The notes beneath the pieces were generated by a model. The model was not told the DNA's origin and did not search any database. It was given only the letters and a program-made list of their open reading frames with translations. Below, one piece after another: positions 1-64,000 of a DNA stretch of 64,000 nucleotides. Both the position numbers and the translations under genes were made by a program. The DNA lies in assembly GCA_044221555.1 (NCBI GenBank), contig JBGAOY010000002.1:70376-134375 (forward strand), read 5' to 3'. How positions within the stretch are numbered: the first letter of the stretch is position 1; every line of letters begins with the position of its first letter. Source of the stretch: Acidimicrobiales bacterium (GTDB lineage: Bacteria > Actinomycetota > Acidimicrobiia > Acidimicrobiales > DATDAH01).

Positions 1-112
1 TGCGGTCGCCCTCCACCAGCACGCTGCCGGGCTCGACCAGCACGCCGGCATCGACGTCGAGCATGCGGGCGCTGCGGAGGTGGGTGGCGTGCTCGGGCAG
101 GCGGCGGGGCAT
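1..112 (-). CDS. amidohydrolase-family protein, N-terminal fragment (gene continues past window edge)
   Basis: There is a reverse-strand ATG at 112-110 preceded by GGAGAG. The translation MPRRLPEHATHLRSARMLDVDAGVLVEPGSVLVEGDR looks like the N-terminus of metal-dependent amidohydrolases. It is absent from the ORF track because it is truncated. Confidence 0.4.
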   Translation of the reverse strand, partial: MPRRLPEHATHLRSARMLDVDAGVLVEPGSVLVEGDR

Positions 113-227
113 GGGGTCTCTCCTACTACAGGCCGGGCATCGCGGGGAGCGGGAGGGGGTCGAGGGGGTGGGTGTGGAGCACGCGGCGCGGTAAGGTTCC
201 CGCCCCCGTCCGGCGAGGTGCTGCCCG

Positions 228-2474
228 TTGCCATCCGTAGACGACCGTGACGACACGGCGTCCGCCGGCGTCGGACGAACGGGAGGAGCGGGAGGAGCGG
301 GGGCGTCGAGGCGGCGTCCGCTCGATCGCCTCCTCGTGCTGGCGGGGCTCTGCGGACTGGCGGTGGTGCAGCCCGTGCTCGAGCTCCTGGGTGACAACCC
401 CACCGCACTGCAGTTCCGCGACGTCGAGGGCCTCCGGATCGCGGCGTTCGCGGTCGCGATCGTCGTGGTGCCGCCGATCGTGCTGTGGCTCGTGGGCCTG
501 GTCGTCGGTCTGGTCGATGCCCGGGCGGGCTGGTACGTGCACGTCGCCCTCGTCGCGGCGCTGTTCGCGATGGTCGGCGTGCTGCTGGCCAAGGCGCTGA
601 CCGGGAGCGCCCCGGCGCACGTGCTGGCCGCGGTGGTGATGGCCGTCGGCGGGACGCTGGCCTACCTCCGCCTCGACGCTGTGCACCTCTGGCTGCGGGT
701 CCTGGCGGTGGCCAACCTGGCGTTCCTGGCCAACTTCTTGTTCCTGGCCCCCGTGGCCGACTGGATCACCGGGGGGACGCAGACCGCGGCCGACGCCTCG
801 TTCTCCGGCAGGGGAGCGGGGCAACCGGCCTCGGTCCTGATGGTCGTGCTGGACGAGCTGCCGACCCAGTCCATCCTCGGCGACGACGAGACCATCGACG
901 AGGTGCGCTTCCCGAACCTCGCCCGTCTCGCGGAGGACGCTACCTGGTACCGCCACTTCTCGACCGTCAGCCCCTTCACCCAGAGCGCGGTGCCGGCGCT
1001 GCTCGACGGCCAGGATCCCCACGGCGACCCGGTCTGGACCGACCACCCCGACAGCCTGTTCAGCCTGCTCGCCAACTCCCATCATCTGACGGTGTCGGAG
1101 TCGCTCACCAAGCTCTGCGGCTTCGAGGCCTGCAGCGGCGATCCGCAGCCCCCGGCCGACGCGAGGCACGGCGAGCCCCCGCCGCCGCCGTCGTCGCCGC
1201 AGTGGGCGGCGATGCTGGCCGACACCCGCGCCCTCTGGAGCGCGCGGGTCACCCCGGGGTCGACCGACCGCTCGCTCGCGTTCGACGACTTCGCCGAAGC
1301 GCTCGACGCGCCGGACACCGGCGGTGCCGGCGACGGAACGGTGGGCTCGACCGCCGACGGCAACGGCGACGTCGTGCCCCTGTCCGAGTCCCAGCAGCTC
1401 GACGGCTACTTCGCGTCGAGCGCGGCGATCCAGCCCGCCCGACTGGACACGTTCCTGGACGCGATCCGGCCCACCGACGACCCCTTCTTCGCCTTCCTCC
1501 ACCTCGTCATGCCGCACCAGCCCTGGTTCTCGCGGGAGGACGGCACCCGGTACACCACGCCGGGGGACTACACGGGCCCCGACATCACCACGCCGTGGCG
1601 GGCACGGGTCACCCGCCAGCGCCACCTCCTCCAGGCGGAGTACACCGACCGGCTGGTCGGGCAGATCCTGGCCCGGATGCGGCGGGTGGGCGAGTACGAC
1701 GACACCCTGATCGTGGTCGTCAGCGACCACGGGGCCTCGTTCGAGCCGGGCGAGTCGGTGCGCTCGGTCGTCGACCAGAACCTCGACGACATCGCCTACG
1801 CGCCGTTGCTGATCAAGGAGCCCGGCCAGACGACCGGCCGGGTGGACGACGCCAACCTGCTGTCGGTCGACGTGGTGCCGACGATCGCCGACCTGCTCGG
1901 CACCCGGCCGACCTGGCCGGTGGACGGGGTGGCGGCCGGCGACACCGAGGCGCTCGAGGCCCGTGGCGACCGGAAGTACGTGTACTCCTACACCGACGCC
2001 TTCAGCTACGAGTTCCTCGGGATCGAGGAGTTCGACGACCGATCCGCCTACCGGGCCATGGTCGACGGTCGCTTCCCTGCGGTCCAGGTGGGCGAGTCCC
2101 GACTGGCCGGCCTCTACCGGGGGCGACGGGGTGCCGCGCTCATCGGCATGCCGTCGGCCGGTGTGCTCGGCCCCGGAGACGGCGATGCGCTCGTGCGGGC
2201 GCTGGACGAGCTCCAGCAGCCGGACGGGCCGGAGCTGCTGGGCGAGGTGATCGGCGTGGTGCCCGGCGCCCGCCCCGGCGACTCGGTCGTCGTGGCGGTG
2301 GACGGCACCGTCGTCGGCGTCTCCCCGCTGTTCGAGGAGGGTGGGGTCGCGAACCAGTTCGTCGTGCTCCTCCCGGCGGGGGCGCTGGACGGGCGGCGCA
2401 ACAGGATCGAGGTCGGCGTCCTCGGCGCCGACGGGACCACGGCCGAGGAACTGGACCTCGTCGGCACCGACTGA
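228..2474 (+). CDS. membrane-anchored sulfatase / phosphoglycerol-transferase-like protein (alkaline-phosphatase superfamily)
   Basis: This is a 748-aa ORF. The N-terminal ~190 aa carry several hydrophobic helices. The soluble domain has 'FLHLVMPHQPW' and 'IVVVSDHGASFEPG' motifs typical of this fold. The TTG start at 228 is uncertain. Confidence 0.7.
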   Translation: MPSVDDRDDTASAGVGRTGGAGGAGASRRRPLDRLLVLAGLCGLAVVQPVLELLGDNPTALQFRDVEGLRIAAFAVAIVVVPPIVLWLVGLVVGLVDARAGWYVHVALVAALFAMVGVLLAKALTGSAPAHVLAAVVMAVGGTLAYLRLDAVHLWLRVLAVANLAFLANFLFLAPVADWITGGTQTAADASFSGRGAGQPASVLMVVLDELPTQSILGDDETIDEVRFPNLARLAEDATWYRHFSTVSPFTQSAVPALLDGQDPHGDPVWTDHPDSLFSLLANSHHLTVSESLTKLCGFEACSGDPQPPADARHGEPPPPPSSPQWAAMLADTRALWSARVTPGSTDRSLAFDDFAEALDAPDTGGAGDGTVGSTADGNGDVVPLSESQQLDGYFASSAAIQPARLDTFLDAIRPTDDPFFAFLHLVMPHQPWFSREDGTRYTTPGDYTGPDITTPWRARVTRQRHLLQAEYTDRLVGQILARMRRVGEYDDTLIVVVSDHGASFEPGESVRSVVDQNLDDIAYAPLLIKEPGQTTGRVDDANLLSVDVVPTIADLLGTRPTWPVDGVAAGDTEALEARGDRKYVYSYTDAFSYEFLGIEEFDDRSAYRAMVDGRFPAVQVGESRLAGLYRGRRGAALIGMPSAGVLGPGDGDALVRALDELQQPDGPELLGEVIGVVPGARPGDSVVVAVDGTVVGVSPLFEEGGVANQFVVLLPAGALDGRRNRIEVGVLGADGTTAEELDLVGTD

Positions 2475-2567
2475 CCGACAGAGGGCCGGCCCGTCCCCGG
2501 CCTGCGGGGGAGACCCCGTCGGCCGGGTCGTGCGTGGTCCCTCCGGGCTGGCACTCCTGTCGGGGGG

Positions 2568-3422
2568 TTGTGGCATGGTGGCGGGATCCAGCTGACACCG
2601 CGCTACGGCGCCGACCCGGTCATCACGCTCGACGGCGAGCCCGCCGACATCGTCGCCCCCTCGATCCGTCAACGCCGCCGGCTCGCCGAGGCCGTGGCCG
2701 CGTTCACCGACCAGCAGTGGGCGCAGCCCAGCCGGTGCGAGGGCTGGTCGGCCCGCGACGTCATCGTCCACCTCGACAGCACCAACACGTTCTGGTCGTT
2801 CTCCATCGCCCAGGGGCTGGCCGGCGCGCCCACGGAGTTCCTGGCCACCTTCGACCCCGTGGCGTCGCCGGCCGAGTTGGTGGCCGATGCGGCCGATCGC
2901 CCGACCGCCGACGTGGTCGACCGGTTCGTGGCATCCACCGAAGCGCTGGCCGACCTACTGGTCTCGCTCGACGGCACCCAGTGGTCGGTGCTGGCCGAGG
3001 CCCCTCCCGGGCACCTCACCGTCAGCGCGGTCACCCACCACGCCCTCTGGGACGCCTGGGTGCACGAGCGCGACATCCTGCTGCCGATGGGCGTCGAGCC
3101 GCCCGTGGAGGCCGACGAGGTCGCGGCCTGCCTCCGCTACGCGGCCGCCCTCGGCCCGGCGCTCGCGCTGAACCGGGGGGCGCCCGAGCGGGGTGTGCTG
3201 GGCGTCGCCGCCACGGCGCCCGACCTGGAGGCCGTGGTCGAGATCGGTGACCAGGTGGCGGTTCGTTCGGGCCCGGCCGCCGGCGACCTCGTGCTGCGGG
3301 GCGACGCGGTGGCACTGCTCGAGGCGCTCAGCGCGCGCCGGGCCCTCGACCAGCCGATCCCGGCCGCCTCGGCCTGGATGCTGGCGGGGCTCGCGGAGAC
3401 CTTCGACCTCGACGAAGGCTGA
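2568..3422 (+). CDS. maleylpyruvate-isomerase-family mycothiol-dependent (DinB-like, TIGR03083-type) protein
   Basis: The N-terminus 'QLTPRYGADPVITLDG...RQRRRLAEAVAAFTDQQWAQPSRCEGWSARDVIVHL' matches my memory of this actinobacterial family. The start codon (TTG at 2568) is uncertain. Confidence 0.7.
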   Translation: MWHGGGIQLTPRYGADPVITLDGEPADIVAPSIRQRRRLAEAVAAFTDQQWAQPSRCEGWSARDVIVHLDSTNTFWSFSIAQGLAGAPTEFLATFDPVASPAELVADAADRPTADVVDRFVASTEALADLLVSLDGTQWSVLAEAPPGHLTVSAVTHHALWDAWVHERDILLPMGVEPPVEADEVAACLRYAAALGPALALNRGAPERGVLGVAATAPDLEAVVEIGDQVAVRSGPAAGDLVLRGDAVALLEALSARRALDQPIPAASAWMLAGLAETFDLDEG

Positions 3423-3519
3423 CGTACCGGCCGCGGCCGCCGCACCGCCGCTCGGCCGCCGGGCGCTGGCACACTGACGACCCCCCATCGCCCCCGGCCG
3501 GACTCGAGTTGAACGCAGC

Positions 3520-5289
3520 ATGATCCTGATCGACGCGCACGGGCTGGCCATGAGCCGGCCCGGGCGCCCCCTGTTCGACGACCTGTCGCTCACCGTGTCC
3601 ACCGGCGACCGGATCGGTGTCGTGGGCCTCAATGGGTCGGGGAAGTCGACGCTGCTGCGGGTGCTGGCCGGCCAGCTCGACCCGGAGGCGGGCACCGTCC
3701 GCCGAGGCGCCGACATCGCCATCGCCGTGCTCGACCAGGGCGATCAGCTGGGTGAGGGGACCGTGCGCGAGGTCGTCGGTGGCGACTGGCGGGCCGAGTC
3801 GGTGCTCGACCGGTTGGGCCTCACGCCCATCCTGGGGAAGGACATCGCCGAGGTGTCCGGCGGCCAGCGCAAGCGGGCCGCGCTGGCCCGGGCGCTGTCG
3901 GCGGAGAGCGACCTGCTCATCCTGGACGAACCGACCAACCACCTCGACATCGACGCCATCGCCTGGCTCGAGGAGTGGCTGGCGGGGTATCGGGGCGGGC
4001 TGCTCCTCGTCACCCACGATCGCCACGTCCTCGACCGCGTCACCACGCGGGTGCTCGAGATCGACCGCAGCGGTTCGTACCTGCACGACGGTGGCTACAG
4101 CGGCTACCTGCAGGGCCGGGCCGACCGGGCGGCTCGCTCCGAGGCGGCCGAGGCCGTGCGGGCCAACCTGGCCAAGCGCGAGCTGGCCTGGCTGCGCCGC
4201 GGTGCCCCCGCCCGGACGTCGAAGTCGAAGTCGCGGATCGCCCGGGCCGAGGCCCTGCAGGAGGTGGAGCGGGTCGACGACGTCCGCTCGGGCGACCTCG
4301 ACCTGCACCTGGGGATGCCTCGACTCGGGTCGTCGGTGATCGAGTTGTCCGACGTCACCTTCGCCTACCCGGGCGGCGAGACGCTGCTCGCCCACGTCGA
4401 CCTCTTGTTGGGCCCGGGTGACCGGCTGGGCGTGGTGGGGGCCAACGGCGCCGGCAAGAGCACCCTGCTCGGGCTGATCACCGGTGCCCTCGAGCCGCTC
4501 GGGGGAACGGTGAAGATCGGCTCGACCGTCCAGATGGGGCTGTACGACCAGACCAGCCGGGAGCTCACGCCCGGGAGGCGTGTGCGCGAGGTGATCGTCG
4601 GCGACGACGGCGACCCCAGCTGGCGCGACGTGAAGCTCATGGAGCGCTTCTGGTTCGACTCCGACGCGCAGAAGGCGCCGGTCGAGCTGCTGTCGGGTGG
4701 TGAGCGGCGGCGCCTGCAGCTCGTCCAGCTGCTGATGCGTCGGCCCAACGTGCTCCTGCTGGACGAGCCCACCAACGACCTCGACCTCGACACCCTGCGT
4801 GTGCTCGAGGACTTCCTCGACGGGTGGCCCGGCACGCTCGTGGTCGCCTCCCACGACCGGGCCTTCCTCGAGCGCACGGTCGAGGAGGTGGTGGTGCTCG
4901 ACGGCACCGGCACGGCTGCACCCAGACGGGGTGGCTACGAGGCGTGGGCGCGCGAGCGGGCCGCGTCCCGCAAGCGAGGCCGTGGTGGCCCTGGCGAGCG
5001 GTCGCCGGGCGCTGGCCGCTCGGCGCAGGGCGAGGCCGGGTGCGCCGCCGCGCCCAAGGCCCGATCGCGAAGCACGCTGCAGCGGCTGTTGCGGGACACC
5101 GAGAAGGAGGTGGCCAAGCTCACGAAGCGGCGCGAGCGCCTCCACGCGGCGTTGGTCGCCGCCGCCACCGACCACGTCGAGTTGGCCCGCCTCGGTGCCG
5201 AGGAGGCCGAGCTGAGCCGGCAACTGGCCGACGCCGAGGACCGGTGGCTCGAGCTCGCCGAGGAGGCCGAGGCGTCGTCCCACGGGTAG
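3520..5289 (+). CDS. ABC-F family ATPase (two ABC domains, no membrane domain)
   Basis: Walker A motifs are 'GLNGSGKST' and 'GANGAGKST'. Signature motifs are 'VSGGQRKR' and 'LSGGERRR'. The C-terminus is a charged coiled-coil tail. Confidence 0.9.
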   Translation: MILIDAHGLAMSRPGRPLFDDLSLTVSTGDRIGVVGLNGSGKSTLLRVLAGQLDPEAGTVRRGADIAIAVLDQGDQLGEGTVREVVGGDWRAESVLDRLGLTPILGKDIAEVSGGQRKRAALARALSAESDLLILDEPTNHLDIDAIAWLEEWLAGYRGGLLLVTHDRHVLDRVTTRVLEIDRSGSYLHDGGYSGYLQGRADRAARSEAAEAVRANLAKRELAWLRRGAPARTSKSKSRIARAEALQEVERVDDVRSGDLDLHLGMPRLGSSVIELSDVTFAYPGGETLLAHVDLLLGPGDRLGVVGANGAGKSTLLGLITGALEPLGGTVKIGSTVQMGLYDQTSRELTPGRRVREVIVGDDGDPSWRDVKLMERFWFDSDAQKAPVELLSGGERRRLQLVQLLMRRPNVLLLDEPTNDLDLDTLRVLEDFLDGWPGTLVVASHDRAFLERTVEEVVVLDGTGTAAPRRGGYEAWARERAASRKRGRGGPGERSPGAGRSAQGEAGCAAAPKARSRSTLQRLLRDTEKEVAKLTKRRERLHAALVAAATDHVELARLGAEEAELSRQLADAEDRWLELAEEAEASSHG

Positions 5290-5298
5290 GCCACGTCC

Positions 5299-5414
5299 CG
5301 TTCTGGTGGCTCGAACGCAACGGTGACGACACGTTCCAGCCACCGGAACGAGCGATCGGTCGTTCTGGTGGCTCGGATGCGACGGTGTGACGACACGCTC
5401 CAGTCACCGGAACG
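5299..5414 (+). repeat. two tandem ~62-bp units, each a long imperfect hairpin (CGTTCTGGTGGCT...AG(C/T)CACCGGAACG)
   Basis: Copy A is 5299-5350 and copy B is 5361-5414. Each has a 13-bp outer stem, and its only non-Watson-Crick pairs are G-U wobbles when read as plus-strand RNA. Copy A also has an inner GAACG/CGTTC stem. The element lies between the convergent ABC-F and amidase genes. Confidence 0.75.
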
Positions 5415-5430
5415 AGCCATCTGCGCGTGG

Positions 5431-6408
5431 TCAAGCGCGCGGTGGGCGGGGGCGCTGCAGGAGGCGGGCTCGTCCCCAGACCGCCGCGGCGGTGACGAGC
5501 CCCACGGCGCCACCGGCGACGAGGCCCTTGGCGAGCAGCCCGTTGTTGCCGCCCGCCGGGTCCGCCGCGGTGGCGGCCGCGGCGCTGCCCGACGGCGCGG
5601 TGGTCGCGGTCGCCGGCACCCCGGTCGTGGTGGTGGCCGTGGCGGCGACGGTGGTGGTCGTGGAGGACGGCGCCGACCGCACGGCCCGGCTGAGCCGGAC
5701 GGCGGTCACCTGGTCGGGGAACTGCCCCTTCACCAACTCGAAGGCGGCGTCGCCGGGGCAGGCCGTGGCCGACATCTCGCGGTGGCCTGCGATGGTGGTG
5801 GCGGTCACGGTCGCGCCGGCGGGCCAGAGGTTCGACCCTCTCGAGGTGAACGAGGTGGTCGCACCCGGCGACGTGTCGATGTCCTCGCGCTCACCCAGCC
5901 AGGCCAGCAGGTGGGTCATGGCGGTCACGGCGTCGGGGGTCGGTGGCTCCGTCGAATGGTCGCCCAGGAAGCAGCAGAGCTGGCTCGACCCCTGGTTGCC
6001 GCCCGTGGCGTCGCCGGCCACGCTCGACCGGAGGCTGCCCTGACGGCCCTCCCACACCCCGCCGTGGCGGTCGACGAAGAAGTTGTAGGCGACGTCGGGC
6101 CACCCCTTCTCGGGCCCGGTGTGCAGGCCGTAGATGGCCTGCAACAACGACGGGACCGCGTCGGCCGAGTAGTCGTTGGCGTCGACCGAGTGATGGACGA
6201 GCAGGACCTGCACGTCGGGCTCGGGGACGAGGGGCCCGGTGGGGGCGAGGGCGCCGGCCCACGCCGAGCGCGGTTGGATCGTGACGCCGTCGCCGAGGTC
6301 GAACGGCTCGTCGGCGGCCGCCGCGGGGCGTTGCGGCCGCAGGACGAGCGCGGCCGACCCTGCGGCGGCCCCGGCCAGGAACCGGCGGCGGTCGATGCGC
6401 GGCCCCAC
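5431..6408 (-). CDS. Tat-exported N-acetylmuramoyl-L-alanine amidase (Amidase_2/PGRP type) with Thr-rich linker and C-terminal TM anchor
   Basis: It has the twin-arginine motif 'RIDRRRFLAGAAAGSAALV' and the amidase core 'VLLVHHSVDANDY...WPDVAYNFFVDRHGGVWEGRQGS'. I prefer the GTG at 6408, one nt after the upstream stop, over the track start at 6549. Confidence 0.8.
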   Translation of the reverse strand: MGPRIDRRRFLAGAAAGSAALVLRPQRPAAAADEPFDLGDGVTIQPRSAWAGALAPTGPLVPEPDVQVLLVHHSVDANDYSADAVPSLLQAIYGLHTGPEKGWPDVAYNFFVDRHGGVWEGRQGSLRSSVAGDATGGNQGSSQLCCFLGDHSTEPPTPDAVTAMTHLLAWLGEREDIDTSPGATTSFTSRGSNLWPAGATVTATTIAGHREMSATACPGDAAFELVKGQFPDQVTAVRLSRAVRSAPSSTTTTVAATATTTTGVPATATTAPSGSAAAATAADPAGGNNGLLAKGLVAGGAVGLVTAAAVWGRARLLQRPRPPRA

Positions 6409-6409
6409 G

Positions 6410-7198
6410 TCAGGGGTCCACGTTGAGGTCGGGGTCGGTCGGGCTGGCGTCGGGGTCGGTGGTGAGGAAGCGGGCGAAGCAGTCCTGCGGTGACGTGCGG
6501 CCGACGGAGCGGCAGAAGTCGGCGGCCTCACGGCCCGTGTCGAACCCACCGTCGTAGTACACGATCCAGTACCCGGCGCGAAGGGACGAGTAGCCGTCGG
6601 ACTGCAGCACCTGCGAGCCGGGCGGCACCTCCGACAGGTACGCCTGGGCCTCCTGCTCGGTGAAGTAGGAGATGAACACCGCCACCCACGTCCCCGACAT
6701 GCCCCGCGGCGAGGACAGGCTGGCGGTGGTCGGCGGGGGCGTGGTGGCGGCGGGCGCGGTGGCGGACGGCGACTCGGACGGGGGGTCGTCGGTGACGTCG
6801 CCCGCCGCGTCGGCGGCGCCCGATCCCTGCGCGTTCGGCTCCGTCGTGGCTGGGTCCTCGCCGGCCAGGAGGAACGCGCCCACCGCGATCACCATCAACG
6901 CGACCACCGCGGCTGCGGCCGCGGCGATGGGCAGGGTCCGCGGCCCGGTCGCCGGCGGCACCAGAGGCGGCCGCGCCGGGGGTGGCGGGGCCGGGGGTGG
7001 CGGGGCGAGGGGTGGCGTCACCCTGGTCGGGGGCAGCGGCGAGCCCACGAGCATCGGCTGCTTCGCCATCCCGGGCGTGGCCTTGCCCACCGGTCCCGAG
7101 GTGGAGGCAGCGTGCGGCGCGACGATCGCCGCGCCACAGCCCGGGCAGAACCGGGCGCCCTCCCGCAGAGCAGCGCCGCAGCCGGGACAGTGGGGCAC
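6410..7198 (-). CDS. zinc-ribbon / Pro-rich / single-TM protein with SPOR-like C-terminal domain
   Basis: I chose the GTG at 7198, which has GGAGAGG 10 nt upstream. The N-terminus reads 'VPHCPGCGAALREGARFCPGCGAAI'. The TM segment is 'LPIAAAAAAVVALMVIAVGAFLLAG'. The C-terminus 'WVAVFISYFTEQEAQAYL...GYWIVYYDGGFDTGREAADFC' resembles a SPOR fold. The track start at 7558 would overlap the upstream gene by about 150 nt. Confidence 0.65.
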   Translation of the reverse strand: MPHCPGCGAALREGARFCPGCGAAIVAPHAASTSGPVGKATPGMAKQPMLVGSPLPPTRVTPPLAPPPPAPPPPARPPLVPPATGPRTLPIAAAAAAVVALMVIAVGAFLLAGEDPATTEPNAQGSGAADAAGDVTDDPPSESPSATAPAATTPPPTTASLSSPRGMSGTWVAVFISYFTEQEAQAYLSEVPPGSQVLQSDGYSSLRAGYWIVYYDGGFDTGREAADFCRSVGRTSPQDCFARFLTTDPDASPTDPDLNVDP

Positions 7199-7403
7199 CG
7201 CTGGTTCCGCCTCTCCGATCGACGCCTCTACGACGTGCTCAGCTTCGCGCGGATCCGGCGGCGTGGCTCGGCCCGGAACACCGAGGACGTGCTCGATCGA
7301 GGGACCGTACCGCCACGGGCCGCAGGGCGGCCGTCCGCGACGGGACGACCGCGTACCGAAGCCATACCAGGGAGTACCGGAGCGGCGGGTCCCGGCGGTG
7401 GGG

Positions 7404-9485
7404 TCAGCCCGTGGGGCCGGCGGGCACGGTGGTCGAAGCCGGTGCGTCGGCGGCCCACCGGCGCAGGATCTCGGGGCCCAGCCAGTCGTTGCACACCTGG
7501 AAGGCCGACTCCCAGGTGAGGTGGATGCCGTCGGGGCGCAGCGCGGGGTCCAGCTCACCGCCCGGCTGGGTGCGCAGGTAGCCGGCGTAGTCGACCAGCT
7601 CGACGGTGTCGGGGCGCTCGGCGGCCACCTGGGCCACCAGCGTGTTGAACCGCTGCATGCGGAGCGGGTTGGAGGCGGGTCGTTGGTAGGTGGGGGCCAC
7701 GCCGTCCTGCATGCCCAGCTCGATCCGGGGGCTGGTGAGCCAGAACACCCGGGCGCCGCCGGCCGACAGGATGTCCACGGCGTTGCGGATGCGCCCCAGC
7801 ACGATCTCGTCGAAGTCGGGCTGGCCCACGTGGCGCCACTCGCCGGAGGCGTCGTCGTACCAGTCGGCCACCTCCCAGGGGCCCACCAGCACCACCGCGA
7901 TGTCGGGATCGGTGGCGCTGATGCTGTCCCGCCACTCCTGATCGGCCTGCGCGCAGACGTCGGGGCTGTCGGCCTCGCCGTCGTAGCGGAAGTGGGTGAA
8001 GAGCGCGCCGGGCAGCACCCCGCACCCCAGCTCGGTGATGCCCCCCTCGGAGTCGGCCAGGCCGGTGGACTGGATCCAGCCGCCGAAGCCCAGGGCGAGC
8101 CGGAGCGCGGTGGAGTCGCCGTAGATCGACACCTCGGGCGTCCCCGCGGCGGCGAGCTCCGGCGGTGCGCTGGTGGGCGTGACGTCGTCGAGGAACGGCG
8201 CGCTGAAGTCCCCCCGCTCGATCATGGCCTGGGCCTGTTCGAACGTGGGGTCGGCGTTCGGATCGGGCACGGTCACGGCGAGCACGCCCACGGCGACGGC
8301 GGCGAAGGCCAGCGGGGCCAGGGTGAGGGCCTGGCGACCGGTCAGGATCTGGCGCGTGCGCACCGGCCGCTCGAGCAGGAAGAACGACGCCACCGCGGCG
8401 CCGAGGGTGACCGCCACCCGGAGGCCGAACAGGGGCCACTGGCCGAGGCCGGTGCGCTCGGGGGTGAGCCAGAGGAAGATCGGCCAGTGGAACAGGTACA
8501 CGCCGTAGGACACCAGGCCCAGGCGGCGCAGGGGCTCCCAGCTCAGGGTGCGCCGCACGGGGCCCCGATCCTGCACGGCGGCCGCGATCATGGCCACGGA
8601 CACCAACCCGAACGCGGCCAGGCCTCCCCGGTAGAGCCACCCGTCGTCGAGCCGCACGGTCGACCAGAGGGCGACGGTCAACACCAGTGCGGCCAGCCCG
8701 ACCCAACGCAGGGCATCGGCGAGGGCGGCGGGAAGCCGGCGGCCGTTCAGCGCCACCGCCAGCAGGGCGCCCAGGGTGAGCTCGGCCGAGCGGGTGTCGG
8801 TGCCGTAGTAGATGCGGTCGATGGCCGCACCCTGCAGGAGGAAGGTGGCCAGCAGCGAGCCGCCGAGGGCCACGCCCAGGCCGATGGCCACGGCCCGGTG
8901 GACGTGCCGGGTCCGACGGCCGAGGGCGAACAGGCCCACCATGGCCAGCGGGAACAGCACGTAGAACTGCTCCTCGATGGCCAGCGACCAGAAGTGCTGG
9001 ACCGGCGACGGTGCGGTGAACAGATCGGCGTAGCTCGTGCCGGACAGGATCAGCTGCCAGTTGGCCACGTCGGCCAGCGCGGCGAGCACCTCGACGCGCA
9101 GGTTCTGGAGTTGGCCGCTGGTGGCCACCGTGGCCCCGAAGATCACCACACCCCCGAGGCACAGCAGTGACGCCGGCATCAGGCGTCGGAACCGACGCGA
9201 CCAGAACCGGCGCAGGTCGGTGCGGCCGCGGCGGTCGTGCTCGGTCAACAGCAGCGTGGTGATGAGGAACCCCGACAGGGTGAAGAAGGTCGACACCCCG
9301 AGGAAGCCGCCGCTGGCCCACGAGAAACCACCGTGGAAGACGAGCACCGCAGCCACTGCCGCCCCCCGCAGCCCGTCGAGGGCCGGGTGGTAGGCGCCGG
9401 CCACCGGTCGCGCGGCGGAACCAGACGTCCGGGGCCGCGCGCCGACCGTCACGGTGCCTCCGGCCGCCATCTCCACAGTCTCCAC
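7404..9485 (-). CDS. OatA-like O-acyltransferase (Acyl_transf_3 membrane domain + C-terminal SGNH domain)
   Basis: The N-terminus 'LDGLRGAAVAAVLVFHGG...STFFTLSGFLIT' is followed by about 10 hydrophobic helices. The C-terminal part has 'VSIYGDSTALRL' (SGNH block I) and 'DGIHLT'. Confidence 0.85.
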   Translation of the reverse strand: METVEMAAGGTVTVGARPRTSGSAARPVAGAYHPALDGLRGAAVAAVLVFHGGFSWASGGFLGVSTFFTLSGFLITTLLLTEHDRRGRTDLRRFWSRRFRRLMPASLLCLGGVVIFGATVATSGQLQNLRVEVLAALADVANWQLILSGTSYADLFTAPSPVQHFWSLAIEEQFYVLFPLAMVGLFALGRRTRHVHRAVAIGLGVALGGSLLATFLLQGAAIDRIYYGTDTRSAELTLGALLAVALNGRRLPAALADALRWVGLAALVLTVALWSTVRLDDGWLYRGGLAAFGLVSVAMIAAAVQDRGPVRRTLSWEPLRRLGLVSYGVYLFHWPIFLWLTPERTGLGQWPLFGLRVAVTLGAAVASFFLLERPVRTRQILTGRQALTLAPLAFAAVAVGVLAVTVPDPNADPTFEQAQAMIERGDFSAPFLDDVTPTSAPPELAAAGTPEVSIYGDSTALRLALGFGGWIQSTGLADSEGGITELGCGVLPGALFTHFRYDGEADSPDVCAQADQEWRDSISATDPDIAVVLVGPWEVADWYDDASGEWRHVGQPDFDEIVLGRIRNAVDILSAGGARVFWLTSPRIELGMQDGVAPTYQRPASNPLRMQRFNTLVAQVAAERPDTVELVDYAGYLRTQPGGELDPALRPDGIHLTWESAFQVCNDWLGPEILRRWAADAPASTTVPAGPTG

Positions 9486-9541
9486 GGTGGCAGAGACGAT
9501 GGTGCATCGGGCGGCGTCCCTCCAATCCGGGTCCGTTCTCG

Positions 9542-9574
9542 GACATGTCTCCCCGCGCTGCGGGGAGACATGTC
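9542..9574. repeat. perfect 15-bp inverted repeat with 3-nt spacer (GACATGTCTCCCCGC gct GCGGGGAGACATGTC)
   Basis: Read directly from the sequence. It lies 57-89 nt upstream of the acyltransferase start (9485) and about 280 nt beyond the HNH gene stop (9852). Confidence 0.9.
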
Positions 9575-9851
9575 GCTGTCGGCGCCGGCCACCTCCGCTC
9601 CCGCTGGCGATGAGGTGACCCGACGGACAGCGTCAATGCCCACGAGGTGGGTACCACGCTCTGTCGCGCAAAGGCGCACCACGACTCGTCGGCGTCAGCT
9701 TCGAGCACCGCTGGTAGCGATCGTGGTCGATACGCGCCGCAAGGGCTTGTCAGCCCGCGGCGCCGGGTGGGTGCCATCGGGTTGGGCCTTGGCCGCACGC
9801 GCCGAACCCAGTCGGCCGCGATGGTCCTCGACGGCGGGCGCTGGGTGGTCG

Positions 9852-11225
9852 TCAGCCCGCGATGCCGGCGGGTGGTGCGTTGGCGTGTCGTGGTTCGCCC
9901 GTCCGCTGGGGGTCGGGTGGGAGGACGTCGGGTGGGAGGAAGCGGCGTTTGCCGTGGCCGGGTTCGAGGCGCCAGCCGTGGTGGGTCTTGAGCGCATGGT
10001 GCTGCTCACAGAGCCGATCGAGGTCGTCGTAGACCGTGTCTTTGGTCTTGGCCCAGCCGGTGCGGTGGTCGGTCTGGAGGAACATGGTGCGGGCGCAGCC
10101 CAGCACGTCGCAGTCGGGTTGGGTGAACTCCAGGGCGGTTTGTTGGTGGGCGGTGGCCTGGCGGCCCAGGTGCGCCACTGAGCGGACATCGACGCCGTCG
10201 GTGACGATCGCGGCCAGGAACGCGTCGCCCATCATCTCCTTGACCGTGGAGACGGGGATGGTGCCGAGGCCGACGATGTCGCAGGTCTCCCCGGCGACGG
10301 TGTGGCCGCGGGTCAGCGCCTGGTGGTCGATGCGCACGATCACCTTGATGTCGCGCGAGGGCCGGGCCCGGTTCGGTCGCGGCGGCCACCGCCGCGACGG
10401 CTCGGCCCCACGACCGGTCCCACCCTCGTCGCCGTCGCCGTCGCCCTCTCCGGATTCGGTGGCATCGGCGCCGCTCTCGTCGGGCCCGGTGGCCTCGGCG
10501 TCGACCGCCTCGGCGGGCCCGCAGATCAGTTCCGTCATGGCGTCGGCCGCGTACGCCTCATAGCTGTCGCGCTCACCGCGGTCGCGGGCCTCGCGGAACA
10601 ACCGGTCCTGGATGGGGCGCACCGCGGCCAGGATCGCGGCCCCGACATCGCCGGTGTTGCGGTACGCCAACCAGAACGCCCCCTCGGCGTCAACCCCGTG
10701 ACGCAACCGCCGCGACCGACGGATCCGCTCATGGCGGGACGTCGTGTCGCCGGCTGACGCCCTGGCCTTCTGCGCCTTCTCCTTGAGCCCCGCCATCGGC
10801 TCCCTCCGAGCCGCGGCCAACAGGTCCTCTTCGGCGTCGGGGTTCACCGACGCCCCATCGGCCACCTCCCGCAACTGCTGCTCGGAGAGCTCACCCCGCT
10901 CGGCCGCCGCCCTGGTCGCGTCCAGACCGTCGAGAGCGTTCGCGGCGTCGAGCGACCGCTGAGCGTCGCGCTTCGAGCACCCCGTCCGCCGGGCCACATA
11001 GGAGGCTGCGTCCTTGTCGCCACACCCCCGGTACGCCCCGGTCTCGGCCACCCGCGCCGCCGCCTTCAACTTCCCGATCGCCGCCATCCGCTCGATCCGC
11101 GCGTAGAACTCCATCACCTCCGCCGCGGTGCCGCCGTCCACTCCGGCCATGTCCGAGTCGTTCTTGACCAGCCCCGTCACCGAGTTGGCGATCTTGCCCA
11201 ACCACTGCGGCAGCTCCGGTGACAT
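9852..11225 (-). CDS. DUF222 / HNH-endonuclease-domain protein (13E12-repeat-type)
   Basis: The C-terminus 'CDVLGCARTMFLQTDHRTGWAKTKDTVYDDLDRLCEQHHALKTHHGW' is HNH-like. The N-terminal helical region is typical of actinobacterial DUF222. The internal ATG at 11225 ('MSPELPQW') is preferred. Confidence 0.8.
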   Translation of the reverse strand: MSPELPQWLGKIANSVTGLVKNDSDMAGVDGGTAAEVMEFYARIERMAAIGKLKAAARVAETGAYRGCGDKDAASYVARRTGCSKRDAQRSLDAANALDGLDATRAAAERGELSEQQLREVADGASVNPDAEEDLLAAARREPMAGLKEKAQKARASAGDTTSRHERIRRSRRLRHGVDAEGAFWLAYRNTGDVGAAILAAVRPIQDRLFREARDRGERDSYEAYAADAMTELICGPAEAVDAEATGPDESGADATESGEGDGDGDEGGTGRGAEPSRRWPPRPNRARPSRDIKVIVRIDHQALTRGHTVAGETCDIVGLGTIPVSTVKEMMGDAFLAAIVTDGVDVRSVAHLGRQATAHQQTALEFTQPDCDVLGCARTMFLQTDHRTGWAKTKDTVYDDLDRLCEQHHALKTHHGWRLEPGHGKRRFLPPDVLPPDPQRTGEPRHANAPPAGIAG

Positions 11226-11586
11226 GCCCCCATCATCCCCAGGGGGTGTGACAGGAATGGCCGGGCCGGAGGGACTTCGGAATCGGAGTGTCGCTGGTTG
11301 TACCGACCAGGTTCGGGCGCGTGGGTCCACCCCTCGTAGCCACCGACCGAGCGGGTAGCCTCACACAGGTTGGCGGCCACAGGCAGGACACGCACTGCGC
11401 TCGGCACTACAGCTTCCACCCCAATGCTCTTGGCCAACAAGAGCTCGCCCGCATCATGATCAGCCAGCTTCCCTGACGCAGCCGGACGGACCATGACCCC
11501 GTGATCAAAGGAATGCGAGGTGAAGGAGAGCCCGTTCTCCACATCGTCCGTCGCAGTCCCGGTCACGATCCTCCGGCGGGCGTAGG

Positions 11587-13114
11587 TCAGGTCACCGCGA
11601 AGACGTGGTGGGCCCAGGGCGGCACGTCGAGATAGAGGCCGGGGTCGGACAAGGTGTCGCCGTGGCGCTCGTAGCGGTTCGGGCCGACCCGGTCGTCGAG
11701 CGTGACGAGACGGCCGGCCAGCGCAGGATCGGCGAGCGGCAGGTAGCACTGCGACCAGTGGTCGGCCAGGTTGACGGCGATCACGTAGCGCAGCACGGGC
11801 GCGCCCGCGTCCGCGCCCGCGTCCCCGTGCGCGTCGGTCTCGCGGCCCGCACCACCCGCGCCCGCCCCGCCGGCCACCGGCGGCTCCGGCGGGGCGTCGC
11901 TCCAGGTGAAGGCGACCAGGGCGTGGTGGCTGTCGTTGCCGTCCCACGCGGGCCGGGCGTCGACCAGCCGCCACCGGCCGTCGTGCACCACGGGGTCGCC
12001 CAGGACCTCGAGCAGGTCGGTGTAGAAGGTGGCCAGGAGGTCGTCGTCCTCCTCGACGGGGGCGCGGCACAGGTGCATCGGCACGTGACGCCGCCAGCCC
12101 TCGAACTGGCCGTGCTGGAAGAAGCGCAGGCCCGGCGTCAGGTAGGTGGTCAGCGCCGCGGCCCGGTGGCGGTCGCCGGTGCCGAACACCGTGGCGGCGC
12201 GGGGCTCGTCGTGGTTCTCCACGAACCGGGCCGAGCGGTCCTGGTACGCGGCGTCGGCGCGCAGGTGCGGTGGCGTCGAATCCCTGCTGCTGCAGGTCGG
12301 CCTCACGCCCCCAGTACACCTCGGCCAGGAACGTGAACCCGGGGTGCCAGGCCCTCACCGCGGCCAACGCGTCTGGCCAGAACGGGTCGATGGCCCGGCC
12401 CCACGTGCGCTCGAACACGTCCGGCAGCAACAACATCGCCATGTCGCACCGCAGCCCGTCGCACCGTCCGGCGGCGGCCAGCAGTTGCTCACGCATCGCC
12501 GCCGGCACCGCCGGCGCGGAGTAGTCCAACTGGAGGGTGTCGGTCCAGCCCGGGAAGTACGGGTCGCGCCCGTGGGCCAGCACCCGCGCGCGATCGCCGG
12601 CGGGCAGGCGGACCCAGTTGCCGGGAGCCGCATCGAGGTCGGCATCGGTGCCCTGCACGTAGCGGTCGGGGTGCTCGGTCACCCAGGGGTGGTCGATGGC
12701 GGTGTGGTTGGGGATGAAGTCGAGCATGAGCGACACGCCGCGCCGCGCCAGGCGGTCGCGCAGCCGGGCGAGGGCGTCGTCGCCGCCCAGACCCGAGTGC
12801 ACCCGGTAGCCCGTGACCGCGAAGCACGACCCGCAGATGTCGTCCTCGCGCAGATCGTCGAGCGCGGCCGCCGCGGCGCGCCGCACCTCGGGGAGCTGTC
12901 GCGACACCGCGGTGCCGGCCGGCCCGGTCTGCCACACGCCGAGCAGGTAGAGCCAGTCGAGCCCGCGCGGCAGCAACTGGTCGAGCCGGTCCTCGTCGAG
13001 GTCATCGAGCGTCCGGCCGGCGCCCAGGCCGTGGACGAGGGTGCGAGCGTTCACCTGGAGGAGCAGGGGGTGCCGGCGCGGCCGCGGCGGTGCCGTCCCC
13101 ACGGCGTCACCCAT
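11587..13114 (-). pseudogene. GH13 alpha-amylase-family gene disrupted by a frameshift/deletion near 12270-12285
   Basis: One frame (13114 to about 12275) carries GH13 regions I-III: 'LMLDFIPNHTA', 'GLRCDMAML', 'FLAEVYW'. Region IV 'FVENHDEPR' and the C-terminal domain continue in a different frame (the 11587..12306 ORF). The first frame then reads through into Arg/Pro-rich sequence. Confidence 0.7.
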
Positions 13115-15869
13115 CGCCGAGGACGGACTCGGTGTCGTCGGCGACGGACTCGTCGTCGTCGAAGCCCATCAGCTCCAGCGGTCGGGCCGAGAGGGGCGGG
13201 TCGAGGAGCAGGTCGAGGAGCAGCGCGGTCCAGCCGGTCTGGTGCGAGGCGCCCAGCCCGGCACCGTCGTCCCCGTTGAAGTATTCGAAGAACAGGAGGT
13301 TGTCCCACGCGGGGTCGCGCTGGAGGCGCTCGGTGCCACCGAACACCGGCCGGCGCCCGTCCGGGCCCCGCAGGAAGATCGACGTGAGCCGGTCGGCCAG
13401 GTCCTGGGCGATCTCGCGGAGCGTGTGCAGGTTGCCCGAGCCGGTGGGGTACTCGACGGTGAAGTCGTCGCCGAGGAAGTCGTGGAACCGCACCAGCGAC
13501 CGGATCACCAGGTAGTTCATCGGGAACCAGATAGGTCCCCGCCAGTTCGAGTTCCCGCCGTACATCGGGGTGGTCGACTCGGCCGGCTCGTAGTCCACCG
13601 AGTAGCTCAGGCCGTCGATGCGCACGACGTAGGGCTGGTCCTCGTAGCGCTTGGAGAGCGATCGGAGGCCGTACGGCGACAGGAAGGCGGACTCGTCGAA
13701 CAGCACCGCCAGGGTGCGCCGCAGCTGGTCGGGTGACGCCACGCTGACCAGCACGCTGGTGTCGTCCCCGTCGGTGCGCAGCCGGCCCAGCGCCTCGAGC
13801 TCGGAAGGGTCGCGCTGCTCCCGATCGAAGATCCGTTGGAGGCGCCGGGCGAGTTCCGGATGGTGCTCGGCGATACGGGCACTCATGGTGGAGGCCGAGA
13901 ACAGCGGGACGCTGCCGCCGATCGTCTCGACCGCCACTCGCTCCTCGCCGTCTGGGGTGATCATGCGGTCGTAGAAGAACCCGCGCTCCGAGTCGTAGAT
14001 GCCTGATCGGTTGATGGCGCGCGTGATCATGACGAACCGCTCGAAGAACATCACCACCAAGTCGTCATAGACCGCTTCCCGCTCGGCCAGTCGCACCGCC
14101 ATGGCCAGCAGGTTCAAGGTGTTGAACGCCATCCACGCCGAGCCGTCGGCCTGCTTCAGCGACGCGCCCGGGGGGAGGTGCGAGCGGTCGATGGGGCTGA
14201 TGTTGTCGAGGCCGAGGAACCCGCCACCGAACAGGTTGTCACCGTCGTGGTCGAGCCGATTCACCCACCACATGAAGTTCAGCGCCAGCTTGTGCATGGC
14301 CCGCTCGATGAAGTCGACGTCGCGGTCGCCGTCGATGTGGAACACCCGCAGCGCAGCGAAGGCGTGGACCGGCGGGTTGACGTCGTCGAAGCTCCACTCG
14401 TAGGCAGGCAGGGCCCCGTTGGGGTTCAAGAACCACTCGCGCAGGAGCACCAGCACCTGGTATTTGGCGAATGCCGGGTCGAGGTGGGCCCAGGCGATGG
14501 CGTGGAACGCCAGGTCCCACGCTGCGAACCACGGGTACTCCCAGGTGTCCGGCATCGCGAGGACGTCGTCGGCGTCGAGGTGGCGCCAGCCGGCGTTGCG
14601 CCCGCCGGCCCGTTCCGGCGGCGGTGGGGGCTGGCCGGGGTCGCCGTCGAGCCACCGGGCCACGCGGTAGGGGTAGTACTGCTTGCTCCACACGAGCCCG
14701 GCGCTGAGTCGGCGCGCGATGGTCGCGACCTCGGTCGGCGTGTCGGCGGGGAGCAGCGATGCGTGGTACTCGTCGGCCTCGCGGGACCGCCGCGCCATCA
14801 CGTGGTCGAAGTCGTGGCCGGCCCACCCCGCGGGCGAGGCGAGTGTGGCGTCGTCGGCGGCGCGGAGTCGTAGGCGCACCTCGGTGCGCCCGCCGCCGGG
14901 GACCGCGAGGCGGTACCACCACGCCGCCTTGGTGCCCGAGTGCGCGGGGTTGACCGTGGGAGCGCCGGTGACCACGTGGTCGTTGATGCCGTCCTTCGGA
15001 TACGGCGTGGTGGCGGGCGTGGCGAAGACGCGGGCCGCATTCGTCTCGTTCTCGCAGAACAGGGCGACGGGCCGCGTGTGGTCGGGGGCCGCGTCGGCCA
15101 GGAGCAGGTAGCGACCGAGGGTGTCGTGCTCGGCCACGATGGACTCCCCGTCGAGGTGGAGCCGGGGACGGGCGGCGGGCTCGGCCGACCACGACCACGT
15201 GTTGCGGAACCACAGTGTGGGCAACACGTGCAGCTCGGCCTCGTCGGGGCCCTGGTTCTCGGCCGTGATCGCCATGAGCACGTCGGTCGGCGAGGCCTTG
15301 GCGTAGCAGACCTCCACCGACCAGTACCGGTCGAGGTCGAACACCCCTGTGTCGAGCAGCTCGTACTCGGGGTCGTGCAGGCCCCGGCGGGCGCTCTCGT
15401 CCACGAGGGCCCCGTACGGGAACGGGGCCTGCGGGTAGTGGTAGCGCCAGCGCAGCCACGAGTGGCTCGGCAGGCCGTCGAGGTACCACCAGTACTCCTT
15501 GACGTCCTCGCCGTGGTTCCCCTCGGGACCGGTCAGGCCGAAGGCCCGCTCCTTCAGGATCGGGTCGCGTCCGTTCCACAGGGCCAGCGACAGGCACAGG
15601 CGCTGGCGGACGTCGGACAACCCGGCCAGGCCGTCCTCGTTCCACCGGTAGGCACGCGAGCGGGCGTGGTCGTGGGGGAACGACGACCACGCGTCGCCGC
15701 TCGCGCTGTAGTCCTCCCGGACCGTCCCCCACGAACGCTCGGCGAGGTAGGGACCCCACTCGTACCACTCGCTGGCCGAGAACAGGTCGGAGTCGGGGGC
15801 GTGGACGGAGGCGAGCCGCTCGTGCTCGGCGGTGGCGGGCGCCGTCTCCCCGCCGCCAGTGCTGGTCAT
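13107..15869 (-). CDS. large cytosolic GH63-like (MGH1-type) glucosidase
   Basis: This is a 920-aa ORF with no signal peptide. The N-terminus 'WYEWGPYLAERSWGTVREDYS...AYRWNEDGLAG...LALWNGRDPILKERAFGL' and an (alpha/alpha)6-type C-terminal half match my memory of this family. Its stop overlaps the GH13 start by 8 nt. Confidence 0.75.
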   Translation of the reverse strand: MTSTGGGETAPATAEHERLASVHAPDSDLFSASEWYEWGPYLAERSWGTVREDYSASGDAWSSFPHDHARSRAYRWNEDGLAGLSDVRQRLCLSLALWNGRDPILKERAFGLTGPEGNHGEDVKEYWWYLDGLPSHSWLRWRYHYPQAPFPYGALVDESARRGLHDPEYELLDTGVFDLDRYWSVEVCYAKASPTDVLMAITAENQGPDEAELHVLPTLWFRNTWSWSAEPAARPRLHLDGESIVAEHDTLGRYLLLADAAPDHTRPVALFCENETNAARVFATPATTPYPKDGINDHVVTGAPTVNPAHSGTKAAWWYRLAVPGGGRTEVRLRLRAADDATLASPAGWAGHDFDHVMARRSREADEYHASLLPADTPTEVATIARRLSAGLVWSKQYYPYRVARWLDGDPGQPPPPPERAGGRNAGWRHLDADDVLAMPDTWEYPWFAAWDLAFHAIAWAHLDPAFAKYQVLVLLREWFLNPNGALPAYEWSFDDVNPPVHAFAALRVFHIDGDRDVDFIERAMHKLALNFMWWVNRLDHDGDNLFGGGFLGLDNISPIDRSHLPPGASLKQADGSAWMAFNTLNLLAMAVRLAEREAVYDDLVVMFFERFVMITRAINRSGIYDSERGFFYDRMITPDGEERVAVETIGGSVPLFSASTMSARIAEHHPELARRLQRIFDREQRDPSELEALGRLRTDGDDTSVLVSVASPDQLRRTLAVLFDESAFLSPYGLRSLSKRYEDQPYVVRIDGLSYSVDYEPAESTTPMYGGNSNWRGPIWFPMNYLVIRSLVRFHDFLGDDFTVEYPTGSGNLHTLREIAQDLADRLTSIFLRGPDGRRPVFGGTERLQRDPAWDNLLFFEYFNGDDGAGLGASHQTGWTALLLDLLLDPPLSARPLELMGFDDDESVADDTESVLGDG

Positions 15870-15920
15870 GGCGGCAAGGTAGCCATCACGGGTCGCCTCG
15901 TGCGGGCGACCAGCGATGGC

Positions 15921-16340
15921 CTACTTGCTCGTGCGGCTGATCCCTGCGGCCTTGAGGGTGGACGCCGGGACGCCGGCCTCGCGCCATGCGGTGTAGCTGA
16001 TGCCCTTTCGCTCGCTGTAGCCCTTGGCCGCGGCGACGAACTCGGCCTCGATCCCGGCGAGGTCGACGGTCTCCTCCTCCTGGTCGAGCTCGGCCTGCAG
16101 GTCGAGCCGCTCCTGCGACAGCTGCAGCCGCTTCACCGCGTCGGCCGACTCGAGTTGCGCCTCCACCGCGGCGAGGCGCTTGGCCACCGACTCGCGGGTG
16201 CGCTTGCGCCCGCGCTTGGGCCGGCTGGACTCGAGCGCCTCGAGGTAATGGCGAACGGCGCGACCCTGCGCCCGCCCCTCTGCTAGGGCGGCCTTGTGCG
16301 CGTCGGACATGGATCGGTTGGTTGCCTTGGTGCTTGCCAT
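15921..16340 (-). CDS. conserved hypothetical, lysine/arginine-rich coiled-coil protein with HTH-like C-terminus
   Basis: The ORF is clean and starts at the ATG at 16340 ('MASTKATN'). 'KGISYTAWREAGVPASTLKAAGI' at the C-terminus suggests nucleic-acid binding. I do not recognise the family. Confidence 0.6.
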   Translation of the reverse strand: MASTKATNRSMSDAHKAALAEGRAQGRAVRHYLEALESSRPKRGRKRTRESVAKRLAAVEAQLESADAVKRLQLSQERLDLQAELDQEEETVDLAGIEAEFVAAAKGYSERKGISYTAWREAGVPASTLKAAGISRTSK

Positions 16341-16506
16341 GACGCCAACTGTACACACCTGTCTAGCGGTGTAGTGGCACGTTCATGGGCACCTTCCCGG
16401 ACCTGCAAGACTCATCGGGATGCACGACCGGGCGGGTCGGGCCTGTGCAAGGCGGTACCGGCGACGAGCGCTCGCAGGGGAGCAACGAAATGGTGGCTGG
16501 TCACAC

Positions 16507-17205
16507 GTGAGCACCAAGGGAAAGGACAGTCGACGGCGCCTGCTCGAGGCCGGCATGGAGCTGTTGGCCGAGTCGAGCCGTGGCGACCTCAGCCGCGTGC
16601 TCAGGACCGGTGCGGTCGCCGAAAAGGCGGGACTGCACCGCCAGACCTTCTACCTGCACTGGCGGAGCCAGGCCGCGTTCGTCGACGACTTCATCGAGTA
16701 CGTCACCGATCCGGCCGTGAGCTCGTCGTCGGAGCGCCTGGCGAAGCTCGCCGAGGAGAAGCCGACACCGGGTGACGACCCGTCGGCCGAGGTGCGCGAA
16801 CGCGTGAGCGACACCTTTCAGCAGTGGGTCGACGACCCCGTCCACGTGGCCCGCATGGTGCTGTGGGCGCTGCACGCCAAGGACGAGCGGGTGGCCACGC
16901 GGCTCCGCGCCCTGTACCGGACGAACGACATCCACACGGCCGAGGCCTACAAGGAGATCGGCGACCTGTGGGGCATCGAGCCCCGGCCCCCGTTCACCTA
17001 CGAGAGCATCGCCCTGCTGTTCAACGCGCTCCGGGACGGCCTGCTGCTGCACCTCACCGTCGACTCGTCGGGGATGGTGCCGTCCTATGTCGAGGACGTT
17101 CAGCTGGCGCTGAGCTGGGCGGTGACCCGCCGCATCGACGATCCCGACGACGCCCTGACCATGGACGAGAAGTTCCGGCGCGACGTGCGAGGGGACCGGG
17201 GCTGA
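16507..17205 (+). CDS. TetR-family transcriptional regulator
   Basis: The start is the GTG at 16507. 'RRRLLEAGMELLAE...TGAVAEKAGLHRQTFYLHW' is a TetR N-terminal HTH. Confidence 0.8.
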   Translation: MSTKGKDSRRRLLEAGMELLAESSRGDLSRVLRTGAVAEKAGLHRQTFYLHWRSQAAFVDDFIEYVTDPAVSSSSERLAKLAEEKPTPGDDPSAEVRERVSDTFQQWVDDPVHVARMVLWALHAKDERVATRLRALYRTNDIHTAEAYKEIGDLWGIEPRPPFTYESIALLFNALRDGLLLHLTVDSSGMVPSYVEDVQLALSWAVTRRIDDPDDALTMDEKFRRDVRGDRG

Positions 17206-17232
17206 GGATTCGTCGAGCGCGTGGCGGGGTGT

Positions 17233-19020
17233 CTAGCGGAGCGTGCAGAGCAGCGACGGAGCGAGCGCCTCGAACGTGGCATCCGTGAGCTCGAGGCCTG
17301 ACACGGGTTCGACCTCGGCGGTGCCCGACGTGACCGTCGCGGTGACCGCGTCGACGGTCCCGACGTCGATCGCGGACCGGGCCTTCACCCGCCGCGTGAT
17401 GGTTGCTCCGGGTGCGACGCCGTCCCGCACCTCGATCTCCATCTGCAGCATCGCTTCGCGTCCTGGCGCGATCGGGGCGGTGCGGTAGGTGCCCGCCTTT
17501 ACTGCGCTGGTGATGTTCCGACCGGACGAGTCGAAGAAGGTCAGACCGAACCCCGGAAGCGCGCGCTGGGAACTGATGGTGAGGCGCTCCGTGCGGTTGC
17601 CGTCGTTGAGGAAGCGGAGCGTGAATCCAGCCGTCGTGCCTGCCGGCGTCGTGACCCCGCGGTTCTGATCGGCGCCAGCGCGCGAGAACACGTCCCAGCC
17701 CGTCCACACGCCGGTGTCCCCCACCCGGAGCTGGGCGTCTGGTCGGGCCCGGACGCCCGGGCATCCGTTGGTACGGAACGTCCACGAGTAGGGGACCACC
17801 GGCTCGCCCGCACCGTCGATCAGCGCGTCGGTCACCTCGACGCGGTATTCGGTGCAGGCGTCGAGATTGCCGTCCGGCTGGATGTCGATGGTGTGCTCTC
17901 CTGCCTCCGGGTTGTAGGGCACGATCCGCGGGTATCCGTCGCGCAGGACCACCGGCTCGCCCGTCGCCGCCTCGGTGAGCGTCATGGCTCCGTCGGGCAG
18001 TTCGGAGATGACGGTGCCGGGGCTGTTCACGTCGGGTCGGTACGGAAGGCTGCCGCTCAGTACCGCGACGATCCGGTTGCGCGCACCGCCACGGTCGGCA
18101 GACGAGCCCGGCTGGAACGACGAGCGGTCCCAGCCCCTGCGGGGGATGTCGTTCTGGCCGTCGGCGGGGTAGGTGATCGACACGCTGGTAGCGGGCTGTT
18201 CCCCGAGCAGCCGGCCCCAGAGGCTCTCGTAGGCGGCGGCGATGGCCACTGCTGCGAACCGGATGCCACCGGGTGCGGTGATCATGTGGGCCGACGTCCA
18301 CGGCATGTTCTCGGTCATGTGGTCGTGGAAGCTCCGGGTGAGGGCGCGCTCGCCGTCGCGGACGAAGCGGATGTTGTCCTCGCCGTTGATGAGGTCCTCA
18401 GCCACGATGTCGTCGCGGCCGATGTCGTGGAACACGCCCAGCAGTTCGGACTGCGCTGGCCAGGCCGGGAAGTGCGGCAGGGTGGGACGGTCGTGGTCGG
18501 CGATGGCGATCATGTCCATCTGGAGCTCGATGCCCCCGGTCCCGAAGTACTGGGCCAGCGCCGGCGGGATGTAGCTCTCGCCGTGGTCGGGTGCGTTGGG
18601 CTCGAAGAGCCAGTCCCACACCTCGTCGCCCATCCCGTGGGCCATGGCTCCCATCAGGTGGGCGATCCGCGCCGCACACGGCCCGTCGACGGCGGTGAGG
18701 TCGCCGCAGGACGGGTCGTCACGGATCTGGTCCGCGTAGGCGTACGAGAACCGGGGCCAGTGCGCCTCCTCGCCGTAGGTGTGCTCGTAGCCGCGCCGTG
18801 GGTTGGCGTAGCCGCTGTCCGGGAAGTGGGCACCGTTTGCGATCTGGGTGATGTTGGCCTCCAGCAGGGCCTGCAACTGAGGGTCGTCGACGAGGTCGAC
18901 CGCCTCGACGGCCATCCATGCATGGGTGGTCACCCCGGCGGCGTCGGCCCGGCTCCCCAGCGAGAAGAGCGTCGAGAGCGCGACCACGACCGTGAACCCG
19001 GCCACCACCTTGCGTGCCAC
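17233..19020 (-). CDS. secreted multidomain protein: zinc-dependent phospholipase-C-like domain + Ig-like (SbsA-type) + beta-sandwich domains
   Basis: The start is the GTG at 19020, with GGAGGGG upstream. The signal peptide reads 'VVALSTLFSLGSRADAAG'. His/Asp motifs are 'THAWMAVEAV', 'GAHFPDSGY', 'EEAHWPRF' and 'AMAHGMGDEVWD'. The enzymatic assignment is tentative. Confidence 0.65.
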   Translation of the reverse strand: MARKVVAGFTVVVALSTLFSLGSRADAAGVTTHAWMAVEAVDLVDDPQLQALLEANITQIANGAHFPDSGYANPRRGYEHTYGEEAHWPRFSYAYADQIRDDPSCGDLTAVDGPCAARIAHLMGAMAHGMGDEVWDWLFEPNAPDHGESYIPPALAQYFGTGGIELQMDMIAIADHDRPTLPHFPAWPAQSELLGVFHDIGRDDIVAEDLINGEDNIRFVRDGERALTRSFHDHMTENMPWTSAHMITAPGGIRFAAVAIAAAYESLWGRLLGEQPATSVSITYPADGQNDIPRRGWDRSSFQPGSSADRGGARNRIVAVLSGSLPYRPDVNSPGTVISELPDGAMTLTEAATGEPVVLRDGYPRIVPYNPEAGEHTIDIQPDGNLDACTEYRVEVTDALIDGAGEPVVPYSWTFRTNGCPGVRARPDAQLRVGDTGVWTGWDVFSRAGADQNRGVTTPAGTTAGFTLRFLNDGNRTERLTISSQRALPGFGLTFFDSSGRNITSAVKAGTYRTAPIAPGREAMLQMEIEVRDGVAPGATITRRVKARSAIDVGTVDAVTATVTSGTAEVEPVSGLELTDATFEALAPSLLCTLR

Positions 19021-19177
19021 CTGCGACCCCTCCGTGCGCCGTCCGGCCACCTCGGACCGCGAGGGTACTGAACCGGCGGGCACCGAACCCGCACCCACAC
19101 CGCGTCGCGCGCCGCGGGCGGGACGACGCCCAGGGGTCGTAGGCTGACGGTCGCACATCGCCTCCCGAGGAGCAGTC

Positions 19178-19885
19178 ATGGCCACCGCCAACCCCTACCC
19201 GGCATCGGTCGCCACACTCGATGCCGACACCCGGGCCGCGTTCATGGTGCGGGTCTACCAGCACCTGCTGGCCGCGGTCGTCGCCTTCGTGGCGTTCGAG
19301 ACGCTGCTGTTCGCCACCGGCGCGGCTCGGGGCATCTACGACCTCGTGGCCGGCAGCGGCGGTGCGTGGCTGCTGGTCCTGGGCGGTTTCATGGTGGTGA
19401 ACTGGCTGTCCACCGCCGCCGCGCACGACCTGGCCAACCCGGGCCGGCAGTACGCCGGGCTGTTCGGCCTGGCCGGCGCCGAGGCGCTCATCTTCGCCCC
19501 CTTCCTGTACTACGTGTTCAACGTGGACGGTGCGGGCGGCTCGGCCACCGTGGCCAGCGCCGCGGTGGTGACGGTGCTCGGCTTCGCGGGCCTCACGGCC
19601 ATCGGCCTGCTGACCCGACGCGACCTCTCGTTCCTCCGGCCGCTGGTGATGTGGGCGGGGGTGATGGCGCTGGTGGTCATCGTGGCGGCCCTGCTGTTCG
19701 GCCTGGAGCTCGGCGTCTGGTTCACGCTGGCCATGATCGGCCTGGCCGGCGCCGCGATCCTGTACCAGACCCAGGCGATCCTGCGCTCCTACCCCGAGGA
19801 GGCCCACGTCGGCGCCGCGGTCCAGCTGTTCGCCTCCGTGATGCTGCTCTTCTGGTACGTGCTGCGCCTGTTCGCGAGGCGCTGA
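19178..19885 (+). CDS. Bax-inhibitor-1 / YccA-family membrane protein
   Basis: The protein is 235 aa with about 7 hydrophobic helices. The N-terminus 'RAAFMVRVYQHLLAAVVAF' is characteristic, and GAGGAG sits upstream. Confidence 0.85.
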   Translation: MATANPYPASVATLDADTRAAFMVRVYQHLLAAVVAFVAFETLLFATGAARGIYDLVAGSGGAWLLVLGGFMVVNWLSTAAAHDLANPGRQYAGLFGLAGAEALIFAPFLYYVFNVDGAGGSATVASAAVVTVLGFAGLTAIGLLTRRDLSFLRPLVMWAGVMALVVIVAALLFGLELGVWFTLAMIGLAGAAILYQTQAILRSYPEEAHVGAAVQLFASVMLLFWYVLRLFARR

Positions 19886-19914
19886 GCGGGTCATCCGCTG
19901 ATACCCTGGGGGGT

Positions 19915-20088
19915 ATGTGCAGACCAGCAACGTGTTCACAGTGCGGCAAGGCCACCTACGCCGGGTGCGGCCAACACGTCGAGCAGGTGCTCGGCAACGT
20001 CCCGGAGGCGGAGCGGTGTCGCTGTGACGGGCACTCCCCGCTGACCCTCTGGCAGCGCCTCCGCGGCGCCAGGGCCGGCGCCGTGTGA
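19915..20088 (+). CDS. small Cys-rich conserved hypothetical protein (57 aa)
   Basis: The sequence 'MCRPATCSQCGKATYAGCGQHVEQVLGNVPEAERCRCDGH' has 6 Cys and looks like a small actinobacterial zinc-binding protein. It is embedded in a longer spurious track ORF. Confidence 0.5.
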   Translation: MCRPATCSQCGKATYAGCGQHVEQVLGNVPEAERCRCDGHSPLTLWQRLRGARAGAV

Positions 20089-20138
20089 GTTGACGCGGTG
20101 GCAGGCGGCAGGCGGCATGCGGGCCTGGGTGGCGGGCG

Positions 20139-21281
20139 TCAGGCCGGCTGATGGCCCGGGTGGCCCACACCGGCCGAGGTCATCACCGAGATCGTGCGAT
20201 CCCAGGACGGGTCGCCGGGACCCACCGGGACGACCGTGAACGACGTCGGGTCCACGGTCGTCGGGGTCAGGGCGATGTCGAAGCGCCAGCGCGTGGCTCC
20301 GGGGTCGCGGGCCGCCCGGACCCGTACGATCACCCCGTCCCGGGTGTCGGGCTCGGTCATGTTCGACAGGAAGTTGCCGAGGCCGAACACGACCGGCACC
20401 CCGTGGAGCCGCACGATCGGCTGCACCACATGGGCGTGGTGACCCACGATCAGGTCGAACGCCCCGCTGGCCGAGAGCTGTTCGGCCAGGGCCAGTTGCT
20501 CGGCGGTGGGCTCGTGGCGTCGCTCCACACCCCAGTGCAGGCTGGCCACGACCAGGTCGGCCCCCGCTCGGCGGGCAGCCTCACCGGCGGCGATCAAGCC
20601 AGCGGGATCGAGGCCGCGGACGCGCCAGGGGACGTCAGGCGAGAAGCCGTTGAAGCCGTAGGCGCCCGACACCAGGCCGACGGTCACGCCAGTGGGGGTC
20701 TCGAACAGCGTGGACCGTTCGGCCTCGGCGGCGGAGCGGGCGCTGCCCGAGTGCGCCAGGCCGTTCTGGTCGAGCACCGCGAGGGTGCTCACCACGCCTG
20801 CGGCCCGTTGGTCGAGGCTGTGGTTCGACGCGGTCGAGCAGCCGTCGTAGCCCGCCGCCGACACCGCGACGGCCAGCTCGTGCGGGGCGCTGAACACGGG
20901 GTACCCCGAGATCACGGTGTCGTCGGGGGACAGCGGCACCTCGAGGTGGCAGATGGCCAGATCGGCCCGGGCCAGGCGCGGGGCCACCAGTGCGAGCATG
21001 GGGCGGAAGTCGTAGGCCACGCCGGCATCGGCGCCGTCGGACCGGGCCCGTGCGACCACCGCGAGGTGCGGCAGCAGGTCGCCCGTGAAGGCCAGGGTCA
21101 CCCGCTGGCCCGGCTCCGCGACGGTGGAGGTGGTGGTGGGTGTGGAGGTGGTCGTGGTGGCGACCGCCGAGGTGGCTCCGGGTGGTACGTCCGGGCCCGG
21201 ACCGGATGAGCCGCAGGCGACCGCCACGACCATCACCAACGCGACCCCGCCGGACCGCCAACGGCGAGTCATCGGCGCCAC
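20139..21281 (-). CDS. CapA-family (PGA_cap) metallophosphatase-like lipoprotein
   Basis: It has a lipobox-like 'VVAVACGSS'. 'LAFTGDLLPH', 'CHLEVPLS' and 'GHHAHVVQP' are typical of the CapA family. Confidence 0.8.
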   Translation of the reverse strand: MAPMTRRWRSGGVALVMVVAVACGSSGPGPDVPPGATSAVATTTTSTPTTTSTVAEPGQRVTLAFTGDLLPHLAVVARARSDGADAGVAYDFRPMLALVAPRLARADLAICHLEVPLSPDDTVISGYPVFSAPHELAVAVSAAGYDGCSTASNHSLDQRAAGVVSTLAVLDQNGLAHSGSARSAAEAERSTLFETPTGVTVGLVSGAYGFNGFSPDVPWRVRGLDPAGLIAAGEAARRAGADLVVASLHWGVERRHEPTAEQLALAEQLSASGAFDLIVGHHAHVVQPIVRLHGVPVVFGLGNFLSNMTEPDTRDGVIVRVRAARDPGATRWRFDIALTPTTVDPTSFTVVPVGPGDPSWDRTISVMTSAGVGHPGHQPA

Positions 21282-21605
21282 CTCCTGGACGGACAGATGC
21301 TGTCAGGTCCTCTGTCCCAGTATGAGCGGGGTGGGTCGCCGAGTCAGGTGCCGAAGGTCCCGATCCGGTGGTGGGTGGCGCCGATCGTCTCGGTGTCACG
21401 ATCGCGCCGGTCCCATCCACGGGCAAGGGTCTCGTGACGCGAGGGGAAGGGTCGACGGGCCATCCATTCCGTGCCCGACGTTGGCGCACATTCGGGAGGC
21501 GCGATCCTGCGGGCGTGTGGTCCGCTGTGCAGGGGCGGCCCGTGCACACCGCCCCGTCGACGTATCCGTCCACTCGCCGAGGAGCGATGGCCGTGCGCCA
21601 GCACC

Positions 21606-21673
21606 ATGTCCCGACGAGCACGATGTCCGAACGAGCATGATGTCCGAACGAGCACGATGTCCCGAACGAGGAG
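21606..21673 (+). repeat. four tandem 17-bp units ATGTCC(C)GA(A)CGAGCAYG in the 5' leader of the FG-GAP gene
   Basis: Units start at 21606, 21623, 21640 and 21657. Each begins with ATG. The last unit diverges into the GAGGAG Shine-Dalgarno. Confidence 0.9.
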
Positions 21674-21680
21674 CAGCCCC

Positions 21681-23507
21681 GTGACCCATCTGAGCCGTTG
21701 TGCCCGACTGTTGGTGCTGACCGCGCTGACGGCCGCGGCCGTCCTCGTGCCGGTGTCGGTGGCAGGGGCGGCCGATGGCACCGGTGCACCGCAGGAGGTC
21801 ACCGGAACCCTCGAGGGGGCCAAGACCGACAACTACAAGGCCGTCTACGACGCCGACCCGAACGTCGTGAACCTGCAGTCCTGGTTGACCTTCCACGCGG
21901 TGAGCGTCGCCGGCGTCACCTACACGCTGGCCTCGAGCGTGGTGTGCCCCGCCGACGGCAGCGGACCGCTCGGCGCCACGGGCATCGCCCTCACCGGCAG
22001 CAACGGTGCGTCGGCCGTGCTCACGGCCACCACCCCCTCGTCGAGCACGAGCTTCACGGTCCTGCGGTGCGAGCAGGGCTCCCGCAACTTCGGTCCGTTG
22101 ATCCGCCTGAAGGACCTCGCGACGCGGGCGGCGCTGCCGGCCAACCCGATCCCGTACACCCTGACCGTCAAGACCACGACGGGCACGGTGCTCGGCACCG
22201 TCGCCGCCGACTACCGGAGCGACACCCGGCTGGTCGACAACCCGAGGCCCGCCGGCTGGTACTCGGACTGGAGCACCTGCAACACCCAGTGCCGCATCAG
22301 CTACCAGTCGTTCTGCGAGACCAACCGCTACTGCATGGAGTACAACGGCCCCAACGGGCGCTGGTTCATCAACGGCGCGTCGATCCCGTTCAACTGGGGT
22401 GACTTCCCCGACGGCCCCTCCGACACGCCGCCGACGCTCAACGGGATCTTCGTCGAGAACGGAGCGGCCGGTCACCGGGTGCGGATCGCCATCGTGGCCA
22501 CCGACGACCACGGGGTGACCGAGGCCCGCTACGCCAACGAGGACGGCAACTTCTCGCCGTGGCAGGCAGTGGCCTCGGGCAACCCGTCGATCAACCTGTG
22601 GACCCTGACGACGAGTGCGATCGCCATCAAGTCGGTGTCGGTCCAGGTGCGTGACAGCCTCCACCAGGAGTCGACGATCGTGTCCAGCGGCGCCTTCCGG
22701 CTCACGCCGGCGCACGACCTCTCGCGCGGCCCCAACTGGTACAACGACCTGCTCGTGCGCCGTACGAGCGACGGGGCCATGATCCTCTACAAGGGCACCT
22801 CCACGGGGTCGGTGTCGGGCAGCCCCGCAACCAGCGTGGTCGCCACCGGCTGGTCGATCTACGACAAGGTGGTGGTCACCCGAGACCTGGACGGAGACGG
22901 CCTCACCGAGGTGCTGGCGCGGGTGAAGAGCGGCCAGGCGAACGCCGGCCAGTTGCGGCGCTTCGAGTACGACGAGACCAACGGGGTGTTGACCCAGGTC
23001 GGGACTGTCGCGCTGTCGGGCGGCTGGGGATCGTTCACCCAGATCCTGGCCCCTGGCGATTTCGACACCGACGGGCGCTCGGACCTGCTGGTGGTCAAGA
23101 GCAACGGGACCATGTCGCTGTTGAAGGGCAACGGCGCCGGCGGCTTCGCCGCGCCGCAGCCGATCTCCAGCACCGCCGACTTCAACGCCTACTACATCAT
23201 CGCCCCGGGCGACTTCAGCGGCGACGGCCGACCCGACCTGGTGCTGCGCACCGCCGCCGGCGGGCTGATCTGTCTCCGGGGCAACGGCCTCGGAAGCTTC
23301 GGCTCGACCACGTCGTGGGGCTCCGGGTGGGGCTCGTTGGCCATCGTCGGCACGGGGGACATGAACCAGGACGGCAACGCCGACATCACCGCTCGCAAGC
23401 CCGACGGCACCCTGTGGGTCTACAAGGGCAACGGCGCGGGGATCACCAGCGGCAGCTACCAGGTCGGCACCTCGACCACATGGGGTGTCTTCGACCGGCT
23501 GGCGTGA
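21681..23507 (+). CDS. secreted FG-GAP/VCBS-repeat protein
   Basis: I prefer the GTG at 21681, with GAGGAG 8 nt upstream. In-frame ATGs at 21657 and 21606 are also possible. The signal peptide is 'LLVLTALTAAAVLVPVSVAGA'. C-terminal repeats include 'DLDGDGLTEVLAR', 'GDFDTDGRSDLLVV', 'GDFSGDGRPDLVLR' and 'GDMNQDGNADITAR'. Confidence 0.8.
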   Translation: MTHLSRCARLLVLTALTAAAVLVPVSVAGAADGTGAPQEVTGTLEGAKTDNYKAVYDADPNVVNLQSWLTFHAVSVAGVTYTLASSVVCPADGSGPLGATGIALTGSNGASAVLTATTPSSSTSFTVLRCEQGSRNFGPLIRLKDLATRAALPANPIPYTLTVKTTTGTVLGTVAADYRSDTRLVDNPRPAGWYSDWSTCNTQCRISYQSFCETNRYCMEYNGPNGRWFINGASIPFNWGDFPDGPSDTPPTLNGIFVENGAAGHRVRIAIVATDDHGVTEARYANEDGNFSPWQAVASGNPSINLWTLTTSAIAIKSVSVQVRDSLHQESTIVSSGAFRLTPAHDLSRGPNWYNDLLVRRTSDGAMILYKGTSTGSVSGSPATSVVATGWSIYDKVVVTRDLDGDGLTEVLARVKSGQANAGQLRRFEYDETNGVLTQVGTVALSGGWGSFTQILAPGDFDTDGRSDLLVVKSNGTMSLLKGNGAGGFAAPQPISSTADFNAYYIIAPGDFSGDGRPDLVLRTAAGGLICLRGNGLGSFGSTTSWGSGWGSLAIVGTGDMNQDGNADITARKPDGTLWVYKGNGAGITSGSYQVGTSTTWGVFDRLA

Positions 23508-23635
23508 GCGAGCGGTCGTGGCGGCGGCGAGTGATCAGGGTCGGTGGCGGCGGTGGGAGCGCTGACCGTCACCGACCGCTCGGGACGGCTCGTCGCGGGC
23601 GCCCGGACGGTGCGCTACGGTTCTGCCACTGGGCG

Positions 23636-24907
23636 ATGAAGGGTGGGGCGATGAAGGGTTCGGCACTGAAGGTTCTGAGCGTCGCGTGTGTGGTCGCGGC
23701 GATCGCGTTCGCGCCGGCCGTGGCGGGGGCGCAGGTGGCCGAGCCACCGGCCTCGATCCCGCCGACGACGGCCCCGACCCCGTCGGACCTGCCGACGACC
23801 GACCCGGCGCCCGTCGCCGAGGACCCGGCGGCCGCCTCACCGTCGACGACACTGCCGCCGGCGAACGCCACCGACCCTGGCGAGGGTGACGTGGCGGCGA
23901 CGCCGCCGTCCGAGGTGGCGCCCGCCAACGATGCGTTCGCTGATGCCGAGGTGGTGTCGGGCTCGACGGGCTCGGTGGCCGGTTCGACGATCGACGCGAC
24001 CAACGAGACCGGCGAGCCCGATCACAGCGGGTTCGACATCGAGCCCGGCGGGTCGGTCTGGTACTCGTGGACGGCGCCGGCCACCGAGTCGATCGCCTTC
24101 GACACGTGTGACAGCACCTTCGACAGCCTGCTCGGGGTGTACACTGGCACCGCGGTCGACGCCCTCTCCACCGTCGTGCAGGACGACGACGGCTGTGGCA
24201 ATGCGCTCGGGGGCATCGCCGTCTTCGACGCGACGGCGGGCACCACCTACGCCATCGCGGTCGACGGGTTCGGTGGTGCGCAGGGTGAGTTCACCCTGGC
24301 GTGGGGACCGCCGCCACCGCCGCCCGCAGCACCGGCCAACGACCAGTTCGCCGACGCCCAGGTGATCTCGGGCCTCTCCGGCGAGGTGGACGGCACCAAC
24401 GTCGGTGCCACCAAGGAGGCCGGTGAGCCCGATCATGCCGACGTCCCCGGTGGGGCGTCGGTCTGGTACGCCTGGACCTCTCCCGCCGCTGGTCAGGCGC
24501 TGTTCGACACCTGCACGGCGGACTACGACACGCTCCTGGGCGTCTACACGGGCACCTCGCTCGACGACCTCGAGCTGGTGGCCGGCAACGACGACGACTG
24601 CGCGTCCGGCGACTTCCCGACCCTGCAGAGCTCGGTCACCTTCGCCGCCACCGCGGGCACCACCTACTGGATCGCGGTCGACGGCTTCGGGTTCGAGCCC
24701 CAGATCCCGGTGCAGACCGGCACCTTCACCCTTTCGTGGGACCTCGATGTCGCCCCGCCGCCGCCACCACCGCCGCCGGGTCCCGACGTCCCCGAGTTGG
24801 CCCGCACCGGCACCGACGCGCTGCCGACCACCGTCGTGGGTGTGGTCCTCCTCGGCCTCGGCGCGGCGCTGGTGCTGGTGTCCCGACGGATCCGCGCCGC
24901 TCGCTGA
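23636..24907 (+). CDS. cell-wall-anchored (LAxTG) protein with two tandem ~135-aa PPC-like domains
   Basis: It has the signal peptide 'LKVLSVACVVAAIAFAPAVAGA' and Pro-rich linkers. The duplicated domain reads 'AND(A/Q)FADA..GEPDH...SVWY.WT.P......FDTC....D.LLGVYTG....L......DD.C......V.F.A.AGTTY.IAVDGFG'. The C-terminus has 'LARTG' (24797-24811) followed by a TM segment and 'RRIRAAR'. Confidence 0.8.
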   Translation: MKGGAMKGSALKVLSVACVVAAIAFAPAVAGAQVAEPPASIPPTTAPTPSDLPTTDPAPVAEDPAAASPSTTLPPANATDPGEGDVAATPPSEVAPANDAFADAEVVSGSTGSVAGSTIDATNETGEPDHSGFDIEPGGSVWYSWTAPATESIAFDTCDSTFDSLLGVYTGTAVDALSTVVQDDDGCGNALGGIAVFDATAGTTYAIAVDGFGGAQGEFTLAWGPPPPPPAAPANDQFADAQVISGLSGEVDGTNVGATKEAGEPDHADVPGGASVWYAWTSPAAGQALFDTCTADYDTLLGVYTGTSLDDLELVAGNDDDCASGDFPTLQSSVTFAATAGTTYWIAVDGFGFEPQIPVQTGTFTLSWDLDVAPPPPPPPPGPDVPELARTGTDALPTTVVGVVLLGLGAALVLVSRRIRAAR

Positions 24908-24946
24908 GCCGCCCCGCTCGGGCGCCCGGCGCTTGGCGCTCTGCGC

Positions 24947-25831
24947 TCAGCGTTGCGGTGAGGCCGGCCCCGGCTCGATCGGCAGGCAGGTCGCGCAGAA
25001 CTCCTCGCCGAAGGTGGTGAGGTGGATCGAGCGACGGACGGTCTTCGGGGCCCGCCCGGCGCGCTTCATGGCCGCCACCACCTCGGGCTGCACCTCCACG
25101 ACCTGGTAGCGAGCGGGCTCGACCGGCTCGCGTGAGAACCAGATCAGGCCGAGGCGGAAGAGGTTGTCCAGGTAGGACTTGGTGCGGTCGAGTCGGCGGA
25201 CGCCGGCCTGCAGGCCGATCATCGACAGGCCGTCGGCCACGAGCTCCGAGCCGATGCCGAGCGGCCGGTTGGTGCGCACGTCGACCGACGGCTGCGGGCC
25301 CTCGACGACCAGGAAGCGCAGGATCCGGGCCTCGTCGGGCGTGAGCTCGTCGAGGATGTGCTCGAAGGCGGGGTGGGTGTCGTCGGTGGCGCGCACGTCG
25401 GCCGAGCGGTGCAGCAGCTCGGCACCGCGCGCCCGCAGCTCCTCGGTGGTCGCCCGGCGCTCGTCGGGCCGCCCGGCGCGCTCGCCGGCGGGCTCGTCGG
25501 TGACCCCGATCGTGTGGGCCAGTGCCGACCAGGCCTCGTGGGTGGCGGCACGCACCACGGGCAGCGGGGACTGGCCGTCGGCCACTGCGGCCACGACGGC
25601 CTCGCCGGTGGTGAGCGACTCGGTGGTCATCCAGCGCAGCGTCCGCCACCCCGCGCCCGCGGCGATCCGGGCCAGGCCGGGGAGCGCCTCGTAGAGCGCC
25701 TGCGGGCCGTCGCCGACGGTGCCGGCGCGGTCGGTGGCGCCGGCGCGGTCGGTGTGGTCGGTGTGGTCGGTGTGGTCGGTGTGGTCGGTGTGGTCGGTGT
25801 GGTCGGTGTGGTCGGTGTGGTCGTCGTCCAT
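24947..25831 (-). CDS. Abi-alpha (DUF4393)-like protein with N-terminal (His-Thr-Asp)8 repeat
   Basis: The start is the ATG at 25831, two nt after the upstream stop. 'HPAFEHILDELTPDEARILRFLVVEGPQPSVDVRTNRPLGIGSELVA...RYQVVEVQPEVVAAMKRAGRAPKTVRRSIHLTTFGEEFC' matches my recollection of Abi-alpha family proteins. I have not verified this. Confidence 0.6.
   Translation of the reverse strand: MDDDHTDHTDHTDHTDHTDHTDHTDHTDRAGATDRAGTVGDGPQALYEALPGLARIAAGAGWRTLRWMTTESLTTGEAVVAAVADGQSPLPVVRAATHEAWSALAHTIGVTDEPAGERAGRPDERRATTEELRARGAELLHRSADVRATDDTHPAFEHILDELTPDEARILRFLVVEGPQPSVDVRTNRPLGIGSELVADGLSMIGLQAGVRRLDRTKSYLDNLFRLGLIWFSREPVEPARYQVVEVQPEVVAAMKRAGRAPKTVRRSIHLTTFGEEFCATCLPIEPGPASPQR
25747..25823 (-). 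repeat. 9-bp microsatellite (plus-strand GGTCGGTGT x8) encoding (HTD)8
   Basis: There are eight perfect tandem copies plus a partial ninth, in frame at codons 5-28 of the Abi-alpha-like gene. An adjacent 18-bp duplication encodes 'DRAGATDRAGT'. Confidence 0.95.
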
Positions 25832-25833
25832 GG

Positions 25834-27150
25834 TCAGACCCCGAAGATGGCCAGGTGGAGCAGGCCCGCGCCGAAGCCCAGCACGGCGCCGTGCACGAAC
25901 AGCAACCACTCGTCCTGCTTGATCGCCGAGCGCAGCAGCTCGCTGAACTCGGCCGGGGGCAGGCGCCGCATCTGGGCCGCCACGAACACGCGCACCTTCT
26001 CGGCCTGCTGGCGGTTGAACGCCTCGTCCGAGAAGGCCGACGCGAAGTCGGTGGCCTCGGAGGCCACCGAGTCTCGGATGCGGTCGTAGCGGCGGGTGCC
26101 GATGGCCACTCGCACCGCGCCCTGGGCCGGGCCGAGGGCCTTGTCCACCGCGGGGCGGAGGGTGTCGGTGAGCATCTGGTACGTGCGGTCGCTCCGGGGG
26201 CCGTGCAGGAGCTCGTCGCCCACGTTCTCCAGGTTGATCACGTCGTCGGCGATCATGCGGGCGAACACGTCGCTCACCTCGGGCTGGCGCTTCATGAACA
26301 GGCCCTGCACGGTGATCGGCCCCACCTTCCGTGGCTCGACCGGCTCGAAGATCATGGTGATGCCCAGGTAGTTCACCACGTAGCCGATCACCACGCCCCC
26401 GACCGGCAGCACCCACCAGTAGGGGAAGGCGTCGACGATGAACACCAGGAGCACCCCCATCGGGACCCCGAGGTAGAAGCCGAAGTTCGCCATGAAGCGC
26501 AGCTCGCGCCGGCCCACCTCGCGCAACATGTCGTTCATCTTCTCGGGGTGGGCCTGGAAGTAGCGGATCACCATCAGCTTGGCGTCGATGAGCTGGTCGA
26601 TGTGCTCGCCGACCTGGTCGGTGATCTGGCGGACGATGGCGGGCAGCTCCTTGCGCACCCGCGCGTGGAGCGCCTCCTTCACCCCCGGCGGCAGGTCGTT
26701 CCACAGCTGCGGGTGCTCACGCTGCATGATCTGGTCGACCACGTCGTCGATCTCCGCCTGGGCGGTCGCCACCAGGTGGTCCGCCACCTTGTCGGGCTCC
26801 AGCTGGTGGTAGAAGTCGCTGATGCTGCCCACCTTGGCCAGTGCCTTGTCCACCGAGATGCTGGCCATCTTGTCGACCCGGGACGGCACGATGCCCTGCC
26901 ACCCCAGCCGGCCGTCGTCCGAGATCGCGGGGATCACCTGCACCCGTCGCGGCAACAGCGGGTAGAGCAGCTTCAGGCCCGGGACCCGAACCCCGTGGAA
27001 GCGCAAGGGGTCGAACAGCATCACCACGCCCGACCAGTTGGTGATGTAGCCGATGATCCCCGTGAACAGGGGGATCGAGATCAGGTCGACCAGGAAGTCG
27101 TGATCGCCGAGGTCGACGGCTGCCACGCCCACCGCCACCAACTGGATCAC
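25834..27150 (-). CDS. DUF445-family membrane protein
   Basis: The start is the GTG at 27150. 'FTGIIGYITNWSGVVMLFDPLRF' and C-terminal 'WLLFVHGAVLGFGAGLLHLA' are typical of DUF445. The upstream part of the track ORF overlaps the divergent GH38 region and I reject it. Confidence 0.75.
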   Translation of the reverse strand: MIQLVAVGVAAVDLGDHDFLVDLISIPLFTGIIGYITNWSGVVMLFDPLRFHGVRVPGLKLLYPLLPRRVQVIPAISDDGRLGWQGIVPSRVDKMASISVDKALAKVGSISDFYHQLEPDKVADHLVATAQAEIDDVVDQIMQREHPQLWNDLPPGVKEALHARVRKELPAIVRQITDQVGEHIDQLIDAKLMVIRYFQAHPEKMNDMLREVGRRELRFMANFGFYLGVPMGVLLVFIVDAFPYWWVLPVGGVVIGYVVNYLGITMIFEPVEPRKVGPITVQGLFMKRQPEVSDVFARMIADDVINLENVGDELLHGPRSDRTYQMLTDTLRPAVDKALGPAQGAVRVAIGTRRYDRIRDSVASEATDFASAFSDEAFNRQQAEKVRVFVAAQMRRLPPAEFSELLRSAIKQDEWLLFVHGAVLGFGAGLLHLAIFGV

Positions 27151-27316
27151 CGTGCGTTGCCCCTTCGTCGTCGCCGCCCGACCGCGGCAGATCCTACGGG
27201 GCGGGGGGTGGTGGTGTGGAGGACGAGGGTGCGCCGGGGAACGGCCACCGCGCGCGCCGTCGGGACGGGACGTTCGACCCTGGGCGCCGGCGCCGTGGAC
27301 CTGCTGTGCTGGGGCC

Positions 27317-29908
27317 ATGACCGACGTGGTGCTGGTGTCGCACACCCACTGGGACCGGGAGTGGTACCGGACCTTCGAGGCCTTCCGGGCGCGACTGGTC
27401 GACACGGTCGACCGGGTGCTCGACCTGCTGGCCGTCGATCCCGGGTGGCGGTTCCTGCTCGATGGCCAGGCCATCGTGGTGGAGGACTACGTGGCCGTCC
27501 GCCCCGAGCGTCGCGCCGAGCTCGAGGCGGCGGTCGCCGCCGGTCGCCTGGCGGTGGGGCCCTGGTACGTGCAGCCCGACTCGCTGCTGCCCGGCGGTGA
27601 GGCCCACGTCCGCAACCTGCTGGAGGGCCGCCGGGTGGCGCTGGCCGCGGGCGGGTGCTCGGCGGTGGCCTACACCCCCGACTCGTTCGGCCACCCGGCT
27701 CAATTCCCTGCGCTCTTCGCCGGGTTCGGCCTCGGGCCGTTCGTGTACTGGCGCGGCAACGGCAACGAGCTCGATCGCCTCGGCCCCGTCTACCGGTGGG
27801 TGGCGCCCAGCGGCGACGGGGTCATCGCCTACCACCTGGGCCGGGGCTACTTCGCGGCCGCCTGCCTGCCCGCGGACCCGGCCGAGGCCGCCGAAGGCCT
27901 GGCCGGGGTGCTGGACCGGCTCGGTGACGTGACCCGGGCGCCGGTGGTGCTGATGAACGGCATCGACCACATGCTGCCCGACCCCCACACGGGGGCGGTG
28001 GCCGCGGCCCTCGCGGCACGAACCGGCCGGAAGGTGCGTCGCGGCCTCCTCGACGACCTGCGCGGTGCGATCGACGAGTCCGATCGAGCCGAGTTCACGG
28101 GCGAGTTGGTGGGCGCCAAGGTGGCCAACCTGCTGCCCGGGGTGTGGTCGACCCGCCTCGGGTTGAAACTGGCCAACCGCGCCGCGGAGCGTGCCCTGCT
28201 GGCGTGGGCCGAGCCCTGGGCCGCGCTCGGCGGCCTCCTGGGCCTGCCCGACGAACGCCCGTCGGTGCGGGCGGCCTGGCGGGCGCTGCTGGCCAACCAG
28301 GCCCACGATTCGATCTGCGGGTGCTCGCAGGACGAGGTGCACCGCCAGATGCAGGGCCGGTACGCCACCGCCACCGAGTTGGCCGATCAGACCGCCGGTC
28401 GGGTGCTCGAGCGGCTGGCCGGCCTCGGTGCCGAGCGACGGGTGCCCTGGTCCACCGAGCTCGACATCGCGGTGTTCAACCCCTCACCCGTGGCCCGCAC
28501 CGACGTGGTGCGGGTGGCGCTCGACGGCCACCCCGTCTACCAGGTGTCGGACATGGGTGGGGACATCCACCCGCTGACCCTGATCGACGGCACCAACGCC
28601 GGCTACGAGGCCGACGGCGCCCCGGTGCGGGCCGTGCCCGCCGAGGACCCGCGCCGCATGCGGATGTTCGAGGGGATGCCGGGCCTCGACCTGGAGCTGG
28701 TGGTGGCCGACGTGCCCGCGTTCGGTTGGCGCCGGGTGCACCTGGCGCCGTCGGAGCCCCATCCGGATCTCACCGACGACGGCCGGCGCATCGAGTCGGG
28801 CGACCTGTCGGTGCAGGTCGACGACGACGGGACGCTCACGGTCGGCGCCCGCGGGCGGGTGTTCTCCGGGCTCGGGGCCCTCGAGGACGTGGGGGATCGC
28901 GGCGACACCTACGACGCCGACCCGGTGGGCGCTGACGTGGGCGCCGTGCCCGTGGCCGTCTCGGTGCTCAGGCACCGCCACGCCTCGGGCCTCCAGCGCC
29001 TCGTCGTCGACCGGCGCCTGGCGGTTCCGGCCGGCCTGACCCAGGCACGTGACGGTCGGCGGGACGACACGGTGCCGGTCACGGTGCGGCTCGAGGCCCG
29101 GGTGGCACCCGGCGTGGATCGGATCGACCTGCATGTGGAGGTGACCAACCCGGCCCACGACCACCGCCTCCGGATGCTCTTCCCCACCGGCACCCCCGTC
29201 GAGCACTTCCGGGCGGCGACCACCTTCGACGTGGCCGAGCGGTCGACCGCTCCGCCCGACGACGAGGGGTGGCAGCACCCCGCGCCCCGCACGTTCCCCC
29301 ATCAGGGCTGGATCGAGGCCCATGGTCTGGTGGTGGGTGCCCCGGGCCTCCCCGAGGCCGAGGTGACGGCAGCCGGCACCATCGCGGTCACCCTGCTGCG
29401 GGCGGTGGGTTGGCTGGCCCGTCTCGACCCGACGACCCGCCCCATCCCCGCCGGCCCCGGGCTGGTGACCCCCGAGGCGCAGTGCCCGGCGGGCATCGAG
29501 GCAGACCTCTTCCTGCGCATCCTCGACGAGGGTCTCGACGTGGCCGCCGTCGCGGCCGACGCGTCCTACGACGAGGTCGCGTTCCGTGCGGTGCCCGCCG
29601 GTGCCGACCCGGTGCTGGCCCCCGATCGCAGCCTGGTCCGGGTCGAGCCGGCCGGTGTGGTGCTCTCGGCGCTCAAGCCGGCCGACGACGGCGCCGGGAT
29701 GGTGCTCCGCCTCTCGAACCCCGGCACCAGGCCCGTCGACGCCACCATCATCCTGGGCGTGCCGATCGAGGAGGTGGTGTCGGTCCGACTCGACGAGACG
29801 CCCGACGGCGGTGCGGTGGAGCTCGACGGCGACACGCTGCGGATCACGGTGGGCCCCCACGGCCTGCGGGGCGTGCGGGTGCGCGGCCCGGTGGCGGGGA
29901 CGGCCTGA
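27317..29908 (+). CDS. GH38 alpha-mannosidase / mannosylglycerate-hydrolase-like enzyme (cytosolic)
   Basis: The start is the ATG at 27317. 'VVLVSHTHWDREWY', 'GPWYVQPDSLLPGGEAHVRNL', 'TPDSFGHP' and 'NQAHDSICGCS' are GH38 hallmarks. There is no signal peptide. Confidence 0.85.
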   Translation: MTDVVLVSHTHWDREWYRTFEAFRARLVDTVDRVLDLLAVDPGWRFLLDGQAIVVEDYVAVRPERRAELEAAVAAGRLAVGPWYVQPDSLLPGGEAHVRNLLEGRRVALAAGGCSAVAYTPDSFGHPAQFPALFAGFGLGPFVYWRGNGNELDRLGPVYRWVAPSGDGVIAYHLGRGYFAAACLPADPAEAAEGLAGVLDRLGDVTRAPVVLMNGIDHMLPDPHTGAVAAALAARTGRKVRRGLLDDLRGAIDESDRAEFTGELVGAKVANLLPGVWSTRLGLKLANRAAERALLAWAEPWAALGGLLGLPDERPSVRAAWRALLANQAHDSICGCSQDEVHRQMQGRYATATELADQTAGRVLERLAGLGAERRVPWSTELDIAVFNPSPVARTDVVRVALDGHPVYQVSDMGGDIHPLTLIDGTNAGYEADGAPVRAVPAEDPRRMRMFEGMPGLDLELVVADVPAFGWRRVHLAPSEPHPDLTDDGRRIESGDLSVQVDDDGTLTVGARGRVFSGLGALEDVGDRGDTYDADPVGADVGAVPVAVSVLRHRHASGLQRLVVDRRLAVPAGLTQARDGRRDDTVPVTVRLEARVAPGVDRIDLHVEVTNPAHDHRLRMLFPTGTPVEHFRAATTFDVAERSTAPPDDEGWQHPAPRTFPHQGWIEAHGLVVGAPGLPEAEVTAAGTIAVTLLRAVGWLARLDPTTRPIPAGPGLVTPEAQCPAGIEADLFLRILDEGLDVAAVAADASYDEVAFRAVPAGADPVLAPDRSLVRVEPAGVVLSALKPADDGAGMVLRLSNPGTRPVDATIILGVPIEEVVSVRLDETPDGGAVELDGDTLRITVGPHGLRGVRVRGPVAGTA

Positions 29909-29927
29909 CGGGTCGGCGGCGTCCGAG

Positions 29928-29993
29928 CGGACGACCCCTCAGCTGGGTGTCGCCGCGATTCGGTCGACCCCTCAGCTGGGCGTCGGCACGACC
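29928..29993. repeat. 33-bp tandem duplication spanning the histidine-kinase stop codon
   Basis: The first copy is 29928-29960 and the second is 29961-29993, with 27/33 identical. Both copies carry CCCCTCAGCTGGG, which reads ...TPS-stop on the minus strand. Confidence 0.85.
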
Positions 29994-31723
29994 CAGGTGA
30001 GCACGGTGCCCGTCACCGGGCCCGGCGAGATGGTCACCGTGCCGCCGTGGGCCGAGGCCCGCTCGTTCATGTTGCGCAGGCCGTTGCCCCTCGGCGCGTC
30101 GGCATCGATGCCGACGCCGTCGTCGGCGATCGTCATCGTCACGGCGGTGTCGACCCGGATGTCGACCTGAACCGTCTGGGCCCCGGCGTGGCGGGCCACG
30201 TTCGAGAGAGCCTCGCGCAGGGTGGCGACCATGTCGGAGGCGAGGCCGTCGGCGATGACCGTGTCGACCGGCCCGTCGAACGACAGCCGCGGCTCGTGGC
30301 CGATGGCCCGGCTGGCCTCCTCGACCACGCCGAGGGCGTGGCGCCGGAACGTCTCGGCCGACCCGCGGTCGCTCTCGACGTTGAAGATCGCCGTGCGGAT
30401 GTGGCGGACGATGTCGTCGAGGCGATCGACGGCGTCCTCGACTCGCCGGCGGGCCTCGGGCTCGGCGATCAGCCTGGCTGCGCCCTGCAGGGTCAGGCCG
30501 GTGGCGAAGACGCCCTGGATCACCGTGTCGTGCAGCTCGCGACCGATGCGGTCGCGGTCCTCGAGGAGCGCCATGTCCTGCAGGAGCGCGCGCTGGCCCT
30601 CGTGCTGGACCACCAGGCTGACCTGGTCGGCGAACGAGGTGACGAGCGCCTGCTCGGCCGGTGAGAACGGCCTCGCCCCCACATCCCGGCCCACCATCAG
30701 CGTGCCGATGGCGTCGCCGCCGGCGTGGAGGGGCACGAACAGTGCGGGCCCGACGGTGCCGAGTTGCTGGAACGGGCCCTTGCGGTGGTCCACCGATGCG
30801 TCCTCCACCATGGCCGGTGTCCCCGAGGCGAGCACCTGTCCCGAGACGCTCCGGGAGCCGTCGAACACCAGATGTTCGATGCGCTCGGCGCCGTCCCCCT
30901 CGGCGATGGCCACGATCAGCTGTTCGGGGGACCGGGTGGGCAGCGCGATCGCGGTGACCTCGCTGCCGGCCAACTGCTGGGCGCGGCGGGTGATCTCGCG
31001 CAGGATGTCGTCGCGGCCGGCGCCGCTGAGCAGCGCCGCGGCCACGTGCTGGAACGCGGCCAGCGTGGCCTGGCGGCGCTCGGTCTCCTGGTAGAGGCGA
31101 GCGTTCTCGATGGCCACCGCGGCGGCCGCGGCGAGGCCCTCCACCAGTTCCTGGTCGATGTCGCTGAAGGCTTCGGCGTCGGTCTTGTCGGTGAGGTACA
31201 GGTTGCCGAACACCCGGTCACGGATGCGGATCGGGACACCCAGGAACGAGGTCATGGGCGGGTGCCTGGGCGGGAACCCGGCACTGTCGGGGTCCTCGTG
31301 CAGGTCGGCGAGACGTCGGCTCGAGCCCTCCTCGATGATCGAGCCCAGCAGCCCGAGGCCCTTGGGGAGCGACCCGATGGCCCGGTGGGCGTCGTCGTCG
31401 ATGCCGACGGTGATGAACTCGGTGAGGTAGGTGCCGGTCTCGTCGAGCACGCCCAGCGCGCCGTACTGGGCGCTCACCAGCGAGACCGCCGCCTCCGTGA
31501 TGCGGCGCAGCGTGGACGCCAACTCGAGGTCGGACCCCACCGTGAGCACCGCGTCGAGCAGCCCGCGCAGACTCTTGGCGCCCACGTGCCGGCTGGGCGG
31601 CTCCCACTGATCAGTCGATCTCACGAGCTGCTGCGCCGGGTTGCAGGGTGGTTGGGCATGGTCCTCCCCAACCGTGCGGTCGGACACATCAGTGAAATCC
31701 TCCGTGGGCAGTGCACGATACAC
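29972..31723 (-). CDS. GAF-GAF-HisKA_3-HATPase sensor histidine kinase (DosS/DosT-like architecture), no cognate regulator adjacent
   Basis: There are two GAF-like regions, for example 'YGALGVLDETGTYLTEFITVGID...LGVPIRIRDRVFGNLYLTDK'. The H-box is 'RIGRELHDTVIQ', and the ATPase motifs are 'NVARHAGA' and 'DDGVGI'. The start codon is uncertain. Confidence 0.85.
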   Translation of the reverse strand: MYRALPTEDFTDVSDRTVGEDHAQPPCNPAQQLVRSTDQWEPPSRHVGAKSLRGLLDAVLTVGSDLELASTLRRITEAAVSLVSAQYGALGVLDETGTYLTEFITVGIDDDAHRAIGSLPKGLGLLGSIIEEGSSRRLADLHEDPDSAGFPPRHPPMTSFLGVPIRIRDRVFGNLYLTDKTDAEAFSDIDQELVEGLAAAAAVAIENARLYQETERRQATLAAFQHVAAALLSGAGRDDILREITRRAQQLAGSEVTAIALPTRSPEQLIVAIAEGDGAERIEHLVFDGSRSVSGQVLASGTPAMVEDASVDHRKGPFQQLGTVGPALFVPLHAGGDAIGTLMVGRDVGARPFSPAEQALVTSFADQVSLVVQHEGQRALLQDMALLEDRDRIGRELHDTVIQGVFATGLTLQGAARLIAEPEARRRVEDAVDRLDDIVRHIRTAIFNVESDRGSAETFRRHALGVVEEASRAIGHEPRLSFDGPVDTVIADGLASDMVATLREALSNVARHAGAQTVQVDIRVDTAVTMTIADDGVGIDADAPRGNGLRNMNERASAHGGTVTISPGPVTGTVLTWVVPTPS

Positions 31724-31894
31724 CTAGTAACCGGCTGACGGCGCTCGATCGCATTGCCGGCGTTCGCGCCATACGCCGGTCTGCCGCGCTCGATCTGCAG
31801 GTCGAGCGCGTGGGCGATGCCGCCGTCGGGGACCACCTGGATGCCGCATCGACGGCGTGCCGACCCGCCCTCGACCAGCGAACGGGCGTTCGCT

Positions 31895-33367
31895 ATGGTC
31901 GGCCCGGTGGAGGTGGCGACGATCGCGGGGGTGCGGCTGTGCTGGGACCCGGCAGCCGCACCCGCCCGCCTCACCGTGGAACGGCCCGCCGCCGTGCCTC
32001 CCCACCCGCCGGCGACGCTGCACTTCAGGGTCGACGCGGGTCGCGTGCGGGTGAGCCTGGCGCTGCTCGAGGGTCGCCGTGAGATCGACGTGTCCATCCA
32101 GCCCGCGGTCGTCGTCACGGCGGTGGGCGCGGGGATGTCAGCGTCCGAGGCCGCCTGCCGGTGCCTCAGCGGCTGGCTCGTCGCGCTGGCCCGTGCCGAG
32201 GGAACATGGCGCCCTGCGCCCGGCGCGACCACCAACCTGCTGGCCACCGTGGCCGGGGGCGCGTTCCCCCTCCTGGGCGCGGCGTTCGACCGGGGCGCGG
32301 CGCCGGTCGGCGAGGTGCCGCGGTGGGCCGCTCCGGTGGTGGCGCGCCCCGACGCGCGCTCGGGGGCGGCTCACGCCTTCGGTCCACGGGCGACCCGTCC
32401 CGTGATCGTCGGTCTGGCGGCCAGCCTGGTGGGAACCGACCCTGGGTGCCCCGTGGCCCTGTACCCGCTGGGGCTCGGACTGATGGCACCGGCGTTGGCC
32501 CCCGATCGCCTGGCTCGCGTGTTGCGGGCCGAGGGCCCCGGCAGGCGACCCGAGGAGTGGCCCGACGGTGAAGTGGTGCGCGCCGCGCAACGACTCACCC
32601 CCGGCCTCGGCGAGCACCGCACCGAGCGGCTGCTGGTCGATGCCGCCACGGTCGATCGCGGGCCCACCCTCCTGGTGGACGCACTGCGCGCCTACGAGCT
32701 GGTGCGCCACCGACTGGGCCGGCGCGTGCCCACCCGGCTCGTCGAGTTCCGCGACCACTGCGCCGCGCTGATGCCTCCGGACCCCAACCCCAACGGGCTC
32801 GCGGCGCCACCCCGGCGGCGCGCCCACCCTCGCCCCGCACCCGCCACCCCGACCGCAGGACGATCGGCGGTCACCCCGCCGGGGCCGCGGCCCCCGAGCC
32901 GAGCCGGGTCGCCCGTCGTGCCCACCGGCGTCGAGCGGCGACGGGCCCAGCACCGGGCGCCGGTCACCAGTTGTGACTCGGTCGAGATCAACGCGCCGCT
33001 CGTCCATCCGCCGGCGGTGATGGCCCTGGCCGGCCGCGGCGTGCCGGGGGCCGCCGATCGCCTGCGCTTCGTGGTGCCCCGGACGGCCGCTGAGCTCTCG
33101 ACCTGGGGGAGCCGGCTGCAGAACTGCATCGGCAGCTTCGGTCCTGCCGTGCACGAGGGTCGGGCACGGTTGCTCGGTGTCGAGGTCGACGATCGGCTCG
33201 GGTACTGCATCGACGTGCGGCCCGACGGCGCCATCCGCCAGTTCCTCGGGGCCCACAACCGGCAGGTGCCCGCCATCGATCGGCTGGCGGTGGTGCATGC
33301 CCTTGCGCGCGCCGGCGTCGTCGACCGGGACCTCGCCGTGAACCGGCCCTGGTTCGAGCCCGCATGA
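31895..33367 (+). CDS. hypothetical protein with PcfJ-like C-terminal domain
   Basis: The C-terminus 'AAELSTWGSRLQNCIGSFGPAVHEGRARLLGVEVDDRLGYCIDVRPDGAIRQFLGAHNRQV' resembles the PcfJ-like pattern (L..EG..L.HCV..Y......G). This is from memory only. I chose the ATG at 31895, and the N-terminal boundary is uncertain. Confidence 0.5.
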   Translation: MVGPVEVATIAGVRLCWDPAAAPARLTVERPAAVPPHPPATLHFRVDAGRVRVSLALLEGRREIDVSIQPAVVVTAVGAGMSASEAACRCLSGWLVALARAEGTWRPAPGATTNLLATVAGGAFPLLGAAFDRGAAPVGEVPRWAAPVVARPDARSGAAHAFGPRATRPVIVGLAASLVGTDPGCPVALYPLGLGLMAPALAPDRLARVLRAEGPGRRPEEWPDGEVVRAAQRLTPGLGEHRTERLLVDAATVDRGPTLLVDALRAYELVRHRLGRRVPTRLVEFRDHCAALMPPDPNPNGLAAPPRRRAHPRPAPATPTAGRSAVTPPGPRPPSRAGSPVVPTGVERRRAQHRAPVTSCDSVEINAPLVHPPAVMALAGRGVPGAADRLRFVVPRTAAELSTWGSRLQNCIGSFGPAVHEGRARLLGVEVDDRLGYCIDVRPDGAIRQFLGAHNRQVPAIDRLAVVHALARAGVVDRDLAVNRPWFEPA

Positions 33368-33493
33368 CCACGCATGTCCTCGAGCGCCACTTCGTCGAGG
33401 ATCGCGTCGCGTTCTGCGCCGACTGCGCGGCCTGGTCGACGGAGAGGACCTTCTGCCCTTGCGCATCGGCGCGGCACGGCGTTTGCTGTGGGC

Positions 33494-33877
33494 ATGCCCG
33501 CGGCTGGTGAGGATCTTCTCGAGGAACTCGGCGGTGAGGGGGCGCTCGATGAGATCGTCACGGCCTTCTACGCCCGCCTCGTGGCCGACCCCGACCTCGG
33601 CCCCGTGTTCGCCGGGGTCGACGTGGACCGGCTGGTGCACATGCAACAGGAGTTCCTCGCCGCGGCCTTCGGCACGTCCGACCACGTGGCCGGCGCCGAT
33701 CTGAGGACGGCCCACGCCCGCCGCCAGATCTCGGGCCGGCACTTCTCGCGTTTCGTCGAGCTCTTCGTCGACACGCTCGTCGACCGGGGGGTGCCCGCCG
33801 AGACCCTCGACCGGGTGTCGGAGCGTCTGGCCCTGTACGTGGACGATGTGGTGGGCCAGTACGGCGCGTCGGGCTGA
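33494..33877 (+). CDS. truncated (2-on-2) hemoglobin
   Basis: The start is the ATG at 33494. 'LEELGGEGALDEIVTAFYARLVADPDLGPVFAGVDVDRLVHMQQEFLAAAFG...HARRQISGRHFSRFVELFVDTL' follows the trHb pattern. Confidence 0.75.
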   Translation: MPAAGEDLLEELGGEGALDEIVTAFYARLVADPDLGPVFAGVDVDRLVHMQQEFLAAAFGTSDHVAGADLRTAHARRQISGRHFSRFVELFVDTLVDRGVPAETLDRVSERLALYVDDVVGQYGASG

Positions 33878-33927
33878 GGCCGCCCGACCGGGCTGAGGCC
33901 GCCCGACCGGGCTGAGGCCGCCCGATC
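33871..33927 (+). repeat. 19-bp tandem repeat x3 (GGGCTGAGGCCGCCCGA(C/T)C) beginning at the globin stop codon
   Basis: The copies are 33871-33889, 33890-33908 and 33909-33927. The TGAs at 33875, 33894 and 33913 fall in all three reading frames. Confidence 0.95.
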
Positions 33928-34041
33928 GGCCGGTGGCGGGCCTCGTCGGGGTCGCGCACGGGAAGCCGCCTGGACGGGCGTAGGCTGGGCCCCATCAAAC
34001 GCGCCCTCGGCAAGCTCGTCGTCCGGCTGTTCCGCTACACC

Positions 34042-34578
34042 GTGGTCGGCGATCCGCCCCAGGTCCCGGTGTGCGTGATGGTGGCGGCCCCTCACACCTC
34101 CAACTGGGACTTCATCCTCACCATGGCGCTGGCCTGGTCCTGCGAGCTCGACATCGTCTGGCTGGGCAAGAAGGAGATGTTCGCCGGGCCGGCCGGCTGG
34201 CTGTTCCGCGCGCTCGGCGGGGTTGCGGTGGACAGGGAGAACCCTGTGGGCCTGGTCGATCACATGGTGGGGCGGGCCAGCGACGGGTCGCCCATCGCCA
34301 TCCTGATCCCACCCGAGGGCACGCGCACCAAGGAGACCCATTGGAAGTCGGGGTTCCGCCGGATCGCGTTGGGCGCCGACGTTCCCGTGCTGTTGAGCTT
34401 CCTCGACGGGCCGACCCGCACCGGTGGCTACGGGCCGTTGCTGCGGATGACCGACGATGTGGTGGCCGACATGGACGAGATCCGGGCGTTCTACGCGGAC
34501 AAGCACGGCATGAAGCCCGGCCGCTTCACGCCGCCCCGCCTTCGCGAGGAGGACGACGCCGTCCGCGACGTCGCCTGA
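34042..34578 (+). CDS. PlsC-family 1-acyl-sn-glycerol-3-phosphate acyltransferase-like protein
   Basis: It has 'VMVAAPHTSNWDF' (an HX4D variant) and 'ILIPPEGTR'. The in-frame sequence upstream of the GTG at 34042 (IKRALGKLVVRLFRYT) also looks coding but has no ATG/GTG/TTG. Confidence 0.75.
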   Translation: MVGDPPQVPVCVMVAAPHTSNWDFILTMALAWSCELDIVWLGKKEMFAGPAGWLFRALGGVAVDRENPVGLVDHMVGRASDGSPIAILIPPEGTRTKETHWKSGFRRIALGADVPVLLSFLDGPTRTGGYGPLLRMTDDVVADMDEIRAFYADKHGMKPGRFTPPRLREEDDAVRDVA

Positions 34579-34607
34579 CCACGCCGTCGCCTGACCACGC
34601 CGACGCC
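34569..34607 (+). repeat. 16-bp tandem repeat (CGTCGCCTGACCACGC x2 plus a partial copy) spanning the PlsC-like stop codon
   Basis: The copies are 34569-34584 and 34585-34600, with a partial third copy. There are TGAs at 34576 and 34592. Confidence 0.9.
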
Positions 34608-34673
34608 CTCCGGGGCCACGGAGTGACGTAGGTCCCTTCCGCCCGAGCCCGCCCGCGGCGATGATCAGCGGCG

Positions 34674-35507
34674 ATGACCCTGTCGATGATCCGACCGCTG
34701 CTGCGACCCGTCGTGGAGGCGTTGGGCCGTGACCTGCGGGGCACCGCTCTGGCCCAGGCCGCGGCCGCGGGGCTGCCCGGGCCGGACCCCGACGCGTCGA
34801 CGGTCGACGCGGCCGAGGTCGAGCGGCTCCCCGGCGCCGTGCGCCGCTACCTCACCTACATGGGCACGGTCGGCGCCCCCCGGGTGTGGTCGTTCGCGGC
34901 GCGGTTCCGTGGTCGCTTCAACCTGCGGGGCCGGGGCTGGATGCCCGCCGAGGCGTGGCAGTACAACTGCGCCGAACCGATCGGTCGGGTGTTCCACATG
35001 CGGCTCGACCTGGGCGGCGTGGTGCCCATGGTCGGCCGCGACACCTACCTGGACGGCACGGGCCGGATGGTGGGTCGATTGCTGGGTGTCGTCCCTGTCG
35101 TCGACGGCCACGGCCTGGAGTTCGACATCTCCGAGTTGACCACCTGGCTCAACGACGCCCTGGTGCTGGCGCCGTCGATGCTCCTGGCTCACGACGTGGA
35201 GTGGGGGGCGGTCGACGACGACTCGTTCCAGGTCGCACTGACGCACGCCGGCCACACGGTGAGCGCTCGCGTGCTCCTCGACGAGCGGGGCGCGATCCGC
35301 GACTTCTCGAGCACCGATCGCTGGGCCGACCTGCCGGGCGGTCTCGTGCGCGCCGAGTGGACGACGCCGTTCGACGGCTGGGGCGTGGCCGACGGCCGCC
35401 CGCTGCCCATCGCCGGGCGGGCGGTGTGGCATCTCGAGGACGGACCGCTCACCTACGTCGAGGGAGCCTTCGTGCCCGGCAGCGTGGCCGTCAACCTCCG
35501 GCCGTAG
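34674..35507 (+). CDS. conserved hypothetical protein (277 aa)
   Basis: The ORF is clean and its composition looks like real coding sequence ('LPGAVRRYLTYMG...WQYNCAEPIGRVFHMRL'). I cannot name the family. Confidence 0.6.
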   Translation: MTLSMIRPLLRPVVEALGRDLRGTALAQAAAAGLPGPDPDASTVDAAEVERLPGAVRRYLTYMGTVGAPRVWSFAARFRGRFNLRGRGWMPAEAWQYNCAEPIGRVFHMRLDLGGVVPMVGRDTYLDGTGRMVGRLLGVVPVVDGHGLEFDISELTTWLNDALVLAPSMLLAHDVEWGAVDDDSFQVALTHAGHTVSARVLLDERGAIRDFSSTDRWADLPGGLVRAEWTTPFDGWGVADGRPLPIAGRAVWHLEDGPLTYVEGAFVPGSVAVNLRP

Positions 35508-35777
35508 CGGGTCGGTTGGCCGGTATACCGAGCCCACCGTGCCGTCGGGCGTCAGTGGACAGCTCGGCACTGGCGCCCGATGTGCCGGCCGTGCCGGCTG
35601 TCGCATGCTGGCGGGCCCCTCGGCAGTGCGGTCGGCCCCTCTGCGCTGGTGGTCTCGCGGCCGGCCCGTCGACTGACTCCCGAGCGGCGCATCGCGGGCG
35701 GAACGGCGCGACGACGGGGGGCGACGGCCACGCGGATCTCACGCTCGGTGCCCGCCGGGCCCGCCGTCACCGAACCT

Positions 35778-35814
35778 GAGGCAATGGCCCCCGGGTTCCG
35801 GGGGTCATTGCCTC
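35778..35814 (+). other. strong hairpin (17-bp stem, one G-U, 3-nt loop) inside a 613-bp non-coding gap
   Basis: The sequence is GAGGCAATGGCCCCCGG gtt CCGGGGGTCATTGCCTC, read directly. No T-tract follows it. Confidence 0.85.
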
Positions 35815-36119
35815 GAGTTCGACAACCGTCGTCGATCCGAACGCGCAGGGTGACGAATGGGCCCGAAAGCGTCGGCCCTGGGCACCAGACGAGCTGCGCC
35901 GGATCGGACGTCGGCGCTGGAGCACGAGACCCCACTGCCCCTCGCCCGGTGGTGTGCGCCATCGACGACCAGCGTGCGACAGCTTGTGGTGGCTCTGCGT
36001 CGAGGACGGTTGCCCGGCGGCGTGGTGAGGTGGGGCACCACCACCGACGAGGGACCGTGACGTGTCAGGAGTCACGTCCCCCCGCGGAACCGGACAGGCG
36101 AGCGTGCCGTCTGAGCGGC

Positions 36120-37004
36120 ATGCACACCGAGATCGATGTCGACGTCCCCACCCCGCGTGCCGGTGCGAGTCTCCTCGCCAGGACCACGCCCCACGCCGTC
36201 ACCGCCGCCACGTCGCTCGGCGCCGACTCGGGCCGGTTGACGGTGACCGAGGCCGACGTGCTCGGACCGGTCGATGCCGTCGCACCGGTCGATCGGGTCG
36301 ACGTCTTCTTCACCCCGCCGACTGGCATCCCTGTTGCCGCCCGGCCGGCAACCGCTGAGGCGGGACTGGCCGTGGCCCCGGTGGTCGGGCCGGCTGCGGG
36401 GCCGTCCCGTCGTGAGCGCCGCCGGACCCGGCGCAGGACGCGCCTGGTGGTGCTCGCCGTCGGGATGGTGTGGGCCGTCGCCCTCGTCGGGGTGGTGGCC
36501 TACGCGGTCGGCCGTGACGAGGGCGACCGGTCGGCGGCGCCGCCGGCGGCGGCGTCGCCCGATCCGGCGCCCGCGGCGGGCGATGCCACGGTGGACGACG
36601 CCGCGCCGGACGATGCCACGGACGACGATGCCACGGACGACGCCACCGCGGCCGACGGCGGGGCGGACGGTGCGGTGGCCGGTGACGCCACGGCGGACGT
36701 CGGCGGGGTGGACGCCGCCGCCTCCTCCGATGCGCAGCAGGCGGTCCGGTCCTACATCGCCACCCGTGGCACCGATGCCGAGCGGGCCTTCAGCAGCCAG
36801 GGCGGCCGCGACGAGCTCGACGCCGTCATCGCCGACCTCGGACGAGCGGTGCCGCAGGGCGACGCCACGTGCACCGCGGTGGGGGTGGCCTCGTTCACCT
36901 GCGTGCAGGACACCGACCAGGGGGCGATCACCTTCACCGTGGGCCCGGACCCGGACGACCCCGCCACCAGTGGGTTCGAGGTGGTCGGGGCCCAGGTCGG
37001 CTGA
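36120..37004 (+). CDS. single-pass membrane protein with Asp/Ala-rich low-complexity ectodomain
   Basis: The start is the ATG at 36120. A 'RRERRRTRRRTR' stop-transfer segment is followed by the TM 'LVVLAVGMVWAVALVGVVAYAV'. The C-terminal ~90 aa are globular and contain 2 Cys. Confidence 0.6.
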   Translation: MHTEIDVDVPTPRAGASLLARTTPHAVTAATSLGADSGRLTVTEADVLGPVDAVAPVDRVDVFFTPPTGIPVAARPATAEAGLAVAPVVGPAAGPSRRERRRTRRRTRLVVLAVGMVWAVALVGVVAYAVGRDEGDRSAAPPAAASPDPAPAAGDATVDDAAPDDATDDDATDDATAADGGADGAVAGDATADVGGVDAAASSDAQQAVRSYIATRGTDAERAFSSQGGRDELDAVIADLGRAVPQGDATCTAVGVASFTCVQDTDQGAITFTVGPDPDDPATSGFEVVGAQVG

Positions 37005-37209
37005 CCCCCACCGCTTTCGGAGGCACTGCATCGGTGCCACGGGCGGCGCACCCTTCGGCGGCAGGTTCTGTCCAGCGGCGACGCTGGTTCGACCCGCCGA
37101 CTCGAACAGGCCGACGGTGGCGGTGGCGGACCGTCGGAGCCGTGTCCGCACCCACGGGTCCCGCAGGAGCGCCGCTGGTCCCGACCGCCGTCACCTCGAT
37201 CACGGGACG

Positions 37210-38129
37210 TCAGGGCTCGGGCACCGGCGCGAGGCGGTCGCGGGGCCCGGCGTAGGCGAGGCGGCTGGGGAGCTCGTGGCCCACGAGCCGCTCGGCCAGC
37301 GCCGCGACGTCGAGCAAGCGGCCCAGATCGATGCCGGTGTGGACCCCGAGATCGTCGAACAGCGCCACCGCCGCCTCGGTGGCCACGTTGCCGGCGGCGC
37401 CGGCCGCGAACGGTGAACCGCCGAGGCCGCCGACCGAGGTGTCGTACCGGGCCACGCCCGCCTGCCAGCCGGCGTAGAGGTTGAGCAGGCCGGTGCCCCG
37501 GGTGTCGTGCAGGTGGAGGCCCAGGTGGGTGCCGGTGACCGCCAGCAGCTCCTGGACCAGGCGGGGGGTGGCCATGCCGGTGGTGTCGGCCAGGGTGAGG
37601 GCGCTCACGCCGGCGTCGACCAGGCGCACACCCAGGTCGGCGACCTCGACGGGGGCGATGTCGCCTTCGTAGGGCGACCCGAAGGCGCAGGAGATGACGG
37701 CGTCGACGGGCACGCCCGCCGCCGCGGCCGACGACGACACCGTGGCGATGGCGGCGAGCGATTCATCGACGGTCATGCGGACGTTGCGCTGGTTGTAGGC
37801 CGGCGAGGCCGACACGGTGACGGTGAGCTCGTCGACGCCGGCGGCCAGGGCCAGCTCGGCGCCGCGGGCGTTCGGCACCAGGGCCGCCCGCACGACCCCG
37901 TCCGGTCGGCCCACCGCGGCGATCACCTCGTCGCTGCCCGCCATGGCGGGCACGGCGCGCGGGCTGACGAAGGCGCCCACCTCGAGGTGGGTGACCCCCG
38001 CGGCGAGGAGGGCGTCGACGAGGGCGACGCGGTCGGCGACCGGGCACACCTCCTCGCCCTGGAGCCCATCACGGGCGCCGACCTCGCGGATCGTGACCGA
38101 TGACGGCCCGCCGGCGGTCAGGGCGCCGC

Positions 38130-38133
<4 letters not shown>
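37210..38133 (-). CDS. hydroxymethylglutaryl-CoA lyase-like (HMGL family) enzyme
   Basis: Motifs are 'IREVGARDGLQ', 'LEVGAFVSPRAVP', 'LADTTGMATP', 'LHLHDTRGTG' and 'GGLGGSPFA'. The ATG at 38133 overlaps the upstream stop (ATGA). Confidence 0.85.
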
Positions 38134-40115
<1,982 letters not shown>

Positions 40116-40354
40116 GCGCCCACCATGGCCGACGCCCGGGGTCGTCGCAACCGGTGGCGACGAGCACCGCGGCCGCCTGGCCTCGCAGCCGACCAGCACA
40201 GCGTCGCTCCATGCGGTGGATCACCATCGGGCCTCGTGGGCCGACTCGGTGGGTCACCCGTGTGGCGGGCGTTCCTCCGGGAGCGTGGCGCCCGTCGTGA
40301 CGCAGGTGGTGGATCGGTCCCCTAAGTTTCGGTGACGACGGAAAGGGGCCCGCG

Positions 40355-40555
40355 ATGAGGGTTCAGATCGATGACGGGCGGTGCCAGGGGCACGGCCGCT
40401 GCTACGCCCTGGCGCCCGCGGTGTTCGCACCCGACGACATAGGCCAGGGCACGGTCCTGGGGGACGGGCAGGTCGCGCCCGGCGAGGAGGACCGGGCCCG
40501 ACTGGCCACGGCCAACTGCCCGGAGCAGGCGATCACCGTGATCGAGGACGACTGA
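40355..40555 (+). CDS. small ferredoxin (P450-associated type)
   Basis: The protein is 66 aa with 'CQGHGRCYALAPAVF...ANCPEQAI'. Its stop overlaps the P450 start (TGATG). Confidence 0.85.
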   Translation: MRVQIDDGRCQGHGRCYALAPAVFAPDDIGQGTVLGDGQVAPGEEDRARLATANCPEQAITVIEDD

Positions 40556-41760
40556 TGGGCCTCCACGACCCGGTGGAGGACTGGGCCACCGACTTCGATC
40601 ACACCGACGACACCTGGGTGGCCGACCCGTTCCCGATCTGGGACGACCTGCGCGAGCGCTGCCCCATCGCCCACACCGACCGCTACGGCGGCGGCTGGCT
40701 CCCCACCCGGTTCGACGACGTCGAGGCCATCGCCCACGACACCGAGCGCTTCACCTCCCGCAGCATCGTGATGTCGCAGCACCGGCCGCCGCTCGACATG
40801 GCGCCGGCCGGCGTGGCGCCGCCGATCTCGTCCGACCCGCCGTTCCACCAGGGGGCGCGGCGGGTGCTGCTGCCGGCGTTCGCGCCCCAGGCCATCGCCA
40901 AGCTGGAGGCGTCGACCCGCACGTTCTGCGAGGGCCTGATCGCCGACATGGGCGACCGCCAGGTCGTGGACGCCGCCGTCGACTACGCCCAGCACATCCC
41001 GGTGCGGGTGATCGCGAACATGTTGGGCTTCCCCCAGGAGGACGCCGACCGGTTCCGGGCGTTCGTCCACCACACCCTCGAGGGCGTCGACCTGCCCCAG
41101 GACCAGCGGGCGCTCGGGTTCCTCGAGCTGTTCGGCTACCTCGAGGACCAGGTGCGCGACCATGTGGCCAACCCGCGTGACGACCTCACCTCGTACCTGC
41201 TCGGTGCCGAGATGGACGGCGAGCGACTGCAGCCCGAGCACGTCACCCGCACCATCGGCCTCATCCTCATCGCCGGCATCGACACCACGTGGAGTGCCAT
41301 CGGCGCCTCGATCTGGCACCTGGCCGCCCACCCCGACGACCGGCGCCGCCTGACGGCGGAGCCGGACCTGTTGCCCACGGCCATCGAGGAGCTCCTGCGT
41401 GCCTACGCGCCGGTCACCATGGCCCGGTTGGTGCGCGAGGACATGGACTACCGGGGCTGCCCGATGAAGGCCGACGACTGGGTGCTCCTGCCCTTCCCCG
41501 CCGCCAATCGCGACCCTCGAGCGTTCGACCGGGCCGACGAGGTGGTGCTCGACCGCGAGGTCAACCGCCACGCCGCCTTCGGGTTGGGGATCCACCGCTG
41601 CGCCGGCTCGCACCTGGCCCGCATGGAGCTGCGGGTGGCGCTCGAGGTGTGGCTGGCCGCGTTCGCCGATGGCTTCGAACTGGCCGACCCCGACGAGGTC
41701 ACCTGGTCGGGCGGCCAGGTCCGAGGGCCGCGCACCCTCCCGGTACGCATCCTGCCGTGA
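40555..41760 (+). CDS. cytochrome P450
   Basis: The heme loop is 'HAAFGLGIHRCAGSHLARMEL', the I-helix is 'LILIAGIDTT', and the ExxR motif is 'EELLR'. Confidence 0.9.
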   Translation: MGLHDPVEDWATDFDHTDDTWVADPFPIWDDLRERCPIAHTDRYGGGWLPTRFDDVEAIAHDTERFTSRSIVMSQHRPPLDMAPAGVAPPISSDPPFHQGARRVLLPAFAPQAIAKLEASTRTFCEGLIADMGDRQVVDAAVDYAQHIPVRVIANMLGFPQEDADRFRAFVHHTLEGVDLPQDQRALGFLELFGYLEDQVRDHVANPRDDLTSYLLGAEMDGERLQPEHVTRTIGLILIAGIDTTWSAIGASIWHLAAHPDDRRRLTAEPDLLPTAIEELLRAYAPVTMARLVREDMDYRGCPMKADDWVLLPFPAANRDPRAFDRADEVVLDREVNRHAAFGLGIHRCAGSHLARMELRVALEVWLAAFADGFELADPDEVTWSGGQVRGPRTLPVRILP

Positions 41761-43031
41761 GGCGGCTCGCCGCCGCGGTGGCGCTGGTGGCGCTGGTGGC
41801 GCTGGTGGGCGGGCCATCGGGCGCGGTCGCGTCCGCGTCCGCGGGCCTGTCGGGTGCACCGGGCGCGGGGCCGTCGGGCGCGCGTGCATCGGGAGCGGCG
41901 GGAGCGGCCACGGCGGACGAGCGGTCGCTCGACGACGTGGCCGTCACGCTCACCCCCCTCGTCCACCTCGACGCGCCCATGGCGCTGGCCACACGCCAGG
42001 GCACCGACGACCTCTACGTGGCCGAGCGGGCGGGCCTGGTGCGCCGCCTGGTGTCCGGCGGGGGCTCGCTCGCGGTCGATCCCGAGCCGGTGCTCGACCT
42101 GACGGCACGGACGACCACCGACAACGAACGGGGCCTGCTCGGCCTGGTGTTCTCGCCCGACGGATCGAAGCTCTACGTGCACCTCACCAACCTGCACGGC
42201 GACACCCGCCTGCTGGAGTACACGATGGCCGGTGAGCAGGCGGTGCTCGGTTCACGCCGCACCCTGCTGCGGGTGGCCCAACCCTTCCCGAACCACAACG
42301 GCGGGCAGTTGGCCTTCGGTCCCGACGGCCGGCTCTACCTGGGCCTCGGCGACGGCGGCGCCGGTGGCGATCCCTTCGGCAACGGCCAGGACACCTCGGT
42401 GCTGCTCGGCAAGATCCTGCGCATCGATCCCACGCCCACAGGGTCGGCGCCCTACCGCGTGCCGCGGTCGAACCCGTTCGTCGGCGGCGGCCCGGCAGGG
42501 GCCGCCACCCGGCCCGAGATCTGGATGTACGGCCTGCGCAACCCCTGGCGATTCAGCTTCGACCGCGACACCGGCGCCCTGTGGGTGGCCGACGTGGGCC
42601 AGGACACCTTCGAGGAGGTGGACAAGCTGCCCCGTGGTCGTCACGGGCGCAACGCCGGCCGGGGGGCCAACCTGGGCTGGTCGCAGATGGAGGGCGACCA
42701 GCCCTTCGACGGGGGCACCGAGCCGGCGAACCACACCCGCCCGATCTTCACGTACCCGCACGGGCTGAACAACCAGAACGGGTGCGCGGTGATCGGCGGG
42801 TACGTCTACCGCGGCAGCGGCGTGCCGGGCCTGGCCGGCGCCTACGTGTACGGCGACCTGTGCAAGGCCCACGTCCGGGCGCTGGTGCAGCGCCACGGGG
42901 TGGTCAGTGACGAGCGCGACCTCGGGGTGGACCTGGGTGGCGCCGCGCTCGTCGGCTTCGGCGAGGACGCGTCGGGCGAGCTGTACACGCTGGGTGACGA
43001 CGGGACGGTGTCGCGCCTCGACGCCGCCTGA
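41757..43031 (+). CDS. secreted PQQ-dependent sugar (glucose/sorbosone) dehydrogenase-family protein
   Basis: The GTG at 41757 overlaps the P450 stop (GTGA). It has a signal-like 'AAAVALVALVALVGG'. Motifs are 'ERGLLGLVFSPD', 'HNGGQLAFGPDGRLYLGLGDGG' and 'YGLRNPWRFSFD'. Confidence 0.8.
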   Translation: MRRLAAAVALVALVALVGGPSGAVASASAGLSGAPGAGPSGARASGAAGAATADERSLDDVAVTLTPLVHLDAPMALATRQGTDDLYVAERAGLVRRLVSGGGSLAVDPEPVLDLTARTTTDNERGLLGLVFSPDGSKLYVHLTNLHGDTRLLEYTMAGEQAVLGSRRTLLRVAQPFPNHNGGQLAFGPDGRLYLGLGDGGAGGDPFGNGQDTSVLLGKILRIDPTPTGSAPYRVPRSNPFVGGGPAGAATRPEIWMYGLRNPWRFSFDRDTGALWVADVGQDTFEEVDKLPRGRHGRNAGRGANLGWSQMEGDQPFDGGTEPANHTRPIFTYPHGLNNQNGCAVIGGYVYRGSGVPGLAGAYVYGDLCKAHVRALVQRHGVVSDERDLGVDLGGAALVGFGEDASGELYTLGDDGTVSRLDAA

Positions 43032-43113
43032 CCGACGGGCCCCGCCGAACCGGCGCGACGGCGCTCCACGACTAATGTCCCAGCGATAGCGGACACCGGC
43101 GTGGGGAGAGATC

Positions 43114-45036
43114 GTGACTCGTAGCAACCGCCTTCTGGCGTGCGGCCTCGCCGCGACGTCGCTGCTCGCCGGCCTGCTGGCCCTGCCCTCGGCCACCAGC
43201 GCAGCCGCGCCGGCCCCGGCGAGGGCCACCGAGGGGGCGCCGCTCAAGCCGTTCTCTGCGGGCTCCGTGGAGATCGATCCCGGGCCTCTCGCGGGCGGGG
43301 ACGTCGAGGTGGCGGTCGATCCGGCCGCCGGCGTGTCGGGGGCCACCGTGCAGGTCTCGGCCACCGGCGAGGCGCGGATCACCGACGGCGGTGACCCGGC
43401 GCCGGTGACGGGTGACGCGTCCACCGCCGATGCGGCGGTCGCCGTGGCCGAGGGCGCCCCCGCGGGCGACCTGGCCGAGGCGGCGGTCGCCGACGCGTCG
43501 GGCACCACCGTCGTGGCCACCCTGACGGGGACGACCGGCGACGGCGCCGTCCGGTCGTCCTCCGACACGGTGTGGGTCGACGAGTTCGCCGGCGAGACCC
43601 TCGTGAGCGAGATCGGCGAGCAGGACCTGCGGCTCCAGCGGGTGGACGTGCTGCGACGCAGCGGCGCGGTGACCGCGACCGAGGCCGATGCGCTCGACGC
43701 CCGGGTCCTCGGCGCCACCACGACGACCGAGGTGGTCGGCGAAGGGGCGTGCGTCGGCGTCTGCGTCAACGGCACGGTGCTCTGGACCGACGCCGAGGGT
43801 GGCACCCACCCGGTCGACCGGGCACCGGTGCAGATCCGCGACGAGGAGACCGGCCCCGATCAGGTCGTCACGACGGTCACCACCGACGCCGAGGGCTTCT
43901 TCTCGACCACCGTCGACAACAACGACGGCGACGCCACCGGGCGCGACCTCTACGTGCGGGTGCTCGCCGACGGGCCGGGCTTCACCCTGGCCCAGCACAT
44001 CGACAGCGGGGTGACCACCGACGCCACCACCGGCAGCGTCGTCACCAAGAACCTGACCGCCAACAACACGCAGGACAACAACACCGCCTTCTCGGTGCAC
44101 GCTGCGCTCGTGATCGCGAACGACGAGATCGTGGCCCAGAACGGGTCGGGCTTCCCGACGGTCCCGGTGGTGTTCCCGTCCGACGGCTCGTACTACGACG
44201 GAAGCGCGCTCAACCTGCTGTCCCTCGACCGGTTCGACTGGGACGTGGACCTCCACGAGTTCGGCCACTACGTGGCCGACGAGCTGAACATCGAGAACAA
44301 CCCCGGCGGCTTCCACACCGACACCAACCTGTCCGACCTGTACGGGAACAAGTCGATCGGCATCCGGCTCGCCTGGGGCGAGGGCTGGCCCACCTACTTC
44401 GCCGTGTCCACCCTGCGCGAGCGGGCCAACGGCCTCGGCATCCCCAACGTGGGCGACACGAAGTACCAGGACACCGAGGACCAGGTGCTCACCGACGACC
44501 TCGAGGTCAACGCCACCCTCGGGGAGGACAACGAGCGCACGGACATGAACATCCTCTGGGACCTCTACGACACCGAGAACGACAACCGCGACCAGGTGAG
44601 CCTGGGTACGGCGACGGTGTGGGACACGCTCGACGCCGGTGACCCCGAATCGCTCTCGGACGCGTACGCCCTGTTCAGCCCCGGTCGGTCCAGCGAGGGC
44701 GCCAACTGCGTGTTCAGCCAGATGAACGTCAGCCCCAAGATCAGCGGGGCCGCGAGCACCGTCACCAACGCCCGCCCGACCATCCGGTGGCGGGCCGGCA
44801 ACGGCGGCTCCCACGCCAACAACCGGTTCTCGGTGAAGTTCCGGTCCGCCGGCGGCGCCCTGCTCCTGGCCGGCCCGACGGTTCGGACCAACTCCTTCAA
44901 GCCGTCCCGCGCCCAGTGGGACTCGATCCTCGCGGGGGCGGGCGGCACGGTGCGGATCACCGTGGTCGGTCGCCAGGCGGACACCCCCGCGACCGGGCCC
45001 TACATGAGCTGCACCCGCTCCTACACGGTCGACTAG
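43114..45036 (+). CDS. secreted protein with carboxypeptidase-regulatory-like domain and HEFGH zinc-metalloprotease-type motif
   Basis: The signal peptide is 'LLACGLAATSLLAGLLALPSATSAAAP'. It also has 'VQIRDEETG...TTDAEGFFSTTV' and 'DVDLHEFGHYVADEL'. I do not recognise the protease family. Confidence 0.6.
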   Translation: MTRSNRLLACGLAATSLLAGLLALPSATSAAAPAPARATEGAPLKPFSAGSVEIDPGPLAGGDVEVAVDPAAGVSGATVQVSATGEARITDGGDPAPVTGDASTADAAVAVAEGAPAGDLAEAAVADASGTTVVATLTGTTGDGAVRSSSDTVWVDEFAGETLVSEIGEQDLRLQRVDVLRRSGAVTATEADALDARVLGATTTTEVVGEGACVGVCVNGTVLWTDAEGGTHPVDRAPVQIRDEETGPDQVVTTVTTDAEGFFSTTVDNNDGDATGRDLYVRVLADGPGFTLAQHIDSGVTTDATTGSVVTKNLTANNTQDNNTAFSVHAALVIANDEIVAQNGSGFPTVPVVFPSDGSYYDGSALNLLSLDRFDWDVDLHEFGHYVADELNIENNPGGFHTDTNLSDLYGNKSIGIRLAWGEGWPTYFAVSTLRERANGLGIPNVGDTKYQDTEDQVLTDDLEVNATLGEDNERTDMNILWDLYDTENDNRDQVSLGTATVWDTLDAGDPESLSDAYALFSPGRSSEGANCVFSQMNVSPKISGAASTVTNARPTIRWRAGNGGSHANNRFSVKFRSAGGALLLAGPTVRTNSFKPSRAQWDSILAGAGGTVRITVVGRQADTPATGPYMSCTRSYTVD

Positions 45037-45051
45037 GCCGGGGCGGCCCGT

Positions 45052-45873
45052 CTAGGAGAGGACCCGGGCCGAGAACCCTCGCACGCCGAGCCAGGTCAAC
45101 ACCGCGGTGAAGGCGGTGAGGGCCGGGTAGATCGCCAGCAGTGACATGTGCGGGCTGTCGGTGAGGGCGGCCCGGAACCCCTCGGCCATGTAGACGAGGG
45201 GGTTCACCAGCACCGCGATCTGGAGCCAGCGGATGGGCTCGAGCGCCGCCCACGAGTAGTAGACGCAGCCGAGGAAGGTGAGGGGCACGAGGATCACCCC
45301 GAACATCACCGGCACCGTGCGGGGCTCGAAGGTGGTGCCGAACGTGAGCCCGAGGGCCGAGCCGGCCACGCAGGCCAGCGGTGCCAGGGTGAGCAGCACC
45401 AGCCAGTCGATGTCGAGGTGCACCGGGGTGGCGGGGACCACCGCGGCGATCGGGAACACGAGCAGCGCCGAGAACAGGCCCTGGACGGCCCCGGCCACGA
45501 TCTTCTCGATGGCGATGAGCGACACCGGCATCGGCGCCAGCACCCGGTCCTCGATCTCGCGGGTGACGCCGAACTCGGTGACCATCGGGAGCGCCACGGA
45601 CTGGATGCCCTGGAAGAAGATCGACAGGGCGACCACGCCGGCGACGAGCAGGGTGGAGAAGTCGGCCGCCGACGCGCCGGTGCCGCCGACGCTCTGGCCG
45701 ATCTTGGGGAACACGTAGGTGAACACGAAGACCAGCAGGAACGGCTGGAGCACCGTGCGGGGGATGAACTCCTTGAGGTTCTTGCGCAGCACGGTGACGT
45801 CGCGCAGCAGCATGGCGCCGAAGGCGGCGCGGGCCGCGGTCGCCGTGGAGCGGGGGTGGGCCGTGTCGATCAC
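45052..45873 (-). CDS. ABC-2-type exporter permease
   Basis: The GTG at 45873 overlaps the ATPase stop (GTGA). 'MLLRDVTVLRKNLKEFIPRTVLQPFLLVFVFTYVFPKIG' is followed by 6 hydrophobic helices. Confidence 0.85.
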   Translation of the reverse strand: MIDTAHPRSTATAARAAFGAMLLRDVTVLRKNLKEFIPRTVLQPFLLVFVFTYVFPKIGQSVGGTGASAADFSTLLVAGVVALSIFFQGIQSVALPMVTEFGVTREIEDRVLAPMPVSLIAIEKIVAGAVQGLFSALLVFPIAAVVPATPVHLDIDWLVLLTLAPLACVAGSALGLTFGTTFEPRTVPVMFGVILVPLTFLGCVYYSWAALEPIRWLQIAVLVNPLVYMAEGFRAALTDSPHMSLLAIYPALTAFTAVLTWLGVRGFSARVLS

Positions 45874-46829
45874 TCGCGGAGCTCCTTGCCCGTCAGCCGG
45901 ATGAAGACGGTCTCGAGGGTGGGCTCGTTGATCGAGAGGTCGGTCACCGAGAACCCACCTTTCTCTGCCGCGGCGACCACGGCGGGCAGGATGCCCTGGC
46001 GGCCGGCCACCTCGAGCTCGATCGTGCCGTCGCCGTGTCGGACCCCGGTGACGCCGTCCACCTCTTGGTGCAGCCAGTCCGACAGGCGGGCCAGGTCGCC
46101 CTCGGCGGACACCGTGACGATGGTGTCGGCCCCCACCGACGCCTTCAGGCCCGCGGCGTGGTCGAGAGCCAGGATCCGGCCCTTGTCCATGATGGCCACC
46201 CGGTCGCAGAGCTGGTCGGCCTCCTCCATGTAATGGGTGGTGAGCAGGATCGTCTGGCCGTCGGCGTGCAGTTGGCGGACCACCTCCCACAGCGCCAGGC
46301 GGCTCTGGGGGTCGAGGCCGGCGGTGGGCTCGTCGAGGAAGAGGATGGCCGGGCGGTGCAGGATGGCCCGCGCCACCATGAGCCGCTGGGCCATGCCCCC
46401 CGACAGGGCCATCACCGGCGCGGTGGCCCGATCGGTGAGGCGGAACTGCTCGAGTGCGCGGTCGGCGGCGGCACGGGCGGCCTTGGCGCTCATGCCGAAG
46501 TACCGGCCGTGGAAGTAGAGGTTCTCGCGGACATCGAGCGACCGGTCCAGCGTGTTGGCCTGGGGCACCACACCGATGGCCTGCTTGGCCAGTGCCGGGT
46601 GGGCCACCACATCGACGCCCCCGACGGTCACGGTGCCGCTGGTGGGCACGACCCCGGTGGTGAGCATGCCGCCGGTCGTGGTCTTGCCGGCACCGTTGGG
46701 GCCGAGCAGGCCGAAGATCTCGCCGCGCCGCACCCGCAGGTCGAGGCCGTCGACGGCCTTGACGCCACCCGGGTACACCTTGGTGAGCCCCTCGGTGATG
46801 ATGACGTCGTCGGCCACGTCCACGAACAT
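45870..46829 (-). CDS. ABC transporter ATP-binding protein (DrrA-like)
   Basis: The start is the ATG at 46829. It has Walker A 'GPNGAGKTT', signature 'LSGGMAQRL' and Walker B 'ILFLDEPT'. Confidence 0.9.
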   Translation of the reverse strand: MFVDVADDVIITEGLTKVYPGGVKAVDGLDLRVRRGEIFGLLGPNGAGKTTTGGMLTTGVVPTSGTVTVGGVDVVAHPALAKQAIGVVPQANTLDRSLDVRENLYFHGRYFGMSAKAARAAADRALEQFRLTDRATAPVMALSGGMAQRLMVARAILHRPAILFLDEPTAGLDPQSRLALWEVVRQLHADGQTILLTTHYMEEADQLCDRVAIMDKGRILALDHAAGLKASVGADTIVTVSAEGDLARLSDWLHQEVDGVTGVRHGDGTIELEVAGRQGILPAVVAAAEKGGFSVTDLSINEPTLETVFIRLTGKELRE

Positions 46830-46907
46830 AGGGGACGAACCCGCCGTCGGCTCGGACACGGTTCGACGGGGTTGCGACAAGTAGACAGCATATGTAACAG
46901 TAGTGCC

Positions 46908-48794
46908 GTGCGGTTCGGGGTGACGCTCGTGGTCTCCTGTCTGCTCGCCAGCACGAGCGTCCCCCTGGTGCACACGGAGCAGGCGGTGGCGGCCACCCGC
47001 CGGGTCGCCACCGCCTCTGCTCCGGCCTCGTGCCGCACCGGCCACGGGGCCGGCACCACCCGTCAGGCGACCATCGCCGACAGGGACGGCGACGGGGATC
47101 TCGAGCCTCGAGGGCCGGAGGGCTACGTCTCGCTGGGCTGGACGTTCGATCCCCATCGTCTCGATGGTCGCTGCCCGTTGACCGCGTTCGTCCAGCTCAC
47201 CGACTTCCAGGTGGTCGACGAGGAGTCACCGGCCCGCGTCGAGATGCTCGACGGGACCCAGCAGGCGCCCGGGGCCGCGCCCTTGAACGCCGCCTACCGC
47301 CCGCAGGAGGCGTTGAGCACCCAGATCGTCGAGTCCATGGTCCGCCAGGTGCGCGGCGTTCGCTCGTCGTTCAGCGGCCGCGGTCCGTCCTTCGCCGTCC
47401 TCACCGGCGACAACGCGGACAACCAGCAGTACAACGAGACCCGCTGGTTCATCGATCTGCTCGACGGTGGCCGCCGCATCGACCCCGACAGCGGTGTGCC
47501 CACGGCCCGGTGCCCCGACGCCGACCCAGCCACGCGGTACGACGGTCCCCAGGGAGGTGGCGGCCCGATCGGGTACTACGACCCGGACGGCGCCGACGAC
47601 GGCACCCAGTACGACATGGTGCCCGACCACCCGGGGCTGCTGGAGCAGGCGCAGCGTCCGTTCCAGGCCACCGGTCTCGGCATGCCGTGGTACTCCGCGG
47701 TCGGCAACCACGACGCGCTGGTGCAGGGCAACAGCCCCAGCGGGTTCGCTGGGCCGCTCGGCCCAGGGGTGGCGGGACCCGATGCGCCGCAGGCATCGGT
47801 GGCCGCCCTCCAGGCGGTGGCGACCGGGTGCGTGAAGGCGACCACGGCGCCGGCATCGCCAACCAGCCTGCTGTCGGTGCTCGCGAACCCGCTGGGCGCA
47901 ATGACGGTCCCTGCCGATCCTCGCCGGTGCCTGCTGGCGGGGGACGACAGCGAAGCCTCGGCCCCGGGCCCCTGCGCAGCAACGAGTTGGATCGACCAGC
48001 ACTTCCGTACCACCTCGTCGCCGGTGGGGCACGGGTTCGCCGCCGGTGCCCACCCCGCCGACCTCCGTGGTTATGGGCGCCCGGCAGTGGCCGACCTCAA
48101 CGACGACGGCTACTACTCCTACCGGCCCGCGTCGGGGCTCCGGTTCGTGGTGCTCGACACCATCACCCACGAGTGCGGGACCGACGTCTGCGCCGAGGGC
48201 TCGCTCGACGACGCCCAGTTCCGCTGGCTCGACGCCCAGTTGCGGGCCGCGGAGGCCGGGAACCAGTACGTGGTGGTGTTCTCACATCACACCGAGGCCA
48301 CCATCCGGTTCCCGTCCACCGACCCGACCGAGGCCCCCCTGCACTTCGGCACCCGGGCCGCCAACCCGGCCACCACCGAATCGCTCGAGGAGCTGCTCTG
48401 CTCGCACCAGCCCACGGTTCTCGCGCACATCGACGGTCACACCCATGAGAACGCAGTCGTGGAGCACCGCTGTGACCAGCTGACCGCACCGCTCCCGGGT
48501 GTGCCCACCGTGGGCGGGTACTGGGAGATCAGCACCGCGTCCCACCTGGACTGGCCGCAGCAGTCCCGGCTGGTGGAGCTGGTCCCGGTGGGTCGTCGCC
48601 ACCTCGCCCTCGTGTGCACGATGGTCGATCACGCCGGCGCCGCCGACCCGTCGGGGGAGCGGGGGGTGGAGCGCCTGGCCTCGATCGCCCGTGCGCTGGC
48701 CTACGCCGACCCGCAGAGCGCGTCATCGGCGCGGGGCGACGCCGTCGACCGCAACGTGATCATCGGCTTCGACCGGCCGCCGCCGACCTCCTGA
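46908..48794 (+). CDS. secreted metallophosphoesterase (TIGR03767-like)
   Basis: The start is the GTG at 46908. The signal-like sequence is 'VTLVVSCLLASTSVPLV'. Motifs are 'FVQLTDFQVVDEESP', 'LTGDNADN', 'AVGNHD', 'VVFSHHT' and 'HIDGHTHEN'. Confidence 0.8.
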   Translation: MRFGVTLVVSCLLASTSVPLVHTEQAVAATRRVATASAPASCRTGHGAGTTRQATIADRDGDGDLEPRGPEGYVSLGWTFDPHRLDGRCPLTAFVQLTDFQVVDEESPARVEMLDGTQQAPGAAPLNAAYRPQEALSTQIVESMVRQVRGVRSSFSGRGPSFAVLTGDNADNQQYNETRWFIDLLDGGRRIDPDSGVPTARCPDADPATRYDGPQGGGGPIGYYDPDGADDGTQYDMVPDHPGLLEQAQRPFQATGLGMPWYSAVGNHDALVQGNSPSGFAGPLGPGVAGPDAPQASVAALQAVATGCVKATTAPASPTSLLSVLANPLGAMTVPADPRRCLLAGDDSEASAPGPCAATSWIDQHFRTTSSPVGHGFAAGAHPADLRGYGRPAVADLNDDGYYSYRPASGLRFVVLDTITHECGTDVCAEGSLDDAQFRWLDAQLRAAEAGNQYVVVFSHHTEATIRFPSTDPTEAPLHFGTRAANPATTESLEELLCSHQPTVLAHIDGHTHENAVVEHRCDQLTAPLPGVPTVGGYWEISTASHLDWPQQSRLVELVPVGRRHLALVCTMVDHAGAADPSGERGVERLASIARALAYADPQSASSARGDAVDRNVIIGFDRPPPTS

Positions 48795-48814
48795 GTCGCG
48801 CCCCGTCGGGCGGT

Positions 48815-49648
48815 TCAGGCGCCGGCGCGGGGTCGTGCTCCGATGGCCAGCCCGCGCACGAGGGAGATGGCGTCGGCGACGTCGGCGGGCAGGGCCTCGA
48901 CCCGTACGTGCCGTCCACCCTGGCCCTGGCCCAGGAGGCCCACTGCGGTGGCCAGGTCCGCCCCCCGGCTCGTGAGGGCCACCATCGTCTGGCTCGACTC
49001 GGTGGGCTCCAGCACCGCCAGCGTGTCGGAGCCCGGGAAGCAGAGACGCAGGTCGCCGGCCAGTCGCAGCCGACGGGCGACCCGGGTGAACGGCGAGGCC
49101 TCGTCCCGGCTGATCTGGGCGACGACCAGGGCGTAGGCATCGGCGGGCGGTGTGCCCAGGTACGAGCAGTGGCGGTAGATCTGCTCGAGGCGGGCCTCGA
49201 GGAACGGTGCCGTCACCAGGCCGGTGAGCTCGTCGATGCAGGTCGGCGGATCGGCGTCGCCGTAGTAGGTCTCGGCCCAGGCGGTGCCCACGGTGGCCGC
49301 GAGCGTCAGGCAGTCCTTGTTCGAGGCGACGGCCGCTCCCGCGGCGGTCAGCACGTCGCAGAACGTGGCCAGGTCGGCGAGGGTGTCGGCGAGCGACACC
49401 CCCGCGGAGGCCCGCGCCTCGCCGAGACGCACGAGGGCCGGGCGGACGTCCTCGCCCCGGAGGGCGCCGAGCAGCAGGTCGGTGGTGACGGGATGGTGCC
49501 AGTGCTGGCGACTGAGGCCCACCCGCTCGCGGCTGAGCCGCCCCCACTCGTCGTGCAGCTCCGCCGCGGCGCTCGGCGCGCTCCGTCGACTGCGCAGGTC
49601 GATGACCTCGTTGCCCGTGGTGCTGCCTGTGCCGTTGCCGGTGCTCAT
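48815..49648 (-). CDS. degenerate GGDEF-like protein, paralog 1 (277 aa)
   Basis: The start is the ATG at 49648. 'CIDELTGLVTAPFLEARLEQIY' resembles the start of a GGDEF domain. 'CFPGSDTLAVLEP' sits where R-x-GGDEF-avll would be. It aligns block by block with the 55423-56289 product. Confidence 0.6.
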   Translation of the reverse strand: MSTGNGTGSTTGNEVIDLRSRRSAPSAAAELHDEWGRLSRERVGLSRQHWHHPVTTDLLLGALRGEDVRPALVRLGEARASAGVSLADTLADLATFCDVLTAAGAAVASNKDCLTLAATVGTAWAETYYGDADPPTCIDELTGLVTAPFLEARLEQIYRHCSYLGTPPADAYALVVAQISRDEASPFTRVARRLRLAGDLRLCFPGSDTLAVLEPTESSQTMVALTSRGADLATAVGLLGQGQGGRHVRVEALPADVADAISLVRGLAIGARPRAGA

Positions 49649-49785
49649 CGGTGTGCTCGCTCCCGTCGTCGTCGTGTGGGGAGAGAGAGCCGGCGCAGGG
49701 CCGATCGTCACGCCGGTCGACCGAGATTTTCGTGGTCGCCCCTGGCCGCTGCCGGACGCTTCCGACCGCGTGCCGGGCACGGGGC

Positions 49786-52116
49786 TCAGGGCGATCGCAC
49801 CTCGATCGGCGCCGGCGGCGGGGCCGCGCCGCCCTGGCGGCGTTCGGCGGCGTCGGCCAGGAGCGCCGCGAGTGGTGCCGGCCGGGCGTAGAGGAAGCCC
49901 TGGCACAGGCGGCAGCCGAGCGTGGCCAGCACCTCGTCCTGCTGGGCGGTCTCGACACCTTCGGCGACCGCGGTCAGTCCCAAGGCCTCGGCCATCCGCA
50001 ACACGGCGCGCACGATGGCGCGGTCCTCGGTGTTCTCGGCGACCCCGTCGATGAACGAGCGGTCGATCTTCAGGGCGTCGACGCGGAAGCGGCGCAGGTA
50101 GGACAGTGAGGAGTACCCGGTGCCGAAGTCGTCGATGGCCAGGCGGATGCCTCTGGCCCGGAGGGCATCGAGGGTCGCGAGCGCGGCGGACGCGTCGTCC
50201 ATCAGCGTGCTCTCGGTCAACTCGAGCCACAGCTTGTCTGCCTGCAGGCCCGACGTGTCGAGGGCCTCGTGCACCGTGGTGGCGAGGCCGGGGTCGGCCA
50301 ACTGGCGGGCCGACAGGTTCACCGCCAGCGACACCTCGGCCAGATGGGGCACCTCGGTCTGCCAGCGGACGGCGTCGGCGCAGGCCTTGTCGAGCACCCA
50401 CGCCCCGATGGGGACGATGAGGCCGGTCTCCTCGGCCACCTCGATGAACTCACCCGGGTAGACCAGGCCCCGTTCGGGGTGGTTCCACCGCACGAGGGCC
50501 TCGATGCCGATCACCGCTCCGGTCGGCGACCAGACCGTGGGCTGGTAGTGGAGCACGAGCTGACCGGCGGGCAGCGCGGCGCGGAGCGCCTGTTCCGTGC
50601 GCAGCCGGTGCTGCATGCGGTCGCGAAGGGTCTGGTCGAAGTGCTCGACCCGTGCCCGTCCCCGCTCCTTGGCGCGGTACAACGCCACGTCGGCGTCGCC
50701 GAGGACGTGCTCGGCGATCGCGGCCTCGAACCCGCGGGCGATGCCGATGCTGGCGGTGATGCGGGTGTCATGGCCGTTGATGTCCATCGGCGCGGCGATG
50801 GCCTGGGCCATCCGCGCCGCCACCTCGTCGGCCTCGACGGCGTCGAGGCCTTCGCACAGCACCACGAACTCGTCGCCGGAGAGCCGACCGACGGTGTCGG
50901 TCGGGCGGATGCAGGCGTGGAGGCGGGCGCCCACCTTGATGAGCACCCGGTCACCGCGCTGGTGGCCCAGGAAGTCGTTCACCAGCTTGAAGCGGTCGAG
51001 GTCGACGAAGAAGACCGTGACGGGGAGCCCCGAGCGGCTGGCCCGCGCCAGCGCCCCTTCGAGGCGGTCGAGCACGAGGGTGCGGTTGGGCAGGCCGGTG
51101 AGCTGGTCGTGCGTGGCCCGGTGCACGGCATCGTCGAGTGCCTGGGCCATCGCTCGGCGCGCGGCATCGTCGTTGAGCGCGAGCGAGACGTGCTCGGCGA
51201 ACAGCAACAGGACATCCTGTTCGTGCTTCGAGAAGCTGCGGTCGTGCTCGCGCGTGCTGACGACCAACGCGCCGGCCACCCTGCCGTCCTGGAACACGGG
51301 CGCCGCCATCGCGGCCTGGAGGCCGACGACCGCGAGGCGGGGGTCGCCGGCGTCGTCGTCCTCGTAGTGCGGGGCCACGACGAGGCGCTGCTCGAGGATG
51401 GCCCGACCGCTCACGCCCACCGTCACCGGGCGCAGCCGGTCGAAGTCGGCGCGATCGGCGCCGGCCAGGGCCACGAGCTCGGACATGGTGGGGTCGCCGG
51501 GCAGGACGAGCCGTACGCCGACCGCGTCGGTGCCGCCCATCAGCGCCCGTGCACCGGTGGCGACCGCGTCGAAGATCTCCTCGGTGGGGATGCGCTCGGC
51601 GATGGAGTGCTGGATCGCCAAGAGGTGGGCCAGGAGGGCACGCCGCTCCTCGAGGTCGGCCAGCAACCGCGAGGCGTCGGCTCGAGCCGTGGCCTCGGAG
51701 CGAGAGAGCCGCAGGAGCTGGACGACGAGGGCGAGGACTCGGCCCATGCCCCGGAGCAGGGCGTGCTCCTCGCCGGTGAACGGAGGGCCGGACCGGCCGA
51801 GGACGAGTGCCCCACGGGGCTCGACGTCCAGGGGGACCACCAACGCGGGGCACGTCCCGCACCCGGGGACCTCGATGGCGCGGACCGTGCCCATCGCGGC
51901 GGCCTGGAGCTCGCCGGCCGCCGGCCCGGCCGCCCCGTAGCCGACCGCGACGACGACGTCGCCGTCGGTCGACAGCAACGCGCCGACCTCGGCGTCGACT
52001 GCCTCGGCGGCGCGTTCGACCGCGGCCTGGAGCAGTGACTCCTCGTCAGCCGTCGCCGTGACCACCGCCACGAACTCGGCGAGCTGGAGGACCGACCAGT
52101 GGCTGGACGTGTCCAC
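49786..52116 (-). CDS. GAF-GAF-GGDEF-EAL c-di-GMP turnover protein
   Basis: The start is the GTG at 52116, 4 nt after the FIST stop. Diguanylate cyclase motifs are 'HDQLTGLPNR' and 'RPTDTVGRLSGDEFVVL' (RxxD I-site plus an SGDEF variant). EAL-domain motifs are 'IEALVRWNHP', 'DDFGTGYSSLSYL', 'LKIDRSF', 'AEGVET' and 'CQGFLYARP'. Confidence 0.9.
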   Translation of the reverse strand: MDTSSHWSVLQLAEFVAVVTATADEESLLQAAVERAAEAVDAEVGALLSTDGDVVVAVGYGAAGPAAGELQAAAMGTVRAIEVPGCGTCPALVVPLDVEPRGALVLGRSGPPFTGEEHALLRGMGRVLALVVQLLRLSRSEATARADASRLLADLEERRALLAHLLAIQHSIAERIPTEEIFDAVATGARALMGGTDAVGVRLVLPGDPTMSELVALAGADRADFDRLRPVTVGVSGRAILEQRLVVAPHYEDDDAGDPRLAVVGLQAAMAAPVFQDGRVAGALVVSTREHDRSFSKHEQDVLLLFAEHVSLALNDDAARRAMAQALDDAVHRATHDQLTGLPNRTLVLDRLEGALARASRSGLPVTVFFVDLDRFKLVNDFLGHQRGDRVLIKVGARLHACIRPTDTVGRLSGDEFVVLCEGLDAVEADEVAARMAQAIAAPMDINGHDTRITASIGIARGFEAAIAEHVLGDADVALYRAKERGRARVEHFDQTLRDRMQHRLRTEQALRAALPAGQLVLHYQPTVWSPTGAVIGIEALVRWNHPERGLVYPGEFIEVAEETGLIVPIGAWVLDKACADAVRWQTEVPHLAEVSLAVNLSARQLADPGLATTVHEALDTSGLQADKLWLELTESTLMDDASAALATLDALRARGIRLAIDDFGTGYSSLSYLRRFRVDALKIDRSFIDGVAENTEDRAIVRAVLRMAEALGLTAVAEGVETAQQDEVLATLGCRLCQGFLYARPAPLAALLADAAERRQGGAAPPPAPIEVRSP

Positions 52117-52120
52117 CCTG

Positions 52121-53350
52121 CTATCCGATGGCGAGGACCACGAGGGTTTGGTTGTGGAGCCCGCTCTGACCGTGGGTCCGGGCGATCTCGCCGTAGGTGT
52201 AGAAGCCCGCCACCGGCGCACCCTCGGCGATCGTGGTGATCCGCTCCACCTCCCGCTGGATGCCGTGCTCGCCGAGCACACCCCGCCGGCCGATGCAGTC
52301 GAAGGCCAGCAGCCCGAGCGGAGGCTGACCGTCGAGGCTGGCCAGCGCGTCGCGGCACGCGGTGGCCGACGCCTCGAGCACCGACGCCTCGTCGCCCTCC
52401 ATGGCCCAGGTGAGACCGCCCTGGGGCACCTGCCCCGCGCACACCAGGGCCCGCGCCTCGAAGTCGGCCTCGTTCACGCAGCGCACCTGCTCGCCGCGTC
52501 GCCGCTGGAGCCCGAGCGGGTGCGTGGTGGCGAACCGGGTGAAGGCGGCCGCGTCGTGGCCGGCGTCGGGTGGGGCACCGAGGCGTTCGAGGTACACGTC
52601 GAGCGCGGGCTGGTCGTCGAGCTCGAGCACCCGGTTGTCCTCGCTGGCGGTGACGAGCAGCGGGTCGCCCACGCGGCTCCAGCCGTGGCGCACACCGATG
52701 CCGAACGGCGCGTCTGACGAGATGGCCGCGGCGACCACGCTGTGGCGCAGCACGTCGGGCCCGTGGAGCTGGACGGTCTGTTCCATGCGGAGGCCGTCGC
52801 CGGCACAACCGCCGACGAGGGGGAGCGCGGCGCCGACCTCCTGGTAGGCCCCCCGCACGATCTCCTCCATGTCGCCGCCGAGGCCGTCGGTGAGCAGGAG
52901 GAGCAGGCGGTGGTCGCCTGGTGGCAGGTCGGCCGCACACCGGGCCGCCACGGCGCTGGCATCACGGAGGCCGAGGTCGGCGGCGTTGGCGGCACCTGTG
53001 GCCACGCGGAAGCCGGGGCCTCCGAAGGCGGTCACCACCACCGACGCGTCCCCTGCGCCCGCCATCGATATCTCGCCGGCGGTGGAGCACCCGATCAACG
53101 CCACGTCGTCGTCGACCGACCGCACCCCGTCGAGCAGGGCCTCGTGGTCGTAGCCGTCCCAGCAGAACACCACGAGCAACGCGGCGTCGTCGTGCAGGAG
53201 GGCGTCGCGGGCGGCCTCGGCGCCGGCCGTGCGCGCGTCGGTGGCGTTGCCACGTCCCACCCCCACCCACCGCGTGGGCCCGGGCACCCGCGGGCGGTGC
53301 CCCTCCATCGTGGTCGTGCCGGCCTGATCGGTCGAACCCGTTGCAGCCAT
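52121..53350 (-). CDS. FIST-domain sensor protein
   Basis: The start is the ATG at 53350, with GGGGAGG upstream. 'ALLVVFCWDGYDHEALLDGVRSV...LIGCSTAGEI' is FIST_N-like, and 'LLAFDCIGRRGVLG...VAGFYTYGEIAR' is FIST_C-like. Confidence 0.8.
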   Translation of the reverse strand: MAATGSTDQAGTTTMEGHRPRVPGPTRWVGVGRGNATDARTAGAEAARDALLHDDAALLVVFCWDGYDHEALLDGVRSVDDDVALIGCSTAGEISMAGAGDASVVVTAFGGPGFRVATGAANAADLGLRDASAVAARCAADLPPGDHRLLLLLTDGLGGDMEEIVRGAYQEVGAALPLVGGCAGDGLRMEQTVQLHGPDVLRHSVVAAAISSDAPFGIGVRHGWSRVGDPLLVTASEDNRVLELDDQPALDVYLERLGAPPDAGHDAAAFTRFATTHPLGLQRRRGEQVRCVNEADFEARALVCAGQVPQGGLTWAMEGDEASVLEASATACRDALASLDGQPPLGLLAFDCIGRRGVLGEHGIQREVERITTIAEGAPVAGFYTYGEIARTHGQSGLHNQTLVVLAIG

Positions 53351-53463
53351 GCCGCCTCCCCTGTGAGCGCGCCCCCGCGAAGGGTACGACACCCGGGCCG
53401 CTACCGCAGGTAGGCCCATCGGGTGGACCGTCGCGGCCGACGCCGAGGTTGCGGCGGCCCCGG

Positions 53464-55389
53464 TCAGGGTGCGCCGAGGGGGAGCGGCGGTGGTTGTGGG
53501 AGCGGCGGGAGCGGCGGGAGCGGCGGGACGGTGACGGGGGGGAGGGTCGGTACCGTCACCGGTGGCACCGTCACCGGCGGGACGTCGATCGGTGTGCCCG
53601 TGCCCCCGCTGCCTCCGGTCCCGCCCGTCGAACCGGTGCCTCCGGTCCCGCCCGTGCCGGTGGTGCCCCCGGTGCCGCCGGACCCGCCCGATCCGGGAAC
53701 GCCAGAGGTGGCGCCGTCCAGCAGGCCGTTGACCGTGCCCGCGGCCCCCGCCACCGCGGCCGACCCGAGGCCGCTGAGATCAGTGCCGAGCGCTCCCGCG
53801 GCCGTCGCACCCGAGGACAGGGTGGCCGCCAGCGTCGCCCTGGCGGTGCGGAGCGTGGTGTGCACCACGTCGCCGAGCAGCGTGAACGGCTCGTCGACCA
53901 CGACGAAGACCAGGTCGTCGACGGACGTGGCGGCCGACGGCAGGTAGCCGACCAGCAGGCGCCAGGGCCCGTCGCCGGCCAGGAGCGACGCGGTCGGGAC
54001 GCTGACGCAGGAGGCGCCCCCCGACGGGCTGTCGCCGGTCGTGCCCACGTCACCCGCGCCGCCGGCGCCGCGTGTGACGCCGGCGCCGGTCGTGGTGACC
54101 AACGAGCGCAGGGTGGTAGCGGTGGCGCCCCGCACCGTGGTGACCAGCGAGGAGGGGTCGAGCGCCGGGATCCCGGCGATGTCACCGCGGAACAGCACGG
54201 CGCGCACGACGGACCCGCCCGCGCCCTCCGTCGCCCCCGAGGTGGCGCCGGTGAGGGCCACGCCGACGGCGTCGTCGCACCGCCGATCGGCGACGGTCTG
54301 CACCCGCACGTCGCCGGGCAGGGTCAGCGCGACCGGCGCGGCGGCGGCCGCGGTGCCGCCACGGGGCCCGCCGGCGGCTGTCGTCGGCTCACCGGCGGTG
54401 GCGGGGCCAGCGGTGGTCGACGCCGCGTCCCGGGTCGAGTCCGGGACCGGAGGCGTCGCGTCGGTCTGCAACAGGAGCAGCGCGACGGCGAGCGCGACCG
54501 ACGTCGCGATGACGGCGGCTCGCTGCGCCGAGCCTCTGAGGCTCTCGACGATGGCGGCCGTGGCGGGCGCATCGGCAGTGGCCCGGCGGCCGAGATAGGC
54601 CGCGGCGGCGGCACCCAGCACCAACGGTGCCACCACCGAACGGAGCGAGCGATTCAGGTCGCTCATCTCGGACCGGAGCGTGCGGCACCGCGGGCAGGTC
54701 TCCAGGTGGGCGTCGGCTTTGGCGCGGTCGCGCCGGCCCAGGTTGTCGCGGACGAGCGCGCCGAGTCGCTCGACGGTGAAGGCGCACCTGGCGGGCGTGT
54801 CCGACTGCAGGTGGGCCTGCAGGTACGCCTCGCGCAGGCCCTCCCGCGCCCGGTGGGCCAGTGCCGCGGTGGCGTGGGGGCTCAGCCCGACGAGCGGGGC
54901 CACGTCGGCGGGCGGTGCGCCCTCGATCTCGGTGTGCCAGAGCACCAGTTGCCACCGCTCGGGCAGGCGTGAGTACGCCTGGGCCATGAGCCGGCCATCG
55001 GTGCCGTCGGGGTCGAGGACCGCACCGTCGAGCGTGCCGTCGGTGGGGTCGGCAGGCTCCTCACGATCGCGGGCGGCACGCCAGTGACGACGGCGCAGGG
55101 TGGTGAGCAGGTAGGGCCGGAACGCCTCGGTGGGGCCGGCGCCGTTGTGCAGCGCCGCCAGCACGGCGGCGAACGAGTCGCTCACCAGGTCGTCCGCCGC
55201 GGCGCGCGACCGCACGAGTTGGCGGGCGAGGCGGCGGGCGGCCGGCTCGTGGCGCCGGTACAACTCGGCGTACGCCCCCGAGTCGCCCGCTCGTACCCGG
55301 TCGAGCAGCGCGGCGTCGGAATCGTTCGCGAGCGCGGGCGTCGCCACGTCGGACCGATGCCGCAGTTCGCTGAGGACGGTGGTGCTCAC
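53464..55389 (-). CDS. ECF sigma factor fused to a ZAS-type anti-sigma motif, two TM helices and a long low-complexity ectodomain
   Basis: Sigma region 2 reads 'LLDRVRAGDSGAYAELYRRH...DLVSDSF'. Region 4 reads 'LPERWQLVLWHTEIEGAPPADVAPLVGLSPHATAALAHRAREGLR'. Next comes 'C-x27-HLETCPRC' (H-x3-C-x2-C). The TM helices are 'VVAPLVLGAAAAAYLG' and 'AAVIATSVALAVALLLL'. The C-terminus is Gly/Thr/Ser-rich and carries PPVTV/PPLP repeats. Confidence 0.8.
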   Translation of the reverse strand: MSTTVLSELRHRSDVATPALANDSDAALLDRVRAGDSGAYAELYRRHEPAARRLARQLVRSRAAADDLVSDSFAAVLAALHNGAGPTEAFRPYLLTTLRRRHWRAARDREEPADPTDGTLDGAVLDPDGTDGRLMAQAYSRLPERWQLVLWHTEIEGAPPADVAPLVGLSPHATAALAHRAREGLREAYLQAHLQSDTPARCAFTVERLGALVRDNLGRRDRAKADAHLETCPRCRTLRSEMSDLNRSLRSVVAPLVLGAAAAAYLGRRATADAPATAAIVESLRGSAQRAAVIATSVALAVALLLLQTDATPPVPDSTRDAASTTAGPATAGEPTTAAGGPRGGTAAAAAPVALTLPGDVRVQTVADRRCDDAVGVALTGATSGATEGAGGSVVRAVLFRGDIAGIPALDPSSLVTTVRGATATTLRSLVTTTGAGVTRGAGGAGDVGTTGDSPSGGASCVSVPTASLLAGDGPWRLLVGYLPSAATSVDDLVFVVVDEPFTLLGDVVHTTLRTARATLAATLSSGATAAGALGTDLSGLGSAAVAGAAGTVNGLLDGATSGVPGSGGSGGTGGTTGTGGTGGTGSTGGTGGSGGTGTPIDVPPVTVPPVTVPTLPPVTVPPLPPLPPLPQPPPLPLGAP

Positions 55390-55422
55390 AGACGCCTGCT
55401 CCGCTCGACGGCCGCCCTGGCG

Positions 55423-56289
55423 TCAAGGATGACGGAACCCGCCGTCGGGCGCAATGGTGAAGCCCCGGGGGATCGTCGCGAGCTCGCGCACGAGGGCCAC
55501 GGCCTCACCGGCGGTGGCCGGCAACTGCTCCACCCAGACCGCGTCCTGGGGGCACTCGGCCCTCAGGACGGCCACGTCGTCGGCCAGGGAGGGCCCGCAG
55601 TCGGTCAGCACCACCATGGCGTCGGTCGGCTCGAGCAGCGCCACGGTGTCGCCCTCGGGAAAGGCGGTGCGGAGCCGGCCGGCCGCATCGATGCGCCGGG
55701 CGACGCAGGCGAAGGGTGACCGGTCGAGGCACTGCACCTGCAGGACCACCAGCACCTGCTCCCGCTCGGCCTTCCGGCCGTTGGCCGCGCACTGGTGGTA
55801 GCGCTGGCTCAGGCGCGCTTCGAGGAACGTGCCGGTCACGAGGCCGGTGATCGGGTCGGTGCATCCGGGCGCCACGATGTCCGAGTAGAAGGCCTCGGCC
55901 CACGCCGTGCCGGCAACCGATGCGGCGTCGAGGGTGTCCACCCGCCCGAGGGCGGTGTCGCCCGGCTCGGGGGCGCCCGCCGGGACGAGCTCCGCAAGGA
56001 CGCCCAGGTCGGCGAGCAACTCGTCGAGTGAGAGGCCGGCGCCGGCCCGTGCCTGCCCGAGCCGCTCCAGGGCCGGCTCGAGGTCGACGCCGGCGGCGAT
56101 GGCGTCGACGAGGTCACACGTGGCGGGGTGGTACCACTGCTGGCGGCTGAGGCCGAGCCGCATGCGGCTCGTCGCGCCCCAGCGGTCGTGCAGGTCGTCG
56201 AAGGTTGCCGCGTCGGTGGGCTCGCCGAGGTCGAGCAGGATGCCCTGGTCGCGCTGCTCGGTGGGCTGGGTGTGATGGGTGATCGCCAT
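55423..56289 (-). CDS. degenerate GGDEF-like protein, paralog 2 (288 aa)
   Basis: The start is the ATG at 56289, with AGGAGG 8 nt upstream. It has 'CTDPITGLVTGTFLEARLSQRY' and 'AFPEGDTVALLEP'. Its stop lies 33 nt upstream of the sigma gene start. Confidence 0.6.
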   Translation of the reverse strand: MAITHHTQPTEQRDQGILLDLGEPTDAATFDDLHDRWGATSRMRLGLSRQQWYHPATCDLVDAIAAGVDLEPALERLGQARAGAGLSLDELLADLGVLAELVPAGAPEPGDTALGRVDTLDAASVAGTAWAEAFYSDIVAPGCTDPITGLVTGTFLEARLSQRYHQCAANGRKAEREQVLVVLQVQCLDRSPFACVARRIDAAGRLRTAFPEGDTVALLEPTDAMVVLTDCGPSLADDVAVLRAECPQDAVWVEQLPATAGEAVALVRELATIPRGFTIAPDGGFRHP

Positions 56290-56412
56290 GCCGTCTGCCT
56301 CCTGTGAACGGTTCTGGAGGCTGGGAGCCACGGCACCCACGATCGTCACGCCACTTCCGCGGAAAAATCTCCCTCGGCTGCGACCGCTCCCCGTCGGATG
56401 CTTCTGGGTGGG

Positions 56413-56979
56413 TCAGGTGGGCGCGGCCTCGAGGCCGGCGGTGATCGACACGGCCAGGTCGCGCGCCAGGTCGGCCGGTCGGTCGGCCGGCGGGTTGACC
56501 ACCCAGCTCACGATGAGCCGCGTGACGCTGTCGGCCGCCCGCCGGGCCTTGGCCTTGGTGACCCGCGGGCATCGGGCCAGCAAGAGGTCGGCGACCGCTG
56601 GGGTGGCCGCCGACAGCACCGGCGCCTGGTCGGACATCAGGAACGGCAGCACCCGCTCGGGCTCGGTCTCGAGCAGTCGCCCCAACAGCGCGTGCTCACG
56701 GGCGGCCACGAGCGTGGCCAGGATGGCCGCCTCGAGCGCCTCGCGGGCCGACTGGTGGGTGCTCCCTGCCGAGGTGACCACGGCGAGCAGGGCCTCCTCC
56801 TCCCGGAGGATGACCGCGGCGACCACGTCGTCCTTGGTGCGGAAGTAGCGGTACAGGGTCTGCCGCGACAGCCCGGCCCGGCGGGCGACGTCCTCCAGCG
56901 ACAGGCGGGCGATGCCGAACACCGCGATGGCTTCGAACGCCGCGTCCAGGATCCGGCCTCGAGTGTCCGCCGCAGGCAT
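56413..56979 (-). CDS. TetR-family regulator (first of tandem pair)
   Basis: 'RGRILDAAFEAIAVFGIARLSLEDVARRAGLSRQTLYRYFRTKDD' is a TetR HTH. The ATG at 56979 is preferred over the TTG at 56988. Confidence 0.85.
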   Translation of the reverse strand: MPAADTRGRILDAAFEAIAVFGIARLSLEDVARRAGLSRQTLYRYFRTKDDVVAAVILREEEALLAVVTSAGSTHQSAREALEAAILATLVAAREHALLGRLLETEPERVLPFLMSDQAPVLSAATPAVADLLLARCPRVTKAKARRAADSVTRLIVSWVVNPPADRPADLARDLAVSITAGLEAAPT

Positions 56980-57011
56980 CGACGTCAACGTACCCGAGGG
57001 CCGACCCGGAG

Positions 57012-57587
57012 TCAGGCTCGCGGCGCCACGGACTCGGACACGACCCCGCTGAACACGAGGCGGACGAACCAGTCGGCGAACGCGTCCGGTGACTCCTCGA
57101 AGGGGTCGAGCACGTAGCTGATGATCAGCCGGCTCAACACGTCGGCGGTGCGGCGCAGGTCGTCCTCGGCCATCCCGGGCACGAGGTGGCGCAGCAGTCC
57201 GGCCAGGTGGCGGTCGGTGGACGGTCCGGGCAGCGACCCCACCGTGAGGTAGGGGATGAGGGTCTCGGGCTCGGTCTCGAGCAGCCGTTCGATCAGGGGA
57301 TGGGTCCGCACCCCGTCGAGCGTGGCGACGATCGCGGCGCGCAACGCGTCGCGGGGCTCCCGGGCGTCGCGGGTGGCGTCGCGGATCCGCTCGCGGAACC
57401 GGCGCTCCTCCCGATCGACGACCGCGTCGAGCAGGTCGACCTTCGAGGGGAAGTACCGGTACAGGGTCTGGCGCGACAGGTGGGCGCGCTTGGCCACGTC
57501 GGCCAACGACAGCCGGGTGATCCCGTACACGGCCACGGCGTCGTAGGCCGCGTCCACGATCTGACGGTGTGTGCCCTTCTCGTCCAT
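57012..57587 (-). CDS. TetR-family regulator (second of tandem pair, paralog of 56413-56979)
   Basis: 'HRQIVDAAYDAVAVYGITRLSLADVAKRAHLSRQTLYRYFPSKVD' is a TetR HTH. The gene is divergent from the mce operon. Confidence 0.85.
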   Translation of the reverse strand: MDEKGTHRQIVDAAYDAVAVYGITRLSLADVAKRAHLSRQTLYRYFPSKVDLLDAVVDREERRFRERIRDATRDAREPRDALRAAIVATLDGVRTHPLIERLLETEPETLIPYLTVGSLPGPSTDRHLAGLLRHLVPGMAEDDLRRTADVLSRLIISYVLDPFEESPDAFADWFVRLVFSGVVSESVAPRA

Positions 57588-57598
57588 CTGGAAAGATG

Positions 57599-57623
57599 TT
57601 ACACTATCTGTAAACCTGTTACA
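57599..57623. promoter_or_regulatory. putative TetR operator: three alternating half-sites TTACA-N5-TGTAA-N5-TTACA in the only AT-rich patch of the tetR/mce intergenic region
   Basis: The half-sites are at 57599-57603, 57609-57613 and 57619-57623. Together they form two overlapping palindromes, including CTGTAAacctgTTACAG. A TACAGT (TANNNT) -10-like hexamer lies at 57620-57625. Confidence 0.5.
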
Positions 57624-57680
57624 GTACGTTCGTCGGGCGGGACACCAGGACCGGGCAGGGGCTCGGCGGGGAAGGGGACC

Positions 57681-58583
57681 ATGTCAGTGCTCACCAGGAA
57701 CAGCAACAGGGTGGCGATGCCGGAGTCGCCGCCCGCGCCCGAGGGCGTGATCTCCTTACGGGGGGTGACGAAGTCGTTCGGCTCGCACACCGTGCTCGAG
57801 GACATCAGCTTCGACGTCCCCAAGGGGGAGATCAGCGCCATCATGGGCCCGTCGGGGACGGGCAAGTCGGTGCTGTTGAAGAACATCATCGGGCTGCTGC
57901 GGCCCGAGCGGGGCGAGATCTTCGTCGACGGCGAGCAGATCGTGGGCATGCGCGAGAAGGACCTGATGCGGGTCCGGCGCAAGATGGGCGTGCTGTTCCA
58001 GGACGGCGCGCTGTTCGGGTCGCTGAACCTGTTCGACAACATCGCGTTCCCGCTCCGTGAGCACACCCGCAAGACCGAGAAGGACATCCGCGACATCACG
58101 TTGGCCAAGGCCAGCCTGGTCGGGCTGCTCGACCACCTGAAGAAGTTCCCGGGCGAGGTGTCGGGTGGCATGAAGAAGCGGGCCGGGCTGGCGCGGGCGC
58201 TGTCGATGGACCCCGAGATCGTCCTGTTCGACGAGCCCGACTCGGGCCTCGATCCCGTCCGGGTGAGCTACCTCGACGAGTTGGTGAAGAAGACCCAGGA
58301 GGAGACGGGCGCCACCTTCTTCATCATCACCCACAACATCCCCTCGGCCATGCGCACGGCCGACCACATCGGCGTGCTCTTCCGCTCGGGCCTGGTCCGG
58401 TTCGCCCCCAAGCAGGAGATGGTGGACAGCGAGGACCCGATCATCCAGCAGTTCCTGGCCGGACGGGCCTTCGGCCCCATCGGGATGGACGAGTTGGCCA
58501 CGGAGGAGACCGACGTGGAGAAGGAGCTGGTCGCCCGGGCGCAGGCCCGCTCCGCCGCCGGCACGGAGCACCTCCCGGTCTGA
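57681..58583 (+). CDS. mceG: Mce-system ABC ATPase (MceG/Mkl, MlaF-like)
   Basis: It has Walker A 'GPSGTGKS', signature 'VSGGMKKRAGLARAL' and Walker B 'VLFDEPDSGLDP'. It sits first in the yrbE/mce operon. Confidence 0.85.
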   Translation: MSVLTRNSNRVAMPESPPAPEGVISLRGVTKSFGSHTVLEDISFDVPKGEISAIMGPSGTGKSVLLKNIIGLLRPERGEIFVDGEQIVGMREKDLMRVRRKMGVLFQDGALFGSLNLFDNIAFPLREHTRKTEKDIRDITLAKASLVGLLDHLKKFPGEVSGGMKKRAGLARALSMDPEIVLFDEPDSGLDPVRVSYLDELVKKTQEETGATFFIITHNIPSAMRTADHIGVLFRSGLVRFAPKQEMVDSEDPIIQQFLAGRAFGPIGMDELATEETDVEKELVARAQARSAAGTEHLPV

Positions 58584-59374
58584 TGGCCACCACCACGATC
58601 CCCCTCGCCGGCAAGGTGGAGTCGCTCCTTCGCGAGACCGGCACCATGGCATCGGTCGGCCTCGAAGCCACCCGCAAGGTGTTCAGCCGGCCGTGGCCGC
58701 TGGCCGAGTTCCTGGACCAGCTGTGGTTCCTGGCCAAGGTCACCACCATCCCGGTCATCTTGATCTCCATCCCCTTCGGGATGGTCATCTCGTTGCAGGT
58801 GGGGTCGCTCATCCGCCAACTGGGCGCCGAGGCCCACCTGGGCTCGGCCCTCGTGCTGGCGGTCGTGCGCGAGCAGGCCCCCATCGCGACGGCCCTGATG
58901 ATCGCCGGTGCCGGGGGCTCGGCCATGTGCGCCGACCTGGGGGCCCGCCGCATCCGTGACGAGATCTCGGCGATGGAGGTGATGGGCGTGAACCCCATCC
59001 AGCGCCTGGTGATGCCCCGGATCCTCGCCGCCACGGTGCTCGCGGTGCTGCTGGACGCGGTGGTGAGCGCCGCGGGGATCGCCGGTGGCTGGTTCTTCGC
59101 GGTGCGGGTGAACGGGGTGAGCTCGAGCAGCTTCTTCGCCTCCTTCAACGAGCTGAGCCAGTTGGCCGACCTGTGGATGGCCCTGGTGAAGGCGGCGTGC
59201 TTCGGGTTCATCGCCGGCACGGTGGCCTGTTACAAGGGGCTCTACGCGAAGGGCGGGCCCAAGGGCGTGGGCGACGCGGTGAACCAGGCCGTGGTGATCA
59301 CCTTCGTCCTGTTGTTCTTCGTGAACTTCGTGCTCACGGTCGTCTACTTCAACTTCGTCCCCCAGAAGGTGTGA
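58583..59374 (+). CDS. yrbEA: YrbE/MlaE-family permease A
   Basis: The protein is 263 aa. It has 'REQAPIATALMIAGAGGSAMCADLGARRIRDEISAMEVMGVNP', typical of MlaE/YrbE. Its start overlaps the mceG stop (TGATG). Confidence 0.85.
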   Translation: MATTTIPLAGKVESLLRETGTMASVGLEATRKVFSRPWPLAEFLDQLWFLAKVTTIPVILISIPFGMVISLQVGSLIRQLGAEAHLGSALVLAVVREQAPIATALMIAGAGGSAMCADLGARRIRDEISAMEVMGVNPIQRLVMPRILAATVLAVLLDAVVSAAGIAGGWFFAVRVNGVSSSSFFASFNELSQLADLWMALVKAACFGFIAGTVACYKGLYAKGGPKGVGDAVNQAVVITFVLLFFVNFVLTVVYFNFVPQKV

Positions 59375-59375
59375 G

Positions 59376-60254
59376 ATGACCGAGCCCGCTGCCTCGTCGT
59401 CCTCGTCCTCGTCGTTCGCCGCCGCCGCCTTCGACCGGTTCGGCCGCCCGGTCGATGCCGCGCTCAACCCGTGGACCCAGCTGTACGACCAGTTGCGCTT
59501 CTACGCGATGATCCTGCGCCGCCTGCCCTCGGCGTTGCGCTACCGCAAGGAGATCATCACCCTGATCTCCGACATCACCATCGGCGCCGGTGCCCTGGTG
59601 GTGGGCGGGGGGATGTTCTTCGTCATCTTCTCGATGAGCTTCTTCACCGGCACCGAGGTGGGCCTCCAGGGGTTCAAGGGCCTCCAGCAGATCGGGGCCG
59701 AGGCGTTCACGGGCGTGGTGTCGTCGGTGGCCAACACCCGCGAGATCACACCGCTCATCGCCGGTGTGGCCCTCGCCGCCCAGGTCGGCGCGGGCTTCAC
59801 CGCGCAGCTCGGCGCCATGCGCATCTCCGACGAGGTCGACGCCCTCGAGGTGATGGGCGTGGACAGCGTGGTGTACCTGGTGTGCACCCGGGTGTGGGCC
59901 GCCCTGATCACGATGGTGCCCCTCTACCTGGCGGCGCTCTTCGCCAGCTTCCTGGCCACGGAGCTGGTGGTGACCCGGTTCTTCACGCTGTCGCCGGGCG
60001 TGTACCGCCACTACTTCAACCTCTTCCTGCCGCCGATCGACATCCTCTGCTCGTTCGCCAAGGCCATGTTGTTCGCGGTGGTGGTCACCCTCGTCCACTG
60101 CTTCTACGGGTACTACGCCACGGGGGGCCCGGCCGGTGTGGGTCAGGCCGCCGGCCGCGCCATCCGGGTGTCGATCATCGCCGTGGTGGTGCTGAACCTG
60201 ATCCTGTCGCTCGTGTTCTGGGGTGGGAGCGACACCGCGAGGATCGTGGGGTGA
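59376..60254 (+). CDS. yrbEB: YrbE/MlaE-family permease B
   Basis: The protein is 292 aa. It has 'REITPLIAGVALAAQVGAGFTAQLGAMRISDEVDALEVMGVDS'. Confidence 0.85.
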   Translation: MTEPAASSSSSSSFAAAAFDRFGRPVDAALNPWTQLYDQLRFYAMILRRLPSALRYRKEIITLISDITIGAGALVVGGGMFFVIFSMSFFTGTEVGLQGFKGLQQIGAEAFTGVVSSVANTREITPLIAGVALAAQVGAGFTAQLGAMRISDEVDALEVMGVDSVVYLVCTRVWAALITMVPLYLAALFASFLATELVVTRFFTLSPGVYRHYFNLFLPPIDILCSFAKAMLFAVVVTLVHCFYGYYATGGPAGVGQAAGRAIRVSIIAVVVLNLILSLVFWGGSDTARIVG

Positions 60255-60258
60255 GCGC

Positions 60259-61551
60259 GTGAGAGGGGGTCGCACCGGGCGCGGTGAGGCGGCCCGCGGC
60301 TCGCGTGCGCTCGCCGCGCTGGCCATGACCGCCGCGTTCGCGCTGATCGTCACCACCGCGGTGCGGTGGGCCTACGGCGCCTACGACAGCGGCTACCAAC
60401 TGGTCGGCACCTTCGAGCACGCCGGACAGGGCCTGATCCCCGGCTCGGACGTGAAGTACCGCGGTGTCGACGTGGGCGAGGTGGACTCGATCCGGCTGGT
60501 CGATCGGCGGGCGGAGATCCGCTTCACCATCCATCCGGGGTTCCGGGTGCCCGAGGGCGCCCGGATCGTGGTGCGGCCCAAGACCATCTTCGGCGAGAAG
60601 TACCTCGATCTCACGTTCCCCGACGGCCCGGCCGGCCCCTACCTGCAGGACGGCGACGAGGTGACCCACACGGGGGCCGCCACCGAGGTGGAGGACCTGT
60701 TCGCGTCGGCGCAGCCCCTGCTGGACGCGATCGACGAGCAGGAGCTGGCCGAGCTGGTGGCGTCGGCGGCCCGCACGGCCAACGGCCTCGGCGACGACAT
60801 CGCCCGGGGATGGGAGAGCGGGGCGGCCACCACTGCGCTGTTGAACGACACGCTCGAGGCGCAGCTGACCGCGCTGGCCTCGGCTGCCGACTTCCAGGAG
60901 GCCGTGCGCACCGTGGGCGGTGACCTCAACACCATCTCGGCCAACAACAACCTGGCCCTGCCCGAGTTCAACCGGGCGCGCGCCGACTTCGAGCGGGCGC
61001 TGGTGTCGCTGCAGGGCTTCGGCGACCACTTCGCCGACCTGATCGAGGGCACGCGACCGGATCTGGACCGGATCTTCACGTCGGGCGACAACGTGATGCG
61101 GGTGCTCATCAGCCACCACGACGAGGTGGCTCAGGTGGTCGACGGCCTGGCCAACTACGTCAGCGCCTTCGGGGGCGGGCTGAGTGCCGAGCGACTGCCC
61201 GACGGGTCGGGCTTCGCCTACTTCAAGAACTTCGTCTACGTGGACCAGATCCAGGACGTGCTGTGCAGCGCCCTGGCCGAGACGCCGGCCCAGTTCAGCG
61301 CGTTCCGCGACGCGGTCCTGTCGCTGGGCGGGCCCATCGACTGCTCGGGGTACTTCTCGCCGTCGGGCACGCCGCTGCCCCCGGTGATCCCCGAGGGTCA
61401 GCGGCCCGCGGCCGCCCAGCAACTGTCCGACAGCCTCTACGGGCTGGTCGGTGTCCCCGACCAGAGCGTGCCCGCCCCGGTCGATGTGCTGGTCGACCGG
61501 GTGCTGACCGCGGCCGGGCTCCCCACCCACGACGGGGGGGCGGGGCGATGA
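60259..61551 (+). CDS. mceA: MCE-family substrate-binding protein (first)
   Basis: It has an N-terminal TM and the MCE domain 'YQLVGTFEHAGQGLIPGSDVKYRGVDVGEVDSIRL', followed by a long helical region. I chose the GTG at 60259, just after the yrbEB stop. Confidence 0.8.
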   Translation: MRGGRTGRGEAARGSRALAALAMTAAFALIVTTAVRWAYGAYDSGYQLVGTFEHAGQGLIPGSDVKYRGVDVGEVDSIRLVDRRAEIRFTIHPGFRVPEGARIVVRPKTIFGEKYLDLTFPDGPAGPYLQDGDEVTHTGAATEVEDLFASAQPLLDAIDEQELAELVASAARTANGLGDDIARGWESGAATTALLNDTLEAQLTALASAADFQEAVRTVGGDLNTISANNNLALPEFNRARADFERALVSLQGFGDHFADLIEGTRPDLDRIFTSGDNVMRVLISHHDEVAQVVDGLANYVSAFGGGLSAERLPDGSGFAYFKNFVYVDQIQDVLCSALAETPAQFSAFRDAVLSLGGPIDCSGYFSPSGTPLPPVIPEGQRPAAAQQLSDSLYGLVGVPDQSVPAPVDVLVDRVLTAAGLPTHDGGAGR

Positions 61552-62732
61552 GGCTGCTCGGACGGCTGAAGCGGGCGCTGGCCGCGGAAGGGCGGGTGCT
61601 GGTCAAGCTGGGCATCTACACGCTGGGCTGCCTGGTCGTGCTGGGCTGGCTGGTCTCGCAGGTCGGCAACGTGACGTGGTTCGCCGACCGGTCCGAGTAC
61701 CGGGCCGAGTTGAACGACGTCACGGGCCTGGTGGTGAACGACGAGGTGAAGATCGCGGGCGTGGAGGTCGGGAAGGTCACCGGCATCTCCACCGACCACG
61801 GCCATGCGGTGGTGACGTTCACGATCGACTCCGACGTGGTGCTGCGGGACACCACCCAGGTGGGGGTGCGGTGGCGCAACGTGCTGGGCCAGAAGTACCT
61901 GTACCTCTACCCGGCCGACGGCGGCGACGTCCTGGCCGCCGGGAGCACCCTGCCCCTCGACCAGGCCGTCGACTCGGCCGACGTGGGCGACTTCCTGAAC
62001 GCGGTGGGCCCGGTGCTCCAGGCCATCGACCCCGCCGACGCCAACGCCTTCGTGCAGGCCCTGAACGAAGGCCTCCAGGGCAACGAGGCCCGCGTCCGCC
62101 GACTGCTGAGCGACACCGCCGGCGTGTCGGACACCTTGGGGGGCCTCGACACCGAGGTGGGCAGCATCATCACCAACCTCGACGACGTGGTCGGCGCCCT
62201 CGCCGAGCGCGACCAGGCCGTGGACGCCACCTTGCGCAACCTGTCGTCGCTGAGCGACGACCTGGCCGCCCGCAACGACTCGCTGCAGTCGGTGGTGACC
62301 GACTTCTCGCACGTCTCCGAGCAGCTGAACACCCTGCTGGAGGACAAGCGGGGTGACCTCGACGCGACCATCGCCGACCTCGAGACCATCCTCGGCGTGC
62401 TCGACCAGAACCGGGCCGGGCTCGAGGACACCCTGGCCACCCTGCCCGAGGGCGTGGCGCCCTACCACCTGATCTCGGCCTACGGGCAGTGGTTCCAGGT
62501 GCGGGCCACCATCGCCTGCCTGGCCAACCAGACGACCTGCGCCAAGGAGGACCCGTTCAGCGGGACGTCGGCGCCCGTGGGTGAGACGGGGTCGTCGGGC
62601 GCGCCGTCGCTCGCGATGATCGTCGGGTTCGCCAACTCGGGCGGCTCGCAGCCCACGGCCGGGCTGCCGGGGAGCGGCGGTGGGCTGCCGCCGGTGGCGG
62701 CCACCGCCGCCAGCACGGGGGTGGGCGGATGA
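61548..62732 (+). CDS. mceB: MCE-family substrate-binding protein (second)
   Basis: The ATG at 61548 overlaps the upstream stop (ATGA). The MCE domain is 'YRAELNDVTGLVVNDEVKIAGVEVGKVTGIS'. Confidence 0.8.
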   Translation: MRLLGRLKRALAAEGRVLVKLGIYTLGCLVVLGWLVSQVGNVTWFADRSEYRAELNDVTGLVVNDEVKIAGVEVGKVTGISTDHGHAVVTFTIDSDVVLRDTTQVGVRWRNVLGQKYLYLYPADGGDVLAAGSTLPLDQAVDSADVGDFLNAVGPVLQAIDPADANAFVQALNEGLQGNEARVRRLLSDTAGVSDTLGGLDTEVGSIITNLDDVVGALAERDQAVDATLRNLSSLSDDLAARNDSLQSVVTDFSHVSEQLNTLLEDKRGDLDATIADLETILGVLDQNRAGLEDTLATLPEGVAPYHLISAYGQWFQVRATIACLANQTTCAKEDPFSGTSAPVGETGSSGAPSLAMIVGFANSGGSQPTAGLPGSGGGLPPVAATAASTGVGG

Positions 62733-63958
62733 AGTCGTTCACCGAGCGCAACCCGATCGTGATCGGGATCGTGGTCATCGCCCTCATCGCCGCCGCGGTG
62801 ACGGGTGCGCTGGTGCTGAACGCCGGCGTGTTCAAGGGCCGCTACACGGTGAGTGCCCGGTTCACCGACGCCGCCGGCCTGCGCCCCGGCGACCGTGTGC
62901 GGGTGGCCGGTGTGCCGTCCGGTGAGGTGGCGTCGGTGCACGAGGAGGACGGTCAGGTCGAGGTGACCATGCGGGTGGACGACAGCGTCGAGCTCTCGGG
63001 GGACACCCGGGCCGCCGTGGTCGTGGAGACGGTGCTGGGCACCAAGACGGTGAAGCTGGAGACGGGCGACGACTGGGACCACCCCCTCGGCGACGGCGAC
63101 GTGATCACCGAGACCGAGACCCCGGTCGAGGTGCTCGACCTGCAGAACATCGGCACCCGGCTGTTCACCGAGAGCGACGGGGCCGCGTTCGACGACCTGA
63201 TCGACAGCCTGAACCAGATCACCGAGGACAAGCGCTCCGATGTCCGCCACATCGTGCGGGGCGTGAACCGGCTGACCACCGCGCTGAACAGCCGCGACCA
63301 GGAAGCCCGCGACCTGTTCGACTCGGCCGAGACCCTCACCCGCACACTGGCCGACCGCGACGACGACCTGGCCGGTGCGGTGGACGACCTCAACGTGGTG
63401 ATCGGCGACCTGGCCGACCGGCGCCAGGAGCTCGAGACCCTGCTGGAGCAGACCTCGGAGGCCGCCGGTCGCCTGGCCGACCTCGTCGGCGACAACCGGC
63501 CCCAGCTCGACGCCGTGCTGGCCGACCTGCACACGACGTTGGAGGTCATCGGCCGGCACCAGGTGGACCTGGCCGCCGGTGTCGGCTACCTGGGCGCCGC
63601 GCTCGAAGGGTTCTCGTCCATCGGGTACTCGGGCCCGGGCAACACCCCCAACGAGTGGGGCAACATCTTCACCCAGCTGATCGGGCCCGTCTCGCCGGAC
63701 GGCATCCTGGGCGCCTGCGGCCCGTTCGACCGGGCGCTCGATCTGGCCTTCGGCCCCGACCCGCTGCCGTGCGACCAGCGGGAGGGGCCGCTGCCGAACA
63801 CCTCCGGCTCGACCACCACCCCGCCGTCGGCGGGCGGACCGACACCCTCGATCCCCTCGACCGACCCCGCCGCCGGCGGTGGTGGATCGGGCTCGGGGGG
63901 CGCCGACCAGCTCGGCCAGCTCCTGGCGCCGCTGCTGGCCACGGGGGGTGGCTCGTGA
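62729..63958 (+). CDS. mceC: MCE-family substrate-binding protein (third)
   Basis: The ATG at 62729 overlaps the upstream stop. The MCE domain is 'YTVSARFTDAAGLRPGDRVRVAGVPSGEVASV', and the tail is Pro/Gly-rich. Confidence 0.8.
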   Translation: MKSFTERNPIVIGIVVIALIAAAVTGALVLNAGVFKGRYTVSARFTDAAGLRPGDRVRVAGVPSGEVASVHEEDGQVEVTMRVDDSVELSGDTRAAVVVETVLGTKTVKLETGDDWDHPLGDGDVITETETPVEVLDLQNIGTRLFTESDGAAFDDLIDSLNQITEDKRSDVRHIVRGVNRLTTALNSRDQEARDLFDSAETLTRTLADRDDDLAGAVDDLNVVIGDLADRRQELETLLEQTSEAAGRLADLVGDNRPQLDAVLADLHTTLEVIGRHQVDLAAGVGYLGAALEGFSSIGYSGPGNTPNEWGNIFTQLIGPVSPDGILGACGPFDRALDLAFGPDPLPCDQREGPLPNTSGSTTTPPSAGGPTPSIPSTDPAAGGGGSGSGGADQLGQLLAPLLATGGGS

Positions 63959-64000
63959 TCCGGCGGCTCGGTCGCGTGGTGGCGCTGGTGCTCGCGCTGG
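63955..64000 (+). CDS. mceD: MCE-family protein (fourth), N-terminal fragment
   Basis: The GTG at 63955 overlaps the upstream stop (GTGA). 'VIRRLGRVVALVLAL' looks like a TM start. The gene is truncated by the window edge. Confidence 0.5.
   Translation, partial: MIRRLGRVVALVLAL

Follow-up and report, generated by a model that had tools for sequence, protein, structure and literature searches.

Our analyses of a 64,000-nucleotide stretch of an Acidimicrobiales genome (the window) revealed a gene pair as the conserved unit across Actinomycetota: an ECF sigma factor fused to its own anti-sigma (ZAS) domain and a predicted pseudo-GGDEF partner. In the window, this pair lies within a cluster that had been put forward in an initial annotation as a five-gene c-di-GMP-to-sigma-factor module. 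We propose instead a one-component sigma factor of the ECF48/52/53 type with a dedicated pseudo-GGDEF partner as its element-driven product, the c-di-GMP genes being a local add-on, and give this model about an even chance of being correct.

The five co-directional minus-strand genes and the gaps between them were borne out by the ORF check, all five being coding with intact starts and stops and GC3 values of 0.91–0.94. Read along that strand, par2 (55423–56289; 288 aa, GC3 0.93), whose cytoplasmic product joins a degenerate GGDEF-like domain to an N-terminal bundle of six helices, is followed after 33 nt by the sigma–ZAS fusion (53464–55389; 641 aa), after 113 nt by a FIST sensor protein (52121–53350; 409 aa; FIST_N, E = 2e-45, and FIST_C, E = 2e-29), after 4 nt by a GAF–GAF–GGDEF–EAL enzyme (49786–52116; 776 aa) and after 137 nt by par1 (48815–49648; 277 aa, GC3 0.92), a par2 paralog forming its own subfamily. 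The domain calls for the GGDEF–EAL, FIST and sigma–zf-HC2 genes hold in a Pfam search. We were unable to delimit terminators or transcription units.

What kind of protein is the partner? Par1 and par2 share 47% identity over 247 residues (E = 2e-62), and a profile search with the family returned 639 cluster representatives. Neither paralog matches a Pfam or NCBIfam model above threshold; the best Pfam match of par1 is GGDEF_2 (E = 0.005, below the cutoff), par2 has none, GGDEF_2 (PF17853) appears sub-threshold in 7 of 45 family members, and PF00990 has no match in the family. We assign a GGDEF-like identity because of fold search and profile comparison, not because of Pfam or NCBIfam. With an AF2 model of par1 (pLDDT 83.8), the best 30 Foldseek matches in the PDB are all GGDEF proteins, the whole-protein model matching DgcZ, SiaD, DgcR, PleD and WspR, and hhalign aligns par1 with the neighboring genuine GGDEF domain (E = 7.8e-5), pairing DELTGLVTA with DQLTGLPNR, AQIS with DLD, PGSD with RPTD and LEPT with SGDEF. 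In this alignment the A-site, the metal-binding Asp, the guanine-binding Asn and the Arg of the I-site (RxxD) are lost from the paralogs. The C-terminal half is thus modeled as a GGDEF-like fold and predicted to be catalytically dead, and judging from these residues the GGDEF-derived domain of the family is a pseudo-enzyme, with all catalytic and I-site residues gone save the acidic one of the I-site, kept as D/E in 'GGE-T'/'GSD-T'. The earlier reading of the paralogs as degenerate GGDEF proteins is upheld by fold, profile alignment and dead residues, but not by Pfam.

The N-terminal domain of the family is novel and consists of six helices; its best matches in a fold search were non-significant and were globins, including the BpeGReg sensor domain. 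A helical N-terminal domain followed by a GGDEF fold is also found in BpeGReg/DosC and DgcZ. Unlike globin-coupled sensors, the family has no conserved haem His, and unlike receptors of the PelD/PopA type, which keep RxxD, it has lost both A-site and I-site. PucR/CdaR-type regulators carry GGDEF_2, the only Pfam model with any similarity to the family, but the match stays below the gathering threshold, the N-terminal domain differs and the PucR C-terminal HTH is missing here.

The sigma protein matches Sigma70_r2 and zf-HC2 above threshold, Sigma70_r4_2 weakly, and TIGR02937 (sigma70-ECF) with a score of 44.8 against a cutoff of 42.9. It carries a ZAS motif, H228-x3-C-x2-C, and another Cys precedes this motif by 26 residues. 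Of two transmembrane helices assigned earlier, hydropathy supports the one at about residues 288–312, the only strongly hydrophobic segment; the other, at about 248–269, is uncertain, since it is moderately hydrophobic, carries the conserved motif DxNxxLRSV[IV]APL[VI]LG and might form the final helix of the anti-sigma domain instead. The tail beyond the membrane anchor is Ala/Gly/Thr-rich and then Pro-rich. While the sigma/anti-sigma fusion is real, its architecture is that of the known ECF48/52/53 groups, with SCO4117 of Streptomyces coelicolor as the studied example (PMC5826349, PMC8999054). These actinobacterial proteins likewise combine sigma2–sigma4, zf-HC2/ZAS, a transmembrane segment and a long Pro-rich extension at the C terminus (PMC5826349, PMC8999054), a likeness judged from domain architecture. 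A TetR gene is directly upstream and co-directional in both cases (atrA/SCO4118 there, TetR1 here). Unlike in these groups, no carbohydrate-binding module was detected in the protein described here, and unlike at the SCO4117 locus, a pseudo-GGDEF gene stands between the TetR and sigma genes. We found no description of a pseudo-GGDEF partner for an ECF48/52/53-type sigma factor in the literature covered, Huang et al. 2015 and the Casas-Pastor et al. 2021 supplement lying outside its scope.

The linkage between family and sigma gene is strong, and the link implied by the initial hypothesis holds in every family context examined. Within the Acidimicrobiales clade, par2 orthologs lie upstream of the sigma–ZAS gene at loci L001–L003 and L005–L010, and all loci with both positions visible are paired. 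More distant lineages (L011, L012/13, L014 from Cellulomonas xiejunii, L015 from Jatrophihabitans, and L016 through L019) are paired in 8/8 cases, in divergent orientation. Approached from the sigma side, where 520 relatives were found in metagenomes, a family gene lies 148–525 nt upstream in 58 of 80 wider loci and is divergent in 57 of these 58; the other 22 comprise 8 with too little upstream sequence and 14 true absences, so that about 81% of informative loci (58/72) are paired and about 19% are without a partner. The paired sigma–ZAS proteins belong to a single orthologous group, in which the motifs LPERWxxVLW and AREGLRxxYL are invariant. The association is asymmetric, in that the family is always seen with the sigma gene and the sigma gene sometimes without the family, which fits a dependent partner or target and not an obligatory activator.

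A bipartite, promoter-like element accompanies the family. In the window, one minus-strand copy (56340–56369; GATTTT-N13-CGTGACGAT) lies about 50 nt before the par2 ATG, and another (49702–49731; GAAAAT-N13-CGTGACGAT) about 53 nt before that of par1. The 13-mer GGCGTGACGATCG, which forms part of the element, has exactly two exact copies in the window, and the bipartite pattern two matches against 0.24 expected, in each case upstream of the paralogs. The element is kept upstream of orthologs, including par1 in L008, and at loci without TetR; distant family genes are preceded by GAAWTTC-N~8-GCGTCAY-GRT, the consensus over all contexts being GAAWTTC-N~8-GCGTSAY-GRT. GCGTCA[CT] is the top-enriched k-mer, found in 30 of 39 divergent intergenic regions on the strand of the family gene. 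An A/T-rich block lies at a constant distance; only about 12–13 nt separate it from 'CGTC', less than the spacing of typical ECF promoters, and reading the element as GGAAT-N19-G(T/A)T gives a better fit. It is from the position and shape of the element that we infer its use by the sigma factor. On the sigma-facing side, a CGTCAY motif occurs in 30 of 56 loci with the partner versus 4 of 14 without; enrichment with the partner only is unlike the prediction of simple sigma autoregulation.

The remaining genes are not part of the conserved unit. The enzyme contains two GAF domains, GGDEF (E = 5e-43) and EAL (E = 1e-75); as first annotated, its SGDEF site, an RPTD (RxxD) I-site five residues upstream and a full set of EAL motifs (EALxR, N, ELTE, DDFGTG, KID, EGVE, QG) can be read in the sequence, and it is probably bifunctional. 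A NosP model scores far below its cutoff on the FIST protein. Besides the window, the FIST gene is confined to L008 and L001, and the GGDEF–EAL gene, among loci extending far enough, to L008; although par2 and the sigma protein have diverged by about 40%, L008 retains this arrangement and L001 retains part of it. Both genes are absent from the lineages of L002–L005, L006 and L009 and from 80/80 wider loci, and are clade-specific accessory genes, which we read as a local insertion into the operon. Synteny is conserved for the core of paralog and sigma gene but not for the five-gene set. Bracketing by two paralogs is likewise confined to the window's clade, and par1 to a part of it, its orthologs being found in L008 and L002–L005. 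TetR1 (56413–56988, minus strand; TetR_N and TetR_C_35), directly upstream of par2, is present at 8/8 clade loci with that position visible and has no homolog in the 80 wider loci. Its paralog TetR2 (57012–57587, minus strand; Pfam) is divergent from an Mce/MlaE operon, a synteny shared by L002, L006, L008 and L009, and probably regulates it. The duplication, the TetR genes and the Mce context are thus clade-specific.

We propose the following model. The sigma2/sigma4 domains, fused to their own ZAS, a membrane anchor and a variable extracytoplasmic tail, would be kept inactive in cis at the membrane. Release, possibly by the proteolysis proposed for this class (PMC8999054, PMC5826349), would allow transcription from the bipartite element, and the pseudo-GGDEF protein (~250–290 aa) would therefore be the conserved product, serving as output and/or as a feedback modulator of sigma/ZAS.

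The initial annotation had suggested that the paralogs are c-di-GMP- or GTP-sensing adaptors gating sigma release, with the FIST and GGDEF–EAL proteins setting c-di-GMP levels in a logic resembling RsiG–WhiG. Degenerate GGDEF domains do serve as nucleotide receptors in other systems, and the tight linkage to the sigma gene, the closely spaced, probably bifunctional enzyme with FIST inside the cluster, its retention in L008 and partly in L001, and the preserved acidic I-site residue would suit such a role. Yet several lineages maintain par2, sigma gene and, in part, par1 without the c-di-GMP genes, and the roughly one in five orthologous sigma genes without a nearby partner mean that the partner is no universal gate. 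A motif search found no RsiG, BldD or PilZ-type c-di-GMP-binding motifs in the paralogs; together with the lost I-site Arg, A-site and metal- and guanine-binding residues, this leaves nucleotide sensing without sequence support, and we consider the proposal very unlikely. Loss of the canonical motifs may still leave room for non-canonical binding. A protein-only function, in which the partner acts post-translationally on sigma/ZAS as a co-anti-sigma or anti-anti-sigma factor by partner switching and is not an output, appears unlikely to us. GGDEF-type domains are dimerization scaffolds, the family depends strictly on the sigma gene, and par2 and the sigma–ZAS protein evolve faster than their surroundings (50–60% identity versus 85–95% for flanking genes), compatible with co-evolution; but no partner-dependent conserved columns were found in the sigma–ZAS protein, which thus shows no sign of physical contact, and the partnerless sigma genes again argue against it. 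Such a role can also coexist with our model, as a feedback modulator can itself be a sigma target.

The element could also be an operator, since its core GCGTSACG(C) is nearly palindromic, through which the pseudo-GGDEF protein or a co-acting factor regulates the divergent sigma gene as a regulator–target pair. The near-universal divergent orientation in wider loci and the partner-dependent CGTCAY enrichment speak for this reading, which we regard as rather doubtful: Pfam and NCBIfam identify no HTH or other DNA-binding domain in the family, the N-terminal domain matches no DNA-binding fold, and in the sole helix-turn-helix-like stretch, LGEARAxAGVSLxETLxDL, the second helix is acidic and contains an invariant Asp, unlike a recognition helix. 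The element is moreover asymmetric: the A/T-rich block flanks just one side, and distance and orientation with respect to the family gene are constant.

How does a sigma factor with a dedicated partner compare with other systems? In 2012, Wecke et al. reportedly described ECF41 sigma factors, in which a regulatory domain is fused to the sigma factor and a 'COE' target gene is the conserved neighbor. ECF41 shares with the pair described here the one-component design, the in-cis extension and a single conserved neighbor behind a group-specific ECF-type promoter, which in the pair would be the bipartite element. It belongs to another ECF group, however, with a soluble SnoaL-like extension rather than ZAS and membrane anchor, and its neighbor is an oxidoreductase/epimerase rather than a pseudo-GGDEF protein. 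RsiG–sigma(WhiG) of Streptomyces connects c-di-GMP with a sigma/anti-sigma pair in an actinobacterium, but WhiG is not an ECF sigma factor, RsiG is a separate coiled-coil anti-sigma factor rather than a fused ZAS, and its paired E(x)3S(x)2R(x)3Q(x)3D motifs occur in none of the five proteins.

Returning to the model of a sigma factor with an element-driven partner, the Microthrixaceae-like clade would represent a special case. Here the partner gene would have moved upstream of the sigma gene into the same operon, so that the circuit would self-amplify; the partner would have been duplicated, with par1 carrying its own copy of the element, and the FIST and GAF–GGDEF–EAL pair inserted between the sigma gene and par1. 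Given this local insertion, any connection to c-di-GMP would be a local add-on, and the c-di-GMP genes would more plausibly serve as an output expressed along with the sigma gene than as an input that gates release of the sigma factor.

The five-gene arrangement on the minus strand at 48815-56289 elaborates, within a single clade, on a two-gene unit that is far more widespread. That unit pairs an ECF sigma factor fused to a zinc-binding anti-sigma (ZAS) domain, here called sigma-ZAS (53464-55389, 641 aa), with a partner from the family of the two degenerate-GGDEF paralogs, par1 (48815-49648) and par2 (55423-56289). In each of the eight distant lineages that could be inspected, a family gene divergently adjoins a Sigma70_r2/r4_2 plus zf-HC2 fusion of 446-1315 aa. 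A metagenome scan from the sigma side retrieved 520 sigma-ZAS relatives, and among the best 80 of these 520 loci a family gene lies 148-525 nt upstream of the sigma gene in 58, divergent in 57 cases and co-directional in one. Of the 22 loci with no family match, eight have too little upstream sequence and 14 are true absences, relaxed thresholds included; with the eight short loci excluded, co-occurrence in these best 80 loci is about 81%. The link drawn in the initial annotation between the dead-GGDEF paralogs and the sigma/ZAS fusion is thus strongly borne out. Its five-gene c-di-GMP-to-sigma module does not survive as a unit, since homologues of the FIST, GGDEF-EAL, TetR and MlaE genes described below are absent from all 80 wider loci, which carry the family as a single copy per locus.

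Beyond the window's clade, the pair is found in core-genome surroundings, beside purK-purE (L017, L018, L062, L065, L080), upp (L014, L019) or pheA (L015, L019). At several partner-less loci, purK lies directly in the partner's place, in the same neighbourhood as in L017 and L018 minus the partner gene. The retained purK neighbourhood indicates that the partner was lost or gained in place. When sigma-ZAS sequences from loci with and without the partner were compared for columns specific to the former, a single weak and uninformative column emerged.

Arrangements within the window's Acidimicrobiales clade were established by context look-ups and tblastn mapping. In the window and in L008, TetR2 (57012-57587, minus strand), divergent from an Mce operon, is followed by TetR1 (56413-56988, minus strand), par2, sigma-ZAS, FIST (52121-53350, 409 aa), the GAF-GAF-GGDEF-EAL enzyme (GGDEF-EAL; 49786-52116, 776 aa) and par1. 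L001 has TetR1, par2, sigma-ZAS and FIST before its contig ends. In L002, L003 and L005, the series TetR2, TetR1, par2, sigma-ZAS and par1 gives way to unrelated genes; L006 has TetR2, TetR1, a single paralog and sigma-ZAS ahead of Usp genes, and L009 has TetR2, TetR1, par2 and sigma-ZAS ahead of unrelated genes and an ABC transporter. The comparison leaves a paralog and sigma-ZAS as the invariant core, with TetR1 upstream inside the clade; par1, FIST and GGDEF-EAL are each dispensable. Identity between lineages (window 53464-56289 versus L001, L002 and L009) is 50-60% for par2 and sigma-ZAS, compared with 85-88% for TetR1, 89% for FIST and 95% for MlaE, so the sigma/partner pair is evolving unusually fast relative to its flanking genes.

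The window has a G+C content of 73%, and its nearest relatives (L008, L009 and L010) belong to metagenome-assembled genomes that bear the label uncultured Microthrixaceae or Acidimicrobiales, with protein identities of about 90-98% for L008. Since spurious long ORFs are frequent in DNA of this composition, ORFs were checked by codon-position G+C. All five minus-strand ORFs have GC3 values of 0.91-0.94 and GC2 values of 0.48-0.64, and alignments to their L008 orthologues begin at residue 1, in agreement with the coordinates and the intergenic gaps of 33, 113, 4 and 137 nt (from par2 to par1) first assigned to them. Neither scans for simple sigma-70 promoters and terminators nor RNA folding of the sequence between the genes exceeded shuffled controls, and operon boundaries are accordingly drawn from gap sizes.

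Several neighbouring genes deserve comment. On the plus strand, 46908-48794 encodes a metallophosphoesterase of about 628 aa that is secreted and resembles TIGR03767 (287 bits, short of the 330 cutoff; motifs GDNADN, GNHD and GHTHEN); the gene is convergent with par1, their stop codons 20 nt apart. It constitutes a clean indel of about 1.95 kb relative to L008, where an ABC ATPase gene follows par1 after 55 bp. Downstream of the cluster, 45052-47156 (minus strand) encodes an ABC-2 type exporter, comprising an ATPase with a DrrA-like C-terminal domain and an ABC2_membrane permease; orthologue alignments and the GC3 profile indicate that the listed ATPase ORF starts about 100 codons too early. 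The Mce operon on the other side comprises an ATPase, two MlaE permeases and MlaD/Mce genes. A 190-aa ORF with high GC3 (57599-58171, minus strand) lies within its ABC ATPase gene (57186-58583, plus strand); where tblastn matches it in L002, L006, L008 and L009, the other strand carries the annotated ABC_tran gene, and it is probably a spurious antisense ORF.

The sigma-ZAS protein matches Sigma70_r2 (39.3 bits, cutoff 24) and the ECF sigma model TIGR02937 (44.8 bits, cutoff 42.9). Sigma70_r4_2 is weak in the window protein and clear in its orthologues, and the sigma4 helix-turn-helix segment is invariant across the orthologous group. A zf-HC2 match (28.1 bits, cutoff 22.2) and predicted zinc ligands in C202...H228-x3-C232-x2-C235, invariant in 12 orthologues, indicate a ZAS domain, so the original description of an ECF sigma factor fused to an H-x3-C-x2-C anti-sigma motif stands. 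Paired sigma-ZAS proteins form a single orthologous group, in which LPERWxxVLW, AREGLRxxYL and C-x25-HLxxCxxC are invariant and a DxNxxLRSV[IV]APL[VI]LG segment is shared. The zinc motif is followed by a conserved segment of moderate hydrophobicity and by one strongly hydrophobic helix at about 288-312; beyond these lie an Ala/Gly/Thr-rich region and a Pro-rich tail, the final 80 residues holding 21 Pro and 22 Gly. The original count of two transmembrane helices is therefore uncertain, as the anti-sigma domain may end with the first of these segments as its last helix.

An ECF domain followed by a ZAS domain, a transmembrane helix and a Pro-rich extension is the known architecture of the actinobacterial groups ECF48, ECF52 and ECF53, whose studied member is SCO4117 and for which activation by proteolytic release has been proposed (PMC5826349; PMC8999054). 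The window protein shares this architecture with SCO4117-like ECF52 proteins, but Pfam detects no domain beyond its transmembrane segment and thus no carbohydrate-binding module like that of their extension; the extensions of its orthologues carry DUF11/CLIPPER, DUF3344 or no domain. Judged from architecture, ECF48, ECF52 and ECF53 are equally possible assignments. One locus is represented in two assemblies (L012 4935-7989 and L013 4918-7989), of which one has sigma-ZAS as two genes of 460 and 553 aa and the other as one gene of 1023 aa; in L010 the sigma match is likewise divided between two frames. These split calls stem from frameshifts or misassembly of the repetitive extension.

What kind of protein is the partner? 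par1 and par2 are 47% identical, and neither reaches the threshold of any curated Pfam or NCBIfam family. Hence the domain assignments of the initial annotation are matched for GGDEF-EAL, FIST, sigma and zf-HC2, but not for the paralogs, which have no PF00990 match. The closest Pfam model, GGDEF_2 (PF17853), scores 17.5 bits on par1 against a cutoff of 24.5 and does not match par2; weak matches occur in seven of 45 family members. In an AlphaFold2 model of par1 (pLDDT 83.8), the N-domain is helical and the C-domain alpha/beta; each of the model's best 30 Foldseek matches in the PDB is a diguanylate cyclase or a GGDEF domain, with TM scores of 0.47-0.57 against isolated domains. By hhalign, the family profile aligns with the genuine GGDEF domain of the neighbouring enzyme (E 7.8e-5, probability 62%), pairing, family first, DELTGLVTA with DQLTGLPNR (LVT opposite PNR), VVAQISRD with FFVDLDRF (AQIS opposite DLD), PGSD with RPTD at the I-site and LEPT(ESSQ) with SGDEF at the A-site. 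In this alignment the GG[DE]EF active site, the metal-binding Asp and the guanine-binding Asn are lost from both paralogs. Across the family the A-site hairpin varies in length and sequence, and the I-site position reads PGSD in par1, PEGD in par2 and xGGE in the consensus, the Arg never being conserved; neither paralog nor the consensus has an RxxD motif five residues before the A-site. The C-domain is thus predicted to be a GGDEF-like fold stripped of guanine-binding Asn, metal-binding Asp, A-site and I-site Arg, in keeping with the catalytically dead paralogs first described. The accompanying suggestion that they sense c-di-GMP or GTP finds no sequence support, because RsiG-, BldD- and PilZ-type c-di-GMP motifs are likewise missing from all five proteins. 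In particular, the paired E(x)3S(x)2R(x)3Q(x)3D helices that mark RsiG, a c-di-GMP-dependent anti-sigma factor, gave no match in any of the five, even in relaxed form.

Modelled alone, the N-domain is a confidently predicted six-helix bundle (pLDDT 92.9) with no significant Foldseek match in the PDB. Its best matches are globins, including a globin-coupled-sensor domain; with E values of at least 0.6 and no conserved His in the family, a haem globin was rejected, and the resemblance of the model is a lead only. A DNA-binding helix-turn-helix is also unlikely, given an acidic putative second helix and no support from Pfam or fold searches. Close relatives are rare (13 clusters among 5.8 billion proteins; three loci in 185,579 species genomes). 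An exhaustive profile search widened the family to 639 cluster representatives; these proteins are about 250 aa long, 370 of them score E <= 1e-10 and none has a Pfam assignment, and they include members from Cellulomonas xiejunii, Jatrophihabitans sp. DSM 45814 and Antricoccus sp.; a word-indexed search with a broad profile added few. The family extends the list of GGDEF-derived pseudo-enzymes, and here even the I-site is lost.

The two genes between sigma-ZAS and par1 encode FIST and the GGDEF-EAL enzyme. FIST matches FIST_N (155.5 bits) and FIST_C (102.8 bits); its identity as NosP, an NO-sensing FIST haemoprotein, was rejected (NF041558, 120.7 bits against a cutoff of 450). The enzyme has two GAF domains and EAL (254 bits) and GGDEF (147 bits) matches. 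Its sequence contains EALxR, N, ExxE, DDFGTG, KxD, EGVE and QG, a variant SGDEF A-site and an RPTD I-site five residues upstream, in line with the SGDEF site, RxxD I-site and intact EAL motifs initially annotated, and predicts both an EAL phosphodiesterase and a GGDEF cyclase.

A conserved cis-element precedes the family genes. An exact 13-mer, GGCGTGACGATCG, occurs about 50 nt before the ATG of both par1 and par2 and nowhere else in the window, with an A/T-rich block about 19 nt upstream of each copy. The pattern G[AG]WW[ATC]Y-N10-16-CGTSAYGAY has two matches in the window against 0.24 expected, and in 16 loci it matches only upstream of family genes. In the wider set, GCGTCA[CT] is the top enriched k-mer, found on the family-gene-facing strand in 30 of 39 unique divergent intergenic regions; alignment of the sites gives GAAWTTC-N~8-(GAAC)G-GCGTSAY-GRT(T). 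Because the element is asymmetric, keeps one orientation and is retained in loci without any TetR, we read it as a promoter of the family gene and reject it as a TetR1 operator; its nearly palindromic core keeps an operator model as such alive. Its shape is ECF-like and can be read as GGAAT-N19-G(T/A)T or as a -10 of CGTC type whose spacing is unusually short. The former resembles promoters of the ZAS-regulated SigR/SigH type; the sigma factor that uses the element is inferred. Sigma-gene-facing CGTCAY is enriched only in partner-containing loci (30/56 versus 4/14). Some loci carry a second, different motif, GTGCCGGTTC-N8-GATC-CGTCAC-ACT, oriented towards the sigma gene (L030, L034, L042, L046, L047, L048 and L074).

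We propose a model whose chances we judge to be about even: sigma-ZAS would be a one-component sigma factor of ECF48/52/53 type, and the pseudo-GGDEF protein a conserved, probably sigma-dependent product that serves as output, feedback modulator or both. In the window's clade, the partner gene would have joined the sigma operon and been duplicated, with FIST and GAF-GGDEF-EAL inserted; any involvement of c-di-GMP would more plausibly lie downstream of the sigma factor or parallel to it. Alternatively, the pseudo-enzyme, with its new six-helix, sensor-like N-domain, could be, throughout Actinomycetota, a dedicated cytoplasmic partner of the membrane-anchored sigma/anti-sigma fusions that physically modulates sigma release or activity; in the window's clade, the duplicated partner would have recruited FIST and GAF-GGDEF-EAL. 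The pseudo-GGDEF proteins might then form dead heterodimers with the GGDEF domain of the enzyme or relay the enzyme's state to the ZAS domain, and ECF signalling and c-di-GMP turnover would in that case be directly cross-wired. We consider this second model unlikely.

The accessible literature, made up of main texts and reviews on ECF sigma factors, yielded no description of the partner/sigma-ZAS pairing and does not mention a GGDEF-like neighbour. The idea of a c-di-GMP-to-sigma route would be relevant solely to one Microthrixaceae-like clade. ECF48/52/53 fusions are common in Actinomycetota, and only one of them has been studied. A conserved partner with its own promoter-like element gives a handle on these groups, as a candidate reporter promoter and a candidate regulator or output protein, and the pair is carried by the cultured hosts Cellulomonas xiejunii and Jatrophihabitans sp.

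Follow-up and report, generated by a model that had tools for sequence, protein, structure and literature searches.

Many Actinobacteria have sigma factors that carry their own anti-sigma domain and a membrane anchor in one polypeptide; to our knowledge, SCO4117 of Streptomyces coelicolor is the only such fusion to have been studied. In the ECF41 group, a conserved neighbour gene bears a group-specific promoter. Among regulators with a GGDEF-like domain, MabR controls mycolic-acid synthesis in M. tuberculosis, and in GGDEF cyclases an allosteric I-site, RxxD, lies five residues upstream of the A-site. MabR (Rv2242) and the other PucR-type regulators consist of a non-haem globin, a GGDEF-like domain (PF17853) and the helix-turn-helix HTH_30 (PDB 9FB1, 9F80, 3ONQ; PMC11617747). 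For sigma-zinc anti-sigma-transmembrane fusions of ECF48/52/53 type, activation by proteolysis has been predicted (PMC8999054), the regulation of SCO4117 has been described as "complex" (PMC5826349), and neither of these two papers mentions a conserved globin/GGDEF-like neighbour of such fusions. In this study, we analysed two paralogous genes, A and B, in a 64 kb stretch of actinobacterial DNA (the window). Our findings lead us to favour, with moderate confidence in the explanation as a whole, a model where anciently duplicated proteins, each with a sensor-like and a dead GGDEF domain, are joined in a fixed module to a membrane-anchored ECF sigma, which would read the element in front of their genes. 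The two genes are as follows:

55423..56289, minus strand: coding sequence of paralog A, 288 aa (open reading frame and start codon; identical to database protein P0001)
48815..49648, minus strand: coding sequence of paralog B, 277 aa (open reading frame and alignment to A; identical to database protein P0021)

A starts with the ATG at 56289, preceded by a Shine-Dalgarno-like AGGAGG, and B with the ATG at 49648, preceded by a Shine-Dalgarno-like GGGAG; GC3 reaches 0.91 in the open reading frame of A. The two had been aligned by eye in a sequence-only reading as diverged paralogs sharing conserved blocks, all of which recur in the BLASTP alignment (composition-based statistics), with 47% identity (114/243), 58% positives, 7 gap positions and E = 3e-62. 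Nor is the similarity confined to low-complexity Ala/Leu/Arg segments: across 54 distant relatives W37, W52, L77, G78, R81, G85, E90, D94, W130, D145, G149, L150, L156, R159, L160 and Y164 are invariant or nearly so. The copies lie 5.8 kb apart, and no third was found in the 64 kb window. Measured against orthologues 87-91% identical in a Microthrixaceae MAG (locus L008), A has a dN/dS of 0.33 and B one of 0.20, ratios that indicate purifying selection on both copies and decay in neither. Since the duplication is ancient and both copies appear constrained, the earlier suggestion that they are subfunctionalised regulators is plausible.

The C-terminal half of both proteins carries a degenerate GGDEF fold:

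55474..55863, minus strand: degenerate GGDEF-fold domain of A, residues ~143-272 (Foldseek, profile matches to PDB GGDEF chains, secondary structure)
48845..49240, minus strand: degenerate GGDEF-fold domain of B (alignment to A, weak Pfam GGDEF_2 match)
55618..55632, minus strand: "EPTDA" hairpin of A, structural equivalent of GG(D/E)EF (HMM alignment to DgcR; DSSP strands 215-219 and 224-230)
48995-49009, minus strand: "EPTES" hairpin of B, the GG(D/E)EF equivalent
55645..55656, minus strand: "EGDT" of A, where the inhibitory site RxxD would lie (HMM alignment to DgcR, "RKSD")
49022-49033, minus strand: "GSDT" of B, the segment at the RxxD position

From the letters alone, the "D..TGL....F...L" block had been taken for the entry into a GGDEF domain, and both the structural search and the family profile bear this out. 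All 50 of the Foldseek PDB matches listed for the full-length AF2 model of A (mean pLDDT 83.8) are GGDEF-domain proteins; target-normalised TM-scores reach 0.64 over ~159 columns and run from 0.55 to 0.64 for isolated GGDEF domains. By sequence, the family profile matches the PDB chains of DgcR (E 2.3e-4) and FimX (E 2.5e-3), the GGDEF domain of the latter being among the top matches in structure as well, and the "D..TGL" block lines up with DxLTGLxNRR, the helix through which true GGDEF domains begin. In Pfam, PF00990 (GGDEF) is matched by neither A nor B and by 3 of the 54 relatives (best E 0.04). GGDEF_2 (PF17853) gives no match for A and a weak one for B (E 0.005, 17.5 bits against a cut-off of 24.5 bits), and is the most frequent Pfam match among the relatives (8/54, best E 3e-4), the scores seen individually lying below the cut-off.

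The same alignments indicate that catalysis has been lost. "EGDT" and "GSDT", which the sequence-only reading had placed at the GG(D/E)EF position, were misassigned there: they align with "RKSD", the RxxD of DgcR, and the true hairpin is "EPTDA" or "EPTES", a segment that varies across the family. At the I-site the Arg of RxxD is replaced by Pro211 in A, just upstream of "EGDT", and the motif reads PEGD in A, PGSD in B and xGGE in the wider family. Also absent from A and B are the β-1 metal-binding Asp and the FKxxND substrate-binding segment, and the HMM alignment to DgcR shows no conservation of the Asn and Asp that bind guanine. When compared with catalytic GGDEF domains (PF00990; DgcR 6ZXM, PleD, DgcZ), those of A and B share the fold, the DxLTGL entry helix and detectable profile homology, but differ in both sites, are shorter and stay below the Pfam gathering score. 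Because A-site and I-site are both degenerate, diguanylate cyclase activity is judged very unlikely, as had already been supposed. That A and B might be working diguanylate cyclases whose active site is unorthodox draws on the GGDEF fold and has against it the missing and variable hairpin, the lost Asp and FKxxND and the shortened domain; we find it scarcely credible.

The N-terminal region, for which the earlier reading had no name, is a helical domain:

55870..56205, minus strand: N-terminal helical domain of A, residues ~29-140 (AF2 model of the domain alone, pLDDT 91.2, pTM 0.84)

Its Foldseek matches in the PDB are weak (E 0.15-1.7, TM-score 0.3-0.49) and mostly globins, and a PDB sequence search with the domain gave no match. 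Among the best is the globin of the globin-coupled sensor BpeGReg (query-normalised TM-score 0.49). BpeGReg and DosC resemble A and B in placing a globin-like sensor before a GGDEF domain, yet the similarity is weak (E >= 0.15), the GGDEF domain of A and B is dead and no haem-ligating (proximal) His is invariant or nearly so in N-domain alignments of 39 or 54 sequences. RsbRD_N gives a weak match in 2/54 relatives. Tentatively, the predicted structure can at best be described as a non-haem globin-like bundle. A and B are soluble cytoplasmic proteins of two domains, a helical sensor-like domain and an inactive GGDEF fold, and they end ~15 residues past the latter.

Among described architectures, the nearest is that of the MabR/PucR sensor module once its helix-turn-helix is taken away. 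Both occur in actinobacteria and have the same order, a helical domain, a globin in MabR and tentatively globin-like in A and B, followed by a GGDEF fold without A-site or I-site, and GGDEF_2, the domain of MabR, is the commonest subthreshold Pfam match in the A/B family. In contrast to MabR, neither A, B nor any of the 54 relatives matches HTH_30 (PF13556, the C-terminal helix-turn-helix of PucR). By sequence the family matches true GGDEF chains of the PDB but neither MabR nor 3ONQ, the top 50 Foldseek matches do not include MabR, and PucR regulators are not known to be strictly paired with a sigma gene in genomes. The family itself is previously unnamed and unannotated. Counted at the 50% identity level, it comprises 793 clusters at E <= 1e-3, a lower bound, and 529 at E <= 1e-10; a further word-indexed protein search, with alignment A2, contributed little. 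It is present in several orders of Actinobacteria, nearly all of its named members are annotated "hypothetical protein", and no Pfam or NCBIfam model reaches its threshold for A, B or their relatives.

The genes around A and B are these:

56413..57587, minus strand: two tandem TetR (TetR_C_35) genes upstream of A, with synteny kept at every Acidimicrobiales-type locus
53464..55389, minus strand: ECF sigma factor of 641 aa with zinc anti-sigma domain (zf-HC2), a single transmembrane helix and an exterior rich in Ala, Thr, Gly and Pro (Pfam Sigma70_r2, zf-HC2)
52121..53419, minus strand: FIST sensor protein (Pfam), between the sigma gene and B, present only in the window and L008
49786..52281, minus strand: GAF-GAF-GGDEF-EAL protein (Pfam), part of the lineage-specific insertion

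A is the first gene of the A-sigma operon, and the true start of the GAF-GAF-GGDEF-EAL gene is probably the GTG at ~52116, directly after the FIST stop codon. The sigma partner carries HLETCPRC at residue 228 and is hydrophobic over residues ~250-266, and its orthologues also match Sigma70_r4_2. Typed by domain architecture alone, it belongs with the ECF sigma/zinc anti-sigma/transmembrane fusions of ECF48/52/53 type. Like SCO4117, it combines sigma-2, sigma-4, a zinc finger of the form HxxxCxxC, a single transmembrane helix and an exterior rich in Pro, and lies downstream of a TetR gene (atrA in the case of SCO4117; PMC5826349, PMC8999054); it differs in that Pfam detects no carbohydrate-binding module, a feature of ECF52, in the window protein. 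ECF41 and ECF42 are similar in joining a sigma factor with an on-board regulatory extension to a conserved neighbour gene, but involve another sigma group, another target family and another promoter sequence.

The earlier reading had the paralogs flank the same signalling genes. FIST and GGDEF-EAL genes do lie between A and B; yet, being a lineage-specific insertion found only in the window and L008, these c-di-GMP genes are not the conserved partner, and the constant neighbour is instead the ECF sigma/zinc anti-sigma fusion. Locus searches used narrower alignment subsets as queries, and a scan of a genome collection yielded 3 loci. The order TetR-TetR-A-sigma(-B) holds in 10/10 Acidimicrobiales-type loci, and at the metagenome loci whose upstream flank extends to 395 nt or more, the divergent neighbour is the sigma-zinc anti-sigma gene in 67 of 67. 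The pairing recurs in MAGs labelled Streptosporangiales and Mycobacteriales, on a Nonomuraea chromosome and probably on a Paenarthrobacter plasmid. Across loci the sigma domains are 42-59% identical and fall into a single orthologous group, and the two genes are co-directional in Acidimicrobiales and divergent elsewhere. Family gene and membrane-anchored ECF sigma thus constitute a fixed two-gene module, side by side in every locus checked (one uncertain), and this adjacency has been kept at ~30% protein identity and across the change of orientation.

Two alternative functions for the proteins bear on this neighbourhood. Degenerate GGDEF domains often serve as c-di-GMP receptors, and A and B could accordingly be receptors for c-di-GMP or a related nucleotide, as FimX, PelD and PopA are, reading the output of the FIST and GAF-GGDEF-EAL proteins in this lineage. 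Besides this general knowledge, the place of FimX among the best sequence and structure matches and the c-di-GMP turnover gene pair inside the cluster, in the window and L008, argue in its favour. However, FimX, PelD and PopA, which likewise put an inactive GGDEF fold to non-catalytic use, bind c-di-GMP through RxxD or EAL, and A and B have neither; with RxxD replaced, canonical I-site binding is unsupported. Given also the unconserved guanine-binding positions and the lack of FIST/GGDEF-EAL genes at all other loci examined, a receptor role seems improbable. Somewhat less doubtful, though still on the unlikely side, is that A and B are trans-acting regulators whose sensor module binds the sigma or the zinc anti-sigma part and adds a cytoplasmic input, much like a PucR/MabR protein whose DNA-binding output has become a separate sigma factor. 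Adjacency tighter than co-regulation alone needs, the architecture of a MabR sensor half without helix-turn-helix and the absence of enzymatic motifs are consistent with this role, whereas none of the 150 best family representatives is fused to a sigma domain. It is compatible, as a feedback loop, with the model of a sigma factor reading the element of A and B.

That element is bipartite, with the consensus GCGT(C/G)A-N19-TCTC(A/T) before family genes:

56322..56352, minus strand: bipartite element upstream of A, GGCGTGA-N19-TCCCA (weight matrix 32.7 bits)
49684..49714, minus strand: bipartite element upstream of B, GGCGTGA-N19-TCTCT (weight matrix 20.3 bits)

With a weight matrix trained solely on other genomes, a scan of 128,000 positions ranked the A site first and the B site second, the next site scoring 4.4 bits; within the window the element is confined to the regions upstream of A and B. 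The two sites have an identical 13-mer, GGCGTGACGATCG, and the A site is also seen in an alignment of orthologous upstream regions. In 511 kb, 75 of 88 regular-expression matches lie directly upstream of a family gene. The element occurs in 64 unique loci with the spacer constant at 19 nt; it was not found at B in loci L004 and L005. In the broad clade the start codon follows box 2 by 6 nt in 50 loci and by 5 nt in another 8, 58/64 in all, and no Shine-Dalgarno precedes it, a geometry that suggests the promoter of a leaderless mRNA; in Acidimicrobiales the element is followed by a leader of ~35 nt. Common to both clades are the architecture, box 1-N19-box 2, and the orientation toward the family gene. 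We consider the element a putative -35/-10 promoter that would be used by the neighbouring sigma. In the broad clade it was not found at the sigma gene itself, so that there adjacency is what ties the element to that sigma. It resembles neither the classic ECF "AAC-N16-CGT" pattern nor "CSGYN-17-SRHA", the motif put forward for SCO4117, an ECF52 factor (PMC5826349, PMC8999054). Two other promoter readings were dropped: a classic ECF "AAC-N16-CGT" promoter, as the A-rich upstream box is variably spaced and not common to the clades, and a minus-strand element driving the divergent sigma gene, as in Acidimicrobiales the element keeps its orientation to A and B though the sigma gene lies downstream.

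Alternatively, a DNA-binding regulator may use the element as its operator, or the element may act in the RNA leader; its link to the sigma would then be indirect. In the broad clade an inverted repeat is made up of box 1 (GCGTCAT) together with the start region (ATGAC), and codon 2 is ACN in 56/65 loci, which suggests constraint at the DNA level; in Acidimicrobiales two TetR genes adjoin and the element precedes the leader of ~35 nt. However, inverted repeat and TetR genes each occur in one clade only, whereas box architecture and orientation occur in both, and a fixed 5-6 nt to a start codon lacking a Shine-Dalgarno is typical of the -10 box of a leaderless gene. We regard this explanation as rather unlikely; a palindromic TetR operator in particular was dropped, no inverted repeat being conserved in the Acidimicrobiales copies.

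Overall, A and B are most likely dedicated targets of the adjacent sigma factor and possibly its feedback partners. Under the promoter model, an envelope signal would free the sigma domain, by proteolysis as the literature predicts for such fusions. The free sigma would then transcribe A and, through A, also the sigma gene itself and the FIST and GGDEF-EAL genes, and separately B. The A and B proteins would in turn provide output or feedback by binding ligands or other proteins, with no enzymatic activity of their own. By way of conjecture, one we think has a slim though real chance of holding, the family may be the missing cytoplasmic partner of the sigma/anti-sigma fusions: a sigma-induced globin/GGDEF-like sensor without helix-turn-helix that binds back to the sigma or the zinc anti-sigma domain to gate sigma release or activity. 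A sizeable family that lacked a Pfam or NCBIfam model is now delineated, its architecture tied to the sensor half of MabR, and for one orthologous group of fusion sigmas there is now a companion, a sensor-like protein hitherto without annotation, as well as a promoter-like element with sharp boundaries. The pairing yields candidates for a direct target promoter and for a regulatory partner, along with simple predictions that can be tested.

The paralogs A and B are soluble proteins under selection that carry a dead GGDEF fold; they belong to a large, unannotated actinobacterial family whose genes are closely tied to a single orthologous group of sigma/anti-sigma fusion genes and whose signature bipartite element precedes both. 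The two open reading frames are real and lie in a window of actinobacterial sequence (72% G+C), most closely related to metagenome-assembled genomes (MAGs) of Microthrixaceae and other Acidimicrobiales:

55423-56289, minus strand: paralog A, 288 aa, ATG start behind AGGAGG
48815-49648, minus strand: paralog B, 277 aa, ATG start behind GGGAG

The sequence-only reading had proposed two diverged paralogs from blocks matched by eye; these blocks are found in A and B, and BLASTP aligns 243 residues of the pair at 47% identity, introducing 7 gap positions (E = 3e-62). Low-complexity segments are ruled out as the source of the similarity, the columns fixed in 54 relatives of only 23-45% identity being mostly Trp, Gly, Arg, Asp, Glu, Tyr, and Leu. 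Against the orthologues in L008 (a Microthrixaceae MAG locus, 87-91% identical), A has a dN/dS of 0.33 and B one of 0.20. The window holds no third copy of the family.

Neither protein has a Pfam or NCBIfam model: B gives a subthreshold match to GGDEF_2 (PF17853; E 0.005, 17.5 bits, cut-off 24.5), and A not even that. A 28-sequence alignment gave a confident AlphaFold2 model of A, with a mean pLDDT of 83.8, which divides as follows:

residues 1-28: disordered N-terminus
residues 30-138: helical domain
residues 145-272: beta-alpha domain

The C-terminal domain is a GGDEF fold: in a Foldseek search of the PDB the best 50 matches were all GGDEF-domain proteins (3EZU, DgcZ, DgcR, FimX, CC_0091, and TpbB among them), isolated domains reaching TM-scores (target-normalised) of 0.55-0.64 across ~150-160 columns. 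By sequence, a wider-family profile reached true GGDEF chains (DgcR, E 2.3e-4; FimX, E 2.5e-3; several others), which a narrow-family profile matched more weakly. The GGDEF-like core suspected from the sequence is thus borne out by structure and profile, with no sign of an unrelated fold. Its motif register, set here by HMM alignment to DgcR and by the strand positions in the model, has to be corrected: 'D145xxTGL' of A is the DxLTGLxNRR entry helix, while 'EGDT' (A) and 'GSDT' (B) align with the DgcR I-site 'RKSD', with Pro in place of Arg. At the GG(D/E)EF hairpin, which lies between the strands at 215-219 and 224-230, A has 'EPTDA' and B 'EPTES', so that the initial placing of 'EGDTV' and 'GSDTL' at this position was ~7 residues off. 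The conclusion that the GGDEF signature is absent and cyclase activity unlikely is nonetheless strengthened, since A and B lack the A-site (GG(D/E)EF), the I-site (RxxD), and the FKxxND segment, the hairpin differs between family members, and a catalytic GGDEF domain is longer than theirs. The N-terminal domain of A, modelled alone, is predicted with very high confidence (pLDDT 91.2, pTM 0.84). No PDB sequence matches it, and its fold matches are mostly globins (E 0.15-1.7; TM-score 0.3-0.49), including the globin-coupled sensors BpeGReg and AfGcHK; as these matches are weak and no histidine is conserved across the family alignments, the domain is tentatively described as non-haem globin-like. 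Weak matches to RsbRD_N, the family of N-terminal domains found in RsbRD, a co-antagonist of RsbT, came from 2 of the 54 relatives.

Word-indexed protein searches returned ~30 close relatives, all hypothetical proteins from Acidimicrobiales-type MAGs and metagenomes. An exhaustive profile search extended the family to 793 clusters (50% identity) at E <= 1e-3, 529 at <= 1e-10, and 127 at <= 1e-30; most of the best 150 of the 793 are 230-300 aa long and aligned over nearly their whole length. Named members derive from Streptosporangiales- and Mycobacteriales-labelled MAGs, Cellulomonas, and Nonomuraea, Arthrobacter, and Paenarthrobacter replicons, and none of those scanned reached a Pfam or NCBIfam threshold. 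One database protein (P0034, 453 aa) seems to fuse two complete family units head-to-tail; two others (P0017, P0018) match over the first ~110 profile positions only and continue into out-of-frame sigma-like sequence, probably as frameshifted or chimeric gene calls. In a neighbour-joining tree A and B form separate clades, with the P0029/P0030 type sister to B, so the duplication is an old one within the Acidimicrobiales-type branch.

The surroundings of the two genes in the window are:

46800-48794, plus strand: 664-aa open reading frame downstream of B and convergent with it
49786-53419, minus strand: FIST sensor gene and GAF-GAF-GGDEF-EAL gene, between the sigma gene and B
53464-55389, minus strand: sigma gene, an ECF sigma factor fused to a zinc anti-sigma domain (ZAS, zf-HC2) and a membrane anchor
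56413-57587, minus strand: two tandem TetR_C_35 regulator genes, syntenic with A-sigma in all Acidimicrobiales-type loci
57690-63958, plus strand: Mce/Mla lipid-transport operon (ATPase, MlaE, MlaD/Mce4_CUP1), divergent, syntenic in all Acidimicrobiales-type loci

Acidimicrobiales-type loci share the order divergent Mce operon, TetR, TetR, A-type gene, sigma-type gene, the last encoding a ~600-aa Sigma70_r2 + zf-HC2 protein 33-40 bp after the A-type gene. Five of them end there, with A and without B; A and B occur together in L004, L005, and L006, where B directly follows sigma, and in the window and L008, the sigma gene being constant throughout. The signalling genes that had been taken as the shared setting of the paralogs are a recent insertion, since FIST and GAF-GAF-GGDEF-EAL separate sigma from B only in the window and in L008, its relative at 87%; what is conserved as a neighbour is the sigma gene. 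As called, the GGDEF-EAL reading frame shares 160 nt with the 3' end of FIST, and its true start is probably the GTG at ~52116. The 664-aa frame has no Pfam match at E <= 1e-3, and its GNHD and GHTHEN motifs look metallophosphoesterase-like. Besides sigma regions 2 and 4, the sigma protein has a zinc anti-sigma motif (HLETCPRC, residue 228), a single hydrophobic helix, and a long C-terminal part rich in Ala, Thr, Gly, and Pro, the same architecture as actinobacterial ECF48/52/53, for which activation by proteolysis is predicted (PMC8999054). SCO4117 of S. coelicolor, an ECF52 gene encoding a fusion of this type, lies downstream of the TetR gene atrA (PMC5826349), much as tandem TetR_C_35 genes lie upstream here.

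The pairing with sigma recurs, with the genes divergent, in distant family members (~30% identity), one gene intervening in L016. A broad-clade alignment, scanned against public metagenome contigs, gave 80 loci: sigma-ZAS is the divergent neighbour in all 67 whose upstream sequence reaches 395 nt or more, its start 76-291 nt from that of the family gene, and in the other 13 the flank is too short to show it. Over the first 270 residues the window's sigma protein is 42-59% identical to those of five distant loci, so that all belong to a single orthologous group. In Paenarthrobacter, a plasmid-borne family gene precedes a 558-aa gene annotated as sigma-70 family; no sigma gene was identified in the ~6 kb flanks of the family gene on an Arthrobacter megaplasmid. 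These plasmid-borne members adjoin SpaA/LPXTG-type pilin or surface-protein genes (L019 5770-6705; L020 5001-5726), with that of L020 upstream of two sigma-70 family genes, and the module may there be mobile and linked to surface structures. Broad-clade flanks (L013, L017, L015, L018) carry dnaK-grpE-dnaJ-hspR and nrdHIEF in some and purA and fba in others, a conserved housekeeping neighbourhood that makes the module look vertically inherited, not mobile, in those lineages.

Alignment of A-type upstream regions from eight loci with the B regions of the window and L008 revealed an invariant GGCGTGACGA box, then GGCTC(C/T) at a fixed distance. A weight matrix trained on six A-type sites outside the window and L008, and scanned over both window strands, scored 32.7 bits upstream of A and 20.3 bits upstream of B (next best of 128,000 positions, 4.4 bits); the 13-mer GGCGTGACGATCG is identical upstream of both and found nowhere else in the window. 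The broad-clade form, GCGTCA(T/C)-N-(C/G)TCTCA(T) with exactly 19 nt from CGTCA to TCTCA, occurs in 64 unique upstream regions, and 75 of 88 loose-regex matches in 511 kb (both strands) fall <=130 nt upstream of a family gene. In-frame ATG/GTG starts follow the second half of the element by 6 nt in 50 of these loci and by 5 nt in 8, with no Shine-Dalgarno sequence in between; the Acidimicrobiales branch has a ~35-nt leader with a Shine-Dalgarno instead. A -10-like box that ends 5-6 nt before the start codon has the geometry of a leaderless mRNA promoter, and such mRNAs are common in Actinobacteria. The element was not found upstream of the divergent sigma genes of broad-clade loci, nor upstream of B in L004 and L005, where transcription from A-sigma probably reads through into B. 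At variable distance upstream of the element there are repeated GGGTGAA(A/T/C) boxes, often a pair in one intergenic region (L046-L099; e.g. L053, L084, L099), which may act as another promoter or as the site of a regulator. Across L021-L100, GCGTCAT of the first half and ATGAC of the start region form an inverted repeat, and ACN is the second codon in 56 of 65 unique broad-clade loci, although the protein N-termini otherwise vary; both point to constraint at the DNA or RNA level.

No paper, Pfam entry, or NCBIfam model was found that names the family or its linkage, although the ECF literature may already list the neighbour. The degenerate GGDEF domain, the globin-type sensor, and the ECF sigma factor with a conserved neighbouring gene are known kinds; what appears new is how these parts are combined, how strict the linkage is, and the promoter-like element. 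Promoters recognised by ECF sigma factors are typically bipartite, highly conserved, and rigidly spaced, and a conserved gene beside an ECF sigma often bears its promoter, as in ECF41. We infer that the bipartite element is a promoter read by the neighbouring sigma factor; possibly it is an operator or an RNA element instead. Read as a promoter, it would place A first in an operon of A, sigma, FIST, and GGDEF-EAL (gaps of 33 bp, 44 bp, and roughly zero), so that sigma would induce itself via A, and B, after a 137-bp gap, would be driven by its own promoter copy. A role of the paralogs as c-di-GMP receptors is less likely, because both lack RxxD and the c-di-GMP genes were inserted only in this lineage. 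Among described architectures, the sensor half of MabR (Rv2242) comes closest; MabR consists of a non-haem globin domain, a GGDEF-like domain lacking both A-site and I-site, and an HTH, a combination specific to Actinomycetes according to its authors (PMC11617747); A and B, by contrast, have no DNA-binding domain. Their resemblance to this sensor module without its DNA-binding part suggests, at a fairly low probability, that A and B signal by contacting other proteins, perhaps feeding back on the sigma or the zinc anti-sigma domain.
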